From: a virus
Taxonomy: Duplodnaviria; Caudoviricetes
IMG/VR virus record: IMGVR_UViG_2721755486_000001
Span: 130,883 to 194,882 of that record
Length of the DNA: 64,000 nucleotides
Direction: 5' to 3' (one strand)
The translations under genes and the position numbers were made by a program. Positions 1 through 64,000 of this stretch are shown here, piece after piece. A model generated the notes under the pieces. It saw nothing but the letters and a program-made list of their open reading frames with translations, made no database searches and was not told where the DNA came from. Position 1 is the first letter of the stretch. Each line of letters starts with the position of its first letter.

Positions 1-1
1 C

Positions 2-1114
2 AACGAGTTCAACCGGGACTACGCGCAGACGTTGGTGATCTGCGGGACCAACCGTGAGGTGCAACAGATGAACGAGGACATTCGCCAGGGATTCAAGGAC
101 CGGGGCCTGCTGGGCGACGACCAGCGGGTGCGGCTGATCGTCAACGACGAGTGGCGCCAGGAGATCGTGGCCACCGGTGACAAGGTGCTGTTCACCGAGA
201 AGCACGACGACCTGGGCGTGTCGAACGGCGAGGGCGGGATCGTCACTCAGCTCCGGCCGTCCGACGACAAGAAAAGCCACATCATGACCATCCGGCTGGT
301 CTCCGAGATCCCGGAGCAGAACGGGCGCTACGTGTCGTTCGACACGAAGGATTGCCCGGACGTCATGCTGGCCTACGCGGGCACCGTCCACAAGAGCCAA
401 GGCCAAAGCATCGACAAGACCCTGCACTACGTGGGTCCGGGCGGTGTGCACATGGTCAACAACCAGTCGGCGCTGGTGGCGATGACCCGGATGAAGGACG
501 AGTACGGCATCTACGGCGTGGACGAGGACCTGCTCGGGCGGATCGACGAGGACGGCACCCGGCGCGGTGGCATCGCCCAGGCCCTGACGGAGCAGGCCCT
601 GAACGTCACCACCATGGACGTTCAGCGGATCACCCGCGAGGAAGCGAAAGAGATCCGTCCGCAGCAGCGCGGGGCGGCCCGTCGTTTGGAACCGATCAAG
701 GCACCGCCGGAGCTGGCCGAGACCCGGGCGGAGGAGCGCGAGTCGATCAAGGCGCGCAGCATCGCCCAGGCGGCGGAGAGCGAGGAGGCATCCCGCCAGC
801 GCCTGGCCAGCGGGGCGACCACCGTGGACCTGCGCACGCGCGAGGCGGCGAACGAGCGGGAGGCGTCGACCGTCCAGACGAAGAGCCAGTTCGCGACGGC
901 CCTGCCGGAACTCACGGCTCACCGTGCCAAGGTACGGGCGGCGCACGAAGCACGGCAGAAGGCCGAGGCCCAGGCGTTGGCGAAGCGCGAGGCGGAGCAG
1001 CAGGCCTTGGCCGTGGCGCAGAAGACGGAGCAGGCGCGCAAGCTGGAGGCCGAACGGGTGCTGCGCTTGCAGCGCGAGCGCGAGGCCGAGGTGTTCTACG
1101 GTCGCAGCCGGTAA
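2..1114 (+). CDS. TraA/MobA-type relaxase-helicase, C-terminal RecD-like helicase part (5'-truncated by window)
   Basis: Helicase motifs LAYAGTVHKSQGQS and LVAMTRMK, GDKVLFT...GVSNG, followed by charged coiled-coil tail; frame open from window start. Confidence 0.75.
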   Translation, partial: NEFNRDYAQTLVICGTNREVQQMNEDIRQGFKDRGLLGDDQRVRLIVNDEWRQEIVATGDKVLFTEKHDDLGVSNGEGGIVTQLRPSDDKKSHIMTIRLVSEIPEQNGRYVSFDTKDCPDVMLAYAGTVHKSQGQSIDKTLHYVGPGGVHMVNNQSALVAMTRMKDEYGIYGVDEDLLGRIDEDGTRRGGIAQALTEQALNVTTMDVQRITREEAKEIRPQQRGAARRLEPIKAPPELAETRAEERESIKARSIAQAAESEEASRQRLASGATTVDLRTREAANEREASTVQTKSQFATALPELTAHRAKVRAAHEARQKAEAQALAKREAEQQALAVAQKTEQARKLEAERVLRLQREREAEVFYGRSR

Positions 1115-1296
1115 GAGGGAACAGGAGGCCCGGGATACCGGGCCTTCTTGGTACAACCACCCCAGCGTTCCCCTTTGATGACCCTTCAATAGAGTTCGTG
1201 CGGTTAAACTGACCAACGTGGGCTCCCGCGTCGCGGGCGAACCGTCAAGATGCACCTGAACGATGTACTGTATGGCGCAGGGGCGCCAAGGGGAAC

Positions 1297-2205
1297 GTGT
1301 TGATCACCATCAATACCGACAAGCAGCTCGTTCGTGTCGACACCTGGGACGAGATCAGTGAGCGGGCCGGTTTCACAAACGATCTTGATCCGAAGCAGCA
1401 CGAGCTGAAAGCGATCATCGGGCGGTATGCGTTTCGGGACAAACTTCGGTGTGGGTTGTCGAGCTGCCACACGCCGCACAACCGCGGCTACATCGTGGTG
1501 ACGAAGAGCGGACTCGAGACGAACATCGGCAAGGATTGCGGAAAGACCCACTTCGGTGTGGACTTCAGCGACATGTCGCGTCAGTTTGAGCGCGACGTGA
1601 CCGAGAAGGAGAACCGCGAAACGCTCTGGAGCTTCCATTTCCGTCTCGACGATCTGACGCAAGCGATCGACGGGATCCGGAAGGGCGACCGGGGCGCGGA
1701 TTGGCTGTACAAGCGCTCACGACCCCTGGTCGAACTGAACCGGGGGTGTCCGGCGGCGATCGTCCGCCGTGTGGGGGACATGATCAAAACGGGTAGCAGC
1801 TTGGTCGTGGTCCCGCGAGAGGCCACGAAAGCGGAGACCGATGCGGAAGAGGCTCGTACGGGTCGACGGGTACCGCGTCCGCACTACATCGACGAGCCCG
1901 TCGGGCAAATCGGGCATCTGGACGCGTTGTACCGAGAAAACGATGTCCGCGAGATCTTGGTGCTCGACCTGGAAGCGCGGTGCAAGGCACTCGCCGATCT
2001 CGACATCGACACCATGACCTATGAACAGTTGGCGAAATGGGTCAAGTGGACGGGCACGGTTGAAGAGAAGCTCCAACGGGCGCAGAACGCCGTGGAGTCC
2101 GGCCGCCAGTTGCTCACCCAGCGCAACTTGTCGTGCCTGTCGCGCATCCTCACGGACCCCGTGGATGCCGACGCGTTTGGGGAGTACCTGGCAACGCTCG
2201 ACTAA
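1297..2205 (+). CDS. Hypothetical protein with putative Zn-binding N-terminal motif
   Basis: 302-aa ORF; CGLSSCHTPH...GKDCG Cys/His cluster; followed by hairpin terminator. Confidence 0.7.
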   Translation: MLITINTDKQLVRVDTWDEISERAGFTNDLDPKQHELKAIIGRYAFRDKLRCGLSSCHTPHNRGYIVVTKSGLETNIGKDCGKTHFGVDFSDMSRQFERDVTEKENRETLWSFHFRLDDLTQAIDGIRKGDRGADWLYKRSRPLVELNRGCPAAIVRRVGDMIKTGSSLVVVPREATKAETDAEEARTGRRVPRPHYIDEPVGQIGHLDALYRENDVREILVLDLEARCKALADLDIDTMTYEQLAKWVKWTGTVEEKLQRAQNAVESGRQLLTQRNLSCLSRILTDPVDADAFGEYLATLD

Positions 2206-2232
2206 CCTCTTCGATGAGGCGTGGCTCGTGCA

Positions 2233-2258
2233 AAAGGCCCGGTTCATCCGGGCCTTTG
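2233..2258. terminator. Bidirectional intrinsic terminator
   Basis: aaaggcccgg-ttcat-ccgggccttt between convergent genes. Confidence 0.7.
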
Positions 2259-2275
2259 TCATACAGCGGTGCGCG

Positions 2276-2722
2276 TCAGCGTCGGCGCGCGCTGGCCATG
2301 AGGCGCTCGATCAGGCCCACGGCCACGTCGGTGAGACGGTACCCGTCGGCGCTGACCCGTGCCTTGACCTGGCGGTACAGCGGCGTGGGCAGGTCCAGGC
2401 TCAGGCGTTCCCGATCGTCAGCGGGCGCGACCGGCGCGACGGCCACGGTCACCGTCCCGGCCAGCCAGTCCTCCAGCAGACCGCGCAGCAGGGTGGTGAG
2501 CGTCGACCCGGAGGCTTCCGCCCTGGCTTCGAGGAACCGTTTGTGCGCGAGCGGCAGGCGTACGTGGAATCGCGTGCTGCCCGCGGCGTTGTTCCCCTTG
2601 CGTTGCGCCTCCGGGGTGCGGACCAGGCGCAACGCGGGCGGGGGCACCACAACGGCCGGCTTCTCGTCCTGGGCTTTGCGGGCGCTGGGGCGTTGAAACG
2701 AAAGCGTCGTCTTCACAGGCAC
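2276..2722 (-). CDS. Tandem ribbon-helix-helix protein (ParG-like partner of ParA)
   Basis: Directly downstream of parA; two RHH-like segments (TRFHVRLPLAHKRFLE...; RLSLDLPTPLYRQVKAR...). Confidence 0.65.
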   Translation of the reverse strand: MPVKTTLSFQRPSARKAQDEKPAVVVPPPALRLVRTPEAQRKGNNAAGSTRFHVRLPLAHKRFLEARAEASGSTLTTLLRGLLEDWLAGTVTVAVAPVAPADDRERLSLDLPTPLYRQVKARVSADGYRLTDVAVGLIERLMASARRR

Positions 2723-2726
2723 CCCC

Positions 2727-3425
2727 TCACGCTGCGGCGCGGTCGGCGGCGTGGCACGTCGCCAGCATCGCCAGGACCTCGCGCGCCACGCCCCGCATTT
2801 CGGCCTGGGCCTGCGCGTCCGAGTGCTGGAACACCGTCACCCCGTTGGCCGCCGCTTCGACGTAGCTCTTGCGGGCGTGCATCACGGTGTCCAGCACCGG
2901 GATCCCCGTTTCCAGCAACGCTTCCCGGGTCAGGCGGGCCAGGCGCGAGCGCGGCGACGCCTGGGTGATCAGGAACGCGGCTTTCGTGCGCCCGTCCGTG
3001 ATGTCCATCCGGGTGCGCACCATGTCGACCAGCTTGGCGTTGGCCCACATGTCGAACGCCGACGGCTGGATGGGCAGCAGCACGAAATCGGCGGCACGCA
3101 CCGCGGCGATCGTCCCCGGGTTCGAGGCTTCGATCCCCGGGCAGTCGAACACCCGCAGGTCGCGCGGCTCCCGCACCGTCGCCAGGAACTGGTCGAGTGT
3201 GGGGCGCGGGCACGCCAGCACCGGGAACGGACGGGCACCGTCGCCGGCGGCCTCGTGCCATTCGCTCGCGGACATCTGGGGGTCCAGGTCGAAAAGCTGG
3301 GCGTCGTACCCCGGGCCCAGCTCCACGCCCAGCTCCTGGGCGATGGCGTCCGGCAGGTTCACGCATGTGGTGGTCTTGCTCGTACCGCCCTTGGTGCTGC
3401 ACGCAACGATGGTGATCGGCTTCAT
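2727..3425 (-). CDS. parA: ParA family partition ATPase
   Basis: Deviant Walker A STKGGTSKTT, DLDPQ, FDCPG, ADFVLLPIQPS. Confidence 0.9.
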   Translation of the reverse strand: MKPITIVACSTKGGTSKTTTCVNLPDAIAQELGVELGPGYDAQLFDLDPQMSASEWHEAAGDGARPFPVLACPRPTLDQFLATVREPRDLRVFDCPGIEASNPGTIAAVRAADFVLLPIQPSAFDMWANAKLVDMVRTRMDITDGRTKAAFLITQASPRSRLARLTREALLETGIPVLDTVMHARKSYVEAAANGVTVFQHSDAQAQAEMRGVAREVLAMLATCHAADRAAA

Positions 3426-3446
3426 GAGGGTGTCCTTTTTCTAGGT

Positions 3447-3545
3447 GTGCCGTGGCACGGCTTGTCGGGTAATGACCGTGCAGTGGCACGGATGACTGGC
3501 ATGTAACCACGGGTACCGATATGATGTCAACATGTGCCGTGGCAC
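3447..3545. promoter_or_regulatory. Three GTGCC-NN-GGCAC palindromes upstream of parA (centromere/operator candidate)
   Basis: Copies at 3447-3458, 3478-3489 (1 mismatch) and 3534-3545. Confidence 0.6.
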
Positions 3546-3802
3546 GTCTTAATGATCGCTAGAATCCTTGAGGGGAAAGGCTTCCAGCGAAATCAGGCGT
3601 TGGGTCACGTGTACATGGGCGGGCGAGCCCACCGGCGCGCGATGATGGCCGAAGGCGGGGTGCTGGTGGGTTGCCCGAGGTTTTGACGCCACGCGACGGT
3701 GGGACCGTCATCGTTACGTTTGCAAAACCGGATTTGTGTGCAATCCTGGAAAAACGCTCGGCCCTGGGCCGGCTCAACCACGACCTGTTGGAGGTATTTG
3801 AA

Positions 3803-4309
3803 ATGTCGCGCTTATCGTTGTCGCGTGTGTTTGTTCTTCCCCCGGACCTGGCGCTCGAAGACCTGAACGGTCGGACGCTCGACCAGTGGGACCGGTACGG
3901 CGTCCTGGGCTGGGACGATGGCTGCGCGTCGTACTTCCTGACGCTGCAACCCCGTGGCCACGACATGCCCGTGTGGTCGTTCGGCGACCGGGCGGCGGAG
4001 TTCGGCTCGCCCTGGGTCCTGCAACAGGTCCTGCGAGTGCTGTTCAACGTCGACCAGGCGGGCGTGGAGAAGGGCTGGTTCGCGTTCAAGCCCGGCATGG
4101 CGGAGCGCCTGGCGAACGATCGGGACACGTATTTCGACCGGCACCCGGTGGCGGAGAACGCACGGGAAGCAGCGGACGACCTGCTCCGATCGTTCCACGA
4201 GGAGGACGCGTCGTATCAGCCGTACGCGGCGCCACTGCCCTTGGACGAGGCGTGGCTGCTGGCGCACGCCCTGGTCGAACCGGTACCGCGCCAGGCGGTC
4301 CCGGCATGA
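3803..4309 (+). CDS. Hypothetical protein
   Basis: GGAGG RBS before ATG 3803; followed by terminator aaagcgggcc-gt-ggcccgcttttt. Confidence 0.6.
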   Translation: MSRLSLSRVFVLPPDLALEDLNGRTLDQWDRYGVLGWDDGCASYFLTLQPRGHDMPVWSFGDRAAEFGSPWVLQQVLRVLFNVDQAGVEKGWFAFKPGMAERLANDRDTYFDRHPVAENAREAADDLLRSFHEEDASYQPYAAPLPLDEAWLLAHALVEPVPRQAVPA

Positions 4310-4366
4310 CGGCGCGCTGGGAGGAGGGCGCACCAAGAAGAAAGCGGGCCGTGGCCCGCTTTTTCG

Positions 4367-4798
4367 TTACTGGTGCTCGGCGTTCCAGCGCTGGATCAGC
4401 GCCGAGGTGATCTCGATCATCGAGCAATCGAGCTTCACGCATTGCAGCTTGAACCGCTTGTACACCTTCTCGGGCAGGTCCGCCACGAACCGCACGCCCA
4501 CCTTCGCGTTGTTCGGCTTGGGCTGACGACCGGGCCAGTCGTCCCGCGGCGTTTTGAAGTCCGGCAGCTCGACCACCTCCAGCTCGAACGCGCCCGACAG
4601 CCACCGCTCGACTTCCCGGGTGAAGGTCTCGGTCATTTGCAGACCGTTCTGCGCGGTCAGGTGCGCGAACGTGTCCTTGTCCTTCTTCCAGAGGTAGCCG
4701 TGGACACGTTTGACGGGGATGGGATGGCCCCGTGGTGCACGGGTCCGTTTCACAGCCCCTTCGTCGGCCAGGTCCATCACGTCCGTTGTCGTCGCCAT
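4367..4798 (-). CDS. Second tandem-RHH (ParG-like) DNA-binding protein
   Basis: C-terminal VRFVADLPEKVYKRFKLQCVKLDCSMIEITSALIQRW resembles ParG; palindromes at 4870 and 4961 upstream. Confidence 0.6.
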   Translation of the reverse strand: MATTTDVMDLADEGAVKRTRAPRGHPIPVKRVHGYLWKKDKDTFAHLTAQNGLQMTETFTREVERWLSGAFELEVVELPDFKTPRDDWPGRQPKPNNAKVGVRFVADLPEKVYKRFKLQCVKLDCSMIEITSALIQRWNAEHQ

Positions 4799-5084
4799 CC
4801 CTTGAAATCCCGTTGATGCTGAAAGCCCGAGCTTCTCAAGATTCGCCCGGGCGTGCAAGCACTTCTTACGTGCCGTGGCACACCTTGGGCACGCTGACCC
4901 ACCGGCAACCCCAAGGCGGGTCCAGCCGGGCACCTCATGGGCTCCCGGTGGCCTGGATCCGTGCCACAGCACGGGTGACCCCCACCCCGAACGTCTGAAC
5001 CTCGAACGGCTGAACGTCCCGCGGCGTTGCTCGCCGCGCCGTGCCGGTCTCCCCCGTGGGCGCGTGGTCCACACCTTTCCGTGG

Positions 5085-5297
5085 TCGCTGCCCGGTCCGC
5101 CTTAACCCGACGTCTAGCCCAACACTGTGCCCCTGGTGGGGCAATGGTGCGCTCCGCTGATCGGTCCTCACCCGGTCCTTCACCCCTTCGTGGTTCAGGC
5201 GTGCGGCTTCCGGCGATCCCATGGCCCCGGGTCCCGGCAGGGCTTCTCCGACGTCAGGCGGCTCCAGACAGCAGAAACCCACGGAAAGGACACAGCC
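5085..5297 (+). repeat. Conserved upstream repeat, copy 1 of 3
   Basis: Colinear blocks shared with 7122-7345 and 8951-9150 (ccgacg..tag.ccaa, ctg.tggggcaa, cgtgcggcWtccgg, tggccccg, cgtca..gcg, cccac..agga). Confidence 0.8.
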
Positions 5298-5693
5298 ATG
5301 ACCACGACGAACCCACAGACCGGCACGAGCAGCGCAAACCGCGACGGTTCCTTCGCCTCCCAGGCTCACCAAACAGCAGGTGTAACGGCACCGGCCCAAC
5401 CGTTCAAGAACGAGTGCTACGCCACCGAGGTGATCAACGGCACCCCCGAGCGTTTCGACGCGATCGAGATTCAGGGCGTCCGCGAGGAGATCGACCTGAT
5501 CGACCCGGCGAAGAGCTGCTGCGAGGTGGACAACCAGAACCCGCAGTTTTTCTCCGTCTACCTGCACGAGGTGGAGGGCGGCGTGGCGGGCGTGGCGGAC
5601 CTTGCGACGCATGAGCTGGCCGTGGCCTACGCCGAGCAACTGGCGGGTCGCTACGACTGGGCGATCTACGACTACTACCTGACCAACGTTTAA
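5298..5693 (+). CDS. Hypothetical acidic protein (leading-region-like)
   Basis: AAAGGA RBS, ATG 5298; directly behind repeat copy 1. Confidence 0.7.
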   Translation: MTTTNPQTGTSSANRDGSFASQAHQTAGVTAPAQPFKNECYATEVINGTPERFDAIEIQGVREEIDLIDPAKSCCEVDNQNPQFFSVYLHEVEGGVAGVADLATHELAVAYAEQLAGRYDWAIYDYYLTNV

Positions 5694-5704
5694 GGACCAC
5701 GACC

Positions 5705-6463
5705 ATGACGACGACCACCATCTCCGGCATCTCCGCACCCCGCGCCCGTGGTTGGGTGCACGACGGCGAGGTCCGCGAACTGGCGATCGACGGGACCACG
5801 TACCGCTTCCGGCTCAACGTCGAAACCGACGACGACAAGGGCGCCCCGTGGGACGAGGAGGACGGCCACGGCCCGGTGAGCGACTGGACCACGCGCGACA
5901 AGCGCCCGGGCGAGTGGGTCCTTTCGAGCGACCACGGCAGCAAGCGGTTCTACGACGTGGCCGAGGCCAACCGCATCGCGAAGCGTGACGGCTGGGGCTT
6001 GTCCGACGCGCAGCGTCAGGCGTTGATCGCCCGGCTGGCGAAGGACCGCGTGGTGCGCCGCCCCGTGGGCAATGCGACCGTGTCCCACCGTTTCGGCGGG
6101 CTGATGCAGGAGCACCGCCGCGCGACGGAGACCGTGACCATCCCTGGGCGTGACCCGAGCAAACCCCTGACCGAGGGCGAGTTGCGCGCCGAGGCGGTGC
6201 GTCTGGACTTCGAGCACCTGCGCCGCTGGGCCGCCGACCAGTGGCACTGGGTGGGCGTGGTCGTGACTCTGCTGGGCGAGGACGAGGACATGGACGACCT
6301 CGTGGCGAACGATTACGGGCACGCGTTGTGGGGCATCGACAGCGACAGCGACGGGTACCTCGAGGGCGTGGCCATGGATCTGATGGCGGAGGCCGCCAAC
6401 GAGGCGCACCGCGAGACCCTGGAAGCGGCGCACTGGGCGTCGCGCGACGTCGAAACCCACTGA
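5705..6463 (+). CDS. Hypothetical protein
   Basis: 252-aa ORF, AAGGA RBS, GC3-biased codons. Confidence 0.75.
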   Translation: MTTTTISGISAPRARGWVHDGEVRELAIDGTTYRFRLNVETDDDKGAPWDEEDGHGPVSDWTTRDKRPGEWVLSSDHGSKRFYDVAEANRIAKRDGWGLSDAQRQALIARLAKDRVVRRPVGNATVSHRFGGLMQEHRRATETVTIPGRDPSKPLTEGELRAEAVRLDFEHLRRWAADQWHWVGVVVTLLGEDEDMDDLVANDYGHALWGIDSDSDGYLEGVAMDLMAEAANEAHRETLEAAHWASRDVETH

Positions 6464-6518
6464 TTCACCCGGATCCGTGCCACGGCACGGGTCCACCCCA
6501 TCAAAAACGGAGAACACG

Positions 6519-6773
6519 ATGGCACGCAAGAACGCACGCACCGTCCGGACCCAGGCCCTGGTCGACGGGTTCCGCGGCAACGACAACGAGTTTTCCATGC
6601 TCAAGGGGGTGCTGTGCATGGCCCACGGCTGGAGCTACCCCGACAACCAACGGCTGGGCGTGCTGATCGACAGCTCGCTGATCGCTCAGCGGATGGACGA
6701 GATCAACAACGAAGCCCGGGCCCGCATGCTCGCCGAGCTGGACGCGATGAAGCGGGGCGAGTCGACGACCTGA
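6519..6773 (+). CDS. Hypothetical protein
   Basis: GGAGA RBS; palindrome at 6477-6488 upstream. Confidence 0.65.
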   Translation: MARKNARTVRTQALVDGFRGNDNEFSMLKGVLCMAHGWSYPDNQRLGVLIDSSLIAQRMDEINNEARARMLAELDAMKRGESTT

Positions 6774-7121
6774 CGGGCGGGGTGCCCCGCGAGGGCGGGG
6801 CTGCAAAACGGCGCGGGCAGGCGATTCGGCCACTGATCGCTATCGACGCCACTACGGTGCTGCTGACGCTCAACCGCCGGAGCCCGCGGGACCACGACCG
6901 GCCGGGATGGCCTGGCAGGGCGTGAAAAGCGGCGCTCGAACCGTCCAGCGCGGAGGGCCGCTCCGAGCGTTGGGCGAAGCATCCAGCAGGTGCTCCGCTG
7001 ACGGCAACGACCACGGCACTCGACCGTAGGGCGGCCGAGCATCGACGGGCGGGTTGCCCGTCGGCGGTGGTGTCAAGCGTGGCGCGGTGATCCCTGGGCT
7101 CAGGGGTGGTTGAAAACGTTC

Positions 7122-7345
7122 GTTGCTCCCCGGTCCGCCTTTCACCGACGCATAGGCCAAACCGTCCCACTGGTGGGGCAAGGGTGCTGCGCAGCGTTGC
7201 CACGTTCCTCTCCCGTTCCCCTTGTTCCTCGGCGCGTGCGGCATCCGGGCGTGCCCTGGCCCCGTGGTCCTGTTCGTCCTCTTTATGCGTCAAGGCGGCT
7301 CCGAAGAGCAAACGAACTCAACCCACCCTGAGAAGGAGAAACACC
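7122..7345 (+). repeat. Conserved upstream repeat, copy 2 of 3
   Basis: Aligns block by block with copies 1 and 3; ends at AAGGAG RBS. Confidence 0.8.
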
Positions 7346-7840
7346 ATGGCTCACCTTACCGACACCACCGCACAAGCCAAACCGCGCCGTTCCTCGCGCC
7401 CCAAGGCTTCCCAAGAGCAAGTTTCCAACGTCAACAACCAGGAGGGGACCATGACGACCAGCACCGCAGCAGCACCGGCAGCAGATGCCACCTTCGCCGA
7501 CGTGGCGGACGCCACCAGCAACACCGGTACGGCAGAGGGCACCACGGCAGCAGCACCCGCACCGGCGGGCAAGGCTCCCGAAGCGGACAAGCCGAAGGTC
7601 CACTACCTGCGCGTGTTCGTGCTGGCCACCACGGCCGCCGGCACCCACGAGTTCTTCACCACCATCGTCGGCGCGACCGACGAGGAGATCGCGGGCAAGA
7701 AGCACCTGAGCAAGGCCACCCGCAAGGCGATGGTCGAGGGGTATCGCTGGCCGATGACCCCGTTCGACGAGCGGAGCGCAGCAGCGCGTCAGCTCGACGT
7801 GATGGCAGGCCGTCAGGCGGATGCGATGGCCCGCGCGTAA
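7346..7840 (+). CDS. Hypothetical protein with low-complexity N-terminus
   Basis: AAGGAG RBS; alternative start near 7451. Confidence 0.65.
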   Translation: MAHLTDTTAQAKPRRSSRPKASQEQVSNVNNQEGTMTTSTAAAPAADATFADVADATSNTGTAEGTTAAAPAPAGKAPEADKPKVHYLRVFVLATTAAGTHEFFTTIVGATDEEIAGKKHLSKATRKAMVEGYRWPMTPFDERSAAARQLDVMAGRQADAMARA

Positions 7841-7896
7841 GGCGTCCCCGGCGGGGTGGTGACACCCCGCTGGACCTTTCCACCGAGGAGATCGCG

Positions 7897-8076
7897 ATGA
7901 CCCGGAACGACTACAAGAAGGCCCGACGACTGCTGCGCGACAACGGGCGGTACGCGCTGCGCTGGCTCCCGGCCGACGTGGCGGCGGTGATGGACCGCCT
8001 GATGTTCACGAAGACCCGCGATCCGCTGGCGGACCGGGCGTTCATGAAGGACTACGACCGCCGGCTGGCGGGCTGA
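7897..8076 (+). CDS. Small hypothetical protein
   Basis: GAGGAG RBS, MTRNDYKKARRLL... Confidence 0.6.
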   Translation: MTRNDYKKARRLLRDNGRYALRWLPADVAAVMDRLMFTKTRDPLADRAFMKDYDRRLAG

Positions 8077-8131
8077 CCAACACGGGACCCGCACGCTACG
8101 GTTTGCCGGGTCCCACCCAACGGAGAGAACG

Positions 8132-8434
8132 ATGCACCACCTGACAACGAAATACGCACCGGACGAACGTGTGGCGGCGGTGGTGCGCCGCACCGGTTGC
8201 ACCGAGCAACAAGCGGTCAACGAGCTGATCGCGGAGGAGGGCGGTGTGGACGACGCGGTGCGGAACCTGAACGGCATGGCTCGCACCACGGGCGACGATC
8301 CGCGACTGCTCCCCCGGGCTGACTGGCAGACCCAGGCGCGCGGGACGAACGACGCCGAATACGAGATCTACCGGACGAACGCGGAATCGCTGGGCTGGCG
8401 GGTGAAGTCCTACGACGAGTGGCTCAACAGCTAA
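8132..8434 (+). CDS. Small hypothetical protein
   Basis: GGAGA RBS; flanked by two hairpins with near-identical loops. Confidence 0.65.
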   Translation: MHHLTTKYAPDERVAAVVRRTGCTEQQAVNELIAEEGGVDDAVRNLNGMARTTGDDPRLLPRADWQTQARGTNDAEYEIYRTNAESLGWRVKSYDEWLNS

Positions 8435-8950
8435 CCCCCAGGCCGTGCCCAGGCACGGCCCGTCCCCGCACGCTACGGTTTGACGGGGACGGCAGCACGA
8501 CGTGGCCGGCGGACCGACTGGCCGCTACCAGGTCCCGGTGCGGGTGGGCCCTGGCAGCGGGGGAGCGGAACGCGCGGGGGCGTTCCGCCAACGTCAACAC
8601 CGCCCGGGGACCCGGGCACTCGAACGGCAGGCCTTCGGCCTCGATCGCGGGCAGGACGTCGTCCCCTGGGCGAGGGCGCGGAAGCGATCGACCGGGCCTC
8701 CGGCCCCGGGGTGTTTCCCTCGGGTCCGGTACCACCCTCGGACGGTGTCCTCGTTCGGCTCGCCCAGCACGTCCTGCCCGACCAGGCGGCGCGCTCTCGC
8801 GCGTCGCAACGCTGGCACCGTGCCTGGGCACGGCTTGACCATCCCCCCCCTGCACAGCATTTCCCCCGGAACCGCGCACGACGCACCACCCAGTCCACGG
8901 CATCGCGATGCGTTCCCGCGCTGGGTGCGGGTCCATTCCCCTGTTGCGCG

Positions 8951-9150
8951 ACTGCTCCCTTTCGCCTCCCGACCGACGTGTAGCCCAACCCGTTCCCCTG
9001 TTGGGGCAAGGCACCGCTGGCGCTCGTCGTCCTCTCCCGGTCCCTTCGGGCGTGCGGCATCCGGCGACGGCCTGGCCCCGGTTCCCGGGCTGGTCTGTTC
9101 CCACGTCACGGCGAAAACGGGAAGCAGAACCCACTCACAGGAGAACAGAC
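8951..9150 (+). repeat. Conserved upstream repeat, copy 3 of 3
   Basis: Aligns with copies 1 and 2; ends at AGGAGA RBS. Confidence 0.8.
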
Positions 9151-9480
9151 ATGACCCGCACCCAGCAACGCATCGCGACCACGAACGTCCTGGCCCAGGA
9201 CGTTCCCTTCTCGATCCCGGCTCAACAAAAAGCAGATGTGGTGAAGCTCGACCGCGACACCTGCCTGCGCTACGACCTGACCGGTGGCCCGGTTTACGTC
9301 ACGCGCGAGGCTGCAGAAAGCCCCTACATCGAGCAGGCGCTGGAATGGTTCACAGATGCACCGGGCAGCATCGAGACCGGCATGACGGTGGTCATCGCCC
9401 CGGGCCTCGAATGCCTGTTTGGCTTCGACCCGCACGCCTCGAATCGGGACGCGTTTTTCCTCTACATCTGGAAGAACTGA
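9151..9480 (+). CDS. Hypothetical protein
   Basis: AGGAGA RBS, ATG 9151. Confidence 0.7.
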   Translation: MTRTQQRIATTNVLAQDVPFSIPAQQKADVVKLDRDTCLRYDLTGGPVYVTREAAESPYIEQALEWFTDAPGSIETGMTVVIAPGLECLFGFDPHASNRDAFFLYIWKN

Positions 9481-9533
9481 GCACCCAGCCGGGTGCTGCG
9501 GCGCCCGGCATCACCACCACGAGGACCACGACG

Positions 9534-9758
9534 ATGACCCGCACCCCCAAGACCCGGACGCTTTACTCGGTCCGCTACTACCGCACCGGCCACGTGATCG
9601 GCACCGCCATCGGGCACAAGGCCCGGCTGGTCCCGCTGCGGATCGCCAGACGCATCGCGCGGCGCTTGCGCCGGAGCGGGCTGGAGGTCCAGCTCGCGTC
9701 CATGGTCGTGCGCCTGACCCCGGCGCAAGCCGAGCACCTGGCGCGGCGCTACGGGTAG
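9534..9758 (+). CDS. Small basic hypothetical protein
   Basis: GAGGA RBS, MTRTPKTRTLYSVRYY... Confidence 0.55.
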   Translation: MTRTPKTRTLYSVRYYRTGHVIGTAIGHKARLVPLRIARRIARRLRRSGLEVQLASMVVRLTPAQAEHLARRYG

Positions 9759-9911
9759 GGAGCGGACCAGACGCTGGGCCGTGCCTTGGCACGGCTTGAC
9801 GTGCAACAGGTGGCATGAGAGCCTGGTCGTACAGCAACGGCGACCGGTGATCTCCTCCCGCCGGTTGCGATGCTCGAAGGGCCAGCGAAACGCTGGCCCT
9901 TCCCATTGGCG

Positions 9912-11087
9912 CTACGCGGACCGGCCCGGCAGGCCCATGCGCTCCCGGAGCTTCTGGGTGAGCGTTTCGATGGCGGCGCGTTCGTCCGTCACCTTGGGCG
10001 TCTTGTGCAGCTCGACCCACCAGGTGCTGATCTGGTCCTCCGGCACGTCGAACCGGCGCAGCCAAGTCTCGGTGGCCACCACCGTGTTCAGGAGCGGGGA
10101 GGTGCTGTCGAGCGTCCCGTCCTGCAACGTGTCGATCGTGTCGGCCACGATCGGGCGCAGCGCCTGGTTGAGGATCACGTACGCGGGCGGCGGCAGGACC
10201 GGCTTGCCCGGACCGTCGGAGATCCCGGTTTCCGGCGCGGCACCCGCCTGGATGATGAGGCCACCGTCGCCCAAGGGCTCGCGGATGAACCAGTCCGGCG
10301 GGAGCGCGAGGGACGACGCACCGCCGACCTCGCGGACCAGCTCCGCGTCGAGCGCGTTCAGCCAGTCCACCGTCTTGATCTTCGTGTAGAGCTTGCGCAC
10401 GTTCACACGCGCGGGGTCGCCCACGTCGACGCCGGGCCCGAAGCGGCGGGCGTAGAAGAACTCGCTGGCCTCGTTCGGGCGGCGGCCCATCGGGGGCACG
10501 TTCACCGCAAACCCGGCGTGACCGTGGACGGTGGGCAGGGCCTCGGCGAAGGCGTTGAACATCGCTTGGAACCGAGCGGGGCGGTGCACGAGGAACGCAC
10601 GCGGGACGGTGAAGGACACCGCATCCAGGCCGCGCTTGCGTTCGGCTTTCCAGTCGCTCAGCGCGAACACGGTGAAATCGTAGAAACCGGTGGCGAGCTT
10701 GTGGTCGGCGCTGGTCATGGCCACGGCCAGCGTCTGGTTGGCGGGCACCGACGACGCCAGGCGTGCGAATCCCGACGGGTCGTAGGCGGTCGGGTCCTCT
10801 CCCTCGGCGTACAGCCAGCGCAGGGGGCCGGTCTTCGACGGCTCCTGGCCGGCGGCCACTTCGCTGGCGTGGTGGTACTCGTCGATCACCGCGCTGTACT
10901 GCTCGAAGCAGCTCACGAGCGCCTTGCGGACCTCGGGGGTGCACCCGTTGCGGAAATACAGGGCGCCCCGGACCACCAGCGCGGCGCCGGTGATCCCCTT
11001 GCGGTGCGGGGGCTCGTAGAGGCCATAAGGCATCGTGTCCGCGCGGCGCGGATCCTTCGCCCAGGCTTCGATCTGATCGTTTGTCAT
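9912..11087 (-). CDS. DUF3396 family T6SS immunity protein (TsiV-like)
   Basis: HGHAGFAVN, RFGPGVDVGD, IKTVDWLNAL, GLIIQAGAAP, YVILNQALRP, WLRRFD; lies downstream of VRR-NUC effector. Confidence 0.8.
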   Translation of the reverse strand: MTNDQIEAWAKDPRRADTMPYGLYEPPHRKGITGAALVVRGALYFRNGCTPEVRKALVSCFEQYSAVIDEYHHASEVAAGQEPSKTGPLRWLYAEGEDPTAYDPSGFARLASSVPANQTLAVAMTSADHKLATGFYDFTVFALSDWKAERKRGLDAVSFTVPRAFLVHRPARFQAMFNAFAEALPTVHGHAGFAVNVPPMGRRPNEASEFFYARRFGPGVDVGDPARVNVRKLYTKIKTVDWLNALDAELVREVGGASSLALPPDWFIREPLGDGGLIIQAGAAPETGISDGPGKPVLPPPAYVILNQALRPIVADTIDTLQDGTLDSTSPLLNTVVATETWLRRFDVPEDQISTWWVELHKTPKVTDERAAIETLTQKLRERMGLPGRSA

Positions 11088-11096
11088 GGCGTCAAC

Positions 11097-11837
11097 TTAC
11101 CAGATGGGTGGGGCGGGGAACGGGGCAGGGCCTGGCGCGACCGGCGGAAGCGGAGGGCCTCCGGGTGCGCTGCTGCCACCACCGTACAGATCTTCGAGGT
11201 CCGTCTGCGGCGCGCGTTGCTTGGACGACGAGGTTTGCTTCTCCCCTTCGTCGTCGCCGCACCCGCACTCGGTGGCCCCGAGGTGGGCAAACTTCGCCGG
11301 ACTGCCCGCGATTTCCACGTAGTCGGCCTCTTGGTCAGGGCCGTACCGGTCCCCGGGGAACTTCATTTCGACGACCGTCTTAATGTTCGATTGTACGGGC
11401 GGCTGGGTCGGGTCGTTGACGATCACGACGTCTGGGCGTCGCACGTCCCCGGACTGGTACTTGGTGCCCTTGCTGGGCCACACGTCTCGGATCCACTGGC
11501 GGATGCTCGAATGCGGCTCAAGCGGATCGTCATAGTCCATGATCGGAGATGGGGGCTCGGTGGTCATGTCGTACGGCTGCTCCGGGCGGTATTCCGTCGG
11601 AGCGCCCGTCTCCATTTTCGAGACCTCGTTCGCTAGGCCCAGACGCTGTTCGACGCACTTCTGGCGCTGGACGCGTCCGGACTTGGTGGCGACACCGATC
11701 TGCCGGCATTTGCAGAACGTGCGGCACAGGACCTCGCGGTCCTTCGGCGAGAGGCGGGCAGCGCTGGCCCCGACCTGGGTGGTCTGGCCTTCCGGGCTCA
11801 TCCCGCCGGACGACGATCCGGGGGCGTACCCAGTCAT
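11097..11837 (-). CDS. VRR-NUC (PD-(D/E)xK) nuclease T6SS effector (TseV-like)
   Basis: RRPDVVIV...VVEMKFPGD...Q motif; between PAAR and DUF3396. Confidence 0.8.
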   Translation of the reverse strand: MTGYAPGSSSGGMSPEGQTTQVGASAARLSPKDREVLCRTFCKCRQIGVATKSGRVQRQKCVEQRLGLANEVSKMETGAPTEYRPEQPYDMTTEPPSPIMDYDDPLEPHSSIRQWIRDVWPSKGTKYQSGDVRRPDVVIVNDPTQPPVQSNIKTVVEMKFPGDRYGPDQEADYVEIAGSPAKFAHLGATECGCGDDEGEKQTSSSKQRAPQTDLEDLYGGGSSAPGGPPLPPVAPGPAPFPAPPIW

Positions 11838-12355
11838 GCGTCGGTCCCCGGCTGGTGGAACGACAGGGACGAGGCCTGGTGCCCTTCGAGCCAGTCGGTG
11901 AACCCGTTCGCATCGGTCTTGCCCTGGACCACGCGACCGTCGGACGACGTGACGGTGTACGGGTGATTGGGGAGGGGCTGGCGCGTGGCGTCGTCGACCA
12001 CCTGGAATCGTCCGCGCTGGGGCGTGTCCTGGCTGGCTTGCGACAGCACGCTCTTGCCGCCACCGATCGACCCACCGGGACCGCTGGTCGGCTCGGCCGT
12101 GGCGGTGCTTTGGCTGGCGATCAGCGATGCGCCGCAGGCGGTCGTGTCACCTTCAGAGGCAACGGGCCGCCCGTCGAAGGTCATGCCCAGGTTTTTGACG
12201 CCGACGATCGGGTAAATGCCGCCGCACTTCGGGCAGGAGACCTTGTCGCCAAGCAGGGCGAGCGGTCGACCGTCAACCTTGTTTTCCGGCGCGCAGGCGA
12301 GAACACGACCGCCGTGCGAGGTGGTGTCCCCCTCGCGAATGAACGCAAAACCCAT
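11834..12355 (-). CDS. PAAR domain protein with C-terminal extension
   Basis: GDTTSHGGRV, GDKVSCPKCG, VASEGDTTACGASLIAS. Confidence 0.9.
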   Translation of the reverse strand: MGFAFIREGDTTSHGGRVLACAPENKVDGRPLALLGDKVSCPKCGGIYPIVGVKNLGMTFDGRPVASEGDTTACGASLIASQSTATAEPTSGPGGSIGGGKSVLSQASQDTPQRGRFQVVDDATRQPLPNHPYTVTSSDGRVVQGKTDANGFTDWLEGHQASSLSFHQPGTDA

Positions 12356-12534
12356 GCCGCATACCTCCCTTCCGTTTGGTCGGAGGAATGTAGCACAGCG
12401 GGTTTTCCCGTAACCATCCTGTCAACGTTGACAGGGCGCGGGGCGGTGTGGGAAGGTCCGGCCAGCAGCGCGAACAGGCCCGTCAGGGCTGCTGCAGCGT
12501 GAGGGAGGCCGGCCACAGCGCCGGCCTTCGTCCG

Positions 12535-13233
12535 TCAGGCGTTGTCGATCGGGTCGTTGAACGTCGGGCTGTCGTTCCCGCCACCGCTGCGATTCACCCC
12601 GGGCGTCACCTTGTGCCATCGGAAGGCTTCCGACGGCTTCACGGCGTTGTTCGCCAGGTGCACCGCCTCCTCGTAGGTCGTGGCGGGGTCCAGCCACACC
12701 TTCGCTTCGTCCAGCGTGAGGACCAGCGGGCGCCGATCGTGGATGTCGCCCAGCAGGCCCTCGGCGGCGTCGGTGACGATCACGAAACCGTCCACCACGC
12801 CCGGTGTGCTGGGCGGAGGGGCACCTTCGCGTACGCTCGACAGCCCGGCGAAATACGTGGGCGGCCCGTTGGCGGTCTGGATGAACCACGGCTGCTTGTG
12901 CCCCGGCTCCCCGGTCCACTCGTAGTAGCCGTCGCAGGGGACGAGCACGCGGTGCGCTTTCCACATCCATTTCCACGCAGAGCTGGAGGACTTGTCCAGG
13001 CGCGCGTTGATCATCATTTTCTGCTGGCGCTCGACGGCCCAGGCGGGGCGGTAGCCCCACGTTTGCAGACGTGGACCGTCGGGGGTGATGACCGGTTGCT
13101 GGGTGCCGGGCGACACGTTCCAGCTCGGCCGGAACAGGTCCGCGTGACCGCGCAGGCGCGGGTCGTTCTCGTCGGTGGCGAGGGGCACGACGTAGAAAAG
13201 GTCGCCCTGACCGCGGGAGTAACGACCACACAT
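12535..13233 (-). CDS. SOS response-associated peptidase (SRAP/YedK/HMCES family)
   Basis: N-terminal MCGRY, WNVSPG, INARLD, GYYEW, IHDRRP. Confidence 0.9.
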   Translation of the reverse strand: MCGRYSRGQGDLFYVVPLATDENDPRLRGHADLFRPSWNVSPGTQQPVITPDGPRLQTWGYRPAWAVERQQKMMINARLDKSSSSAWKWMWKAHRVLVPCDGYYEWTGEPGHKQPWFIQTANGPPTYFAGLSSVREGAPPPSTPGVVDGFVIVTDAAEGLLGDIHDRRPLVLTLDEAKVWLDPATTYEEAVHLANNAVKPSEAFRWHKVTPGVNRSGGGNDSPTFNDPIDNA

Positions 13234-13277
13234 GGATGTCTCCTGGTGGCAAACGGACAGCGTAACCTATACCGGGC

Positions 13278-15206
13278 TTAGGCGGCGGGCTCCGCTGGTG
13301 CCACGGGCGCGGCTGGCGCTTCAGCAGCCGCAGCCGGTGCCGCTGGCTCTGCGGCAGGCACGTCCGCAGGGGCAGCCACGTCAGCGTCGTACTCGGCCAG
13401 CCAAGCGTCCAGCTCAAGGACGCATAGGCATTCGTTGTTGCCGGCGTCTTGCTGCGCGCCCTGCTGCGCGACCCCGGCCACACGGAACAGTTCGTCAACG
13501 ACGGGACCGCCCGAGTTGCCTTTACGGATCAACTGATTGATTTCAAAACGCTGTAAGCCCGTGCGTGGAAAACGCGCAGTCACGATCGCGGGTTCAATGT
13601 TGGCACGTCGACCGTTGTTCCAGTTTGGGAAGCCGATGAGGTGGGTCGGCGCATGACGATTGATCGGCGCTTCCATCCCTGAGAAGTGACGATGATCCGG
13701 CGGCGCGCCTTCGAACTCGAGCAGCGCCAGATCCCGATGTGCATGCCGGTGCACGACGCGCAGAGGCCATCGCTGACCCGAGACTGGATCAATCGCGGTC
13801 ACGTTCAACCCCTGCACGGCTGCTTCGTTGATGTCCGTCGTGAACGGGATTTCTTGGGCGTTCGGACCGTCCCCCAACTGGTATTCACCTTCGGCCCGGA
13901 AAACGTGATCACAAGTGATCAGCCGGTTGCGTTGCTTGTATGCGAAAGCGGTGCCCTGACCGCCCACCATGGTGGGTTGCCCAGGGACGGGTGGTTGATA
14001 GTCCGCGGCCCACTCCACGACAAAGACCGCGCGTTCTGCGTCCTCGACGTTGCGGACGATCGCTTCGACCGGCAGCGTCGATGCGGCGAAGTCCGCGTTG
14101 CCGTCGCGCTCCCGAGCCACTAGTCGGTTGTATTTCTCGGCCAGACGCGTATAGATCGCGTCCGAGTCCCCACGAACCATCCGAACGTACAGCAGTTTTC
14201 CCCAAAGAACGTTTTTCAGCGCCGGCGTTTGCCCAGTCCGAGTTTGCCGCTTCCACGGACGCTTCTCATACGCGAGGGTAGTGCCGTTGGTTACGCGTTG
14301 TTCCCATGCGGCTTGGGCAGCGGCGTACCCGTACCTGTCCCAAGCGTGCAATGCGCCGCGAATCTTGTCGATGAAAATGCGCTTGACGTTAGCGAACTCG
14401 TTGATGACGATGCCGGTGACTTCCATGCGACGGCGGCGCGTCGACATTCGCGTCTTGGACGGATTGATCTGGAAGTTGTGCTGGTTGATGATCCCAACCA
14501 GTTCTTGGCCGAGCGTGACAACGCCGCTGTCGAAGGTGCAGATGTTCGACGGCAGCGCTGCTCGAGTGGGCGCCGAAAAGCTGAACGTGATGTCGTCCGC
14601 GTAACGCGTGTAGGTGGCTCGGTGACGCTTCGCCAAGGCCATCAAATCACGGTCCATCGACCGGCACACCTGGTTCGACAGAAAAGGCGAGGTCGGTGCG
14701 CCTTGCGGCAGCTCGTTCCCGACGACGCACATCTGCGCCAAGACTGTGGCGACCTCGTGGGAATAGTTGAACGGAGGTTTTTTCAGTACACCACGCACGC
14801 GGTAAAAGCTGATCGACGGGAAGAACGCTTCCAGGTCCAGATTCAAAACGAACGTTGGGCGTCGCTCCAGATGCCTGCGTGCGTTGGTGACGATGCTGCG
14901 GTCTTTGATGAATGCGTGCGCGCATGGCTTCGGGGTTCCTGCGCGCTCGTACAAATGCGCAAGCACTTTCTCCTGCAGAACCTTCAGCCGACGACGGGGC
15001 TCACGGATCAAGCGAAAACCGCCGCTACGTTTCGCCATCAAGAACGCTCTGTACGGCGGATGCGGGTATAGGATTTTCTGGACTTGCTCGTATGGGACGC
15101 CAAGGACGCCGGTGGAAAACACGTGGACGTCCATGCGCTCCCAAGCGTCCATCAGGTCCTGGTTTTCAACGAGGGCCTGGATCAGGATGGTGTTTGGAGT
15201 GTTCAT
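13278..15206 (-). CDS. Retron reverse transcriptase fused to C-terminal trypsin-like serine protease (type XI-like retron)
   Basis: Retron region X NARRH, LDLEAFFPSI, LPQGAPTSP, YADD, region Y VTG; protease triad TCDHV / RDLALL / GNSGGP; probable start MNTPN at 15206. Confidence 0.9.
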   Translation of the reverse strand: MNTPNTILIQALVENQDLMDAWERMDVHVFSTGVLGVPYEQVQKILYPHPPYRAFLMAKRSGGFRLIREPRRRLKVLQEKVLAHLYERAGTPKPCAHAFIKDRSIVTNARRHLERRPTFVLNLDLEAFFPSISFYRVRGVLKKPPFNYSHEVATVLAQMCVVGNELPQGAPTSPFLSNQVCRSMDRDLMALAKRHRATYTRYADDITFSFSAPTRAALPSNICTFDSGVVTLGQELVGIINQHNFQINPSKTRMSTRRRRMEVTGIVINEFANVKRIFIDKIRGALHAWDRYGYAAAQAAWEQRVTNGTTLAYEKRPWKRQTRTGQTPALKNVLWGKLLYVRMVRGDSDAIYTRLAEKYNRLVARERDGNADFAASTLPVEAIVRNVEDAERAVFVVEWAADYQPPVPGQPTMVGGQGTAFAYKQRNRLITCDHVFRAEGEYQLGDGPNAQEIPFTTDINEAAVQGLNVTAIDPVSGQRWPLRVVHRHAHRDLALLEFEGAPPDHRHFSGMEAPINRHAPTHLIGFPNWNNGRRANIEPAIVTARFPRTGLQRFEINQLIRKGNSGGPVVDELFRVAGVAQQGAQQDAGNNECLCVLELDAWLAEYDADVAAPADVPAAEPAAPAAAAEAPAAPVAPAEPAA

Positions 15207-15217
15207 GGAAGGACAAG

Positions 15218-15349
15218 GCCGCCCCGGGGAGCTTTCTCCTGTACCTGCTGCGCGCAATCACGGACAGTCCGGATGCCCAGCGGATCGGGGATACCATGCT
15301 GCAAACGTCTGCGTTAACGCGAACGAGATTAAGTGGTGCCCGGAGCGGC
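15218..15349 (-). ncRNA. Candidate retron msr-msd ncRNA
   Basis: Just upstream of the RT; bounded by 11-nt inverted repeat GCCGCUCCGGG / CCCGGGGCGGC (one G-U pair); internal palindrome GCGUUAACGC. Confidence 0.65.
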
Positions 15350-15391
15350 AAACGATTTTAAGGTCTGATGTTACGCCGCCGCAATGGGCTC

Positions 15392-15775
15392 TCATTCTCG
15401 GTGTTGCTCTTTTTTGAGCAGGGACGCCAGATGGTGTGCCGATTTAAGGACGATCGCACGTTGGGCCGGGGCCAGTCCGTTCAACGAGGCGATGAGGGTG
15501 CGGGCTTCATCGGTGGGGTGCACGGACGCGGAGGTGAGGATCTCCTCGATCGGCACGTCGAGCACGTCGCAAAACATCACCAGCCGTTCGATGGACATGG
15601 CGACCTTGCCACTTTCGAGGCGCGAGACGCTCTCCTTTTCCAGGCCGAGTTTGTCGGCGAGGACAGCCTGGGTCCAGCCGCGGGCTCGGCGCACAGCAGC
15701 GAGGCGCTGACCAATCTCCTGGACCATTTCCTTGGCACTTCGCTCTACCGCCTTTCCCACAACCAGAATCTCCAA
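15392..15775 (-). CDS. XRE/Cro-CI family HTH regulator
   Basis: RLAAVRRARGWTQAVLADKLGLEKESVSRLESG; true start may be ~15727. Confidence 0.85.
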   Translation of the reverse strand: MEILVVGKAVERSAKEMVQEIGQRLAAVRRARGWTQAVLADKLGLEKESVSRLESGKVAMSIERLVMFCDVLDVPIEEILTSASVHPTDEARTLIASLNGLAPAQRAIVLKSAHHLASLLKKEQHRE

Positions 15776-15948
15776 AGCACGTCATTTGATGACGTGAAGT
15801 GTGGCGTCTGGCTGTGCGTTTGTAGATGCTGCAAAGTGCATCTGATGACGCAATGTGCATTTTAAGCGCGTTTTTGCCGAAAAAAAGCGTGCATAAACCC
15901 GTACCTCCACACCCGGCGCGGGGCGGCGGGGTGGTGGCGGTTCAAGCG

Positions 15949-16821
15949 CTAGGCAGCGGGGTCTTGATTCACGCGAGCGGCGCGCTCGCGGGCCAGCTGC
16001 TCCGGGGACTTGTCCGCGGCGATCGTTCCGGTGGGCGGCTCGATGGTGTAGTCCCCCCGCACCAGACGAGGAGCAGGTGCCGTGGCACGGGTAGAGACGG
16101 TGGGTTTGGCGGGCGTCGACGTGCTCGATGCAGGCGCTGGCGGTGGCCCTGATCGGTCGATCGCGTCCAGTTCGCGTTGGCGCTCTGCAGCGGCGGCGAC
16201 GTATGCTGGGGATTTCATGGCCCGATCGTCGAGGACGCCCTTGGCGACGAAGGCGAGGATGAAACCCAGAATCGCGCCCCCGAACAGACCGCCCATGAAC
16301 GTGGCGCCGGGGAAGCACGCGATCACGAACCAGACCGTGACGCACGACCATCCGTAGACGGACCAGAATGAAGGGAAGCACTTCGCCAGGCGGGGCCCGT
16401 AGCGCTGCTCCACGGCGATCCTCAACCCGGCCTTCCGTTGCTCCTCGTCGCGGGCCCGCTTCTCGGCTTCCCGGTGCTGCCGGGCTTGTTCCTGGTAGGC
16501 CGCCTGTTGGCGCTCCTGCTCGACACGGGAGAACTCGTTCCGGGCGAGGTCGCCGGCGGCGCGCTTGATCGCGTTGATCGCCAGCTCACGCGAGCACCGG
16601 AACCATTCCTTTCCCTCGCGGTGCTTGCGCAGGCGCAGGTGGCCCTCCCGTTCGACCGCTCGTGCGTCGGGCACGTGCGTCGAGTATTCGACCACCACAG
16701 GATGGGGCGAATGGGTCCCGTTGAGCTGCGCCGCGCGTTCCTCGGGCGTCCCGGTGGTGAAGCCGACCTTGACCAGGCCGGGCATCGCCTTGTTCGACAT
16801 CACATAGACGTAACCTTCCAC
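15949..16821 (-). CDS. T5orf172/GIY-YIG domain protein with two predicted TM segments
   Basis: GYVYVMSNKAMPGLVKVGFT...EWF; hydrophobic segments in the C-terminal half; GTG start after GAGGGA. Confidence 0.75.
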   Translation of the reverse strand: MEGYVYVMSNKAMPGLVKVGFTTGTPEERAAQLNGTHSPHPVVVEYSTHVPDARAVEREGHLRLRKHREGKEWFRCSRELAINAIKRAAGDLARNEFSRVEQERQQAAYQEQARQHREAEKRARDEEQRKAGLRIAVEQRYGPRLAKCFPSFWSVYGWSCVTVWFVIACFPGATFMGGLFGGAILGFILAFVAKGVLDDRAMKSPAYVAAAAERQRELDAIDRSGPPPAPASSTSTPAKPTVSTRATAPAPRLVRGDYTIEPPTGTIAADKSPEQLARERAARVNQDPAA

Positions 16822-16844
16822 GGTTCCCTCCGCTGGGGACGTGT

Positions 16845-17849
16845 TCAATGCAGGTTGTCGGCGGCCTGCCAGATGGTGGCGAGCTGGGCGTGGCCATGCG
16901 CTTTGGCCTGGGCGGCAGCGGCGAGCGCGGAGTGCAGCGGGGGCAGCACAGCGTTGTAGGCGGCGACGGCACGCGCGAGGCCCTTGCACGGGCCCATGTC
17001 CGGGATCACGTCCCCGACCTTCACGGTGCTCCCGTCCAGGCAGGTCCCTCGCCACTGGGCGATGCGGGCGTTCAGGGCGTTCTCCGCCGACGCTGCATCG
17101 GCCTGCACCCGGTCGATCGAATCGTCGGCGATCGAGATCTGCGACTTGTCGACGCCCATCTGTCCGACGATCACGCCGGCCTGGCCCTGCGCGACACCGT
17201 TGCCGGTGGCTTCGAGGCGCTGGGCGCGATCGAGCTTGGCCTGCTCGGCGGTCACGGCGTGCTCGTAGTAGGCCTGGGCCCGGGGCAGGCGTTCGAGGTG
17301 CTGGTGGGCGCTCGCGACGAACTGGTTCAGGCTGTCCGTGAGGGCGTTCACCTGGCGGTTGAGCTGCTCGACCCGCTGGCCCCGTTGGCGTGCGGCGATG
17401 ATCGGCTGGCCGGCCTGGTTGAGCTGGGCCACCTCCTGGTCGAAATCGGAGGGCTGACCTTTGGCGAAGTGCTCGACACCGGTCTGGGCACCGTTGGCCA
17501 CCGTGAGGTCGATCCCGTCGCCGGTGACCGACCCGCTGAAGTTCTGCCCGATGGGCAGGGGCGTTTCCAGGACGGTGAGGGTGATGCTGTTCCCGTCGAC
17601 CGATCCCGACACGTTGGCGCTGCTCGACGTCAGGGTGCCGTCGTTCTTCAGCCCGGCGTGGCGGAGCGTACCGGTGAAACGATGGTCGGGCGTTTCGGTG
17701 ATTTGCAGGAGGTCCGCCTGGTTGCCGAAGTGGGCCACGTAGGACCCCGAGACGGAGCGGTCACCGCACCCGGCGAGGAGCAGGGTGCTCCCCACGATCG
17801 CCGTCACGCACGTCGCCAGGCCCCGGCCTTTGCGCTGTTGGTCCTTCAT
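16845..17849 (-). CDS. Putative lipoprotein with coiled-coil C-terminus
   Basis: Signal peptide with lipobox LLAGC. Confidence 0.7.
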   Translation of the reverse strand: MKDQQRKGRGLATCVTAIVGSTLLLAGCGDRSVSGSYVAHFGNQADLLQITETPDHRFTGTLRHAGLKNDGTLTSSSANVSGSVDGNSITLTVLETPLPIGQNFSGSVTGDGIDLTVANGAQTGVEHFAKGQPSDFDQEVAQLNQAGQPIIAARQRGQRVEQLNRQVNALTDSLNQFVASAHQHLERLPRAQAYYEHAVTAEQAKLDRAQRLEATGNGVAQGQAGVIVGQMGVDKSQISIADDSIDRVQADAASAENALNARIAQWRGTCLDGSTVKVGDVIPDMGPCKGLARAVAAYNAVLPPLHSALAAAAQAKAHGHAQLATIWQAADNLH

Positions 17850-17940
17850 CCCCGCCCCCGATCTCGATTGGTCCCACCGTATTGTGTGAACAGTATAGCG
17901 ACAGCGTGCGGCACCCGGACGGGGCGAGCGGGGTGGACCT

Positions 17941-17978
17941 GCCTTGATGCGCAGATACCGATGAACCATCAGCGTGTG
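17941..17978 (-). other. Degenerate copy of mutS 5' att-like sequence
   Basis: Minus strand reads HTLMVHRYLRIKA, versus typical MutS N-terminus HTPMMQQYLRIKA. Confidence 0.55.
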
Positions 17979-18000
17979 TTGCACAGGTCCGGGCCACGGG

Positions 18001-18522
18001 TCAGTGGGTGCGGAAGGTGTTCCAGGTGTCTGTGTCGAGGTGCATCGAGGCCATCACCTCGAAGAGGTACAGCTCAAGGTCGTTGTCGATCTGAATGTAT
18101 GCGATCGACATTTCCCGCAGCCGGCCCTGGGCGGTGAGGAAGACCTCGCGAAACTGCTCGTCCTTCATCGCCTGGTCCCGCTTCATTTCGTGCGGGAAGT
18201 CCATGCTCGCCATTTTGTAGACCAGGCTGGCGGCCGAGTGGGTCTCGAAGTTCAGGTGTTGCAGCAGGCGTTTGATGACCCCACGCGAGATTCCCACGTA
18301 AACGGGGCGGTCCTCGTCGAGGAACACATAGCAGCCGGGGAAGTCGGTGCTTCGGTCGATGGTCTCGCCGATCACCGACAGCGCGCTCTTGGCCGTTGTG
18401 TACCCGACGAAGGTGTTGGCTGGAATGGGCGATTGGAGGGCGGCCTTAAGCCGTTCCAGGTGAGCGGGCAGCACGGTGGCGGCCAGCTCGTCGAAAGTGT
18501 GGGTGCAGTTGTCGATCGGCAT
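18001..18522 (-). CDS. GIY-YIG nuclease family protein
   Basis: GCYVFLDEDRPVYVGISRGVIKRLLQH, conserved E and C-terminal WN. Confidence 0.8.
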   Translation of the reverse strand: MPIDNCTHTFDELAATVLPAHLERLKAALQSPIPANTFVGYTTAKSALSVIGETIDRSTDFPGCYVFLDEDRPVYVGISRGVIKRLLQHLNFETHSAASLVYKMASMDFPHEMKRDQAMKDEQFREVFLTAQGRLREMSIAYIQIDNDLELYLFEVMASMHLDTDTWNTFRTH

Positions 18523-18565
18523 GCGGGGATCAGCGGGGTGGAGGGGAGAGACGCCGATCATACCC

Positions 18566-18769
18566 GGGCATACGGGGCATACATGGGCTCGAGCCCACCG
18601 TGCGCGGAGGAGCCCCTCTAAAGTATGCCCAAGAGGCTGGGCATACTCGACGGAACCGGCTCCCGATCGGGGCAAAACCCGGCCAGCAGGGCGTTCCGGG
18701 ATGCCGCCAATAGCCCGCACCAATCTGTATGCCCGGTGTATCAGGATATTCTATTTTGGCTGGGCATAC
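18566..18769. repeat. Six GGGCATAC/GTATGCCC repeats, probable integrase arm-type sites of the left element
   Basis: Copies at 18566, 18575, 18623(inv), 18639, 18727(inv), 18762. Confidence 0.6.
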
Positions 18770-18796
18770 AGCCTGAAACGACCGTCCTACAAGGGC

Positions 18797-18907
18797 TCAG
18801 TGTTTTACACCCCGATAATGCTGCATCATCGGCGTATGGCTGTCCTTGGACGGTTTCTTGACTGCTTGATCCACGTTGGCTTTTTCCTGCTTTTCCTTGT
18901 CTGGCAT
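18797..18907 (-). pseudogene. mutS: MutS N-terminal fragment (36 aa) at the att junction
   Basis: MPDKEKQEKANVDQAVKKPSKDSHTPMMQHYRGVKH*; HTPMMQxY is the conserved MutS start motif, and similarity is lost right after it. Confidence 0.65.
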
Positions 18908-18993
18908 GGCTTTCGGCGGGGTTCGGTGGGCTTCTTGCGCGATCTACATATACCGTCCGCACCCGTCCTCACGCCAATGCACTCGCGCCTTCA

Positions 18994-19083
18994 GCGTAGC
19001 TTTTTGGCGAACGGTCCTAGGAAACCTACGCTGCGTGCGTGTGTCCCACTTCCAGGAAAACCTACGCCGAGAAAACCTACGCC
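18994..19083. repeat. AAACCTACGC repeats, probable arm-type sites of the prophage integrase
   Basis: Direct copies at 19022, 19058 and 19073, plus an inverted variant at 18994, directly before the int ATG. Confidence 0.65.
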
Positions 19084-20409
19084 ATGCAATTCGATGCCCG
19101 AGCTGCGAAGCTGCTGCAACCAGGCGAACACCTGGTGATCGCCGATTGTCCAGGCCTCCGGTTGGAGGTCAGTGCCACGCGCCGTAGCTGGATCTACCGC
19201 TACAAGTCTCCGGTCGACGGGCGTATGCGCCAATCCAAGATCGGCGCCTGGCCAGCCATGTCACCGGCGGCGGCTATCGTCGAATGGGAGCGGCTTCGGG
19301 CCGCCCGCGATGGTGGCGCAGATCCCGCTGCAGAGAAGCGCGCGGCACGCACCGCAGCTCAAGGCAAAACAGCCGATAGTTTACCGCACGCCGCTGACTA
19401 CACCGTCCGTCGGCTGTGCGACGACTACCTGTCCGGATACATCGAGCGCCGGCGGAAGAGGAAGGGGGCGGACGAGGTCGGGCGTATGTTCAACAAGATG
19501 CTCGGTGGTCTAGGGAGCGTTCGCGCAGACAGTATTACTCGTGCCCAGGCATTTGACTTCCTGGATGGCTTCGCGAGCATTCCTGTGCAGGCCGCCAAGC
19601 TTCGTGCCGAGCTCGGCGCCGCTTGGGACTATGCGTTGGACGCGGGCCGGCTGTCGGATACCGTGCCTAACTGGTGGCGGCAGGTGATGAGGGGGCGACT
19701 GCGGAGCAAGGGCAAGCGCATTGAGGGCAAGTCTGTGGGCACTGCCAAGCGCGTGCTGACGCCCAAGGAGGTCGGCGAATTGGTCCGGTGGATGCCCAAC
19801 TTCAGTCGGGTGGTGGCGGATGCGCTGACGCTCTACCTTTGGACCGGCTGCCGCGGTTCGGAAATCGTATCGATGGAGGTACGTGAGCTTAGCGAGGAGC
19901 CCGATGGGCTCTGGTGGACTATCCCGAAGATGAAGACAAAAAACTCACATCGGGACGCTGCTACAGATTTGCGCGTACCGCTGATTGGCCGTGCGGAGCA
20001 GATCGTGCGTCGTCGCAGGGATATTGCTGTGAATGGCTACTTGTTCCCAGTGCGGCAGACTGGCGATAGGGCGACGGTTGGCCATATTGAACAGAAAACG
20101 ATTCAAACCGCTGTTCATTACCATCAGCCCTATTCGAAGACCAAGCCGAAGTCGAAGAGGCCGAGGCTGACCATCACGCATTGGGCTCCGCATGATCTAC
20201 GGCGAACCCTACGGACTACCTTGACGGCGCAGGGTTGCCCAACCGATGTGGCCGAGGCAATCATTGGGCATATGCAGCCTGGTGTGCAGGGTGTCTACAA
20301 CCTTCACGCCTACGACCACGAGCGACATGCTTGGCTCAAGCGTATCTCAGCATATTGGGAAGCGCAGGCGGCTCACGGAGGTGAATTTTTGCTGGCGGTT
20401 GCTCCATGA
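19084..20409 (+). CDS. int: Tyrosine integrase with Arm DNA-binding domain (P4-like)
   Basis: GLRLEVSATRRSWIYRY arm domain; TGCRGSE, HDLRRT, IIGH, VYN catalytic residues. Confidence 0.95.
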   Translation: MQFDARAAKLLQPGEHLVIADCPGLRLEVSATRRSWIYRYKSPVDGRMRQSKIGAWPAMSPAAAIVEWERLRAARDGGADPAAEKRAARTAAQGKTADSLPHAADYTVRRLCDDYLSGYIERRRKRKGADEVGRMFNKMLGGLGSVRADSITRAQAFDFLDGFASIPVQAAKLRAELGAAWDYALDAGRLSDTVPNWWRQVMRGRLRSKGKRIEGKSVGTAKRVLTPKEVGELVRWMPNFSRVVADALTLYLWTGCRGSEIVSMEVRELSEEPDGLWWTIPKMKTKNSHRDAATDLRVPLIGRAEQIVRRRRDIAVNGYLFPVRQTGDRATVGHIEQKTIQTAVHYHQPYSKTKPKSKRPRLTITHWAPHDLRRTLRTTLTAQGCPTDVAEAIIGHMQPGVQGVYNLHAYDHERHAWLKRISAYWEAQAAHGGEFLLAVAP

Positions 20410-20674
20410 GTGCTTCAGGGTTAAATGGCTTGTTGCGAACCCGCTGAACACTTCCTGTCATATGCAATCTCTCGACACGTATCAGGAGATCGTTGAAAAT
20501 GTTCAGTCATTTGGATTCTTGGGGGCGCTAAGTACTAACCAGGCTGCGCGCTGGTCACGGTGCGTGTCTTCATCACGTTGTCATGTGCGGTGGGTATGGC
20601 ATCTGGCAGTCGAGGGATGAATGGTGGCGAGACATTAGTGCAAGATCTTTCGAAATCTTAATCTGCGAGTGTGC

Positions 20675-21775
20675 ATGCGAATTAATTATTTGACGGTTAA
20701 TGGGCTTTTTGGGAAGCCTGGTGTCATTACCTATTGGTTTAATCCGGATTTGAATATTCTGACTGGACGAAATGGGGCGGGGAAAACAACGATCATAAAA
20801 TTGGCTTGGGCTTTAATTAGCGGCAATATATTGCTCGCCCTTCGGGAGGTGAATTTTAAGTCGTGTACTGTTGGTACGGATGAATATACTTGCACTGTCA
20901 TTCGAACGGGGTCCGTGCATTGCAGGATTGAGTTGGAGATCGATGGGGAAAGTCATGTTCTAGAGGACGACGATGAGGAGCCTGACGGTTATTGTGAATA
21001 TGCTGAGGATAAGGCTCAATCACGTATGGTCGGTAGGGGGGGGTCCATTTTCTTCCCTACATTCCGTCGGATCGAAGGTGGATTCTCTATAGCGCCTGCC
21101 TCTTCGAATCGACCTCGAGGTGGCACGAAATCAGTTGGTGAGTTGGAGGAGTCGCTGGTGTCGGTTTCTCGCAAGCTCTCGAATGAAAAGCATTCATTCA
21201 TTGCTGCATTGTCCAGTCAGGACATCGTGAGTTTGCTCTTGAAAAGGTACACGGCCTTATCCGAGGAAATAAACGCTTTTCAGGGGGACGTGACCAAAAG
21301 CGTTATTGAAAAAATTCGCCAATACGAGAAAACACAAAACAATCGACAGGATGCGGATGCTCTCCTCTCAGAAACTCGAGCGGAAATTGAGAAAATAGAG
21401 GAGTTTAGTTCGCGTACGCTGACTCCTCTTAATGGGGTTCGAGATCTCGTGGAGAGATTGTTTCAGCACTCTGGCATATCCTTTGGAACTCGATTGAGCT
21501 TTGGTGATGCCGCCGCCGCAGTGACAAGCGATGCATTATCGGCGGGTGAAAAGCAAATGCTCAGCTTCATTTGCTATAACGCATTTCATAAGAACTCCAT
21601 TATATTTATTGATGAGCCGGAGCTTAGTCTGCATGTCGATTGGCAGAGAAGGCTTTATTCGATTCTTGAGTCGCAAGAATCGGGCAATCAGTTCATTTTC
21701 GCAACACACTCTCCCTTTATTTACGCAAAATACCCAGATAAAGAGGTTAGCGTTGGTATCGATAGGGGGGAGTAA
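20675..21775 (+). CDS. ABC-type AAA_15/AAA_21 ATPase (PARIS AriA-like)
   Basis: GRNGAGKT, LSAGEKQ, FIDEPELSLH, ATHSP; low GC. Confidence 0.8.
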   Translation: MRINYLTVNGLFGKPGVITYWFNPDLNILTGRNGAGKTTIIKLAWALISGNILLALREVNFKSCTVGTDEYTCTVIRTGSVHCRIELEIDGESHVLEDDDEEPDGYCEYAEDKAQSRMVGRGGSIFFPTFRRIEGGFSIAPASSNRPRGGTKSVGELEESLVSVSRKLSNEKHSFIAALSSQDIVSLLLKRYTALSEEINAFQGDVTKSVIEKIRQYEKTQNNRQDADALLSETRAEIEKIEEFSSRTLTPLNGVRDLVERLFQHSGISFGTRLSFGDAAAAVTSDALSAGEKQMLSFICYNAFHKNSIIFIDEPELSLHVDWQRRLYSILESQESGNQFIFATHSPFIYAKYPDKEVSVGIDRGE

Positions 21776-21776
21776 T

Positions 21777-22547
21777 ATGAGTTCCGAAAAGGCGCGCCCA
21801 ACGGTGGATGAGATCTATGAGATCCTTAGGCGGACATCCCTTCCAACGGTCTTGGTGGAGGGGAAGGATGACATTATTTTTTACCGTTCTGTTGAGCATG
21901 AGTTACGTGATTTAGATGTTGATATGTTCCCGGCTGGTAATAAGGATGCTGTGCTTGAGCTTAGGAGGAGAATAAAAGAGAATCCCATATCGGCTCCGGT
22001 CGTTTTTGTTGTTGATAATGATCTTTGGGTGTATTCGATTGCGGGGCGGCCGAGTGGCATAGAGGACCTTATTACTACAACGGGATATTCAATAGAGAAC
22101 GATCTATTTATTGATGGCGATCTCGAGAGTTTTCTACGTCCCGATGAGGTGTCTGGATTTAAATCTGAATTAAAGCTGTTCTTGCGGTGGTATGCGCTTT
22201 CAATTAATAGAAATATTAATGGGTTGCCGTCAAGTTTTCGCACGCATGCGGGCAAAGTTTTGGACGACAAGGCTTTCTATGAGGCGGAAATGACCCTGCA
22301 AGAGGGGGAGGTCTATCCGGAAGCGTTGCTCGAAGAAATTCAATCCAACTATGGCACCCTGCTGAGAGGGAAGTCACTGTTTGCTTTGCTCCTTCGCCAA
22401 TTATCGGGAAAGAAGCGAGATGTGAAGTTTGGAGGTAAGCAATTGATGGAGATTGGGGCGTCTAGAAAGGGCTCTCATTTTCGGAGAATTCAGATCTCGG
22501 TGAGGAAATCTGTGGAGCAAGCCTTGGGTACTCTGCCGGTTTCGTAG
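21777..22547 (+). CDS. DUF4435 TOPRIM-like protein (PARIS AriB-like)
   Basis: VLVEGKDD, VVDND, GYSIEN, LRGK; starts 1 nt after the ATPase stop. Confidence 0.75.
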   Translation: MSSEKARPTVDEIYEILRRTSLPTVLVEGKDDIIFYRSVEHELRDLDVDMFPAGNKDAVLELRRRIKENPISAPVVFVVDNDLWVYSIAGRPSGIEDLITTTGYSIENDLFIDGDLESFLRPDEVSGFKSELKLFLRWYALSINRNINGLPSSFRTHAGKVLDDKAFYEAEMTLQEGEVYPEALLEEIQSNYGTLLRGKSLFALLLRQLSGKKRDVKFGGKQLMEIGASRKGSHFRRIQISVRKSVEQALGTLPVS

Positions 22548-22814
22548 CGGGTGCGCTGGTGGGGCCTCTAGGAACTCCGTTTTTGCAAATAATAAGTGTG
22601 CCTTCGTGCAGTCCGCATTTGCGAAGCCACGTGCGACCCGCCTAGGCAGCTTCCACAATCCAATATGGGCCCGGAAGAGACGTCCGATCGGGGGGGCAAT
22701 CCCCGTCTCGTCTCGGTTATTCGCACCGCTGCCGCTGCATTATCCGTTGCTGATCTCGCAATGGTTGATCTCAGTAGCATCGCTTCGCGTGGATTGCATT
22801 GTCAACTCTGGAGG

Positions 22815-23084
22815 TCAATTGCGCCGGCTTGTGTTGGGCGGTGGCGGCAGTTCTGAGACTGGACGCGTTTCGGCCCATTCTTCGAGCTCTCTAATGAGCC
22901 ACCCGACCCGATGCTTCGACAGAAGGCGAGGCTTCGGGAATGCTTCTTCGCGCACCAACTTCTGGACACTGGTTTCGGACAGGGCAACGATTGCGGCTGC
23001 CGTTGACAGGTCCACGTAGAGGGGCTTCGCAGAGACCGGCGAAATCGCTCTCCTCTTGCTTCTTGAGTCGCGTCCATTCGGCAT
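22815..23084 (-). CDS. AlpA family excisionase/regulator
   Basis: FPKPRLLSKHRVGWLIRELEEW. Confidence 0.8.
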   Translation of the reverse strand: MPNGRDSRSKRRAISPVSAKPLYVDLSTAAAIVALSETSVQKLVREEAFPKPRLLSKHRVGWLIRELEEWAETRPVSELPPPPNTSRRN

Positions 23085-23131
23085 GGGCGACAGTGAGCTA
23101 TCAGACGGCAGTGGGGCTGCGCAATTGACCG

Positions 23132-23641
23132 TCATTGCGCTACTCCAGATGGCGCCGAGGGTTGCATATCCGATACTCTCCAGCAAGTGTCCTGCGCTAG
23201 CCGACGGACTTCGCGCACGTAGACGGCCGTCGGGCCTTCCTCACAGTCATAGATGGCCAGGCAGAACCACCCCTTGCCGGCGGGTGACTTTGGTGCCCAA
23301 TCGGAGAAGTCGCCGGCAGGCCCGAGGTAGCGCTCACACGCTTTGGCGGGCAGCTCGTCGTCTTCCATCACAACAGACTTGACGTCGAAGCCATTGGCAA
23401 AGGCGAACCAATCCAGACGGAAGTCTGCGCCGCGCTGCGCTGGCAGCGCCGGGTGGAAGAAGTAGCCGTGCTGGTCTCGTTCGACGGGTACGGGCTCCAA
23501 CAGCGTGCGTACTGCTCCGGCAGCGCGAATGATGCGGGTGGCAATGTGTTCCAGATGCGTTGGGCGCATCCGGACGCTGCTCGGGCCTTCAAGAGTGCCG
23601 CCGGCGTTGGTGGCCATCTGCAGGAGGTCGAGGTTTTCCAT
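23132..23641 (-). CDS. Phage hypothetical protein
   Basis: GGAGG RBS; PVERDQHGYFFHP...WFCLAIYDCEEGP. Confidence 0.7.
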   Translation of the reverse strand: MENLDLLQMATNAGGTLEGPSSVRMRPTHLEHIATRIIRAAGAVRTLLEPVPVERDQHGYFFHPALPAQRGADFRLDWFAFANGFDVKSVVMEDDELPAKACERYLGPAGDFSDWAPKSPAGKGWFCLAIYDCEEGPTAVYVREVRRLAQDTCWRVSDMQPSAPSGVAQ

Positions 23642-23642
23642 G

Positions 23643-25802
23643 TCACACCTCCTCGGTAGCAGGTTCGGCCAGCAGCTCATCCAACGCTTTACCACTGGCC
23701 AGCGCGGTTTCTATCCAGGCCGGGCGCTTACCGCGCCCGCTCCAGGTGTTGCCGGCCTGGTCGCGGTACCGCACAGGGCGAAGCCGCGCCACCGGCTCGG
23801 TCGGAGGTGGGCTCGATTCTTCGGTGGCGTCTTCGGTCGAGGCGGTGGAGGGCTCCTGGTCTGGGAGCGCGGCAGCCGATGCGCCCGGGCCGCGGAGGAT
23901 CGCCGGTAGCCAGCGGCGGCCGACCAGGCGCTCTTCGGCGGCGCCGATCTGCGTTTCCTTCTTCAAGCCGGCGATCGCGTCGGCGGCCTCCTGGCCGGCG
24001 GCCTCGCGCACCGCCTCGAGGCGGCGCGCCTTCGGTACGCTGGCCAGGTATGAACCTGCGGTCGGTGCCCACCAGTCGGCCATGTCCAGGTCGACTGCTG
24101 CGGCGAGACGGTGCGCCTTCGCGTGGCCGTGGGCGTCCTCGCGTTGCTCGACCGTATTGATGCTGTGGGCGACGCAGACGGCCAGGAGGTCGATCTTGTC
24201 GACGTGGCTCAGTTCCAGCAACCAGGGGAAGAGTTGATCGCGATCACGCGGCAGCCGCTCCTCCCACGCGCCGATCAGCTCGTCCATGCGCGTCCAGGCG
24301 GCGCACCCCTCTAGGTCGGGCGCCATGCCTTGCCCACAAGTACGAATGTTGGTCAGGGAAACCTTGGCCACTGAGTCGTAGCGCGCGAGATCGTCGACGG
24401 CGTCGAAAAGGGGAGGGACCAGCGCATAGAGCAGTTCGGCCAAGGCGACGCACGGGTTGTCGGCGACCAGGGCCTGCAAGGCTGAAGTGCGATGGGCTGT
24501 CAGCTGCGTGACCAGGCGTTCGGACAGAGGGCGCAAGGCTTCCGGCTCGCCCTCGCCTGGCGCGGCAGTGGTTGCCCTACCGGCGTCGCCGGGGTCCGCG
24601 TCGCTGGGCTCGGCCGCTGTGGTGCTCTTGGCCTTCTTCTTGTTCTGCTCGGGCCTGATCAGGCCTCGGTGGATCGACAGTTCGCCCGTCATGTCGATTC
24701 GAACGATCACGCCGGCTTTGGCCTTCTGCCGGTCGGTGAAGATCTCGCGTCGCGCTTCCACCTCCTCAATGCGCGCCTCGACGCTGCCGAGTTCGGTCGA
24801 CAGCGCTTCGTCCTCGATGTCGAGCGCTTGGATCTTCTCGTCCAGCACCTTGGCTTGCGCCTGCAGCTCACCGAGTTCCGCCTGCTCCTCGTCCGTCAGG
24901 TCGCGCTTCTTCGGCTGGCTTTTGCCGAAGAGGGTCATGTCATGGAGGCTGATGCTCTCGTTGGCCTCGACCCAGCTCCAGCCCTCCTCGCGCACGCGCT
25001 CCGCAACACCTTCAAGTTTCTCCAGGGCCAAGCGTTTCAGGAGCGAGCCATCGCCGATGTACCCTCCGCCATCGCTGAACAGGTCACGGAGGACGGGACC
25101 TCCGGCCTCCTCGTAGGCATCGAGGCCAACGAAGCGGGCAAGGCGGTCCGTCTTCGCATTGATGGCGCCTGGCTTGGCGATTGCCGCACGCAGCATGTCG
25201 GGGCGCGTCTGCCATTCACCTTGGCTCTTGGCGCGCTTCCACACCTGTTCCTGCCAGGCGTGGTCGTCCGTGATAGCCAGCGCCATCAGTTGATCCAGGT
25301 TCAGCTCGCCATCGCGGTAGCCCTGCACCAGGCGCGGGGAGACGTTGGCTAGCTTGAGGCGGCGTTGCACAGTTAGCGGCGTCGCGCCGAAGCGTGCGGC
25401 GATTTCCTCGATCGAGCTGCCGCTATCGATCATGCGCTTGAAGGCATCGAACTCGTCGGCCGGGTGCATCGCCTCATGCATGTTGGCGGCTACGCTGATC
25501 TCCTCCGCCTGGTCGGGGTCGGCCACCATGCAGAGGAACTCGAAGGACTCTGGCAGCTCCCCGGTGCCGATCCTCAGGTGCGCACCCTCCAGGCGAGTGC
25601 CGCCGTCGATCACCTCGAAGGCGGGGGCGTTCTTCTTGCGGCTGACGTGCGGGATGATGGTCAGGTTCTCAATCTGACCATGGGCGACCAGGGAGGCGCC
25701 TATCTCACGCACGCGCTTGCGTGGCCGGTTGCGTTGGTTGCGCGGCGAGATGATCAGGTCGAGTGCGCGGATGTGAAGCAGGTCGCCAGGTTTGTGGCTC
25801 AT
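23643..25802 (-). CDS. ParB/Spo0J-like protein with C-terminal H-NS DNA-binding domain
   Basis: ParB N-domain (SPRNQR, IDGGTRL, MHPADEFDAF) plus HTH; C-terminal YRDQAGNTWSGRGKRPAWI. Confidence 0.85.
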   Translation of the reverse strand: MSHKPGDLLHIRALDLIISPRNQRNRPRKRVREIGASLVAHGQIENLTIIPHVSRKKNAPAFEVIDGGTRLEGAHLRIGTGELPESFEFLCMVADPDQAEEISVAANMHEAMHPADEFDAFKRMIDSGSSIEEIAARFGATPLTVQRRLKLANVSPRLVQGYRDGELNLDQLMALAITDDHAWQEQVWKRAKSQGEWQTRPDMLRAAIAKPGAINAKTDRLARFVGLDAYEEAGGPVLRDLFSDGGGYIGDGSLLKRLALEKLEGVAERVREEGWSWVEANESISLHDMTLFGKSQPKKRDLTDEEQAELGELQAQAKVLDEKIQALDIEDEALSTELGSVEARIEEVEARREIFTDRQKAKAGVIVRIDMTGELSIHRGLIRPEQNKKKAKSTTAAEPSDADPGDAGRATTAAPGEGEPEALRPLSERLVTQLTAHRTSALQALVADNPCVALAELLYALVPPLFDAVDDLARYDSVAKVSLTNIRTCGQGMAPDLEGCAAWTRMDELIGAWEERLPRDRDQLFPWLLELSHVDKIDLLAVCVAHSINTVEQREDAHGHAKAHRLAAAVDLDMADWWAPTAGSYLASVPKARRLEAVREAAGQEAADAIAGLKKETQIGAAEERLVGRRWLPAILRGPGASAAALPDQEPSTASTEDATEESSPPPTEPVARLRPVRYRDQAGNTWSGRGKRPAWIETALASGKALDELLAEPATEEV

Positions 25803-25816
25803 ATCGGGCTCCGGGG

Positions 25817-26236
25817 TCAGTCGATGATGGTGTCGCCTTGCGCCTGCAGCTGAGCTTTGACGAGGGCGTGGGCGAGGTTGAAGGCGTCGAGGCGGGTCCG
25901 GCCGAGGGCGGATTCGACGTGCGGGGCGGCGGCGCGTAGGGTCAGCTCGTCCAGCCGGCTCAGGGCCACCATGCCCGTCCGCTCCCAGCGGCCGAAAATG
26001 GCGGCCATGGCGCGGCGGGCGGAGTGGATCTGGATCAGCGCATCGGGCGCACGCTGTGCGGCGAGGGCTACGGCCAGCACGTCCAGGAGGCGCGTGAGCC
26101 GGTTATAGCTTTGGGTCGTGGGCGCGTGGATGAAGGCCACCAGGTCGGTGGCGAACGTCAGCCGCAGGCGCGGCTGGGACACGGTGGGCTTGGGTGGACG
26201 CACTCGGCGCGGATGGTGGAGATGGCGCGTGCTCAC
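25817..26236 (-). CDS. Phage hypothetical protein
   Basis: Overlaps kinase stop; same operon. Confidence 0.6.
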   Translation of the reverse strand: MSTRHLHHPRRVRPPKPTVSQPRLRLTFATDLVAFIHAPTTQSYNRLTRLLDVLAVALAAQRAPDALIQIHSARRAMAAIFGRWERTGMVALSRLDELTLRAAAPHVESALGRTRLDAFNLAHALVKAQLQAQGDTIID

Positions 26237-26775
26237 AGGCCACCTCCGGCGAAGGCCTTGTCGCCGACGATGCGGTCGAGTTGGTCGTAGAGCTGGAACA
26301 GGCTGCCATCGTTGTGGATCTCCTGGTCGCCTTCACGAAGCTGCACGCCGGCTCCTGGAATGCGTGCGTGGGGGCTGGCGGCATCGGGCCGCACCAGGTG
26401 GATCAGGTAGCCGCCGCGGTCGCGGATCATGGCGGCTTCATCCTCGCCATCCACGTCGAGGAAGACGACATCGAGCCCCGCCAGGCTGTCCAGCTCGCGG
26501 GCCGCCAAGTCGGTCCACAGCGAGGCCTTGACGTGCGAGCGGCCCCACTCGGTGCCCAGCGACTGCATCAGCTGGTGCGGCGAACGGCCGATCCAGTCGA
26601 TGGCGTTGTGCTCGGCCGCCGGAGTGAAGTGGGCATCCGTCAGGCCAAGCCCGGCCTGCAGCATCTGGCGCAGGGGCGTGGCGAAGTCGAGAGGCAAGAA
26701 GCGGTGCGCTTCTGCCAGGTAGGCGGCAGCAGTTTCCTTGCCGGATCCTGTGCGGCCGGTCAGTCCAATCAGCAT
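26233..26775 (-). CDS. Deoxynucleoside monophosphate kinase
   Basis: MLIGLTGRTGSGKET, LMQSLGTEWGR, IHNDGSL. Confidence 0.85.
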   Translation of the reverse strand: MLIGLTGRTGSGKETAAAYLAEAHRFLPLDFATPLRQMLQAGLGLTDAHFTPAAEHNAIDWIGRSPHQLMQSLGTEWGRSHVKASLWTDLAARELDSLAGLDVVFLDVDGEDEAAMIRDRGGYLIHLVRPDAASPHARIPGAGVQLREGDQEIHNDGSLFQLYDQLDRIVGDKAFAGGGL

Positions 26776-26784
26776 GGTCTCTCC

Positions 26785-27009
26785 TCAGTCGAGGTCGTTC
26801 GCCTGGCGGCGTTTGTGGTCGATGAAGTCGGGATCGAGCCGGGGCCGCGCCGGCTGGCGGCGGGCTTGCTCGCGAAGGAAGGCGCGGCGGCTGCGCGCCA
26901 GCTTTCTGCGGATCGCGGGGATCTCGACCTGCTCTTCGGGTCGGCCGGAGCCCTTCACGCGGAGGAACTCCGCGATCAGCTCGGCCTTCGAGATCCGGCG
27001 CGCTGTCAT
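26785..27009 (-). CDS. Small hypothetical protein
   Basis: ORF in tightly packed early-left operon. Confidence 0.5.
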   Translation of the reverse strand: MTARRISKAELIAEFLRVKGSGRPEEQVEIPAIRRKLARSRRAFLREQARRQPARPRLDPDFIDHKRRQANDLD

Positions 27010-27127
27010 GCCGGTACTGCCGTCACGCTGCGTGCGCCGCGGTCCAGGGCATCCAGGATCGCGTCGCAGGTGGAGCGGAACAGGCCGGAATAGGTGAGGC
27101 GGCCGTCGATGGTGACGTGGACGTGGA

Positions 27128-27289
27128 TCATGCCGACCTCCCATCCGAGGTGGGGCGGATCGCGCTGGCCGCTTCGTCCATGGCCGTGGCCAGGCAGGAG
27201 ATGGCCACCAGTGCGATGGCGATCAGCGTGGCGACGAGGAGGCCGCGGTTGTTGCGCGTGATGCGCGCGTGGCGGTCGCGGGCGTTCAT
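27128..27289 (-). CDS. Small membrane protein
   Basis: MNARDRH...LLVATLIAIALVAISCL; ATGA overlaps on both sides. Confidence 0.5.
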   Translation of the reverse strand: MNARDRHARITRNNRGLLVATLIAIALVAISCLATAMDEAASAIRPTSDGRSA

Positions 27290-27723
27290 GCCGTGGCCTC
27301 CGCCGGCGCGGCGAGCGCCGCCGCCGCTTCGCGATGGGCCTGCTCTAGGTCTGCGAGGCGTGTCATCACGCGGACGGTGAGGCGGCCCTTCTTGAAGTAG
27401 GCATTGGCCAGTTCGTAGTCATCGCGGCCGACGAATTTGAAGCCCGTGAGCAGCAGTGCGCGGCATAGCGCCCGCTCTTGAGCGACCGACATCCCTCCAA
27501 GCGAGAGCCTCAGTCTCTCGCGGAACACGGGGTAGGTGTGCTCGATGCAGATGTTGGCGCCGGCAGCCTTGATGGCCGGGAGGTCTGCCTCCAGCAGCGC
27601 CAGGGCCGCCGCCATGTCCTTAATTTCCAGTAGGCGCCCGCGGTGGCGGCGCTCCTCCATTGCCAGAGCCTGCTGCGGCAGGGGCATGGCCATGATCTGC
27701 TCGTAGGTCGGGTGCTTTGCCAT
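27286..27723 (-). CDS. Phage hypothetical protein
   Basis: AAGGAG RBS; first gene of leftward operon. Confidence 0.7.
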   Translation of the reverse strand: MAKHPTYEQIMAMPLPQQALAMEERRHRGRLLEIKDMAAALALLEADLPAIKAAGANICIEHTYPVFRERLRLSLGGMSVAQERALCRALLLTGFKFVGRDDYELANAYFKKGRLTVRVMTRLADLEQAHREAAAALAAPAEATA

Positions 27724-27768
27724 TTCGGACTCCTTCCTCGCTTGGTCAATCGGGTCAGCCGTTCACTT

Positions 27769-27818
27769 GCGGCTAATATTAGCCGTGGGCTTTTGTTTTG
27801 ACAATAGCCTTGGGCTAA
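27769..27818. promoter_or_regulatory. Left operator region (AGCC-N4-GCTAA motifs; CGGCTAATATTAGCCG palindrome)
   Basis: Same motif recurs at 28963-28976 and 29012-29025. Confidence 0.55.
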
Positions 27819-27949
27819 TGATCTGGTGCTGAGAGGGAGGAGGGAACGGAAGAGGCTCGCTGAAGCGGGCTTCGGGCTGGGGCCTGCCCAGGTGGGGGCG
27901 GGCTCTGGCACGGACGTGTCTGATCAACAACTGAACTAAACTCGTCCGG

Positions 27950-28303
27950 ATGGACATCCAAGAAACGAGACGCAAGCGCCTTCGCCAATGGCTGGAGGGT
28001 CGGTCAGTCCCTCGACGGGAGAGGAGCTATTTTTCGCAACTCTTGGGCGGCTCAGCGTCGTTCGGCGAGCGCGCAGCTCGACGGCTTGAGCGTGACTACG
28101 GGATGGGGGACGGATTCCTTGACCAGGAGAGTCAAGAACACGCAGCGGCATGCTCGTCGGCGATAGACCTGGACGCACGGCCGCAGATGTCCGCATGGCC
28201 GTTTCAGCGCATTGCGATCTCCGCGTACATGGCCCTTTGTGCCAAGACGCGCGAGGACATCGAGGACTACATCGAAATGAAGATCTCGAAGGAACGACGA
28301 TGA
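27950..28303 (+). CDS. Repressor-like HTH protein
   Basis: RRKRLRQWL...SYFSQLL...SFGERAARRLE, typical of phage CI N-domains. Confidence 0.7.
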   Translation: MDIQETRRKRLRQWLEGRSVPRRERSYFSQLLGGSASFGERAARRLERDYGMGDGFLDQESQEHAAACSSAIDLDARPQMSAWPFQRIAISAYMALCAKTREDIEDYIEMKISKERR

Positions 28304-28470
28304 TCTCGGGTGTGGCAGTGAGCGCGTTGGCCGGCTTGATGCAGGCTCTACCGCATTGAAAGATCCCTGATCTGAGGCTTTGTTCTTATCGTTGTTACGT
28401 CGGGCCAGGCATGAATCGCTAGGGGCTTGTACTGTCCCGCCGAGCTTTCCACGCAGCTAGCTCGATCACC

Positions 28471-28917
28471 TCAGCCGGCGGACCTCGAGGCCGTCCGGTG
28501 GTGACTTGCTGCGACAACCTTGATGGCCCCGAGGGCTTCGATACGCCCTTCGCGATCGAGGCCTTCAAGAATCGCAATCGCCTTGCGGATGTGAGGGTCC
28601 GGGTGCGCACTCCTTTGCGGGAGATCGAGCGGTGCCGGAGTACTTTGCTGCTGGTGATGATCTGGGCCCTCCGCATCAATGGACGTATGGGGGTTGTCAA
28701 ACCACCCCAGTGGCAGGTCGCATCGCTGCTCGAAAGTCCTTGCTAGATCATCCCCAATCGTTCGTGGCTTGCCTGTGGCGCTGTGAACCGCGCGGGTCTT
28801 CAGTTGACTGATCTGGGCATGGGACTTCCCCACCGCGTTTGCCAACGCTTGCACCGTTCCGAACTTGCCGATCAAGAGAAGCAGGTTCTCGTGTCGGATC
28901 TCGTCGATGGTCTTCAT
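28471..28917 (-). CDS. CI-like repressor (no peptidase domain evident)
   Basis: MKTIDEIRHENL...ALANAVGKSHAQISQL...IGDDLARTFE...GWFD; divergent from cro. Confidence 0.75.
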   Translation of the reverse strand: MKTIDEIRHENLLLLIGKFGTVQALANAVGKSHAQISQLKTRAVHSATGKPRTIGDDLARTFEQRCDLPLGWFDNPHTSIDAEGPDHHQQQSTPAPLDLPQRSAHPDPHIRKAIAILEGLDREGRIEALGAIKVVAASHHRTASRSAG

Positions 28918-28962
28918 TTGGATGCTGGCGATGTCGCTGATCAGTAGGTCAGGACGATTAGA

Positions 28963-29029
28963 TAGCCGCCAGCTAACAAATGGAATGTGCTGTAGGCTAT
29001 TGGCAAAATGAAAGCCGGCGGCTAATATT
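28963..29029. promoter_or_regulatory. Right operator region between cI and cro
   Basis: TAGCCGCCAGCTAA and AAGCCGGCGGCTAA. Confidence 0.55.
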
Positions 29030-29035
29030 CGGGGC

Positions 29036-29317
29036 ATGGATCTGAGAACCTATCTTCGTGCCGAGCGGGGGAGGGCGGCCGAGCTAGCGCGGCATCTTGG
29101 AGTAACGCCGACGACCGTGAACGAGTGGGCGACCTTACGAAAGCCGGTTCGAGAGTGCTATGCACCGTTGATCGAGGGCTGGTCGCATGGAGCCGTCCCG
29201 AGGGAAGTGCTTCGACCGCTGGATTGGCACATTGTCTGGCCGGAACTCCGGCTCCGCTCAGTCGCTCCCGCCGATACGTGTTGGCAATCCTTGGCCGCAG
29301 CTTGCTGCATCCAGTAG
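29036..29317 (+). CDS. Cro/YdaS-like HTH protein
   Basis: AAELARHLGVTPTTVNEW...LRPLDWHIVWPEL. Confidence 0.8.
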   Translation: MDLRTYLRAERGRAAELARHLGVTPTTVNEWATLRKPVRECYAPLIEGWSHGAVPREVLRPLDWHIVWPELRLRSVAPADTCWQSLAAACCIQ

Positions 29318-29439
29318 TGCTGTAGGCGAGCGAACAGGATGGTTGGTGGCATCGATGTGGAGGGCTGGAGCGATGTCGCCATCGTAGGCGCGGACGTGTT
29401 CCGGTGCATTCGTTGATTCTTGAACAGGATGGAACGGCC

Positions 29440-29754
29440 ATGAATGACAAGGCATTCGTCATCGAGCGGGAGTCGTTGCTGACGGCGACGTTGCGGGACG
29501 CGTGCAGGGACGCGGCCAAGCGCCGTGCGCTCTGCGAGGCGACTGGCTGGGACGACACGATGCCCAACAAGGTCGCCAACGGCGCCGGCGTGACGCTGGA
29601 GAAGATCCACGCGATGCTGGACTCCCTGGGCCTGGTGGTGACTACGCGGGCCTATATGGACTACCTGGCGCGCGGCAATGAGATCGGTTCCTCCTGCCTC
29701 TGTGCGCGCATGAGCATGGGTGCTTGCGGGCGTCACCTGCAGGGGCCTGTTTGA
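29440..29754 (+). CDS. CII-like phage regulator
   Basis: Position after cro; LDSLGLVV...YMDYLA. Confidence 0.55.
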   Translation: MNDKAFVIERESLLTATLRDACRDAAKRRALCEATGWDDTMPNKVANGAGVTLEKIHAMLDSLGLVVTTRAYMDYLARGNEIGSSCLCARMSMGACGRHLQGPV

Positions 29755-30224
29755 CTCCACCATCCCGCAGTCAGCCCGCTGCCGCTCGGCGGATCCCCGT
29801 TGAAGGTCCGCGCTTTCTCGCGGACATGACCTGCTGCAAGTCCTGGCGCGTTGGTGCTGGCTTTGCCTGCAGCCGGCCACGGCAAGTCTGCTGTGCCTGG
29901 CACCGCGCCGAGGAAATCGCTGCGGCGGCCGGTTCGGACAAGGCATGGCAAGCGCTGCAGGCCTTCGCGTCGCACCTGCTGGGGGAGTGCGCATGGCCGC
30001 TGGCGGATGTCTGCTGGGTGTTCCAGGCGGCGGGACAGCCGTCAGCACTGGCGGCGCTGTGCGCCAGGCGTTGGCAGTCCTTGCCGCCGAAGGCTCGGGC
30101 GGGCTATGCCGCCGATGTGGCAGCAGCGGTGGCACACCATCGCGCTGGCACGCGCCCGGTCCTGGCCGCCGCTTTCCTCTCCACCTTCCACACACTTTGT
30201 CAGGCCGCCGTAGTGCGGCCGTAA
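29724..30224 (+). CDS. Hypothetical protein (start uncertain)
   Basis: Fills gap in rightward operon. Confidence 0.4.
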   Translation: MRASPAGACLTPPSRSQPAAARRIPVEGPRFLADMTCCKSWRVGAGFACSRPRQVCCAWHRAEEIAAAAGSDKAWQALQAFASHLLGECAWPLADVCWVFQAAGQPSALAALCARRWQSLPPKARAGYAADVAAAVAHHRAGTRPVLAAAFLSTFHTLCQAAVVRP

Positions 30225-30270
30225 TCGTTTCTGACATGGCCTATTCAAATCAGTCTTTTGGCGCGGGAAG

Positions 30271-30693
30271 ATGGGACGTTTGCAACCCTTCGATAAGGAC
30301 CCTTCCATGCACGCCCACATCCCCGTTGGCATCTATCTCAATGCAGCAGAACTCTCGGCCCTGGCAGGTGAGGGGGCCGACCTATTTCATTTCTACACAT
30401 TTGGCATTCGCGCCTTCATGGACCTCGAAACCGGGCGCGTCGGCGGAACTGGCAGCACGTTCTCATACCAGACCATGAAGTTTCAGACGATGCGTCCCGC
30501 GCGGCCCGGTGTTGGCGGCGTTGCGCATGACGTGCAGAAGATGAGACGGATGCTTGCCCGGTTGGTTGAACTCGGCCTGCTGGAAAGGCTTGCGGATACA
30601 TCGCACCGTCTCGAATTGCATTGCATCAAGGCAGACCGGGTCTTGATTGACCAGGAACCAATGGAGGAAGAAGAGCCGTGTCGAGATTTGTGA
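30271..30693 (+). CDS. Winged-helix-like protein, paralogous to N-terminus of next gene
   Basis: RAFMDLETGRVG...RPARPGV...MRRMLARLVELGLLE. Confidence 0.6.
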   Translation: MGRLQPFDKDPSMHAHIPVGIYLNAAELSALAGEGADLFHFYTFGIRAFMDLETGRVGGTGSTFSYQTMKFQTMRPARPGVGGVAHDVQKMRRMLARLVELGLLERLADTSHRLELHCIKADRVLIDQEPMEEEEPCRDL

Positions 30694-31703
30694 TCGACGA
30701 CTCCGAATGGGAGGCCATGCGCAAGGTGGACATCCTTGCGCGCAATCTGTATTTCGCGCTGCGCCGGCGCATGGACTTTAAGACAGGCATTGTTGGCGTA
30801 GCCGGCGCTGCGGTCTCCTGGTGGGCACTGCGTGAAGATCTGGAGGTGCCGGGGCGGCCTGGGGTGAAGCGCATTCTGCCGTCGGAGCAGCAACTGCGTC
30901 GCCGTGTGGCGCAGCTCGAAAAGGAGGGCCTGGTGGAGCCAATCGGGACCAAGCTGCGGCTGCGTTTTCGCTTGTGCAAGGCCCTGGTGGATAACAACGA
31001 CCCGAAAAAAGCCGGAGTATGTGCAGCAGTACCCTCCAACGACCGCAAAGCCATGCGTGGCAAGGGAAAGCGCGGTTATTCACAGGGTAATTCAACGCCG
31101 CAGGCCGACACACATCAGAGTACCGGTAACTACTTAACCCTCCCCAACCCCTCCCACGCCTGCGGCGCGGAAGGGATGACTATCGAGCCCCCCACGCCTG
31201 CGGCGCGGGAGGGCGGGCAGGGCCCCCATGCATCGCAAGCGGAAGGGCCGGGGCTCTCGGAGGCGCGCCACGAGCCCGCAAGCGCGGTGGGAGAAAAGCG
31301 GCATCCAGATGAGGAGCCTCGGCCTGCGATCGGGTGGGAGGCACATCTGGCCTGGCCGGTGCGCATTCCGCCTGCCCATCGGGCCTACGTGGCACGAATG
31401 CTGGCACGGGTACCCGATCGTCTGCGCCAGGATGTCCTGGACGAATGGCAGGGCATCTGCGAGACGACCGAGGTGCGCCACCAGTGGAAGATGCTGAATT
31501 TCATCGTGAACCGCGCGCGCGGAGAGGACTGGGTGCCCGATCACGTCGAGCGTGTGCGTGCGCGGCGACAACATGCGCGCGACGCTCGCGCCGCCGAGCG
31601 GGAAGCAGCCCTGTCCCGTGCCGGCGCGCCCGCGCCATCCGGGCCGCCGGAGGGATGGGCGGCGAACCTGCAGGCGCAGCTGCGTCGACGGGGCAGCGCA
31701 TGA
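30678..31703 (+). CDS. Putative phage replication initiator (wHTH N-domain)
   Basis: Position in early-right operon; RRRMDFKTGIVG...LRRRVAQLEKEGLVE. Confidence 0.55.
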   Translation: MSRFVIDDSEWEAMRKVDILARNLYFALRRRMDFKTGIVGVAGAAVSWWALREDLEVPGRPGVKRILPSEQQLRRRVAQLEKEGLVEPIGTKLRLRFRLCKALVDNNDPKKAGVCAAVPSNDRKAMRGKGKRGYSQGNSTPQADTHQSTGNYLTLPNPSHACGAEGMTIEPPTPAAREGGQGPHASQAEGPGLSEARHEPASAVGEKRHPDEEPRPAIGWEAHLAWPVRIPPAHRAYVARMLARVPDRLRQDVLDEWQGICETTEVRHQWKMLNFIVNRARGEDWVPDHVERVRARRQHARDARAAEREAALSRAGAPAPSGPPEGWAANLQAQLRRRGSA

Positions 31704-32008
31704 TGGCCGAGCAGGGGTTCCTGGAGGCGGCTGCGCAGTTTCCGTTGCGCGCGGCCGGTCGTGATCGCTGGACGTCCCGCGCCGCCTTCTGGACCGCGGT
31801 CAGGTTCGGGGGCGATGGGCTGCAGGTGCACGCCTGGCCGCAGGCGCGGGAGCGGTGGACGGAGCTATGGGCGATCGCGACGCGGGAGCACCTGGCGCCG
31901 ATTCCGGGTGCGCCAGAGGTGGGTGCCTCGCCGTCGACGGTGGCGGCCGAACAGAATCTGGCGCGGATGCGCGCCATCGTGCAACGGGGGAAACATGTAC
32001 ACCGCTAA
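31700..32008 (+). CDS. Phage hypothetical protein
   Basis: ATGA overlap with upstream stop; MMAEQGFLEAAAQ... Confidence 0.6.
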   Translation: MMAEQGFLEAAAQFPLRAAGRDRWTSRAAFWTAVRFGGDGLQVHAWPQARERWTELWAIATREHLAPIPGAPEVGASPSTVAAEQNLARMRAIVQRGKHVHR

Positions 32009-32417
32009 GCCGCCGGCGAAGGTGGCGCGAATCGAATCGGCGCTGGCCGACTATCCGGACTACGATGCCCTGGACAACCTGCTGTACGACTGGTTCTGCT
32101 GGGAGTGCGCCGAACCCGGGGCACGCGGTTTCATGGGGCAGGACAAAACTTGCTCCCGGGCGCGCAGCGCGCGGCAGTGGCAGTCCACGGATGAACTGCT
32201 GGCCGCGGACGTGTTCGCGTGGCAGATCCAGCAGGTGGCAGCCGCCATTGCGGAACTGGAGCCCGATGCGCAGCTGGCGATCCGGATCGAAGCGCGCAAC
32301 CGCATGGGCCCGAGCGTGTGGCGCAACCCGCGGGCCGGGGCGGGACAGGCAGTAGCGTATGCGCGGGCCAAGCTGCAGGTGGAGCCGCTGTTGCGTCGGC
32401 GCGGGGTCGAGTATTGA
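31995..32417 (+). CDS. Putative late-gene antiterminator (Q-like)
   Basis: Last early gene; followed by sigma70 promoter and terminator. Confidence 0.55.
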   Translation: MYTAKPPAKVARIESALADYPDYDALDNLLYDWFCWECAEPGARGFMGQDKTCSRARSARQWQSTDELLAADVFAWQIQQVAAAIAELEPDAQLAIRIEARNRMGPSVWRNPRAGAGQAVAYARAKLQVEPLLRRRGVEY

Positions 32418-32442
32418 CAGCGCGGATTTGGTGCACTACATT
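32414..32442 (+). promoter_or_regulatory. Late promoter (pR'-like)
   Basis: TTGACA-17bp-TACATT. Confidence 0.65.
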
Positions 32443-32477
32443 CCGGTTCGTGGGCGGCGCTCGCCCACAGAAAACGT

Positions 32478-32510
32478 AAGCCCGCTCGGTTAGCTCCGCG
32501 CGGGCTTTTT
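32478..32510 (+). terminator. Intrinsic terminator (tR'-like)
   Basis: aagcccgc...gcgggcttttt. Confidence 0.65.
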
Positions 32511-32713
32511 GTTTGCGAGCGTGTCCGTCAGGTCGCGGGTTGCCGCAACTGTGTTGCTTCGGTGAAGCGGCGGTCAAGACGCGGGGGAGAATTCCCGCGG
32601 TATCGCCGTCCGTTTCTGAATGGGTGCGAGCCTATCTCTGGGAGTGCTTCGATTGAGCGTAATCGTCACTTTCTCAACTACACTGTGGGCTCACTTGTCA
32701 TAGAGGAGGCTGT

Positions 32714-32923
32714 ATGGCCCAGTTCAAGAAGGGTGATCTCGTTGTTGTGAAGAGTGGCGGACCCACCATGACGGTTTCTGAGCTCGGAGACTATTCCTTT
32801 GCCGGCGGCACTGAGGATGGTGTGAAGTGCGTTTGGTTTGACCAGAAGAGCATCAAGTGTGAGGACGTCTTCGACGCCGCTGTCTTGAAGCTTGCACCTA
32901 CGAGTTTCGTTGAACTCATTTGA
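32714..32923 (+). CDS. YodC/DUF2158 family small protein
   Basis: FKKGDLVVVKSGGPTMTV...CVWFD. Confidence 0.8.
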   Translation: MAQFKKGDLVVVKSGGPTMTVSELGDYSFAGGTEDGVKCVWFDQKSIKCEDVFDAAVLKLAPTSFVELI

Positions 32924-33101
32924 CAGTGCTGGCCAGGGAAAGCCGAACTGGAATGGCACGTTCGACTTGCCTGCGCTATGGCCAGCCAGGAGCAGCAAGT
33001 TGAGTGGCGGCGATTCGCGCCGCTCAACCGAATCGTAGCTTCCAAGGGCCCGGAGCGCGTTTGCCTCCGGGCCCTTTGTTTTATGGCGGACTGGGGGCAG
33101 C

Positions 33102-33887
33102 ATGGCCGAATTCGACCTCTCCTCGAACATCGATGCTGCGCTGGGCTTTGCCGCAAAGCTCCACCAGGATCAGATGCCGTTCGCTACGGCCCGCGCGCTG
33201 ACCAAGACGCAGCAGCTGGTCAAGGCGAACATCGAGGCGGAGATGCCGCGCGTCTTCGACAACCCGACCCGGTACACCTTGAATTCCTTGTACCTGCAGC
33301 CGGCGACCAAGCAGGATCTCTCAGCGCGTGTGTGGTTCAAGGACGTGGACTCGGGCGGGCGGGCGTCGACAAAATTCCTCGGGCCGGAAGTCTATGGCGG
33401 GGAGCGCCGCTACAAGGCGTTCGATCGCGCCCTGCAGGCGGCCGGCATCATGCCGGCGGGAATGGTGGCGGTGCCCGGCTCGGCAGTGGAGTTGGACGAG
33501 CACGGCAACGTGCCGCCGGCACTGATCGTGCAGATCCTGTCCTACTTCAACGCCTTCCCGCAGAAGGGCTACCGGGCCAACATGACCCAGCGCCGGCGCG
33601 ACAACCTCGCCCGAGGGAAATCTGGGGTTCGCGGCTTCACCTACTTCGCCCTCGCCAGGCCGGAGGGCAAGCTCCCTGCCGGGATCTACCGCCGTATGGA
33701 CTACGGCGCCGACAAGCGCATTGCCCACCTGCAGCACGGCGGGGCCAAGCCGATGTTCCTCTTCGTGAGCCTGCCGAGCTATCGCGTTCGCCTGGACTTC
33801 CATGGCATCGCGCAGCGCGTGACCGAGGCCGAGTTTCCTCGGCTGATGGTCGAGTACTTCGAGCAGGCGGTGGCCACGGCGCGCTGA
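33102..33887 (+). CDS. Conserved phage protein upstream of terminase
   Basis: 261-aa ORF; QMPFATARALTKT...FDNPTRYTLNS. Confidence 0.7.
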   Translation: MAEFDLSSNIDAALGFAAKLHQDQMPFATARALTKTQQLVKANIEAEMPRVFDNPTRYTLNSLYLQPATKQDLSARVWFKDVDSGGRASTKFLGPEVYGGERRYKAFDRALQAAGIMPAGMVAVPGSAVELDEHGNVPPALIVQILSYFNAFPQKGYRANMTQRRRDNLARGKSGVRGFTYFALARPEGKLPAGIYRRMDYGADKRIAHLQHGGAKPMFLFVSLPSYRVRLDFHGIAQRVTEAEFPRLMVEYFEQAVATAR

Positions 33888-34090
33888 CGGCCAATCTGCC
33901 GGACCGGAGGCGGGGCGGCTGCCCGGCCCGGCCGGCGGCCCAAGCCCGGGGCGCGGGTCCTTCCCGGGGCCTGGCGTTCGTGGGTAATTCGCGCCCCGTT
34001 GCTCGCGCAGTGGCGGGAATTTTTCAGGGTAGTCACCTGGTGCGGTAGTCAGGTAGTCACCCGTAGGTCCAGCACACGAGGCAGTCCACC

Positions 34091-34723
34091 ATGGCAGAGA
34101 TGAGCCAGCGAGCCTTCGCGCGCCATCTGGGCGTCACGTTGCGCGCCGTGCAGAAGGCGATCGCGTCGGGCCGGATCCGACTGAACGACAACCGCAAGAT
34201 CGACTCGGAGAGTGCCGCGGCCGACTGGGTGCGCAACACCGACGAGGGCCGGGTTTCGTTCAGCGACTTGTCCCGCCGCCGGGCCCCCGTATCCGCTTCC
34301 CCCGACGAGGATGAGGAGGAGCTGGACGAAGAAGGCATGGATGCCAATGGGCCGCCGGCGGCGGGAGGGGCGGCGGTGGCCACCGCCGGAGCGAAAGAGG
34401 ATCCCGCGGTGCGGCAGTACCGGGTCGAGCGCGCTGCGCGCGAGTCGATCCGACGGCAGCGCGAACAGGCCGAGCTGGACGAGTACCGCGGCGCGCTGAT
34501 CGACGTTGCCGAGGCCCAGCGCCTGGCGTTCACGGCGTTCCGCACGCTGCGCGACGCCGTGCTCAACGTGCCGGTTCGGGTCAAGGACCTGCTGGCGGCC
34601 GAGACCGACCCCACCCGCATCGAGGCGATGCTCGAAAAGGAGCTGGCGTCGGCGCTGCAGCAGGTGGACCAGGCGGCCATCCTGCGCGAGCAAGAGGAGG
34701 ACGAGGACGATGGGGGCGATTGA
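34091..34723 (+). CDS. Terminase small subunit
   Basis: N-terminal HTH SQRAFARHLGVTLRAVQKAIASGRI; precedes terL. Confidence 0.8.
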   Translation: MAEMSQRAFARHLGVTLRAVQKAIASGRIRLNDNRKIDSESAAADWVRNTDEGRVSFSDLSRRRAPVSASPDEDEEELDEEGMDANGPPAAGGAAVATAGAKEDPAVRQYRVERAARESIRRQREQAELDEYRGALIDVAEAQRLAFTAFRTLRDAVLNVPVRVKDLLAAETDPTRIEAMLEKELASALQQVDQAAILREQEEDEDDGGD

Positions 34724-36743
34724 TCAGTTCGTCCGGACCCTCGCCAATGCGATTCGGCCGGACGAACGGATCGGCGTTGCCGAGTGGGCAGCCAAGCATC
34801 GCATCCTGCCGGAGAACGCCCCCGAGCCGGGCCGGTGGCGAAACGAACGCACGCCCTACCTGGTGGGCATCATGGATGCGCTGTCTGGCCAGGACAGCGT
34901 GACCACGCGCTACGCACACGACGACCTGCGCCCCTTCAGCAATGCCTGGGTGACGGTCGTCGCGCAGATGAAGGGCCACCAGATCGGCGGCTCCGCAGCC
35001 GGCGAGAACTTCATCGGCCATAGCATCAGCGTCGCGGCCGGCAACGTCCTGGTGGTGTTTGCCACCAACGACGACGCGGAGAAGTGGGAACTCGACCGCT
35101 TCGAGCCGATGCGCAAGTCGACCCCCGAGCTGCGCGCGCGCGTGAAGGACGCGGGGAAGAAGGGCAGCGATAACACCAAGCGCCGCAAGCGCTTCCCCGG
35201 CGGGATGATGAACCTGGTCAGCGCGAATCGCGCCGGCCGCCTCAAGTCCACGACGGTCCGCTACGTGATGCTGGAGGAGGTCGACGAGTACCTCCTCAAC
35301 GTCGACGGCCAGGGCAACCCGATCGTCCTGGCCATCAACCGGACCAGCAACTTCGGCCGCCGCGCCAAGGTCTTCGCCAACAGCACGCCCACCATCAAGG
35401 GCCGCTCGCAGATCGAGAAGCTGTACGAGAAGGGCGACCAGCGGCGCTACTTCGTGCCTTGCCCGGATTGCGGACACCCGCAGTTCTTCGATTGGCGCAA
35501 GGGCATGCGCTGGAGCGAGGGCGATCCGGACTCGGTGTGCTACCACTGCGAGGTCTGCGGGGTCGGCAACCCGGAGCACGTCTGGAAGACGCGCGGCTAC
35601 GAGGGCGCGTACTGGATGCCGACCGCGCCTGGCGACGGCAAGACGGCGAGCTTTCACATCAGCTCGCTGTATGCGCCCATCGGCTGGCGGCCGTGGACGG
35701 ATCTCGTGCGCGACTGGATCGAGGCGCAGGCCGACATCGAGAAGCTGATCGCCTTCATCAACAACGCCCTGGGCGAGTGCTGGGAAGACCGTAGCGCCGA
35801 GGTCAAATGGGAGCTGGTCAAGCGGCGCGCCGAGTCGCATGCGCTGCGGACCATCCCACGCGGTTGCATGATCCTGACCGCGTCCGTCGACGTGCAGAAG
35901 AACCGCCTCGAGGTCGAAATCAGCGGCTGGGGCCGCAATATGACCAACTGGACGATCGACTACGTCGTCATCGACGGCGACCCGTCGACGGCCGCCCCCT
36001 GGGCGACGCTCGACGCGCTGCTGGAGCGGCCAATCGTCAATGCGTTCGGGGTCTCCCTGCAGGTGCAAACCTGTGCCATCGACTCCGGCGGGCATCACAC
36101 GCAGGAGGTCTACGACTACTGCCGCCTGCGCCAGGCGCGCGGCGTGTTCGCGATCAAGGGCGCCAAGGAGCAGCACCGGCCGATCATCGGCCGCCCCTCG
36201 GCGCAGGACGTCACGATACGTGGGCGCACCTTCCAGAAGGGTGTGCAGCTCTGGCAGGTCGGCACCGACACGGCAAAGGACAAGATCTTCGCCGCCCTGC
36301 AGGCCGACGAGGAGCTGGACCCGGCCGCGCGCCGCATGCGCTTCCCTGCAGGCCTGGAAGACGAGTACTTCAAGCAGCTTGTGGCCGAGGCGTTCAACGT
36401 CTCGAAGGGCCGCTGGGACAAGCTGCGCCTGCGCAACGAGGCGCTGGACCTGAAGGTCTACAACTTCGCCGCGGCCTACCACCCGCGCCTCCGGGTGAAC
36501 CTCATGACGGAGGCCGACTGGGCCGGCCTGGAGATGGTGATCGAGCCGCGCGTGCGTGACCTGTTCGCGGACCCTGCGCTGGCGGTGCCGATGGCGGTGG
36601 AAGGCGGCGAGGCTGCGGCCACGGAGCCGCCGGCCGCGAGCCTGCTGGCCGAGGCCGAACCCAACGCTGACCCCGATCGCGAGGAAGCCGGCGCACGGCG
36701 CGGCGGTTGGCTCAACGTGCGTTCAAACTGGATGGGAAGGTAA
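34710..36743 (+). CDS. Terminase large subunit (lambda GpA family)
   Basis: PGRWRNERTPYL, LEEVDEY, STPTIKG, YFVPCPDCG, IDSGG, RNEALD. Confidence 0.95.
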   Translation: MGAIDQFVRTLANAIRPDERIGVAEWAAKHRILPENAPEPGRWRNERTPYLVGIMDALSGQDSVTTRYAHDDLRPFSNAWVTVVAQMKGHQIGGSAAGENFIGHSISVAAGNVLVVFATNDDAEKWELDRFEPMRKSTPELRARVKDAGKKGSDNTKRRKRFPGGMMNLVSANRAGRLKSTTVRYVMLEEVDEYLLNVDGQGNPIVLAINRTSNFGRRAKVFANSTPTIKGRSQIEKLYEKGDQRRYFVPCPDCGHPQFFDWRKGMRWSEGDPDSVCYHCEVCGVGNPEHVWKTRGYEGAYWMPTAPGDGKTASFHISSLYAPIGWRPWTDLVRDWIEAQADIEKLIAFINNALGECWEDRSAEVKWELVKRRAESHALRTIPRGCMILTASVDVQKNRLEVEISGWGRNMTNWTIDYVVIDGDPSTAAPWATLDALLERPIVNAFGVSLQVQTCAIDSGGHHTQEVYDYCRLRQARGVFAIKGAKEQHRPIIGRPSAQDVTIRGRTFQKGVQLWQVGTDTAKDKIFAALQADEELDPAARRMRFPAGLEDEYFKQLVAEAFNVSKGRWDKLRLRNEALDLKVYNFAAAYHPRLRVNLMTEADWAGLEMVIEPRVRDLFADPALAVPMAVEGGEAAATEPPAASLLAEAEPNADPDREEAGARRGGWLNVRSNWMGR

Positions 36744-36745
36744 GC

Positions 36746-36955
36746 ATGAGTGCATTCACGACGGCGGATCTCGACCGCATCAACACGGCCATCGCCACGG
36801 GTGAGCTGACCATCGAGAAGGACGGCAAGCGCATCACCTACCGCAGCGTGGCCGATCTACGGGCAGCGCGCGAGATCATCATCGCCGACCTGGCGCAGCA
36901 GGGGCTGTCGCCGCAGCGGCCGCGCGTCACCGTCGCCTACTTCGATCGGGGGTGA
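36746..36955 (+). CDS. Head-tail joining protein (gpW-like)
   Basis: AIATGELTIEKDGKRITYRSVADL. Confidence 0.85.
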   Translation: MSAFTTADLDRINTAIATGELTIEKDGKRITYRSVADLRAAREIIIADLAQQGLSPQRPRVTVAYFDRG

Positions 36956-38565
36956 CTGTGAAAGCCACCCTGTTGGATCGCCTGATCGGCCACTTCGCCC
37001 CGGCCAGAGGCCTGCGGCGCATGGCGGCGCGCGCGCACTACGACCGGGCGCGCGAGATCGCGCGCGGCTTCGACGGCGCCAGCCTGCGCGGCCCGCGCGG
37101 CGCCGGCCGGCAGCCGGGCGGCGGCAGCGGCAATGCCGAGCTGGTACCGGCGCTGGCGCGGCTGCGCAACCGCAGCCGCGACCTGGTGCGTAACAACGGC
37201 TACATCAAGCGCGCGCTCAATGTACTGGTGCAGAACGCGATCAGCAGCACCGGCATCGTGCCCAAGTACGAGAACCCGGCACACGGCGCGCTGTGGAGCC
37301 GATGGGCGCGCCAGTGCGATGCCGGCGAGCAGCTCAACCTGGCGGGCATCCAGGCCCAGCTCGCGCGCGCCGCATGGGAGTCCGGCGAGGTGCTGCTGCG
37401 CTTCGAGTACTGCCCGCCGGAGGCCGGGTTGGAAGTGCCACTGCAACTGCGGGTGCTGGAGGCAGACCATCTCGATACCAGCCGTACCGGCCCGGTCGAT
37501 GGCGGTTTTTGCATCGCGGGCGTGCAGTTCAACCTCAAGGGCAAGCGCACAGGCTACTGGCTGTTCGACCACCATCCAGGCGAAGTCGAGGCGGTGCCCC
37601 GGTCCTGGGTGAGCCGCTTCGTGCCGGCCGCGGACATCATCCACCTCTATCGGGTCATCGACCGCCCCGGCACGGTGCGCGGCCTGCCTCACTTTGCGGT
37701 CAGCATCTGGCGCGCGCGTGACCTGGGCGAGTACCAGGAGGCCGAGCTGGTGCGCAAGAAGATCGAGGCCTGCTTTGCCGCCTTCGTCTGGATGGAGGGG
37801 GATGGCTTCCAGGGCGTCGGCGCCGGCGGCATCACGCCCGTGCCGGGTGGCGGCGCCGGGCGTCAACCGCCCAGGCTCGAAGGCATGCAGCCAGGCTCGA
37901 TCAACTACCTGCGTGCCGGGGAGCGGGTCGAGTTTGCGTCGCCAGCGGCCAGCGAGGGCTACGAGGAGCATGTGCGCGTCGACCTGCGCGCGATTGCGGC
38001 CGGCTCCGACATCACCTATGAGCAGCTGACCGGCGACTATTCGCAGGTCAACTTCACCAGCGGCCGGATGGGAAAGATCGAGTTCCGCGCCATGGTCGAG
38101 CAGTTCCAGTGGCTGGAGTTCATTCCCATGGTGATGGAACGTATCGCCGAGCGGTTCGCCCTGGCGGCCTACCTGGCTGGCAAGCTGCCACGGCCAGGCC
38201 TGCGACCGGACGACTGGACCGCGCCACGTATTCCCTTGCTCGACCCCTACCGCGAAGCGCAAGGCTACGCCGTCATGGTGGAACAGGGCTTCATGTCGCG
38301 ACACGAGGTGGTGCGTGAGCTGGGTTATATCCCCCTGCAGGTGGACGAGGAGATCGAGACCGACCCGCTGCGAAACGCGCTGGGCGGCCGGGCACGCGAT
38401 GCCAGCGATGCCGACGCGGACGACGGCGACCGCAAGCCGAACAAGGCGAGCGAGAAGGAAAGGGCCCGTCCGCCAGCGAAGCGCAAGCGATCGCTCGGCA
38501 ACCTGCCGAACGATGACCAACCCACGCCCGAGCGCCCGTCTCGGGCGTTTTTCCTTGGGGAGTAG
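36952..38565 (+). CDS. Portal protein (lambda family)
   Basis: LRNRSRDLVRNN, LRVLEADHL, YEQLTGDYSQVNFTS. Confidence 0.95.
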   Translation: MTVKATLLDRLIGHFAPARGLRRMAARAHYDRAREIARGFDGASLRGPRGAGRQPGGGSGNAELVPALARLRNRSRDLVRNNGYIKRALNVLVQNAISSTGIVPKYENPAHGALWSRWARQCDAGEQLNLAGIQAQLARAAWESGEVLLRFEYCPPEAGLEVPLQLRVLEADHLDTSRTGPVDGGFCIAGVQFNLKGKRTGYWLFDHHPGEVEAVPRSWVSRFVPAADIIHLYRVIDRPGTVRGLPHFAVSIWRARDLGEYQEAELVRKKIEACFAAFVWMEGDGFQGVGAGGITPVPGGGAGRQPPRLEGMQPGSINYLRAGERVEFASPAASEGYEEHVRVDLRAIAAGSDITYEQLTGDYSQVNFTSGRMGKIEFRAMVEQFQWLEFIPMVMERIAERFALAAYLAGKLPRPGLRPDDWTAPRIPLLDPYREAQGYAVMVEQGFMSRHEVVRELGYIPLQVDEEIETDPLRNALGGRARDASDADADDGDRKPNKASEKERARPPAKRKRSLGNLPNDDQPTPERPSRAFFLGE

Positions 38566-38567
38566 CA

Positions 38568-40646
38568 ATGCCAGTATCGAAGAACGCCGGCACGCAGGAC
38601 ATGCCGCTGGTCACGCGCCTGGCGCCGGTCACCGTGGCCGATCGCGAGCGCCGCACCGTCACCGCGAGGTGGACGGCCGGGGCGCGCGTGCGCCGTTACG
38701 ACTGGATGCGCGAGCGGGCTTACCAGGAGGAGCTGAGCCTGGACCCCGCACACGTCAGGATGGCGCGCCTGCAGTCCGGCGCGGCACCGTTCCTCAACAG
38801 CCACTCGACCTGGGGCATTTCCAGCGTCCTCGGTGTGATCGAGACGGCCACGCTCGGCGATGACGCCAGCGCCTCCATCCGCTTTTCCCGCCGGGACGAA
38901 GTGGAGCCGATCTATCAGGACGTGCTCGACGGGATCCTGCGCAACGTCTCGGTCGGTGCCCGCCTGCACCGCGTGGAGATGATCCCGCCGAACACCGAGG
39001 GCAACGACGAGTGGATCTACCGGGCGGTCGACTGGGAGCCGCTGGAGGTCTCCCTGGTTGCCATCGGGGCTGATCCGGGCGCCGTCATCCGAACCGAGAA
39101 CGGCGCTCCCAGCGAGCGCGAGAAGCTCTTCCCATGCGAGTTCATCGAACGAGCCGCATCCACCCCCCGCGAGGCTGCCGCCTCTCAATCCGAAGGAGAA
39201 ACCATGACCATCACGACCCCGGCGGCCGACCCAGGCCAGGCCGCTACCCAGCGCGCACATGAGGGCCAGCCGCCGACCGCAGCACACGCCACGGCACCGG
39301 CTGCGTCCCCTGCGCCAGCCGCGGGCGACGGCGCCGATTCGAGCGATTCGGTCCGCGCCGCCGAGCGCCAGCGCCAGCGCGAGATCCGCGAAGTCGTGCG
39401 CGGCTCGACCCTGGAATGCGCCGAGACCCTGATCGACGAGTACGTCGACCGTGGCATGGCAATCGACGCCGTGCGTACCGACGTGCTGCGCCGCCTGGCC
39501 GAGCGTACCAATGCCACCACCATCCGTTCGGTGGGCGGCAACCGGATCGAGACCACGCAGGACGAGACCGAGGTGCGGCGCGAGGCCATGACGGCCGCGC
39601 TGATCCATCGCATCAACCCCAGTACGACCCTGACCGACAGCGCGCGCGAGTACCGGGGCATGACCCTGCGCGAACTGTCTCGCGATGCGCTGGAGCGCGC
39701 CGGCATCTCGACGCGCGGCATGTCCGTCAACGAGCTGGCGGGCACGGCGCTGGGCCTCACGCAGCGCGGGGCCTACCACGCCACCGGCGACCTGCCGCTG
39801 GTCTTCGGCGGGGTGATCGCGCGCACCATGCGCGAGGCCTATACCACTGCGCCAAAGACCTTTGATCGCTGGGCCCGCCGGGGCACTCTGTCGGACTTCC
39901 GGCCGGTGACGCGCGTGGCCTTCGACGCCGCGGTGCAGTTCGAGCGCATCCGGGAGAGTGGCGAGTACAAGTACGGCAAGCTGATGGAAGGCGGCGAGGT
40001 CATCCAGCTCGGCACCTACGGCAAGGCGGTCGCGTTCACGCGCCAGATGATCATCAATGACGATCTCTCCGCGCTGCAGCGCCTGCCGCTGTTCTTCGGC
40101 CGCGCCGCCGCGGACATGGAGTCGGACCTGGTGTATGCCTGCCTGCTCGATAACCCCAAGCTGGCGGACGGCAAGCCGCTGTTCCACGCCGACCACAAGA
40201 ACGTGGGCGCTGGCGCGGCCATCGGCATCGATTCGCTGTCCGAGGCCCGCGTGGCGCTGCGCACCCAGAAGTCGCCGGCGGGCGGCACGCTAAACCTGCT
40301 GCCCAAGTACCTGCTCGTGCCCGCCGCGCTGGAAACCGCGGCCTGGCAGTACACCAGCGGCGCCTATGTGCCGAACGTCGCGCTGCAGCAGAACCCCTTT
40401 GTGGGCGCGCTGGAGCCCATCGTGGAGGCACGCCTGGATGCCGCTGACCCGAAGGCCTGGTATCTGCTCGCGGACCCGGCCCAGATCGACACGGTGGAGT
40501 ACTGCTACCTGGAGGGGGAGGAGGGGCTCTACACCGAGCAGCACATCGACTTCGACGTCGACGGCGTGAAGGTCAAGGGGCGCATCGACTTCGTCTCCAA
40601 GGCGATCGACCATCGCGGCCTGTGGCGCAACCCCGGCGCCAAGTAA
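38568..40646 (+). CDS. Prohead protease / major capsid fusion protein
   Basis: N-terminal protease (APFLNSH, RNVSVG, WEPLEVSLV) joined to capsid domain (RQMIINDDL, DHRGLWRNPG). Confidence 0.9.
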   Translation: MPVSKNAGTQDMPLVTRLAPVTVADRERRTVTARWTAGARVRRYDWMRERAYQEELSLDPAHVRMARLQSGAAPFLNSHSTWGISSVLGVIETATLGDDASASIRFSRRDEVEPIYQDVLDGILRNVSVGARLHRVEMIPPNTEGNDEWIYRAVDWEPLEVSLVAIGADPGAVIRTENGAPSEREKLFPCEFIERAASTPREAAASQSEGETMTITTPAADPGQAATQRAHEGQPPTAAHATAPAASPAPAAGDGADSSDSVRAAERQRQREIREVVRGSTLECAETLIDEYVDRGMAIDAVRTDVLRRLAERTNATTIRSVGGNRIETTQDETEVRREAMTAALIHRINPSTTLTDSAREYRGMTLRELSRDALERAGISTRGMSVNELAGTALGLTQRGAYHATGDLPLVFGGVIARTMREAYTTAPKTFDRWARRGTLSDFRPVTRVAFDAAVQFERIRESGEYKYGKLMEGGEVIQLGTYGKAVAFTRQMIINDDLSALQRLPLFFGRAAADMESDLVYACLLDNPKLADGKPLFHADHKNVGAGAAIGIDSLSEARVALRTQKSPAGGTLNLLPKYLLVPAALETAAWQYTSGAYVPNVALQQNPFVGALEPIVEARLDAADPKAWYLLADPAQIDTVEYCYLEGEEGLYTEQHIDFDVDGVKVKGRIDFVSKAIDHRGLWRNPGAK

Positions 40647-40748
40647 GCCTCGGCAACCGGGATCGGCGGGGCACCGGCGATTCCACTTCAGCGGCGGCAT
40701 GCCAGCACGGCATGGCCGCCGTTTTCATTTGCGAGAGAGGAAAGCAGC

Positions 40749-41084
40749 ATGCGGAACTACATCCAACCGGGCAAGTTTCTGACCTATGCCCACAACGCGG
40801 CCGTCACGCCAGGCCAGGCGCTGCTGATGGGCGCACTGCTGGGCATCGCGGCCAATGCCTACGCGGCCAACGAGCCGGGCGAGTACGCGGTGGAAGGCGT
40901 CTTCGAGCTGCCGGCGGAGCCGGCGGCTGTGGCCGGCATTGGCGATAAAGCCTACTGGGACCCGGCCAAGGCGCGCATCTTCGCCGAGGCGGCCGCCGGG
41001 CGCGTGGTCGTGGGCGTGTTCGCGCAGGCCAAGGCGGCTGGCATGCCCTCCGCCGCGGTGCGGCTCAACGGCGCGGCAATCTAG
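40749..41084 (+). CDS. DUF2190 capsid cement protein
   Basis: MRNYIQPG...EGVFELP...GDKAYWD...VRLN. Confidence 0.85.
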   Translation: MRNYIQPGKFLTYAHNAAVTPGQALLMGALLGIAANAYAANEPGEYAVEGVFELPAEPAAVAGIGDKAYWDPAKARIFAEAAAGRVVVGVFAQAKAAGMPSAAVRLNGAAI

Positions 41085-41086
41085 CC

Positions 41087-41413
41087 ATGACGGCGCTGGA
41101 GCCCGGGCGTTTCTGGGATGCCTTCGCGCGGGCGGGCTTTCTGAAGCCCGCCGTCTTTCACCTGCGGGCGCGCGCGGGCCGCCCGGCGCGCGATGTGCCG
41201 CTGCCGGTCGACAGGATCGCGCTGGCCGCCGCTGCGTTCGACGGGGTGGCGCAGGGCGAGCAGGTCCGCTTGGAGTATCCCGTCGAGCTTCTGCCGGACC
41301 TCGCCCTCGATGACCACGTGACGGTGAACGATCGGCGCTACCGCGTGGCATCGCATCCGGAGCCCTTGAGCGACGGCGACTACGCGCTGGTCGAGCTGGG
41401 GGCACCGCGATGA
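41087..41413 (+). CDS. Head-tail adaptor
   Basis: Position and size; VTVNDRRYRV. Confidence 0.65.
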   Translation: MTALEPGRFWDAFARAGFLKPAVFHLRARAGRPARDVPLPVDRIALAAAAFDGVAQGEQVRLEYPVELLPDLALDDHVTVNDRRYRVASHPEPLSDGDYALVELGAPR

Positions 41414-41850
41414 GCACAGTACACGAACGCGTGTATGCGGCGGCCGTCGCCGCGGTGGCCGGGGAGGTGCCGCCGGCCGGTGTGGTGGCCGTGCATGACC
41501 GGCTGCGCCTGGCCGAGTTCAGCGTGGACGAGCTGCCGGCGGTGCGCGTGCTGCCCGGCACGGACTTGCCGGTGGACGGCATCTCGGACTGGGAGAACGT
41601 CAACGAGCTGACCGTGGAGGTCCAGCTCCTCATGGCCGGGGTCGATCAGATCGCATCGATGCCGCAGCTCCATGCGGAGATTCACCGGCGCGTGTGGGCA
41701 GACCCCACGCTCGGCGGGCTGGCCGTGCGCCCCTTCAACGGTGCCATCGATGAGCGCCGGGAGGAGTCCGACCAGCTCCGCATCCTCAAGACCTACCGCT
41801 ATCGGTGGCGGTACCGGGTCGCGGCGGATGACGCCACCGCGATCCCCTAA
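41410..41850 (+). CDS. Tail terminator-like protein
   Basis: Position; WADPTLGGLA. Confidence 0.65.
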   Translation: MSTVHERVYAAAVAAVAGEVPPAGVVAVHDRLRLAEFSVDELPAVRVLPGTDLPVDGISDWENVNELTVEVQLLMAGVDQIASMPQLHAEIHRRVWADPTLGGLAVRPFNGAIDERREESDQLRILKTYRYRWRYRVAADDATAIP

Positions 41851-41866
41851 CCAAGCAGGAGAATTC

Positions 41867-42607
41867 ATGGCTTCCCTCTTCAACAAGGCAGATTGGCACT
41901 TCGGCGCCGGCATGCTGCGTTATCTCAAGGCCGGCACCACGCCCATCCGGGTCGCGACGCTGCAGGGCATCGATGTCGACATCAGCGCCAGTTCCAAGGA
42001 ACTGATGGGCTCGCGCAACTTCGCCGAAGCCACCGCGCGCGCCGGCACCAAGATCACCGGTAAGGTCCAGGCAGGGCGCTGGGATCATCGTGTGGTGACG
42101 GAGCTGTTCTTCGGGTCGAAGGACGAGGACACCAGCGCCGGCATGGTGGTGCCCGTCGACGACGAGCCGGCCGTCATCGTTGCGGATGGCTATACCGTCG
42201 CGGGCGGCGCGAAGTTCGATATGGATATGGGCGTTCGCGACGTGGCGACCGGTGGCTTTCTGGTGCGGGTCGCGAAGGATCCGAAGGCCGGCCAGTACGC
42301 GGTGAACGAGGCGACGGGCAAGTACACCTGGGCGGCGGCCGACAAGGACAAGAAGGTGCAGATCAGCTACACCAAGATCGACGTCTCGCGCGGCGCCACC
42401 ACCCTCATTACCAACGCGGAGATGGGCGAGGTGCCGACCTTCGAGCTGATCACCTACGACCAGAAGGGGCTGTTCCTGCATCTCTATGCGGTCACCTTCA
42501 ACAAGCTGAGCCTGGCGCGCAAGAACGAGGATTTCGTCATTCCCAACATGGAATGGTCGGCCGCCGCGGATGACGTGCGCGGCGTGGGTCGGCTGAGCGG
42601 AGCGTAA
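41867..42607 (+). CDS. Major tail tube protein
   Basis: AGGAGA RBS; position; KNEDFVIP. Confidence 0.75.
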   Translation: MASLFNKADWHFGAGMLRYLKAGTTPIRVATLQGIDVDISASSKELMGSRNFAEATARAGTKITGKVQAGRWDHRVVTELFFGSKDEDTSAGMVVPVDDEPAVIVADGYTVAGGAKFDMDMGVRDVATGGFLVRVAKDPKAGQYAVNEATGKYTWAAADKDKKVQISYTKIDVSRGATTLITNAEMGEVPTFELITYDQKGLFLHLYAVTFNKLSLARKNEDFVIPNMEWSAAADDVRGVGRLSGA

Positions 42608-42610
42608 GCC

Positions 42611-42973
42611 ATGGCGACGATCCGCATTGCCGGCCAGGAGCACGACCTGGAGGCCGCCAAGCCCCTGCGCGAAGGCTCGCAGCCTGTGACGCTGCAGGGC
42701 ACGCGGCTGATGATGCCGCCGCCGCTGTACACGCTGCAGCTGGCCATGATCGATGTGCAGGCCGGCTACGCCGCCGGCACCGTGTCGGCGAAGGAGATGG
42801 CAGAGCAGGAGCTGGGCAGCCTGGTGGCCACGCTGCGGCGCAACTACCCAGGCCTGCCCGATGCCTGGGTGGCGGAATGGGATGCGCGCGACATCTGGGC
42901 GCTGCGCACGGCCTACATTCAGGCGGGACAGCCGCCGCAGGAGGACGGCTCGGGGGAGCCGGCCAGCCGCTGA
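42611..42973 (+). CDS. Tail assembly chaperone (G-like)
   Basis: Between tail tube and tape measure; slippery G GGG GAG at 42952-42958. Confidence 0.7.
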   Translation: MATIRIAGQEHDLEAAKPLREGSQPVTLQGTRLMMPPPLYTLQLAMIDVQAGYAAGTVSAKEMAEQELGSLVATLRRNYPGLPDAWVAEWDARDIWALRTAYIQAGQPPQEDGSGEPASR

Positions 42974-43239
42974 CCCGGGAGTGGTTCGAGGAAACCGCCA
43001 TCCACCTCTGCGCCAGCCTCGGCTGGACGATGGACTACATCGAGCGCGAGCTGGATTGGCGGCGACTTCGGGCGGCCAGCCGCTACCTGACCCAGAACCC
43101 GCCAGTACACCTGCTGGTGAAGTGGTTCATGGGCCTGAAGACCGAAGACCTGCAGGCGGCCACCACTCCGGCCGACGAGGCGACCCGGCGGTCCAATTTC
43201 CTGGAGGCCTTCCGCTCGGCCGGCGGCCTCCTGAGCTGA
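42952..43239 (+). CDS. Tail assembly chaperone extension (T-like, -1 frame)
   Basis: Open -1 frame overlapping the end of G and running up to the tape measure gene. Confidence 0.55.
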   Translation, partial: GGAGQPLTREWFEETAIHLCASLGWTMDYIERELDWRRLRAASRYLTQNPPVHLLVKWFMGLKTEDLQAATTPADEATRRSNFLEAFRSAGGLLS

Positions 43240-43248
43240 GAACGACAC

Positions 43249-46077
43249 ATGAACACCAGGACGATCGATTGGGCGATCCGCGCCAATGACGCGGGCTTCG
43301 CCACCGTCATGCGAGGCGTCGTGGACTCCCTGACCGGCGTCAAGCGCGGCGGCGAGGGTGCGCGCACGGCGGTGAACAATCTCGGCGCCGCCGCCAATAC
43401 CGCCGCCGGCCAGTGGGCGCGCCACCGGCGCGAGCTGGAGACCATGTACACCGCGATGGGCAAGGTCCCGTCGAAGGAGGTCGTGGCCGAGCTGGATCGC
43501 ATCGAGAAGAAGTACCACTCGCTGGCCGAGGCCGCCGAGGACGGCAACCGGGCGGCCGCGGGCGCCATGCGCAACCTGATGTCGCAGGCGCGCTCTCTCA
43601 CGGCGTGGGACGCCATGGCCGATGCGCCGGGCAAGCGCGGCCTGCGTGGCGCGCTGGCAGACCAGACGATCACCGCCGCATCGAACAGCATGAAGCTGGC
43701 AATCGCCGGTCTGAGCGCGGGCTTGCTGGCAGCAGGCTTCGCCAATCGGATCCGCGAGCAGATCGACCTGGCCGACGCGCTGGACAAGAGCGCGCAGCGC
43801 GCGTCGATTTCGGCGCAGTCGATGTCCACGATGGTGTACGCGGCAAAGAGCGCTGCGGTGGACATGGACGGGCTGTCCGGGGCGATGGGCAAGCTCGCCA
43901 AGAGCATGTTCGATGCCGACATGGGCAACAAGCGGACCGCCGCCACTTTCCGCGCACTCGGCGTCGAGATCAAGGACGCCGACGGCAAGCTGCGCGCCAG
44001 CGATGAAACCCTGCTGGACCTGGCCGACCGCTTCTCGCAGATGCCGGAGGGCGCGCAGAAGAGCGCCCTGGCCATGGAGGTCTTTGGCAAGTCCGGGGCC
44101 AGCATCCTGCCCTTCCTGAATATGGGACGGAAGGGCATCGAGCGCCTGCGTGAGGAGGCGCGCGCACTGGGCCTGGAGATCAGCGACGAAACCGCGGCGG
44201 CGGCAGGCGAGCTGAATGACAAGCTCGAACGGATGCGCTCTGTGTCGGAGGGTATCTGGCGGCAGTTCGCGGCCAAGCTGATTCCTACGTTGAGCGCGGC
44301 GGCCGACGGACTGGGCGATACCTCGGCCAAGGGCAGCATGCTCGAGGCTTCTGTGATGGCAGTGGATGGCGCGCTGAAGGGGCTGATCATCACCGGTGCT
44401 CTGGTTGGCGCGACGCTGAAGACGACAGGAATCATCATCACCAGAGTCGCCGCAGCCTCCGTTGCGGCCGCGAGCGGGGAATTCAGCCAAGCACGTGCCA
44501 TCCTCGGAACGATGACGGAGGACGCCAGGAAGGCTGGGATCGAGTTCGAGACCTACGCCAAGAAGGTCTGGACTGGCACCAGCGGGCCGGCCGGCGTTCC
44601 CAAGCCGAAAGTGCCGGTCGACATGGACGAGATCCGCCAGTCCGGCGGCGGCACAGCGGGGGCCAAATCTCGCATGAGCGCCTGGGACAACGAGCTGGAC
44701 CAGATGAAGCTCGCCCACCAGAAGCTCACGGCGGAGCAGGGCACCTTCGTGGCGTTCAGCCGGGAGCGCGAGCGTGATTTCTGGAAGGCCAAGCTGGATG
44801 GCACGCAGATGTCCGCCGAAGAACGGTTCGCGGTCGAGAAGCGGTATCTGGCCGCGCTGCAGTCCCTCAACGGCGAAGCTTTCGCGGCCTCCATCGCGGC
44901 GCAGAAGAACCAGATGGCCGAGATGGAGCGCAATCACGTGGCGCAGCTCGCGATCGCGGAGGACATCGCCGAACGGATCCGCAAGGCCTATGGCGCGGAT
45001 TCGAAGCAGTATGCGGATGCGCAGCGCGATCTGCAGGCGGTGCAGCGCCAGGCGCTGGACCAGCGCCGCAAGCTGGAAGACCTGGCCTTGGCCGAACAGC
45101 GCAGCGCGGCGACCCAGGCCATTGCGCTCGAGCAGCAGCAAGCCCAGGTTGCCTATGACATGGGCCTGGTGAACCGCGCGCAGCTGCTCACGCTGGAAGT
45201 GGATTTCCAGGCGCGCCTGCACGAGATCAAGCGCCAGGCCCTGGAGCGCAGCCGGGAAACGATCGATCCGGAGCGCGACCCGGTGGCGTACCAGCAGGTG
45301 CTGAACCAACTGCTGGATCTGGAACGCAATTTCCAGTTGGCCCGGAGCAAGCTGGGCGCCGAGCTTTCGCTGCATGAGACGTCGCCCATCAAGAACACCT
45401 TCGATTCCTTCGAATCCGCGTTCAGCCAGGCGGCCGACGGCATGCTGAACCGGGCGCAGTCGTGGCGCCAGAGCATGGCCGGGCTGTTTGCGAGCGTCGG
45501 CTCGACCTTCGTTCAGGAGGTGGCGGTGAAGCCGACCGCCCGCTACATCGCCCAGTTGGGGCAGCGGCTGCTGGCAACGCAGAGCACCACTGCGGCGGAG
45601 ACGAGCATGGAAGCGGTGGCCGCGGGCGCGAAGACGGGGATCTCCTTCGGCGCATCGACCGCGATGGTGGCGAACAACGCTGTGGTGGCGGCATCCGGCG
45701 CGGCGGCGTCGCAGGCCCCCATCCCCTTCGTCGGGCCCGCCCTGGCCGCCGCGGCGATGGTCGCGACGCTCGCCCTGGTCATGGGCCTGGGTAGCTCGAT
45801 GCGCTCGGCGCGGGGCGGCTTCGACATTCCCGCAGGCATCAACCCGCTCACGCAACTGCACGAGGAGGAAATGGTGCTGCCGGCGCGCTATGCCAACGTG
45901 ATCCGGCAGATGGCGGGGCAGCAGGGGGAGGGCGCCGCCGGCGGCGATGGCTCGGAGGTGTTCCAGTTCAACCCGGTCATCCAGGCGATGGATGCGCGCG
46001 GCGTCGATCGCGTGCTGGAGGCCCATGGGCACAAGTTCATCGCCTATCTCAAGGACCACAAACGGAAACTCGGATGA
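43249..46077 (+). CDS. Tail tape measure protein
   Basis: 942 aa, Ala-rich helical; AMEVFGKSG; SARGGFDIP...LHEEEMVLP. Confidence 0.9.
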   Translation: MNTRTIDWAIRANDAGFATVMRGVVDSLTGVKRGGEGARTAVNNLGAAANTAAGQWARHRRELETMYTAMGKVPSKEVVAELDRIEKKYHSLAEAAEDGNRAAAGAMRNLMSQARSLTAWDAMADAPGKRGLRGALADQTITAASNSMKLAIAGLSAGLLAAGFANRIREQIDLADALDKSAQRASISAQSMSTMVYAAKSAAVDMDGLSGAMGKLAKSMFDADMGNKRTAATFRALGVEIKDADGKLRASDETLLDLADRFSQMPEGAQKSALAMEVFGKSGASILPFLNMGRKGIERLREEARALGLEISDETAAAAGELNDKLERMRSVSEGIWRQFAAKLIPTLSAAADGLGDTSAKGSMLEASVMAVDGALKGLIITGALVGATLKTTGIIITRVAAASVAAASGEFSQARAILGTMTEDARKAGIEFETYAKKVWTGTSGPAGVPKPKVPVDMDEIRQSGGGTAGAKSRMSAWDNELDQMKLAHQKLTAEQGTFVAFSRERERDFWKAKLDGTQMSAEERFAVEKRYLAALQSLNGEAFAASIAAQKNQMAEMERNHVAQLAIAEDIAERIRKAYGADSKQYADAQRDLQAVQRQALDQRRKLEDLALAEQRSAATQAIALEQQQAQVAYDMGLVNRAQLLTLEVDFQARLHEIKRQALERSRETIDPERDPVAYQQVLNQLLDLERNFQLARSKLGAELSLHETSPIKNTFDSFESAFSQAADGMLNRAQSWRQSMAGLFASVGSTFVQEVAVKPTARYIAQLGQRLLATQSTTAAETSMEAVAAGAKTGISFGASTAMVANNAVVAASGAAASQAPIPFVGPALAAAAMVATLALVMGLGSSMRSARGGFDIPAGINPLTQLHEEEMVLPARYANVIRQMAGQQGEGAAGGDGSEVFQFNPVIQAMDARGVDRVLEAHGHKFIAYLKDHKRKLG

Positions 46078-46679
46078 GCAATGCCATCTTCCCCGAGCTG
46101 GCCGGGATCCGTCCGGACCGGCCGCGCGCGCCGCGCTTCAAGACGCAGGTGCTCGAGGCGGCGAGCGGGCGCGAATTCCGCGCCTCGCGCATGGCCAATC
46201 CCATCTATCGCTTCAGCCTGGGCTTCGAGTTCCTGCGCGAGTCCAACGGGCGCGCCGAGCTGCGCACGCTGGAGGGCTTCTACCTGGCCAGGCGCGGCAG
46301 CTTCGACAGCTGGCTGTACCGCTGCGCGCACGACCGCGCCGCCGCGGACCAGCTCTTTGGCTATGGAGACGGCGCCCGCACCCAGTTCCAACTGGCGCGC
46401 AGCTACGGGGAATTCATGGAGCCCGTGCAGAACGTCGAGCAGATCCAGGGCATGCGCCGCGGGGAGCTGCTGCTGCCGGCCAGCGCCTACACCATCAGCC
46501 CGACCGGCGTGGTGCTGTTTGCGCAGCCGCCTGCCAACGGCGTGCCTTTGCGCTGGACGGGAACCTTCTTCTTTCGGTGCCGCTTCGAGTCGGACGACGT
46601 GTCGTTCGACCGGATCGCACGCAATCTGTACAAGGCGCCTCGGATCGAGTTCCGGGGCAGCCTGGGGGTCAAGCTATGA
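46074..46679 (+). CDS. DUF2460 distal tail protein
   Basis: ASGREFR, FYLARRGSF, GDGARTQFQL, CRFESD. Confidence 0.85.
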   Translation: MSNAIFPELAGIRPDRPRAPRFKTQVLEAASGREFRASRMANPIYRFSLGFEFLRESNGRAELRTLEGFYLARRGSFDSWLYRCAHDRAAADQLFGYGDGARTQFQLARSYGEFMEPVQNVEQIQGMRRGELLLPASAYTISPTGVVLFAQPPANGVPLRWTGTFFFRCRFESDDVSFDRIARNLYKAPRIEFRGSLGVKL

Positions 46680-47527
46680 GACAAGCCACGCAAGCCTTGC
46701 AAGCCCTGCTCAACAGCGGCCAGGTTGCGCGCTGCGACCTGTACACCATCCGTCTGCCGAGCTTCGCCGAGTACCGCTACACGAACGCGGACGTCGCCAT
46801 CTCGGCTGGCGGGCGGAACTTCGTGCATGACGGGCCCGAGATCCACGGCGCCAGGATGCGCCAGTCGCGCGGCCTGGATCCGGACGAGCAACGGTTGACC
46901 GTGCTGGTCAAGCCGGAGCACACCATCGGTGGCGTGTCCTGGCTGACGGCCCTGCGCTCCGGGGCGCTCGATGAGGCAGAGGTGGTGATCGAAAAGGCGT
47001 TCCTCGCCGACTGGGGCGCGCCGGCCCATGCGCTGGAGTGGTTTCGCGGCACCGTGCAGGAGGCGAGCGGCGATGACCTGGCGATCCAGCTGGCGGTGGA
47101 GAGCGACAGCGCGCGCTTCGGGCAGATGCTGCCGCGCGAGCTGTTCGGGCCAGGCTGCGTGCGCGATCTCTTCGACGCGGGCTGCGGCGTGAACAAGGCC
47201 GCCTACCGGGTCGACGCAGCCGTGACCGGCGGGAACCGCGCCCGGATCCACACCACGCTGAACAGGCCGGCCGAATGGTTCTCCCGCGGCTACCTGGTCT
47301 TCACCAGCGGCCCCAACTCGGGCGTGCGCCGCAGCGTCGTCCGCTCCGAGGCGGTGAACGGGGCGCTGGAGTTCTCCATGCCGCTTGTCTTCGATCCGCG
47401 GCCGGGCGACGCGTTCATGGCCTGGCCGGGGTGCGACAAGACCGCCGAGACGTGCGGTGCCAAATACAACAACCGCCCGCGGTTCAAGGCCACACCCTAT
47501 GTGCCGGTGCCGGAGACGGTGTTGTGA
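46676..47527 (+). CDS. DUF2163 tail hub/baseplate protein
   Basis: C..LFDAGC, GCDKTAETCGAKYNN. Confidence 0.85.
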   Translation: MRQATQALQALLNSGQVARCDLYTIRLPSFAEYRYTNADVAISAGGRNFVHDGPEIHGARMRQSRGLDPDEQRLTVLVKPEHTIGGVSWLTALRSGALDEAEVVIEKAFLADWGAPAHALEWFRGTVQEASGDDLAIQLAVESDSARFGQMLPRELFGPGCVRDLFDAGCGVNKAAYRVDAAVTGGNRARIHTTLNRPAEWFSRGYLVFTSGPNSGVRRSVVRSEAVNGALEFSMPLVFDPRPGDAFMAWPGCDKTAETCGAKYNNRPRFKATPYVPVPETVL

Positions 47528-47961
47528 GGGAGGCCGATCTGCGCCAAGCGATCGCCACCGAGGCGCGCACCTGGCTGGGCACGCCGTACCACCACCAGGG
47601 CGCCGTGAAGGGGGCCGGGGCGGATTGCGCCATGCTGCTGGTGGAGGTGTACCACGCCTGCGGCCTGATCCCGCGCATCGACCCGCGGCCCTATCCCGCG
47701 GATTGGCATCTGCACCGTGATGCGGAGCGCTTCCTCGGCTGGGTCGAGCAATACGCGACGCCCGTCGAGGTGCCGCAGCGCGGCGACGTTGCCTTGTACC
47801 GCTTCGGGCGATGTGCCAGCCATGGCGCCATCGTGCTGGACTGGCCGGAAGTCATCCATGCCAGCCTGCGGGATGGCGAGGTGGTGCTGGCGGATGCCAC
47901 ACGCAATGCCGATCTGGCGAAACCCGGCCGCAGTGCCGGGTTTTTTACTCTGTTTGCCTGA
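47524..47961 (+). CDS. NlpC/P60 tail-associated peptidase
   Basis: ARTWLGTPYHHQG...GADC, HGAI, IHA. Confidence 0.9.
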   Translation: MREADLRQAIATEARTWLGTPYHHQGAVKGAGADCAMLLVEVYHACGLIPRIDPRPYPADWHLHRDAERFLGWVEQYATPVEVPQRGDVALYRFGRCASHGAIVLDWPEVIHASLRDGEVVLADATRNADLAKPGRSAGFFTLFA

Positions 47962-47962
47962 T

Positions 47963-50900
47963 ATGTCCAGTCTCTTCGGTTCTTCCAAGGTTAGCGATAA
48001 CGCGCCGGTGGTCAGCTCGCTGCGCATGCAGACGAGTTGCAACGGCAAGCCCATTCCGCTGCTGTACGGCATGCCGCGGGTGGCCGTCAACGTCATCCAG
48101 CACGAGGATTTCCAGGCGCATGCCCATCAGGAGCAGGCCGCTGGCGGCAAGGGTGGCAGCGCGCCGAGCACCACCAGCTGGTCCTATACCGCGACCGTGC
48201 TGCTGGCCATGGGCCAGGGCGAGATTCTCGGTGTGCGCCGCATCTGGAAGGGCAAGGAGATCAGCGACGCCTCCCGGCTCGGCCTCGATGTCTATACCGG
48301 CGCCAACGGGCAAAAGCCGTTCCCGCACATTGCCGGCAAGTTTCCGGCGCGGGCCTTGTCCTATCCCGGCATCGCCTATCTGGCGGCGGCCGCCTACCCC
48401 TTGGGGGGCGGCGGGCAACTGGACAACCACAATGCGGAGGTGGAGACGCCGCGCCGCATCTCCGCGGCGCTGCCGGACTGCGATCCGAGCGAGGTCATCC
48501 GCGATCTGGTGACCAGCCCCACGCATGGCTTGCGCATGCCGGCGAGCGCGCTCGGCGATCTGGCGCCCTTCTGGGCGTTCTGTCGCGCCAATGGCCTCTG
48601 GGTGTCGCCGGCCTACACTGACCAGCGCCCGGCCAAGGAGATGCTGCAGCAGCTGATCGATATCGGCTTCTCGGATGCCGTCTATAGCGAGAACCGGCTC
48701 AAGATCGTGCCGTACTCGGACGTGGCGGCAGCCGGCAATGGCGCCGAGTACACGCCGTCGCGCGCCCCGGTGTATGAGCTGACCGAAGACGACTTCATCA
48801 CGAGCGGCGCGGAGCCGCCGGTGCGCGTGTTCCGCAAGCACGGGACCGAAGCCCACAACCATGCGCAGGTGAAGTTCTTCGATCGCGCGCGGGACTACAA
48901 CGAGGACGTTGCCGAGTTCAAGGACGCGGCCGACATCGACCTGCGCGGCCTGCGCACCATGCCGGTGGTCGAGGCGCGCGAGATCGCCGACCGCCGGGCG
49001 GCGGAGCGCCTGGCCAACTTCAAGGTGCGGCGCTCCATCGGCGTGCGCAATACGTACAAGTTCGTCCTGCCATGGAAGTACGTGCTGCTGGAGGCAACGG
49101 ACATTGTGCTGCTGACCCTGCCCAGCCACCAGTTCCACCAGGTGCCGGTGATGATCACCGCCATCGAGGAGGCGGACGAAGGGGAGAGCGATGCTGGTGG
49201 CCTATACATCGAGGCCGAAGACTATGCCCTGAAGGCGACCGCCGTCGCGCAGGTGCCGCCGGCCACGCCTGGCGGCTTTGTGCCGGACTTCTCGGTGGCG
49301 CCCGGCAATGCCAACGTGCCGGTGCTGTTCGAACCGCCGTTTGCGCTGACGGACAATCGCCCCGAGCTGTGGCTGGCCACCGCCGGCGGCGAGAACTGGG
49401 GCGGGGCGGACGTGTGGGTGTCGCTGGACAACGCCAGCTACAAGCGGGTCGGCCGTATCGAGTGCCCTTCGCGGCACGGCTCGCTGGCGGCCGCGCTGCC
49501 GGCCGGCGCAGTGATCGACAGCGCCCATCTGCTCGCAGTCGATATGACCGCCTCGCGCGGGCAGCTGCTGTCCGGCACGCGAGATGACGCGGAAAGCCTG
49601 GTGACGCTGTGCTATGTCGACGGCGAGTACCTCGCCTACGCGGACGCCACGCTGACCGGCGTCAATACCTACAACCTGGGCTACCTGGTGCGCGGCGCGC
49701 ACGGCTCCGACAACACCGCCCATGCGGCCGGCACGCCCTTCGTGCGCCTCGACGGCAATGTGTTCCGCTACCCGTACCCCAAGGAATGGCTCGGGAAAAC
49801 CGTCTGGGTGAAACTCGTCAGCCACAACCGCTACGGCTCGGGCGCGCAGGATCTGTCCCGGGTGCCGGCCTACGCGCGCGTGCTGCAGGGCGCGCCGCTG
49901 CCAGCGGTCCGCGGGCTGCGCTTCGAGCAGCCGTGGATCGGGCGCGACGCGAAGCTGGCCTGGGAGCCGCTGGACGGGGCCGACAGCTACGACGTGCAGG
50001 TGCAGGCCGGCGCGCCGGTCTCGGTCCGGCGGGAATCGCTCCGGCTGGAGGCGACGCGCTTTGTCTATGGTGCGGCCGACATGCGGGCCGATGGCGGCCC
50101 GTGGCGCTCAGTGGTGTTCCGGGTGCGGGGGCGGGCCAGCACCGGCCGTACCGGACCCTGGTCGCAGCTGCTGGCGTCGAACCAGCAGGTCGGGCCGCTG
50201 ACCGGCATCAAGCTCGAGGGCGGGATGCGTTCGGCCTATTTCCGCTGCGCGCGGCCGGATGATGGAGACTTTGCCGGCATCGTGGTGTGGATGGGCGAGA
50301 CGCCGGACTTTGCCGCCAGCGCCGTCACGCAGGTGTACGACGGCCAGGATACCTTCGTCACACTGACCAAGCTGGCCTCGGGCGTTTCCCTGCAGGGCGG
50401 TAAGACCTACTATGTGCGCGCCGCCGGGTACGACGATTTCGGCAAGGACAGTCTTTCGATCTCCGCGGCGATCGCCGTTGACGTGGTAGGCGTGGCGCCG
50501 GATGCCGGCTCGATCACCGATCAGATGATCCAGGATGGCGTGCTGGATGTGGGCAAGTTCGCGCAGGGCATCGAGCCGATCGGCCTGGTCGACGTGCTGC
50601 CGAACCCCGTCGGCTACGGTGGTCGCCCGGCCGTGGTGCTGCTGAAGCAGGACGGGAAGCTCTACCGCTTTGTCGGGGGCGCCTGGAAGCGGGATGTCGA
50701 TGGCGGTGACCTGGCGCCGGGCACGGTGGATGGCACGCGGTTCGCCAGCGGGATCGAGCCCGTCGGGGTGGTCGCGTCGCTGCCGCCGGTCGCGGGCTAC
50801 AAGGGGCCGAAGGTCATCCTGAATACCACAGACGGCAAGACCTACCGCCTGGTCGGGGGCGCGTGGAAGAAGGACATCGACGCCGCGGACATTGCCGGCC

Positions 50901-53900
50901 AGCTCAAGGGCGAGCAGATCGGTGCCGGTGCCGTCGACCAGACCAAGTTTGCCGACGGGATCCGGCCGCCGGTCATCGTCACGGCGCTGCCCGCCATGCC
51001 GAACGCCGCGTTTCCCAAGGGTGCAACGGTAGTGCTGACCACGGACAGCCGCCTGTATGTGTCCAGCGGCAACGCCTGGAGCGGCAAGGTGCCGGCGGTG
51101 GAGGTGACCGGGCAGCTGGCCGACGCGCAGATCGCACAGATCAACGCCGCGAAGGTCGCCGGCAAGCTGACGGACGCGCAGATCGCCGAGATCGACGCCG
51201 CGAAGATCACGGGCAAGGTGGTCGCCGCTCAGATTGCCGACGGCGCGATCGACCAGACGAAGTTCGCGAGCGGCATCCGGCCGCCGGTGGTCGTGTCGGT
51301 GCTGCCGACATTGCCGAACGCTGCGTTTCCCAAGGGTGCCACGGTAACGCTGACTACGGACAGCCGCCTGTACGTCTCCGGTGGCAATGCCTGGAACGGC
51401 AAAGTACCGGCGGTGGACGTGACCGGCCAGCTGGCCGACGCGCAGATCGCGCAGATCAATGCGGCGAAGGTCGCCGGCAAGCTGACGGACGCGCAGATCG
51501 CCGAGATCGACGCCGCGAAGATCTCGGGCAAGGTGGTCGCTGCCCAGATCGCTGACGGCGCGATCGACCAGGCGAAGTTTGCGAGCGGCATCCGGCCGCC
51601 GGTCGTGGTGTCGGCGCTGCCGCCACTGCCGAACGCCGCATTCCCCAAGGGCGCGACGGTAGTGCTGACCGCGGACAGCCGCCTGTATGTGTCGGGTGGC
51701 AACGCCTGGAGCGGCAAGGTGCCGGCCTCGGAGGTGACGGGACAGCTGGCCGACGCGCAGATTGCGCAGATCAATGCGGCGAAGGTCGCCGGCAAGCTGA
51801 CGGACGCGCAGATCGCCGAGATCGACGCCGCGAAGATCTCGGGCAAGGTGGTCGCCGCCCAGATCGCCGACGGCGCGATCGACCAGGCGAAGTTTGCGAG
51901 CGGCATCCGGCCGCCGGTCGTGGTGTCGACGCTGCCGCCACTGCCGAACGCCGCGTTTCCCAAGGGCGCGACCGTGGTGCTGACCACGGATAGCCGCCTG
52001 TATGTGTCGGGCGGCAACGCCTGGAGCGGCAAGGTGCCGGCGGCGGAGGTGACGGGGCAGCTGGCCGACGCGCAGATTGCGCAGATCAACGCGGCCAAGG
52101 TCGCCGGCAAGCTGACGGACGCGCAGATCGCCGAGATCGATGCCGCGAAGATCGCGGGCAAGGTGGCCGGCTCCCAGATCGCCGACGGTGCGATCGACCA
52201 GACGAAATTTGCGAGCGGCATCCGGCCGCCGGTGATCGTCACGGCGCTGCCCACGATGCCGAACGCCGCCTTTCCGCAAGGGGCGACGGTGGTGCTGAAG
52301 GCGGACAACAAGCTCTACCGCTCGACTGGCGCCGGCTGGACGGCCTCCATTCCGACCTCCGACCTGGCCGGAACCATTGCCGACGCTCAGCTCGCCGGCA
52401 TTTCGGCCGGCAAGGTGACCGGCAAGCTCAGCGACAGCCAGCTCGACGCCATCGCGGCCGCCAAGATCACGGGCACGATCGGCTCGACGCAGATTGCCGA
52501 TGGTGCGATTTCGACGCCCAAGTTGGCCGCGGGAAGCGTCACGGCGGCCCAGATCGCCGCCGACGCGATTACGGCACGGCACGTGGCCGCGGGAACGATG
52601 ACCGCGACCGAGCTGGCGGCGGGCGCGGTGACGACCGCCAAGCTGGCCGCCGGTGCGGTCACCGCCAACGCGCTTGCCGCCGGCGCAGTCACGGCCGGCA
52701 AGGTCGCGGCCGACGCCATCTCTGCGGCGAACCTGCAGGCGAATGCGGTGACCGCCGGCAAGATTGCGGCGGGTGCCGTGGCTGCGGAGCAGATCGCGGC
52801 CGGCGCGCTGAGCATCGGGAAGTTTGGGTCGGACCGCTGGTCATTGCAGAAGGCGTTTGCCACCGATTGTTCGGACGCCCAGCCGTGGGCGAAGGTCGCT
52901 GGGGACGGAAGCCTGGTCGCGCAGGCGGACACTACCGCACTCACGGGCGCAAGCGTGCTGCGCGCGGCCGGCTATGTCGTCCTGGAGTGGAAGGAGAACA
53001 TCCCGTTCGATCCGGCCAAGCTCTACAAGCTGTCGGCGCGAGTGCGCCAGGCCGCGGATCCGACCAACGCCAAGAAGGCGATCTTCATTGGCTTCTGCGG
53101 CATCGCTGCCAACGGCGTCACGCGCGTGAACTATGCGGGTCAGAACGCGATCAGTTCGCAGCACTACATCGTTGCGGCGAACGCAAGCCTTGCGGTCGAC
53201 GAAGGCTGGCGGGAGTTTGTCGGCTACCTCAGGGGGAGCGCTGCCGCGGGCATCGCCTCGCCGCGCCCGAATGCGAATGATCCGGCTGTGGCGCACGCCA
53301 GCGTCCGCTTCATGCGGCCGATCCTGTACCTCAACTACGCAGGAGGGGATGGGGTAGCGGATCTCGACTCGTTCCAGATCGACATCGTGGAGATCCCGGA
53401 CAACTCCGTTGGCTCGACCAGCATTGTCGACGGCGCCATCACGACGGGCAAGCTGACGGCCGGTGCGGTGACCGCAGAGAAGATCGCTGCCGGCTCGGTG
53501 AGCGCGGAGAAGATTGCTGCCGGTGCAGTCACGGCCGGAAAGATCGACGCGGGCGCCGTGACGGCGCGCGAGCTGGCCACCGGCTCGGTGGTGGCCGGGA
53601 AGATCGCCGCCGGCACGGTGTCGGCTACCGAATTGGCGGCGGGCGCCGTCACGGCGGGCAAGATCGCCGCCGGCGCGGTGACCGCAGATTCGCTTGCGGC
53701 CAACGCGGTGGTGGCCGGCAAGATCTCGGCCGGAGCCGTCGGCGCGGCGGAGATTGCCGCCGGCGCGGTCACGACCGACAAGCTGGTGGTGGGCAACTTC
53801 TCCAACCAGATCCCGAACGGGGACTTCGCATCGGGCGACCTGAGGAACTGGACGCGCTGGGCGGGCCCGGTCGACGTGGTGCCGGCGTCGGATGCATCGG

Positions 53901-56900
53901 TGCCGGCGAACGCGCCCACGCCCTATGTGATGCGGCTGTCCGCCACGGCCGGCGGTACCACGTCGGTGTTCTCGCATGCCAAGCCCTACAGCGTGGCCGG
54001 TGCGGAACAGGACGGCGTGGCAGTGGTGCCCGGCGAGCAGTATGCCGGGCGCATTGCGCTGGCGCGCTCGGCCGATGCGGTGGGGGCGACCATGCGTGTT
54101 CTTTTCTACTACCGCAAGAGGGACGGGAGCTACAACAACAACTCGGGCGCGCTGGCGATTGCCGGTGGCATTGCCGGTCTGCCGACGTCTTGGACGGAAT
54201 ACGACTTCCGATGGACGGTGCCGGCGGACGCCACGCGCGCGTATCTGTACATCTACGCGTCCGGGGGCTTCACGAAGGGCACGATCGGCGTCGCCCAGGT
54301 CCGCGTGGCGCGGGTGTCGGACGGCACACTGATCGCTGACGGCGCCATCACGACGGGAAAGCTGACGGCCGGTGCGGTGACGGCAGAGAAGATCGCTGCT
54401 GGCTCGGTGAGCGCGGAGAAGATTGCCGCCGGTGCGGTCGCGGCCGGGAAGATCGAGGCAGGCGCCGTGGCCGCGCGCGAGCTAGCCGCCGGCGCGGTGG
54501 TGGCCGGGAAGATCGCGGCCGGTGCGGTGACGACTACCGAGCTGGCGGCGGGCGCCGTTGCGGCGGGCAAGATCGCCGCGGGCGCCGTGACCGCGGAGTC
54601 GCTTGCGGCCAACGCGGTGGTGGCGGGCAAGATCTCGGCCGGTGCCGTCGGCGCGGCGGAGATTGCCGCCGGCGCGGTCACGACGACCAAACTGAGTGCT
54701 GGTGCCGTGACAGCGGAGAAGATCGCCGCTGCCTCTGTGAGCGCGGAGAAGATCACGGCCGGTGCTGTGAGCGCGGAAAAAATCGCCGCCGGCGCGGTGA
54801 CTGCGGAGAAGATCGCCGCCGGCGCCGTGACCGCAGAGTCGCTCGCGGCCAATGCGGTGGTGGCCGGCAAGATCGCGGCCGGCGCCGTCGGCGCGGCGGA
54901 GATTGCCGCCGGCGCGGTGACGACCGACAAGCTGGTGGTCGGCAATTTCTCCAACCTGATCCCGAACGGGGACTTTGCGTCGGGCGACCTGCGCAACTGG
55001 ACGCGCTGGGCGGGCCCGGTCGACGTGGTGCCGGCGTCGGATCCGTCGGTGCCGGCGAACGCGCCCACGCCCTATGTGATGCGCTTGTCCGCCACGGCTG
55101 GCGGTACCACCTCCGTGTTCTCGCATGCCAAGCCCTACAGCATGGCCGGCGCGGACCAGGACGGCGTGGCGGTGGTGCCTGGCGAGCAGTATGCCGGGCG
55201 GGTCTCGCTGGCGCGCTCGGCGGATGCGGTCGGGGCGACCATGTATGTCATGTTCTTCTACCGCAAGAGGGATGGCAGCCATAACAACGGCTCGGGCGCG
55301 CTGGCGATCGCCGGAGGTGTGTCGGGTCTCCCGACGGCGTGGAAGGAATACGACTTCCGGTGGACAGTGCCGGCGGACGCCACGCGCGCGTATCTGTATG
55401 TCTATGCCACGGGTGGCTTCACCAAGGGCACGATCGGCGTCGCCCAGGTCCGCCTGACGCGCGTGTCGGACGGCACGCTGATCGCTGACGGCGCCATCAC
55501 GACGGGCAAGCTGATAGCCGGTGCGGTGACAGCGGAGAAGATCGCTGCCGGCTCGGTGAGTGCGGAGAAGATTGCTGCCGGCGCGGTCACGGCCGGAAAG
55601 ATCGACGCGGGCGCCGTGGCCGCGCGCGAGCTGGCGGCCGGCGCGGTGGTGGCCGGGAAGATCGCGGCCGGTGCGGTGACGACTACCGAGCTGGCGGCGG
55701 GCGCCGTCACGGCGGGCAAGATCGCCGCGGGCGCCGTGACCGCGGATTCGCTCGCGGCGAATGCGGTGGTGGCCGGCAAGATCGCGGCCGGCGCCGTCGG
55801 GGCGAGCCAGATCTCTGCTGGAGCCATATCCGCCGAAAAGCTGCAGGCAGGCGCGGTCAGCGCGGACAAGCTGCTGGCTGGCGCGGTCACCGCCGGGAAG
55901 CTGGCGGCGGGCTCGGTGTCCGCCGATAACCTGCAGGCGAACGCGGTGACGGCTGGCAAGATCGCGGCCGGCGCTGTGGCGGCGGAGCAGATCGCCGCCG
56001 GCGCGCTGACCATCGGGAAGTTTGGTTCGGATCGCTGGTCGCTGCAGAAGGCGTTTGCCACCGATTGCTCTGACGCCCAGCAATGGGCGAAGGTCGCGGG
56101 TGCGGGGAGCCTGGTCGCGCAGGAGGATGCTACGGCGCTCACGGGCGCAGGCGTGCTACGCGCGACTGGTTTTGTCGTCATGGAATGGAAAGAAAACATT
56201 CCGTTCGATCCGGCCAAGCTCTACAAGCTGACGGCTCGCGTGCGCCAGGTCGTGGAGCCGAGCAATGCCAAGAAGGGGATCTATATCGGCTTCTGCGGCG
56301 TCGCTGCCAACGGCGTCACGCGCGTGAACTGTGCAGGTATCGACACGGCCAGTTCCCAGCACTACATCGTGGCGGCGAACGCAAGCCTTGCGGTCGATGA
56401 GGGTTGGCGGGAATTCGTCGGTTACCTCAGGGGGAGCGCCGCGGCCGGCACGCCTTCGCCGCGCCCGAACGCGAATGATCCGGCTGTAGCGCACGCCAGC
56501 GTCCGCTTCATGCGCCCGATCCTGTATCTCAACTACACGGGAGGGGATGGGGTGGCCGACCTGGACTCGTTCCAGATCGACATCGTGGAGATCCCGGACA
56601 ACTCCGTTGGCTCGACCAGCATCGTCGACGGCGCCATCACCACCGGCAAGATTGCGGCGAACGCCGTCACGGCGGGCAAGGTTGCAGCCAACGCCATCAC
56701 GGCCGGCACGATCGCGGCCGGTGCCGTCGGCGCGGCGGAGATTGCCGCGGGAGCGATCACGACTGACAAGCTGGTGGTCGGCAACTTCTCCAACCAGATC
56801 CCGAATGGGGACTTCGAGACGGGCGACCTGCGCAACTGGACGCGCTGGGCGGGCCAGGTCGACGTGGTGGCGGCATCGGATGCATCGGTGCCGGCGAACG

Positions 56901-58723
56901 CGCCCACGCCCTATGTGATGCGGTTGTCCGGCACGCCTGGTGGCACGACGTCGGTGTTCTCGCATGCCAAGCCTCACAGCGTGGCCGGTGCGGACCAGGA
57001 CGGCGTGGCGGTGGTGCCCGGCGAGCAGTATGCCGGGCGCATTGCGCTCGCGCGTTCGGCGGATGCGGTGGGGGCGAGCATGTATGTCTTCTGCCACTAC
57101 CGCAAGAAGGACGGCAGCTCTGACAACCGATCGGGTGTGCTGGCGATCGCTGGCGGCGTTGCTGGCTTGCCGACGGCGTGGACGGACTACGACTTTCGGT
57201 GGACGGTGCCGGCGGACGCCACGCGCGCGTATCTCTATATCTACGCCGCTGGCGGCTTCACCAGGGGCACGGTCGGTGTCGCCCGGGTCCGCCTGGCGCG
57301 GGTGTCGGATGGCACGCTGATCGCGGACGGCGCCATCACGACGCAGAAGTTGACCGCTGCCGCGGTGACGGCCGACAAGCTGGCAGTGAATAGCGTGTCT
57401 GCGGACAAGATCGTCGCCGGCGCGATCACGGGAGACAAGATCGCGGCAAGTTCGATCACTGGCGCCAAGATCGCGGCTGGCCAGATCGGCGCTGACCACC
57501 TGATGGTGGGCCAGTCATCGAACCTGCTGGTGAACCCGGGCCTCGAGGGCGACTGGTATGGATGGGACGAGTTCACGCCGATCCAGGGAAGCCACAGCCT
57601 CCGAGTGCCGCCGGATGCGTGGGCGCTGGACTACACGACCAACAAGACGGCAGCGTTCCACAACCCTGGCCAGGGGAACGCAAACACGGTCACGACGCAG
57701 CGACATCAGCAGGTCGCCATCGAGGGTGGGAGGACCTATATGGTTTCCGCCTACTTTGGTGTGCATCGCTGCAAGTCGGATGTGAGGCTGGAGTTCTACA
57801 ACGCGAGCGGCGCGTTCCTGGGCGAAGGGGAGGGCATCGCCGGCGATCCGGTCAACGACCAGGAGGGATCCGGCGGGAGGCAGCTGAGCGGCTACAAGCG
57901 CGTGTGGAAGCGCGGCAGAGCGCCGGCAGGCGCCGTGCGCGCAGCGGTGTGCTTCCGCAAGTTTGGCACCAAGCCGGGGCAGAGCGATTCGTGGCTGTTC
58001 ATGGTGCGCCCCTACTTCGGCGAGGTACAGCCAAACCAGACCATTATCCCGGCCTGGGATGCCGCCGGCGCGACGACGATCGGGCCGGGCAGCATCAAGA
58101 CGGATTCGCTATCCGCGATTTCCGCCAACCTCGGCTATATCTCGGCAGGGCAGCTCGATCTGGCGGGCCCAGGCAACTTCCTCCGCAGCAACAAGAAGGG
58201 CTGGGGCGACGGCAGGGCTGGCTTCGTCTCCTATGGAGATGGCACGGGCTCAACCTACATGGATGTCGTTGGCGGCAACTCGCGCATCTGGCTATCGAGC
58301 TGGGGCGACTGTGGCATCTCGTTCCCCAACTTCCGCGCCGACAATGCCGGCAACCTCTACTGCCGCGGTGACATCCAGGCGAACAGCCTGACCGCGAACG
58401 TGGTCAACACGCCGAACATGGTCAACCGATCGGTCAGTGAGCTTGCCTACGCAGGCGGCACCATGACCTCCGGCAATGCTCTCTGGTTCGGGCTGAGCTA
58501 CGACAGCCTGGTGCTCTTTGGCTGCGGTGGCACGATCGGCGGGATTGGGCTGTACAACTCGGGGGGCGGCCTCATTGTCAGGACCCGGGGACCATCGCTG
58601 GGCGGCCTGGAGCCTCCCAAGTCGGCGGTCTGCGCTGCCTCGCTTGGGCCGGGTTCCTATTTCGTTCGCCCCATGAACGGCGGAGAGTCCGAGAACACCT
58701 TCATCATTGCACTGAAGAGGTAA
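47963..58723 (+). CDS. Giant tail tip / central fibre protein (~3586 aa) with repeated modules
   Basis: N-terminal tail-tip domain and FnIII-like region; 105-aa repeats; 10-aa AGAVTAxKIA repeats; duplicated globular domains. Confidence 0.9.
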   Translation: MSSLFGSSKVSDNAPVVSSLRMQTSCNGKPIPLLYGMPRVAVNVIQHEDFQAHAHQEQAAGGKGGSAPSTTSWSYTATVLLAMGQGEILGVRRIWKGKEISDASRLGLDVYTGANGQKPFPHIAGKFPARALSYPGIAYLAAAAYPLGGGGQLDNHNAEVETPRRISAALPDCDPSEVIRDLVTSPTHGLRMPASALGDLAPFWAFCRANGLWVSPAYTDQRPAKEMLQQLIDIGFSDAVYSENRLKIVPYSDVAAAGNGAEYTPSRAPVYELTEDDFITSGAEPPVRVFRKHGTEAHNHAQVKFFDRARDYNEDVAEFKDAADIDLRGLRTMPVVEAREIADRRAAERLANFKVRRSIGVRNTYKFVLPWKYVLLEATDIVLLTLPSHQFHQVPVMITAIEEADEGESDAGGLYIEAEDYALKATAVAQVPPATPGGFVPDFSVAPGNANVPVLFEPPFALTDNRPELWLATAGGENWGGADVWVSLDNASYKRVGRIECPSRHGSLAAALPAGAVIDSAHLLAVDMTASRGQLLSGTRDDAESLVTLCYVDGEYLAYADATLTGVNTYNLGYLVRGAHGSDNTAHAAGTPFVRLDGNVFRYPYPKEWLGKTVWVKLVSHNRYGSGAQDLSRVPAYARVLQGAPLPAVRGLRFEQPWIGRDAKLAWEPLDGADSYDVQVQAGAPVSVRRESLRLEATRFVYGAADMRADGGPWRSVVFRVRGRASTGRTGPWSQLLASNQQVGPLTGIKLEGGMRSAYFRCARPDDGDFAGIVVWMGETPDFAASAVTQVYDGQDTFVTLTKLASGVSLQGGKTYYVRAAGYDDFGKDSLSISAAIAVDVVGVAPDAGSITDQMIQDGVLDVGKFAQGIEPIGLVDVLPNPVGYGGRPAVVLLKQDGKLYRFVGGAWKRDVDGGDLAPGTVDGTRFASGIEPVGVVASLPPVAGYKGPKVILNTTDGKTYRLVGGAWKKDIDAADIAGQLKGEQIGAGAVDQTKFADGIRPPVIVTALPAMPNAAFPKGATVVLTTDSRLYVSSGNAWSGKVPAVEVTGQLADAQIAQINAAKVAGKLTDAQIAEIDAAKITGKVVAAQIADGAIDQTKFASGIRPPVVVSVLPTLPNAAFPKGATVTLTTDSRLYVSGGNAWNGKVPAVDVTGQLADAQIAQINAAKVAGKLTDAQIAEIDAAKISGKVVAAQIADGAIDQAKFASGIRPPVVVSALPPLPNAAFPKGATVVLTADSRLYVSGGNAWSGKVPASEVTGQLADAQIAQINAAKVAGKLTDAQIAEIDAAKISGKVVAAQIADGAIDQAKFASGIRPPVVVSTLPPLPNAAFPKGATVVLTTDSRLYVSGGNAWSGKVPAAEVTGQLADAQIAQINAAKVAGKLTDAQIAEIDAAKIAGKVAGSQIADGAIDQTKFASGIRPPVIVTALPTMPNAAFPQGATVVLKADNKLYRSTGAGWTASIPTSDLAGTIADAQLAGISAGKVTGKLSDSQLDAIAAAKITGTIGSTQIADGAISTPKLAAGSVTAAQIAADAITARHVAAGTMTATELAAGAVTTAKLAAGAVTANALAAGAVTAGKVAADAISAANLQANAVTAGKIAAGAVAAEQIAAGALSIGKFGSDRWSLQKAFATDCSDAQPWAKVAGDGSLVAQADTTALTGASVLRAAGYVVLEWKENIPFDPAKLYKLSARVRQAADPTNAKKAIFIGFCGIAANGVTRVNYAGQNAISSQHYIVAANASLAVDEGWREFVGYLRGSAAAGIASPRPNANDPAVAHASVRFMRPILYLNYAGGDGVADLDSFQIDIVEIPDNSVGSTSIVDGAITTGKLTAGAVTAEKIAAGSVSAEKIAAGAVTAGKIDAGAVTARELATGSVVAGKIAAGTVSATELAAGAVTAGKIAAGAVTADSLAANAVVAGKISAGAVGAAEIAAGAVTTDKLVVGNFSNQIPNGDFASGDLRNWTRWAGPVDVVPASDASVPANAPTPYVMRLSATAGGTTSVFSHAKPYSVAGAEQDGVAVVPGEQYAGRIALARSADAVGATMRVLFYYRKRDGSYNNNSGALAIAGGIAGLPTSWTEYDFRWTVPADATRAYLYIYASGGFTKGTIGVAQVRVARVSDGTLIADGAITTGKLTAGAVTAEKIAAGSVSAEKIAAGAVAAGKIEAGAVAARELAAGAVVAGKIAAGAVTTTELAAGAVAAGKIAAGAVTAESLAANAVVAGKISAGAVGAAEIAAGAVTTTKLSAGAVTAEKIAAASVSAEKITAGAVSAEKIAAGAVTAEKIAAGAVTAESLAANAVVAGKIAAGAVGAAEIAAGAVTTDKLVVGNFSNLIPNGDFASGDLRNWTRWAGPVDVVPASDPSVPANAPTPYVMRLSATAGGTTSVFSHAKPYSMAGADQDGVAVVPGEQYAGRVSLARSADAVGATMYVMFFYRKRDGSHNNGSGALAIAGGVSGLPTAWKEYDFRWTVPADATRAYLYVYATGGFTKGTIGVAQVRLTRVSDGTLIADGAITTGKLIAGAVTAEKIAAGSVSAEKIAAGAVTAGKIDAGAVAARELAAGAVVAGKIAAGAVTTTELAAGAVTAGKIAAGAVTADSLAANAVVAGKIAAGAVGASQISAGAISAEKLQAGAVSADKLLAGAVTAGKLAAGSVSADNLQANAVTAGKIAAGAVAAEQIAAGALTIGKFGSDRWSLQKAFATDCSDAQQWAKVAGAGSLVAQEDATALTGAGVLRATGFVVMEWKENIPFDPAKLYKLTARVRQVVEPSNAKKGIYIGFCGVAANGVTRVNCAGIDTASSQHYIVAANASLAVDEGWREFVGYLRGSAAAGTPSPRPNANDPAVAHASVRFMRPILYLNYTGGDGVADLDSFQIDIVEIPDNSVGSTSIVDGAITTGKIAANAVTAGKVAANAITAGTIAAGAVGAAEIAAGAITTDKLVVGNFSNQIPNGDFETGDLRNWTRWAGQVDVVAASDASVPANAPTPYVMRLSGTPGGTTSVFSHAKPHSVAGADQDGVAVVPGEQYAGRIALARSADAVGASMYVFCHYRKKDGSSDNRSGVLAIAGGVAGLPTAWTDYDFRWTVPADATRAYLYIYAAGGFTRGTVGVARVRLARVSDGTLIADGAITTQKLTAAAVTADKLAVNSVSADKIVAGAITGDKIAASSITGAKIAAGQIGADHLMVGQSSNLLVNPGLEGDWYGWDEFTPIQGSHSLRVPPDAWALDYTTNKTAAFHNPGQGNANTVTTQRHQQVAIEGGRTYMVSAYFGVHRCKSDVRLEFYNASGAFLGEGEGIAGDPVNDQEGSGGRQLSGYKRVWKRGRAPAGAVRAAVCFRKFGTKPGQSDSWLFMVRPYFGEVQPNQTIIPAWDAAGATTIGPGSIKTDSLSAISANLGYISAGQLDLAGPGNFLRSNKKGWGDGRAGFVSYGDGTGSTYMDVVGGNSRIWLSSWGDCGISFPNFRADNAGNLYCRGDIQANSLTANVVNTPNMVNRSVSELAYAGGTMTSGNALWFGLSYDSLVLFGCGGTIGGIGLYNSGGGLIVRTRGPSLGGLEPPKSAVCAASLGPGSYFVRPMNGGESENTFIIALKR
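50956..52330 (+). repeat. 315-bp in-frame tandem repeat (4 full + 1 partial)
   Basis: cgg(c/g)atccggccgccgg recurs at 50956, 51271, 51586, 51901, 52216. Confidence 0.9.
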
Positions 58724-58726
58724 GCC

Positions 58727-59101
58727 ATGGAGCAGGATCTGGCGAGGAGCTACTCCTCCTATGACGAGCACGGCCGCATCGCACCGATCAAGTGGCAACT
58801 GCAGCCGTCCATCGTGTGCATGCTCACGGAAACGCAGGGGCATCGCTACGTGGAGGGACACCACGATCCGGACGAGTCTCACATTCAGGAGGGGGCGGTG
58901 GTGGCCCGGCCGGCGAATCCCGCGAGGCTGGATGGCACCATCCTGAGGGATCTGCCCCGTCCCTGCACCATCATCATCGATGGCACACGCTATGACTGTC
59001 AGGACGACACGGCGGAGCTGGACTTTGCCTATCCCAAGACCTACCAGGTCCGCGTCGAGGCATTTCCGTTCAGGGATGCAAGCTTTGAGGTGTTCGCATG
59101 A
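58727..59101 (+). CDS. Tail fibre accessory/hypothetical protein
   Basis: Directly follows the fibre gene. Confidence 0.7.
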   Translation: MEQDLARSYSSYDEHGRIAPIKWQLQPSIVCMLTETQGHRYVEGHHDPDESHIQEGAVVARPANPARLDGTILRDLPRPCTIIIDGTRYDCQDDTAELDFAYPKTYQVRVEAFPFRDASFEVFA

Positions 59102-59274
59102 AGATCCACCACCGCCCCGACTATGCTCAGCTGCGAAAGGATGCCTACCCGCCGATCGAGGAGCAGCTCGACGCGCTGTGGCACGCCATGGACCGGGGCG
59201 AACTGCCGAAGGTCGAGGCCTTCTATGAGCCCATCCGGGCCGTCAAGGTGAGCTACCCGAAGTCAGCTCGCTAA
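59098..59274 (+). CDS. Small phage protein
   Basis: YAQLRKDAYPPIEEQLDALWH; ATGA overlap. Confidence 0.7.
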   Translation: MKIHHRPDYAQLRKDAYPPIEEQLDALWHAMDRGELPKVEAFYEPIRAVKVSYPKSAR

Positions 59275-59359
59275 CCTGGCCATCCATTTTTGCGGCCGCC
59301 CTCGGGCGGCCTTTTCTTTGCCCGCCGCCGAGCGGGCTTTTTCTTTTCAAGGAGCAAAC

Positions 59360-59680
59360 ATGCCGCTGAAGAAAGCCATCGAATCGCCCGCCACTGGCGC
59401 GGATGCCAACTTCCACATCATCACGAGCTACAGCGTCGACCTGGATAGCGGCTACAGCGCCGCTGCCGTGAGCAGCTATCACAGCCAGGCCGCCCAGGCT
59501 GCCGGCAAGCAGCCGATGCACACCTGGCACATCACCCTCAGCGGCGTGCCGCCGCAGGACAAACCGGCGCTGGCCTGGCTGGAGGCAGAACTTGCGCATG
59601 CGGAGATCCCGCCGGCGGACGATCCGTCGCTCTCGCTGAGTCCCGAGCGGTGGGCCTTCGCTGGTGCGGAGCGCATCTAG
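59360..59680 (+). CDS. Phage hypothetical protein
   Basis: AAGGAG RBS; MPLKKAIESPATG. Confidence 0.7.
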   Translation: MPLKKAIESPATGADANFHIITSYSVDLDSGYSAAAVSSYHSQAAQAAGKQPMHTWHITLSGVPPQDKPALAWLEAELAHAEIPPADDPSLSLSPERWAFAGAERI

Positions 59681-59824
59681 CGCCACGGGGGCGCTTGGTA
59701 AGGGGGGGCAGCCGTTGTCTGGTCAGCCAAGACTCTCAGCTGCCTCCCGCCCGCAGACGCAAGCCGCCTGCAGGCAGCAATTTCGTGCCCGCCGCCCGGC
59801 GGGCTTTCCTTTTCCGGGGTCCAT

Positions 59825-60043
59825 ATGCGACAAACCAATCCCGTCGAGGTCACCAGCTACGCCGGCGCCATAGCGTCCATTGTCTCGTCGCTGACGCTGA
59901 CCGACGTCGGAATCATCTTCGGCATCGTCACGGCGTTGCTGACATTCACGCTCAATGCTTGGTACACGCGGCGCAAGGATCGCCGCGAAGCCGAGGAGCA
60001 CCGCGCACGCATGCGCCAGCACGAAGGGGGCTGCCATGAATAG
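59825..60043 (+). CDS. Holin
   Basis: 72 aa, hydrophobic segment, basic C-terminus, precedes lysozyme. Confidence 0.8.
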   Translation: MRQTNPVEVTSYAGAIASIVSSLTLTDVGIIFGIVTALLTFTLNAWYTRRKDRREAEEHRARMRQHEGGCHE

Positions 60044-60542
60044 GCAACGCGTCGCGGCCGGGCTGCTCGCGGTGTCCGCCGCCGGCTTCGCGGCCTGGAC
60101 AGCATCCGAAGGCTTCACCGACCGCGCGGTGATTCCAACGAAAGGCGACGTTCCGACCATCGGCCACGGATCGACGCGCTATGAAGACGGCCGGCCGGTC
60201 CAGCTCGGCGACACGATCACGCGCGAGCGCGCGGCCATCCTGGCGCGCAACCTGATGACAGTTGATGAGCGGCGCCTCGCAGGCAGCCTGCCAGGCGTAC
60301 GGCTCTATCAGGAGGAGTTCGATCTCTACGTCGACTTCGTGGGCCAGTTCGGCTTCGGCAACTGGTCAGGATCGTCCATGCGCCGGCTGCTGCTGGCGGG
60401 GGACTACGCGGGCGCGTGCCGGGCGCTGCTGCGCTACAAGTACGCGGCGGGCTATGACTGCTCGACGCCAGGCAACAAGCGCTGCTACGGCGTCTGGACG
60501 CGCCAGCTTGCGCGCCACGCGAAATGCATGGAGGTGCAGTGA
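60036..60542 (+). CDS. Endolysin (GH24 lysozyme, SAR-type)
   Basis: Hydrophobic N-terminus; EG...D.PTIGHGST catalytic motif. Confidence 0.9.
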   Translation: MNRQRVAAGLLAVSAAGFAAWTASEGFTDRAVIPTKGDVPTIGHGSTRYEDGRPVQLGDTITRERAAILARNLMTVDERRLAGSLPGVRLYQEEFDLYVDFVGQFGFGNWSGSSMRRLLLAGDYAGACRALLRYKYAAGYDCSTPGNKRCYGVWTRQLARHAKCMEVQ

Positions 60543-60943
60543 TGGCAGGAAATACGAGCGCGCGAGGCTACCTCGCGGTGGCCGCCGCCGGTGTCGTGCT
60601 GGGTGCGATGGCGGCGGCCGGGTGGTACGGGCCGCAACTCGGCGCCGCCAACCAGGCCAAGGCGGCGGCGGTGGAGCGGGCCGGCCAGTTGCAGGGCGCC
60701 AATGAGCGGTGCGCCGGGGACGTCGATCGCGCCAACGGTGCAGTCGCGGCGCTGCGTAGGGAGGCTGAGGAGCGGGCGCGACATGCCGCATCGGAGGTGG
60801 CCGCCGCGGCCGGGCGGGCGCGCATGGCGGAGGCGAGGGCGGCCGACCTTGCGCGTCGGCCGCCGGCAAAGCCGGACGACTTGTGCGGCTCGCTGGACGA
60901 GCTGCTGACCCAGGCGATCAACGAACGGAGGGACGGGCGATGA
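60542..60943 (+). CDS. Inner-membrane spanin (Rz-like)
   Basis: N-terminal TM segment plus coiled coil, after endolysin. Confidence 0.7.
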   Translation: MAGNTSARGYLAVAAAGVVLGAMAAAGWYGPQLGAANQAKAAAVERAGQLQGANERCAGDVDRANGAVAALRREAEERARHAASEVAAAAGRARMAEARAADLARRPPAKPDDLCGSLDELLTQAINERRDGR

Positions 60944-61218
60944 GGGGACGCTGGAATATTCCCGGAATATTTTGCGGTGTGCTTTGCGGTTTGGCGGGCT
61001 GCGCCAGCGTCCCTCAGGCCATCACGCAGACGCGGCCGGTAGAGGTGCCGGTGGCCGTGCCATGCCGCGTAGCGAAGCTCGAGCGCCCCGCCTGGGCGCT
61101 CGACCTGGTCGACCCGACCGCCGACGTGTACACGAAGGGCCGGGCAGCGCTGGTTGAGCTCGAGCAGCGTAAGGCCTTCGAAGAGAAGCAGGCGGCGGCG
61201 ATCGCCGCCTGCCAGTAG
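60940..61218 (+). CDS. Outer-membrane spanin lipoprotein (Rz1-like)
   Basis: Lipobox LAGC; VEVPVAVPC. Confidence 0.75.
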   Translation: MRGRWNIPGIFCGVLCGLAGCASVPQAITQTRPVEVPVAVPCRVAKLERPAWALDLVDPTADVYTKGRAALVELEQRKAFEEKQAAAIAACQ

Positions 61219-62005
61219 TCTCAACTATTGAAATGACCGCGACAGGTTTCGCCATGCCAGCGGTCAATTTGCCTAGGATCCCAAGGAGGATTCAGCGCAA
61301 TCAATACTCGTCGATGCGGTGCTCCGGAAATATGCGTTCGATTTCGCAATAAAGAGCGGAGCAGGGTAGTGGCATAGACAAGTGTCTTGAGTGGTGTGTG
61401 GCTATTTATTATGTATGCGTCGATGGACGTGAACGGACTGGCGTTGGCTGGCCAATCCCTCTAAAGCGGACCTACATGTTGTCGAACAGCCGGCGACGGG
61501 CATGTCATCAGGGTGGCAGGTGGCGAAAGCTGTCGACGCTTAAGCGAAGAGCTAGGCGCACCAGGTCAGACTCGAGCAAGAAGTAGGCGGCGTCAGTCTC
61601 CATCTGCCAGCAGTAGTGACTGAGCGGTTCACAACTCTTGTCGAATGAAGAGTTCGTAACTTCTTCTGAAAAATCTAACTTTCCCCTACGGAAGTAGGGG
61701 CGATGTTTGGTTGTTGATGGTATATATCTCATTCGAAGGAATTAACGGATCATCCTGGTTCGATGAACATTTTTAATGCGTGGGTTGCATTTTTGGGTAT
61801 CGAATAAGTCGATGATATTTTGGGGCGAGAACCTAGATCTTCGGAAGGGGCGAGGGGCTGACTGAGGCCTCGGTGAAGAGTCTCGGGGGCTGTGTCTCAA
61901 GCGGTATTTTAATCATTCTATTTTGCGTTCTGTTGGTGTCTGGTGGCGATGTGGTGGAGTTAATCTTGACGAAATTTTAATGATTTATTCTAAGGGAGTA
62001 GGGCT

Positions 62006-62275
62006 ATGGGAAATGATATTAAATTCGTCATAACTCAGGAACAATTGGCTACCCTTTCGGAGCAGATAAGGAATAACGTGACTGATGCCCACATGTTGGC
62101 GGGTGGTCCGGGAGGGGAGTTCTGCAAGGTATGGCCGGCAGCTAGCGAGGGGTTGACGGCGTTGAAAGGAATCCTTGAATTGGTACCTGGTGTAAGTGCG
62201 CTTGCCGGCGTTGCTATTGGAATCGCACTGGCGGCGGGAAATGCTGCCTCAAGCGCAGTTTGTTCTAAATCCTGA
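62006..62275 (+). CDS. Small hydrophobic moron protein
   Basis: GGGAG RBS; low GC; Gly/Ala-rich hydrophobic C-terminal half with two Cys. Confidence 0.65.
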   Translation: MGNDIKFVITQEQLATLSEQIRNNVTDAHMLAGGPGGEFCKVWPAASEGLTALKGILELVPGVSALAGVAIGIALAAGNAASSAVCSKS

Positions 62276-62494
62276 GGGTCGCATGGGCTCTATGGATGTA
62301 CTAACGTAGAGTTAGAACACAGGTTATTAGAGATGCGCCCCTCCTGGGCGAGCTGGAGGCAGCTGCCGGGAGGGGGGTATTAGTTGGCGGATTTTCATTT
62401 TGCTTTATTTTTGTGCTGAGCAAGATGATTTATTAATTCTCGGTGTCGAAGTCGTCTCGCATTGCTCATGAAAAACGAATAATCGAGCTAACCA

Positions 62495-63163
62495 ATGACA
62501 ATAGCCATCTCTATTCCCAATGGATCCATCGGGTTCGATCATAGTGACTCAAGGTTGACTTATAATCAGGCTCAAAGTTACGCTGCCAAGGGTTACAAAT
62601 TCTGTATTCGCTATATTCCAAACCCACTTTCCCTGGGAGAGACCGATCTAATTAAGGACGAAGCCGATGCAATCCTTGCGGCCGGCCTATGGCTAGGGGC
62701 GGTCCAGCACTGCTGCAAGGCTACCGAAACCTCCGACTTCGTCCCGTTTCCTGCGCAGGGCAGGGAGTGGGGGGCTCTCGCTGCCCTGCATGCTAGCGAG
62801 GCGGGTCTGGCAACAGGTACGACTGTTTGGCTCGATCTAGAAGGAATTAAAGAAGGCACCCCTGTGCAAGATATTTTGGGGTTCTGCAACGAGTGGTTTG
62901 CGCAAGTTACGGAGGCTGGCTTTGATTCCGGGGTCTACGTAGGATTCGACTCGGGTCTTACGGCGGAACAACTCTATTTCCAGCTAACCACCAAACACTA
63001 TTGGCGAGCGCCATCCGCAGCCCCAGACGTGGCTTATCGCGGATATCAGATTCTGCAACATTTGATTAAAGACGTTAAGGGAAATGAAATTGATGTAAAT
63101 CAAGCTCAGGTTGATCGGCTGGGATTAAGTGCTACCGTCACGTCGCTTTTACCAAGTCAGTGA
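62495..63163 (+). CDS. DUF1906 / Rv2525c-like glycoside hydrolase domain protein
   Basis: GFD...GYKFCIRY, EADAILAAGL, VWLDLEG, GVYVG. Confidence 0.75.
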   Translation: MTIAISIPNGSIGFDHSDSRLTYNQAQSYAAKGYKFCIRYIPNPLSLGETDLIKDEADAILAAGLWLGAVQHCCKATETSDFVPFPAQGREWGALAALHASEAGLATGTTVWLDLEGIKEGTPVQDILGFCNEWFAQVTEAGFDSGVYVGFDSGLTAEQLYFQLTTKHYWRAPSAAPDVAYRGYQILQHLIKDVKGNEIDVNQAQVDRLGLSATVTSLLPSQ

Positions 63164-63263
63164 TTTTTTCTCATGACGGGTCCCGGTTTGGAGTGCTCTT
63201 TTGGCCAAAGGGGGCTTATTGATTAACCTGGTTCTTTAAGTCGATCTGCGCCAGGCAATCGCG

Positions 63264-63699
63264 CTAGGTCTCGGTCTTCCAGACCGACGCCGGCAACTCG
63301 ATGCCGAAGACTTCGCGCAGCAACCGGGCCGGCACTGGGAGAAGTTCGTTCACATCGATGACACCTCCCGATAGTCCGTGCAGCACCTGGGCTGCGTCAT
63401 GCCAGTCGATCCGCCGCGGAGGCGCCGGGCTCTCCGTATCGCTTCCTGCTTGGTCTCACCGATGGACAGTACGTGCGTGGGTTGCGGCCCGAAGTCGGAT
63501 GCCGGGCGTGGGTGGCCTGGAAGCAGGCATCGCGCTTGAGCGCGGTCCGCAGGGCATGCAGATAGGGCACGATCGCGGTTTCAAGCGGAATTTCGGTGAC
63601 CAAGAGCTGGTCGCGGTGGGACGGCAGCAACATGTCGGCGACATCCTGGGCGAGGGCCGGCAGGACGCCGTGCGATCGGCCGCTACTCGTGGTCGACAT
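63264..63699 (-). pseudogene. Hypothetical gene, possibly frameshifted near 63400-63455
   Basis: ORF MSTTSSG... ends at 63397, while a second frame (IDWHDAAQVLHG...KTET*) runs on to 63264. Confidence 0.3.
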
Positions 63700-64000
63700 C
63701 GGCGTGCGCCGTGTCCGGGGTGATCGGCTCGGCCCGGTAGGCAATCCAGTAGTGGTAGTAGCTCTTGTGGTGGCGAGAGAGCTTCCGCTCGAAGAAGATC
63801 CGGACGGTGCCGAAGTTGCCGGCCTCGATCACCACCTCGGCATGCGTGCGGCTGTCATTGTCGGCAGGGCCGAGCGTCTGCCGCGCCTGGTGCACGTAGT
63901 CGCCCGGGATGTATGCCAGGACGCCGTTTTCCGGGTTGATGGTGGGGCCGCGCGAGTCGCTGTCGGACTTGTCGACCGGGCGGAGCTTGGGATTGCCCAT
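63683..64000 (-). CDS. Hypothetical protein (at window edge)
   Basis: 105-aa ORF; GTVRIFFERK...YWIAYRAE. Confidence 0.55.
   Translation of the reverse strand: MGNPKLRPVDKSDSDSRGPTINPENGVLAYIPGDYVHQARQTLGPADNDSRTHAEVVIEAGNFGTVRIFFERKLSRHHKSYYHYWIAYRAEPITPDTAHADVDHE

Follow-up and report, generated by a model that had tools for sequence, protein, structure and literature searches.

A probable self-contained type XI retron with a compact ncRNA leader and an HtrA-like protease fused to its RT

Genes and domains at the locus

The window, that is, the whole stretch of 64,000 nucleotides that was analyzed, carries on its minus strand an RT-protease gene and an upstream XRE-type HTH gene, separated by a 185-nt gap that extends from the XRE stop (15392) to ATG 15206, an arrangement that the earlier note had described correctly. 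The coordinates of the features are collected in Table 1.

Table 1. Features of the locus, in window coordinates
Feature	Position	Strand	Description
RT-protease gene	13278..15206	-	642 aa plus stop, ATG 15206 taken as start
C-terminal tail	13281..13373	-	Ala/Pro-rich, low-complexity; pLDDT below 50, not conserved
Protease domain	13470..13955	-	Trypsin-like (HtrA/DegS-like) serine protease; Pfam Trypsin_2 E 4.2e-14
Ser565 in GNSGGP	13514-13512	-	Protease triad
Asp492	13733-13731	-	Protease triad
His434	13907-13905	-	Protease triad
Linker, RT to protease	14028..14381	-	Residues about 276-393; basic, helical, conserved
RT domain (Pfam RVT_1)	14406..15032	-	E 6.9e-20; NARRH, YADD, VTG
VTG	14420-14412	-	Residues 263-265
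YADD (Y202-A203-D204-D205)	14603-14592	-	Residues 202-205
NARRH	14885-14871	-	Residues 108-112 (642-aa numbering from ATG 15206)
Retron ncRNA (msr-msd)	15218..15349	-	132 nt, first base of a1 to last of a2
a2 arm CCCGGGGCGGC	15218..15228	-	Ends 11 nt before the start codon
Purine-rich block ACAGGAGAAAG	15232..15242	-	Close to a2 on its 5' side; presumably the first bases to be templated
Variable segment, presumed msd template core	15242..15286	-	Weak imperfect hairpin; sequence differs at every locus
msr hairpin GUUCGCG-UUAA-CGCAGAC	15307..15324	-	6 pairs; also found as a palindrome in the repeat search
a1 arm GCCGCUCCGGG	15339..15349	-	Pairs with 15228-15218
Promoter-like element	15355..15384	-	-35 TTGCGG (15384-15379), 18-nt spacer, -10 TAAAAT (15360-15355)
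XRE gene	15392-15775	-	HTH_31 E 4.6e-13, HTH_3 E 1.4e-11; real HTH gene

The minus-strand reading frame, from 15257 or 15206 to 13278, has no internal stops and joins RVT_1 and Trypsin_2 in a single frame. At the aligned place of ATG 15206, L001, the closest homologous locus, also has an ATG, followed by synonymous differences; from the alternative TTG start at 15257, the frame would cross a2. The RT with retron signatures and the intact trypsin-like protease that the earlier note had recognized are both borne out, and Y202, D204, D205, H434, D492 and S565 are invariant in all 37 aligned proteins (A203 in at least 90%). In the linker, W318, R320, Q321, R323, G336 and R342-R345, among others, are invariant or near-invariant in the 37 sequences; its helices are modelled with pLDDT mostly 81-97, and any function of the linker is a matter of inference. 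The structure model of the whole RT-protease has a mean pLDDT of 87, with a relative placement of protease and RT that is unreliable because the pTM is 0.55.

The two halves have distinct structural relatives. The top PDB matches of the RT half in Foldseek are chains of retron Eco2 (E 7e-23, 27-30% identity), followed by the RTs of Ec86, Eco7 and Ec78, whereas the protease half matches the protease domains of DegS, DegP, DegQ and HtrA1 (E about 1e-11, target TM about 0.7). The likeness to the HtrA family extends to the protease-domain fold and the GNSGG serine motif; unlike HtrA/DegP, however, the protease encoded here shares only 15-20% identity with that family, is cytoplasmic and RT-fused, and comes with no PDZ domain detectable by Pfam in the RT-protease.

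The profile matches place the gene within a known retron class. Mestre 2020 (PMC7736814) defines type XI by the fusion of a trypsin-like protease to an RT of clade 8, and the best PADLOC profile for the window protein is RT-Protease_XI, aligned over positions 15-505 of 506 (E 6.4e-168, 557.8 bits). In the PADLOC ranking, RT-Protease_XI (558 and 552 bits) is followed by RT-TIR_XII, which matches the RT half only with 355 bits, and RT-Toprim_I-C. The type XI assignment made in the earlier note thus holds, with RT-Protease_XI the best profile at full length and the Eco2 RT the closest PDB relative of the RT half; the comparison with profiles of retron RT clades, which had been set beforehand, puts the RT with type XI and not outside the retrons. 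By PADLOC profiles and Foldseek, that is, by profile and structure matches rather than a tree, the RT is nearest to clade 8 (types I-C, XI and XII). Among the top 120 homologues listed, PF13365 is present in 120 of 120 and PF00078 also in 119. Membership in retron type VI was considered and rejected: RT_VI scores 153 bits vs 558 for type XI, the HTH_VI match of the XRE protein reaches 41 bits, and the RT has no conserved HTH neighbour. Compared with type XI as described by Mestre 2020 and captured by RT-Protease_XI, the architecture is the same and the HMM match is full-length; the window protein adds the non-conserved Ala/Pro tail.

The upstream RNA and its conservation

The candidate a1/a2 arms form an inverted repeat, GCCGCTCCGGG (15349 to 15339) against CCCGGGGCGGC (15228 to 15218), with 10 Watson-Crick pairs, one G.U and 110 nt enclosed. 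An exact-seed repeat search (6-nt seeds) missed this repeat because the G.U leaves 5+5 pairs. When the 305-nt upstream stretch was dinucleotide-shuffled 300 times, 6 shuffles contained an inverted repeat of at least 11 (at most 2 G.U, span 90-200), so that the significance of a1/a2 from the window sequence alone is only modest and the real support is comparative. This support comes from a small set of related sequences, 12 homologous loci with 48-73% protein identity, in which exactly the 11-nt repeat pointed out in the earlier note covaries. Across a1/a2 and the msr hairpin, 99.4% of 168 cells are paired and 7 of 14 pairs have changed on both sides; none of 500 shuffles, which ignore shared ancestry, does as well, and slid controls are 33-55% paired. 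The a1/a2 stem contributes 8 aligned pairs, 5 with both-side changes across the 12 loci. In the msr hairpin, 100% of cells are paired, and the second pair is CG in 6 sequences, UA in 5 and GC in 1. The earlier note had proposed a covariance model of homologous upstream regions and a check of a1/a2 conservation, and in both the stem is kept via compensatory changes.

The resulting covariance model, R1, scores 111 bits in the window (E 5e-20), the sole match in the 7.95-Mb genome, and 80 bits (E 8.5e-14) on L029, which was outside the training set. R1 matches are found only upstream of close RT-protease genes; retron loci with an RT alone and the more distant type XI loci, searched at E up to 1, returned none. 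Two of 150 family genomes match, G000 and G526; in the latter, the match ends 84 bases upstream of the RT-protease match, on the same strand. Type XI loci of 29-37% identity are not reached by R1 (L116 gives 8 bits, E 3.9, at the right place). The model fails below about 48% protein identity, and the ncRNAs of type XI therefore do not form one RNA family. The distant type XI loci have a1/a2 repeats of their own at the corresponding place: an inverted repeat of at least 10 (span 90-200) is present in 25 of 31 type XI upstream regions, vs 7 and 12 of 31 equal-sized within-gene pieces, and in two further type XI subfamilies a closing stem and hairpin are kept with compensatory changes. In the metagenome scan by generic RT motifs, about 18 of 80 loci were full-length type XI and the rest served as negative controls.

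Inside the closing stem, the conserved and variable parts are sharply distinct. An invariant CUUAA (15333-15329) precedes the msr hairpin, and AGG[A/U]GAAAG in the purine-rich block is invariant in 12 of 12 sequences. This block lies 26-36 nt from the ATG and is therefore not the RT ribosome-binding site; similar blocks (AAGAGAAA, AGGAGGAAGAA and AAGGAGAA) precede a2 in distant type XI loci. The last G of a1 (15339) is a tentative candidate for the branching guanosine, although only 5 of 12 a1 arms end in G, and in the other 7 the first G follows 4-6 nt further on. As the earlier note had anticipated, the msd has no long perfect hairpin. In none of the 12 sequences is the fold of the variable segment of about 45 nt more stable than that of shuffles (mean z -0.50; z -1.19 in the window, where 23 of 200 shuffles are as stable), no sequence beats 5% of shuffles, and the whole 185-nt gap likewise folds no better than shuffles (z +0.30). 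Some MFE folds contain two additional pairings: one joins the conserved GGUAUCCCC block to AGGAGA over a long range, and the other is a stem flanking the msr hairpin (ACCA/UGGU in the window). Both were dropped because their register is not kept across sequences.

Immediately upstream of the RNA is a promoter-like element, and the a1 arm begins 6 nt downstream of its -10 TAAAAT. The -35 TTGC/TTGT is present in 11 of the 12 full upstream sequences aligned (L029 is cut at the 5' end and has no sequence there), and each of the 12 has a TACAAT-like -10, which reads TAAAAT in the window, TAATAT in L027 and TACAAT in the remaining 10; the spacer between the two varies among the aligned loci. A consensus promoter scan over 13100-16100 made no call, with 8 of 12 matches for the retron promoter vs a threshold of 9. 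Metatranscriptome contigs of two studies, 15064-15310 (9 differences) and 15114-15261 (2 differences), span a2 and the RT start, a weak hint of expression of the locus that DNA carry-over could also produce. These short contigs are the RNA data for the locus, and parts that they do not cover are uninformative.

A plain 5' UTR or regulatory RNA yielding no msDNA, with the RT serving another purpose or primed differently, could account for the lack of a significant msd hairpin and for the outcome of an Rfam search at E up to 10 over 12000-17500, which gave four chance-level matches, none in the leader, and no family for the ncRNA. It would also accord with Mestre 2020, where the ncRNA of type XI could not be recognized. 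A covarying closing stem of the a1/a2 kind beside a retron RT is, however, a retron signature, the RT active site is invariant, and Khan 2024 (10.1101/2024.01.25.577267) states that clade 8 type XI ncRNAs have been validated by RT-DNA production. We consider a plain leader very improbable and continue with the msr-msd reading.

The surveys themselves disagree: Mestre 2020 recognized no type XI ncRNA, Khan 2024 reports some validated ones, and Toro 2026 reports ncRNAs only for protease-less type XI relatives, giving none for canonical protease-fused type XI. These relatives belong to the same RT clade and have candidate a1/a2-flanked ncRNAs 22-388 bp upstream with two or three stem-loops, but they come with separate WYL or DnaB_C proteins and are found in Bacteroidota and Bacillota. 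In the lineage represented in the window (Burkholderiaceae and relatives, 48-95% identity), the ncRNA is compact, at 132 nt, and lies outside Mestre's models and Rfam. The earlier view of type XI as far less characterized than other retrons needs one correction: some knowledge of its ncRNAs does exist, given the statement in Khan 2024. The literature searched on type XI retrons yielded no report of anti-phage activity and, beyond RT-DNA production, no demonstration of msDNA, protease activity or phage defence.

Boundaries of the unit and its neighbours

DNA homology between the window and L001 covers 15388-13385 only. It ends at 15388, just past the XRE stop codon (15392-15394), and therefore the XRE gene is outside the retron unit. 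The earlier suggestion that the XRE protein is a substrate or regulator of the retron finds no support in this limit or in the comparison of loci: a tblastn search of 30 other type XI loci with the XRE protein gave no match with E below 0.38, hence no homologue, and an XRE-type HTH ORF of at least 70 aa within 1 kb upstream was found in 1 of the 27 loci with more than 500 nt upstream (L043). The genus's two other type XI carriers likewise have no XRE homologue.

The XRE protein could still be a working part of the system, either as a repressor of the retron promoter or as a protease substrate in a CapH/CapP-like switch, such that activation would also de-repress the neighbours. Its gene ends 7 nt before the -35 on the same strand, it matches HTH_VI (E 4.4e-11) and capH (E 3.7e-7) in PADLOC, and six 7-mers, CATTGCG, CATCAGA and CTTAAAAT among them, are common to the upstream region of the XRE gene and the 43-nt retron promoter; 34 of 2000 shuffles and 1 of 339 other window pieces attain that number. 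Yet CATTGCG and TCAGACCTTA.AAT also occur in L001, a locus with no XRE gene, the XRE relatives in the genus (31-35% identity) reside in genomes with no retron, and the PADLOC HTH scores are what any XRE domain would obtain. Together with the absence of the gene from the other loci, this makes a working role of the XRE protein improbable.

The CapH/CapP pair, which regulates CBASS and in which CapP is a metallopeptidase, is conserved. The window locus resembles it in an XRE-type HTH beside a defence protease and in a weak capH score, but the protease here is a serine protease and the pairing has been seen only at the window locus. A CapH/CapP-like regulatory pair was therefore rejected, with the XRE homologue in 0 of 30 loci and an XRE-type ORF upstream in 1 of 27. 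SRAP and T5orf172 were rejected as retron partners as well, as no homologue of either was found in the 30 loci. The XRE (upstream), SRAP (downstream) and T5orf172 genes are strain-specific island neighbours and not retron components, which also corrects the earlier annotation that counted the XRE gene as part of the retron.

Type XI carriers are sporadic, with 3 of 78 species in the genus, 8 of 398 in the family (full length) and 3 of 400 in the class. This patchy distribution, along with a G+C content of 0.60 vs about 0.68 in the surroundings, might point to a decaying or silent island remnant with no present function. The 642-codon frame is nevertheless open with all catalytic residues kept, the promoter and ncRNA are preserved, compensatory changes included, and two isolate assemblies, possibly not independent, of two differently labelled organisms share this 7.8 kb at more than 99.8% identity; we regard a remnant as extremely unlikely. 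The region 13278-15388 on the minus strand is instead best read, with a probability of about 0.78, as a self-contained canonical type XI retron that consists of a promoter, a 132-nt msr-msd ncRNA and one RT-protease gene. It is a fresh example of an already known class.

Proposed working and significance

Retron Eco2 (Ec67; type I-C, RT-TOPRIM; PDB 9i2f, 9lm3, 9s1f) shares with the window retron the RT fold and the combination of a single fusion protein with an ncRNA. Its effector, unlike the one encoded here, is a TOPRIM RNase that cuts tRNA and not a protease, and the trimer and three-way-junction msDNA are features described for Eco2 itself. In Eco2, according to Jasnauskaite 2026 (PMC12916289), the fused TOPRIM stays caged by the msDNA as long as no phage nuclease has degraded the latter; the same logic is suggested there for types XI and XII. 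By analogy with Eco2, we infer an msDNA-gated mechanism for the HtrA-like protease. Proteases of the HtrA family are activated allosterically, in keeping with a gated effector.

Under this mechanism, a single transcript would comprise the RT-protease mRNA with the ncRNA as its leader. The RT would bind the conserved msr part, CUUAA plus hairpin, prime on the 2'-OH of a guanosine located at the a1 end or directly behind it, and copy the template leftwards from the purine-rich block beside a2. The predicted product is a short msDNA, roughly 60-80 nt long and poor in hairpin structure, which would remain bound and keep the fused protease inactive. A phage product that degrades, modifies or titrates the msDNA may then act as the trigger and release the protease, which would cut host or phage proteins and stop the infection, probably at the cell's cost. 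That, in canonical type XI retrons generally, an HtrA-like protease is gated by a short msDNA that has little structure and starts on a conserved purine-rich block is a tentative proposal to which we give slightly less than even odds.

A more elaborate wiring, in which the XRE protein would bind the shared words (CATTGCG, CATCAGA, CTTAAAAT) and be cut by the msDNA-released protease, is a far-fetched possibility. If true, it would make the retron a sensor that reprograms transcription of the island, including T5orf172/PDC-S57-like and GIY-YIG-like genes, beyond killing the cell.

Type XI is among the retron classes that have received little study. Together with its 12 relatives, the locus provides a parts list for canonical type XI: the promoter, a1/a2, the msr hairpin, the purine-rich block, the msd and the boundaries. 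Taken together, these parts make up a minimal, clonable 2.1-kb one-gene system for asking how DNA gates a protease.

Retron identity and the RT-protease protein

From its sequence, the window locus is identified as a real, intact and canonical type XI retron whose ncRNA and promoter, both predicted, can be identified. The type XI assignment made in an earlier note holds: the RT-protease ORF matches the PADLOC family RT-Protease_XI over its full length (profile positions 15-505 of 506, E 6.4e-168, 557.8 bits), and the next families, RT-TIR_XII and RT-Toprim_I-C, cover the RT half only. The motifs named in that note are found in the ORF where it placed them; NAxxH and VTG are hallmarks of retron RTs. 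In an alignment of 37 homologues with 50-78% identity to the window protein, the catalytic residues are invariant (Y202, D204, D205, H434, D492 and S565), A203 is conserved in at least 90%, and the basic, predicted helical linker between RT and protease (residues about 276-393) is conserved, with many invariant residues.

The AlphaFold2 model built from this alignment (mean pLDDT 87, pTM 0.55) was compared with the PDB using Foldseek. The top-ranked hits are chains of the retron Eco2 (Ec67), with E 7e-23 to 7e-22 and 27-30% identity over about 360-384 aligned columns, followed by the RTs of Ec86, Eco7, Ec78, a type I-A retron, Ec83 and Eco8; the protease domains of DegS, Deg2, HtrA1, DegP and DegQ appear from rank 21 (E about 1e-11, target TM about 0.7). 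These DegS/DegP/HtrA1-type matches identify the effector, as modelled, as an HtrA-like protease domain that shares the protease fold of the HtrA family but lacks the PDZ domain.

The ncRNA and its covariance model

The comparison included type XI loci from one genome (L001, 73% identity, n=1), from metagenomes (about 18 of 80 full-length, selected by tblastn) and from species genomes (n=10: L003, L106-L112, L116 and L117). When the upstream regions of the 13 closest loci (48-80% identity) are aligned with MAFFT, the conserved blocks run from TTGC (-35) through a variable spacer of 17-18 nt to TACAAT (-10), and then through the a1 arm, CUUAAYC, the hairpin GYYCGCG-UUAA-CGCRGRC, GGUAUCCCCG, about 45 nt of variable sequence and ACAGGAGAAAG to the a2 arm, with the start codon 11-40 nt past the latter.

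Applied to A2, the 12-row alignment that omits L029 (its 5' end is missing), RNAalifold predicts an a1/a2 stem of 8 aligned pairs and a hairpin of 6 pairs. Pairing holds in 99.4% of 168 cells, with double-sided changes in 7 of the 14 pairs; column shuffles matched either value in 0 of 500 cases, and sliding the partner by 1-3 columns lowers pairing to 33-55%. Compensating arms include GUCGCCUUAG/CUAAGGCGAC (L026), GCCGUCCCG/CGGGACGGC (L003) and GUCACCCCC/GGGGGUGAC (L108). The inverted repeat proposed from the window sequence is exactly this covarying pair, and its pairing is conserved, with compensatory changes, across the 12 loci. Long-range pairings in single MFE folds were discarded, being out of register across sequences.

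R1, the covariance model that the earlier note had suggested building from homologous upstream regions, was derived from A2. It scores 97-130 bits on its 12 training loci and finds the unseen L029 (80 bits, E 8.5e-14), with no match at E <=1 in the remaining loci searched (among them about 85 of other retron types and the distant type XI loci); unfiltered, every other match is at most 13.6 bits. In the 7.95-Mb genome of origin R1 has a single match (window 15211-15356), and it matches 2 of 150 family genomes, this one (G000) and G526, where the match ends 84 bases upstream of an RT-protease match on the same strand. Covariation of stem and hairpin in 12 loci, together with the specificity of R1, bears out the claim of an identifiable ncRNA.

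In none of the 12 sequences does the variable, presumed msd segment fold better than shuffles (mean z -0.50), and the msDNA should thus be short and poorly structured, in line with the earlier suspicion of a weakly structured msDNA. No position could be assigned to the branching G.

R1 is blind to type XI loci of 29-37% identity. Nearly all of these carry a long inverted repeat of their own (10-24 nt) that covers 107-172 nt and whose end is no more than about 40 nt from the RT start. Under a single rule applied to 31 loci, a repeat of at least 10 occurs in 25 of 31 upstream regions versus 7 of 31 and 12 of 31 in control pieces of the same size taken from within the genes (median length 11 versus 9 and 9). 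Two subfamilies aligned separately, in small sets of 6 and 4 sequences, each again yield a closing stem plus hairpin in which pairs change in a compensatory way (group B pair 28/46, GC in 3 and CG in 3; group C pair 34/49, AU in 2 and GC in 2). A purine-rich block immediately 5' of a2 recurs between type XI subfamilies. Four distant type XI loci (L116, L117, L034 and L031) have in common a leader of their own upstream of the RT-protease gene, with UUAAYUUYC, a hairpin around CUGACUAUCUGCGG and AAGAGAAA ahead of a2; its consensus fold pairs AAGAG with a conserved CUCUU/CUUUU.

Retron boundaries and genomic setting

Features of the retron and its surroundings (window positions unless a locus or genome is named)
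Feature	Coordinates	Strand	Remarks
GIY-YIG-like ORF	18723-18004	-	
ORF of unknown kind	17984-16848	-	
T5orf172/MUG113 protein, PDC-S57-like	17055-15949	-	matches PDC-S57, a candidate defence family of PADLOC (E 1.6e-23)
XRE HTH gene	15775-15395	-	stop codon 15392-15394
XRE to RT-protease gap			185 nt
RT-protease gene	15206-13281	-	Pfam RVT_1 + Trypsin_2
SRAP (SOS-response-associated peptidase) gene	13233-12535	-	
T6SS trio PAAR, VRR-NUC, TsiV	12355-9915	-	downstream of SRAP gene
100-nt direct repeat	18819-18919		
Repeat copy, 97% identical	G000:C1:2068643-2068741		about 165 nt beyond window end
Prophage integrase	19039-20406		
PARIS-like pair	20669-22544	+	G+C 0.47-0.52
H-NS-domain ORF	23646-25802	-	719 aa
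Prophage terminase	34506-36740		
Integrase arm-binding fragment	L001 2845-3177		
Full integrase	L037 64-1644		
CagX conjugation protein	L054 958-2073		
DUF2326/ABC-3C protein	L055 384-2138		

The XRE gene, put forward earlier as substrate or regulator, drops out as a retron component. In a blastn comparison with L001 the window aligns in a single block (15388 to 13385), extending from the -35 region to just short of the non-conserved Ala/Pro tail, and the XRE stop codon falls outside it. Tblastn found no homologues of XRE, SRAP or T5orf172 in 30 type XI loci, the top XRE match (E 0.38, L051) lying far downstream. In a Pfam survey of 100 upstream ORFs of at least 70 aa, an XRE-type HTH occurs only at L043; other neighbours vary (integrases, ParE/antitoxin, CagX, a LuxR-type response regulator, a DUF2326/ABC-3C protein). 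Eight other species of the genus have XRE relatives, at 31-35% identity, and all of them lack the retron; the genus's two other carriers of the retron yielded no XRE relative. The XRE gene is a neighbour of the retron and may belong with the adjoining T5orf172/PDC-S57-like gene instead.

The XRE upstream region (15776-15960) and the 43-nt retron promoter (15350-15392) have six 7-mers in common, in different order, among them CATTGCG, CATCAGA and CTTAAAAT. As much overlap occurs in 34 of 2000 shuffles and in 1 of 339 natural window pieces, and most of the words are also present in L001, which has no XRE gene. Genes beside other type XI retrons (L001, L037, L054, L055) are of mobile-element or defence types. 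The SRAP gene shares the strand of the RT-protease gene and begins 44 nt past its stop; no terminator-like site was seen in between. Further along, PAAR (E 4.6e-22), VRR-NUC nuclease (E 4.1e-16) and TsiV immunity (E 1.6e-85) genes form a T6SS effector-immunity cassette in a row.

G+C over the retron is 0.60 versus about 0.68 in its surroundings. Apart from one stretch of G706 (66% identity, inside the RT-protease gene, about 14127-14850), window 6000-18000 matches no DNA at E <=1e-20 in the 77 other species of the genus that were compared; a 0.5-kb piece at about 18.0-18.5 kb has matches in two species. The 100-nt repeats bracket a prophage of about 45 kb that also carries portal and capsid genes. 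Two isolate assemblies, possibly not independent of the window, contain 11000-18835 with 11-12 differences and part from it at 18835-18840. The repeat-bounded prophage, the divergence of the isolates and the near-lack of DNA matches in the other species of the genus therefore place the retron about 3.5 kb outside the prophage, within a strain-specific island. Just inside the prophage edge lies a PARIS-like pair, an AriA-like ATPase (E 5e-26) and an AriB/DUF4435 protein (E 5e-11). Another prophage protein, unusually long for an H-NS C-terminal domain, ends in such a DNA-binding domain (E 2.8e-13).

Type XI among characterised retrons

Mestre 2020 (PMC7736814) defines type XI and reports no recognisable ncRNA module for it. 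Khan 2024 (10.1101/2024.01.25.577267) includes clade 8, type XI, among the validated ncRNAs and describes the branching base as mostly G, often following TTA. Toro 2026 (PMC13712802) gives candidate ncRNAs for two protease-less XI-like lineages only. For Eco2, Jasnauskaite 2026 (PMC12916289) demonstrates an msDNA cage and the DenB trigger, and presents Eco2 as the sole RT-effector fusion with a documented mechanism. No study of how a type XI retron functions turned up in the literature searched. An msDNA-gated protease could be the mechanism here, by analogy and not as a result. The window retron is valuable as a compact model of an uncharacterised effector class.
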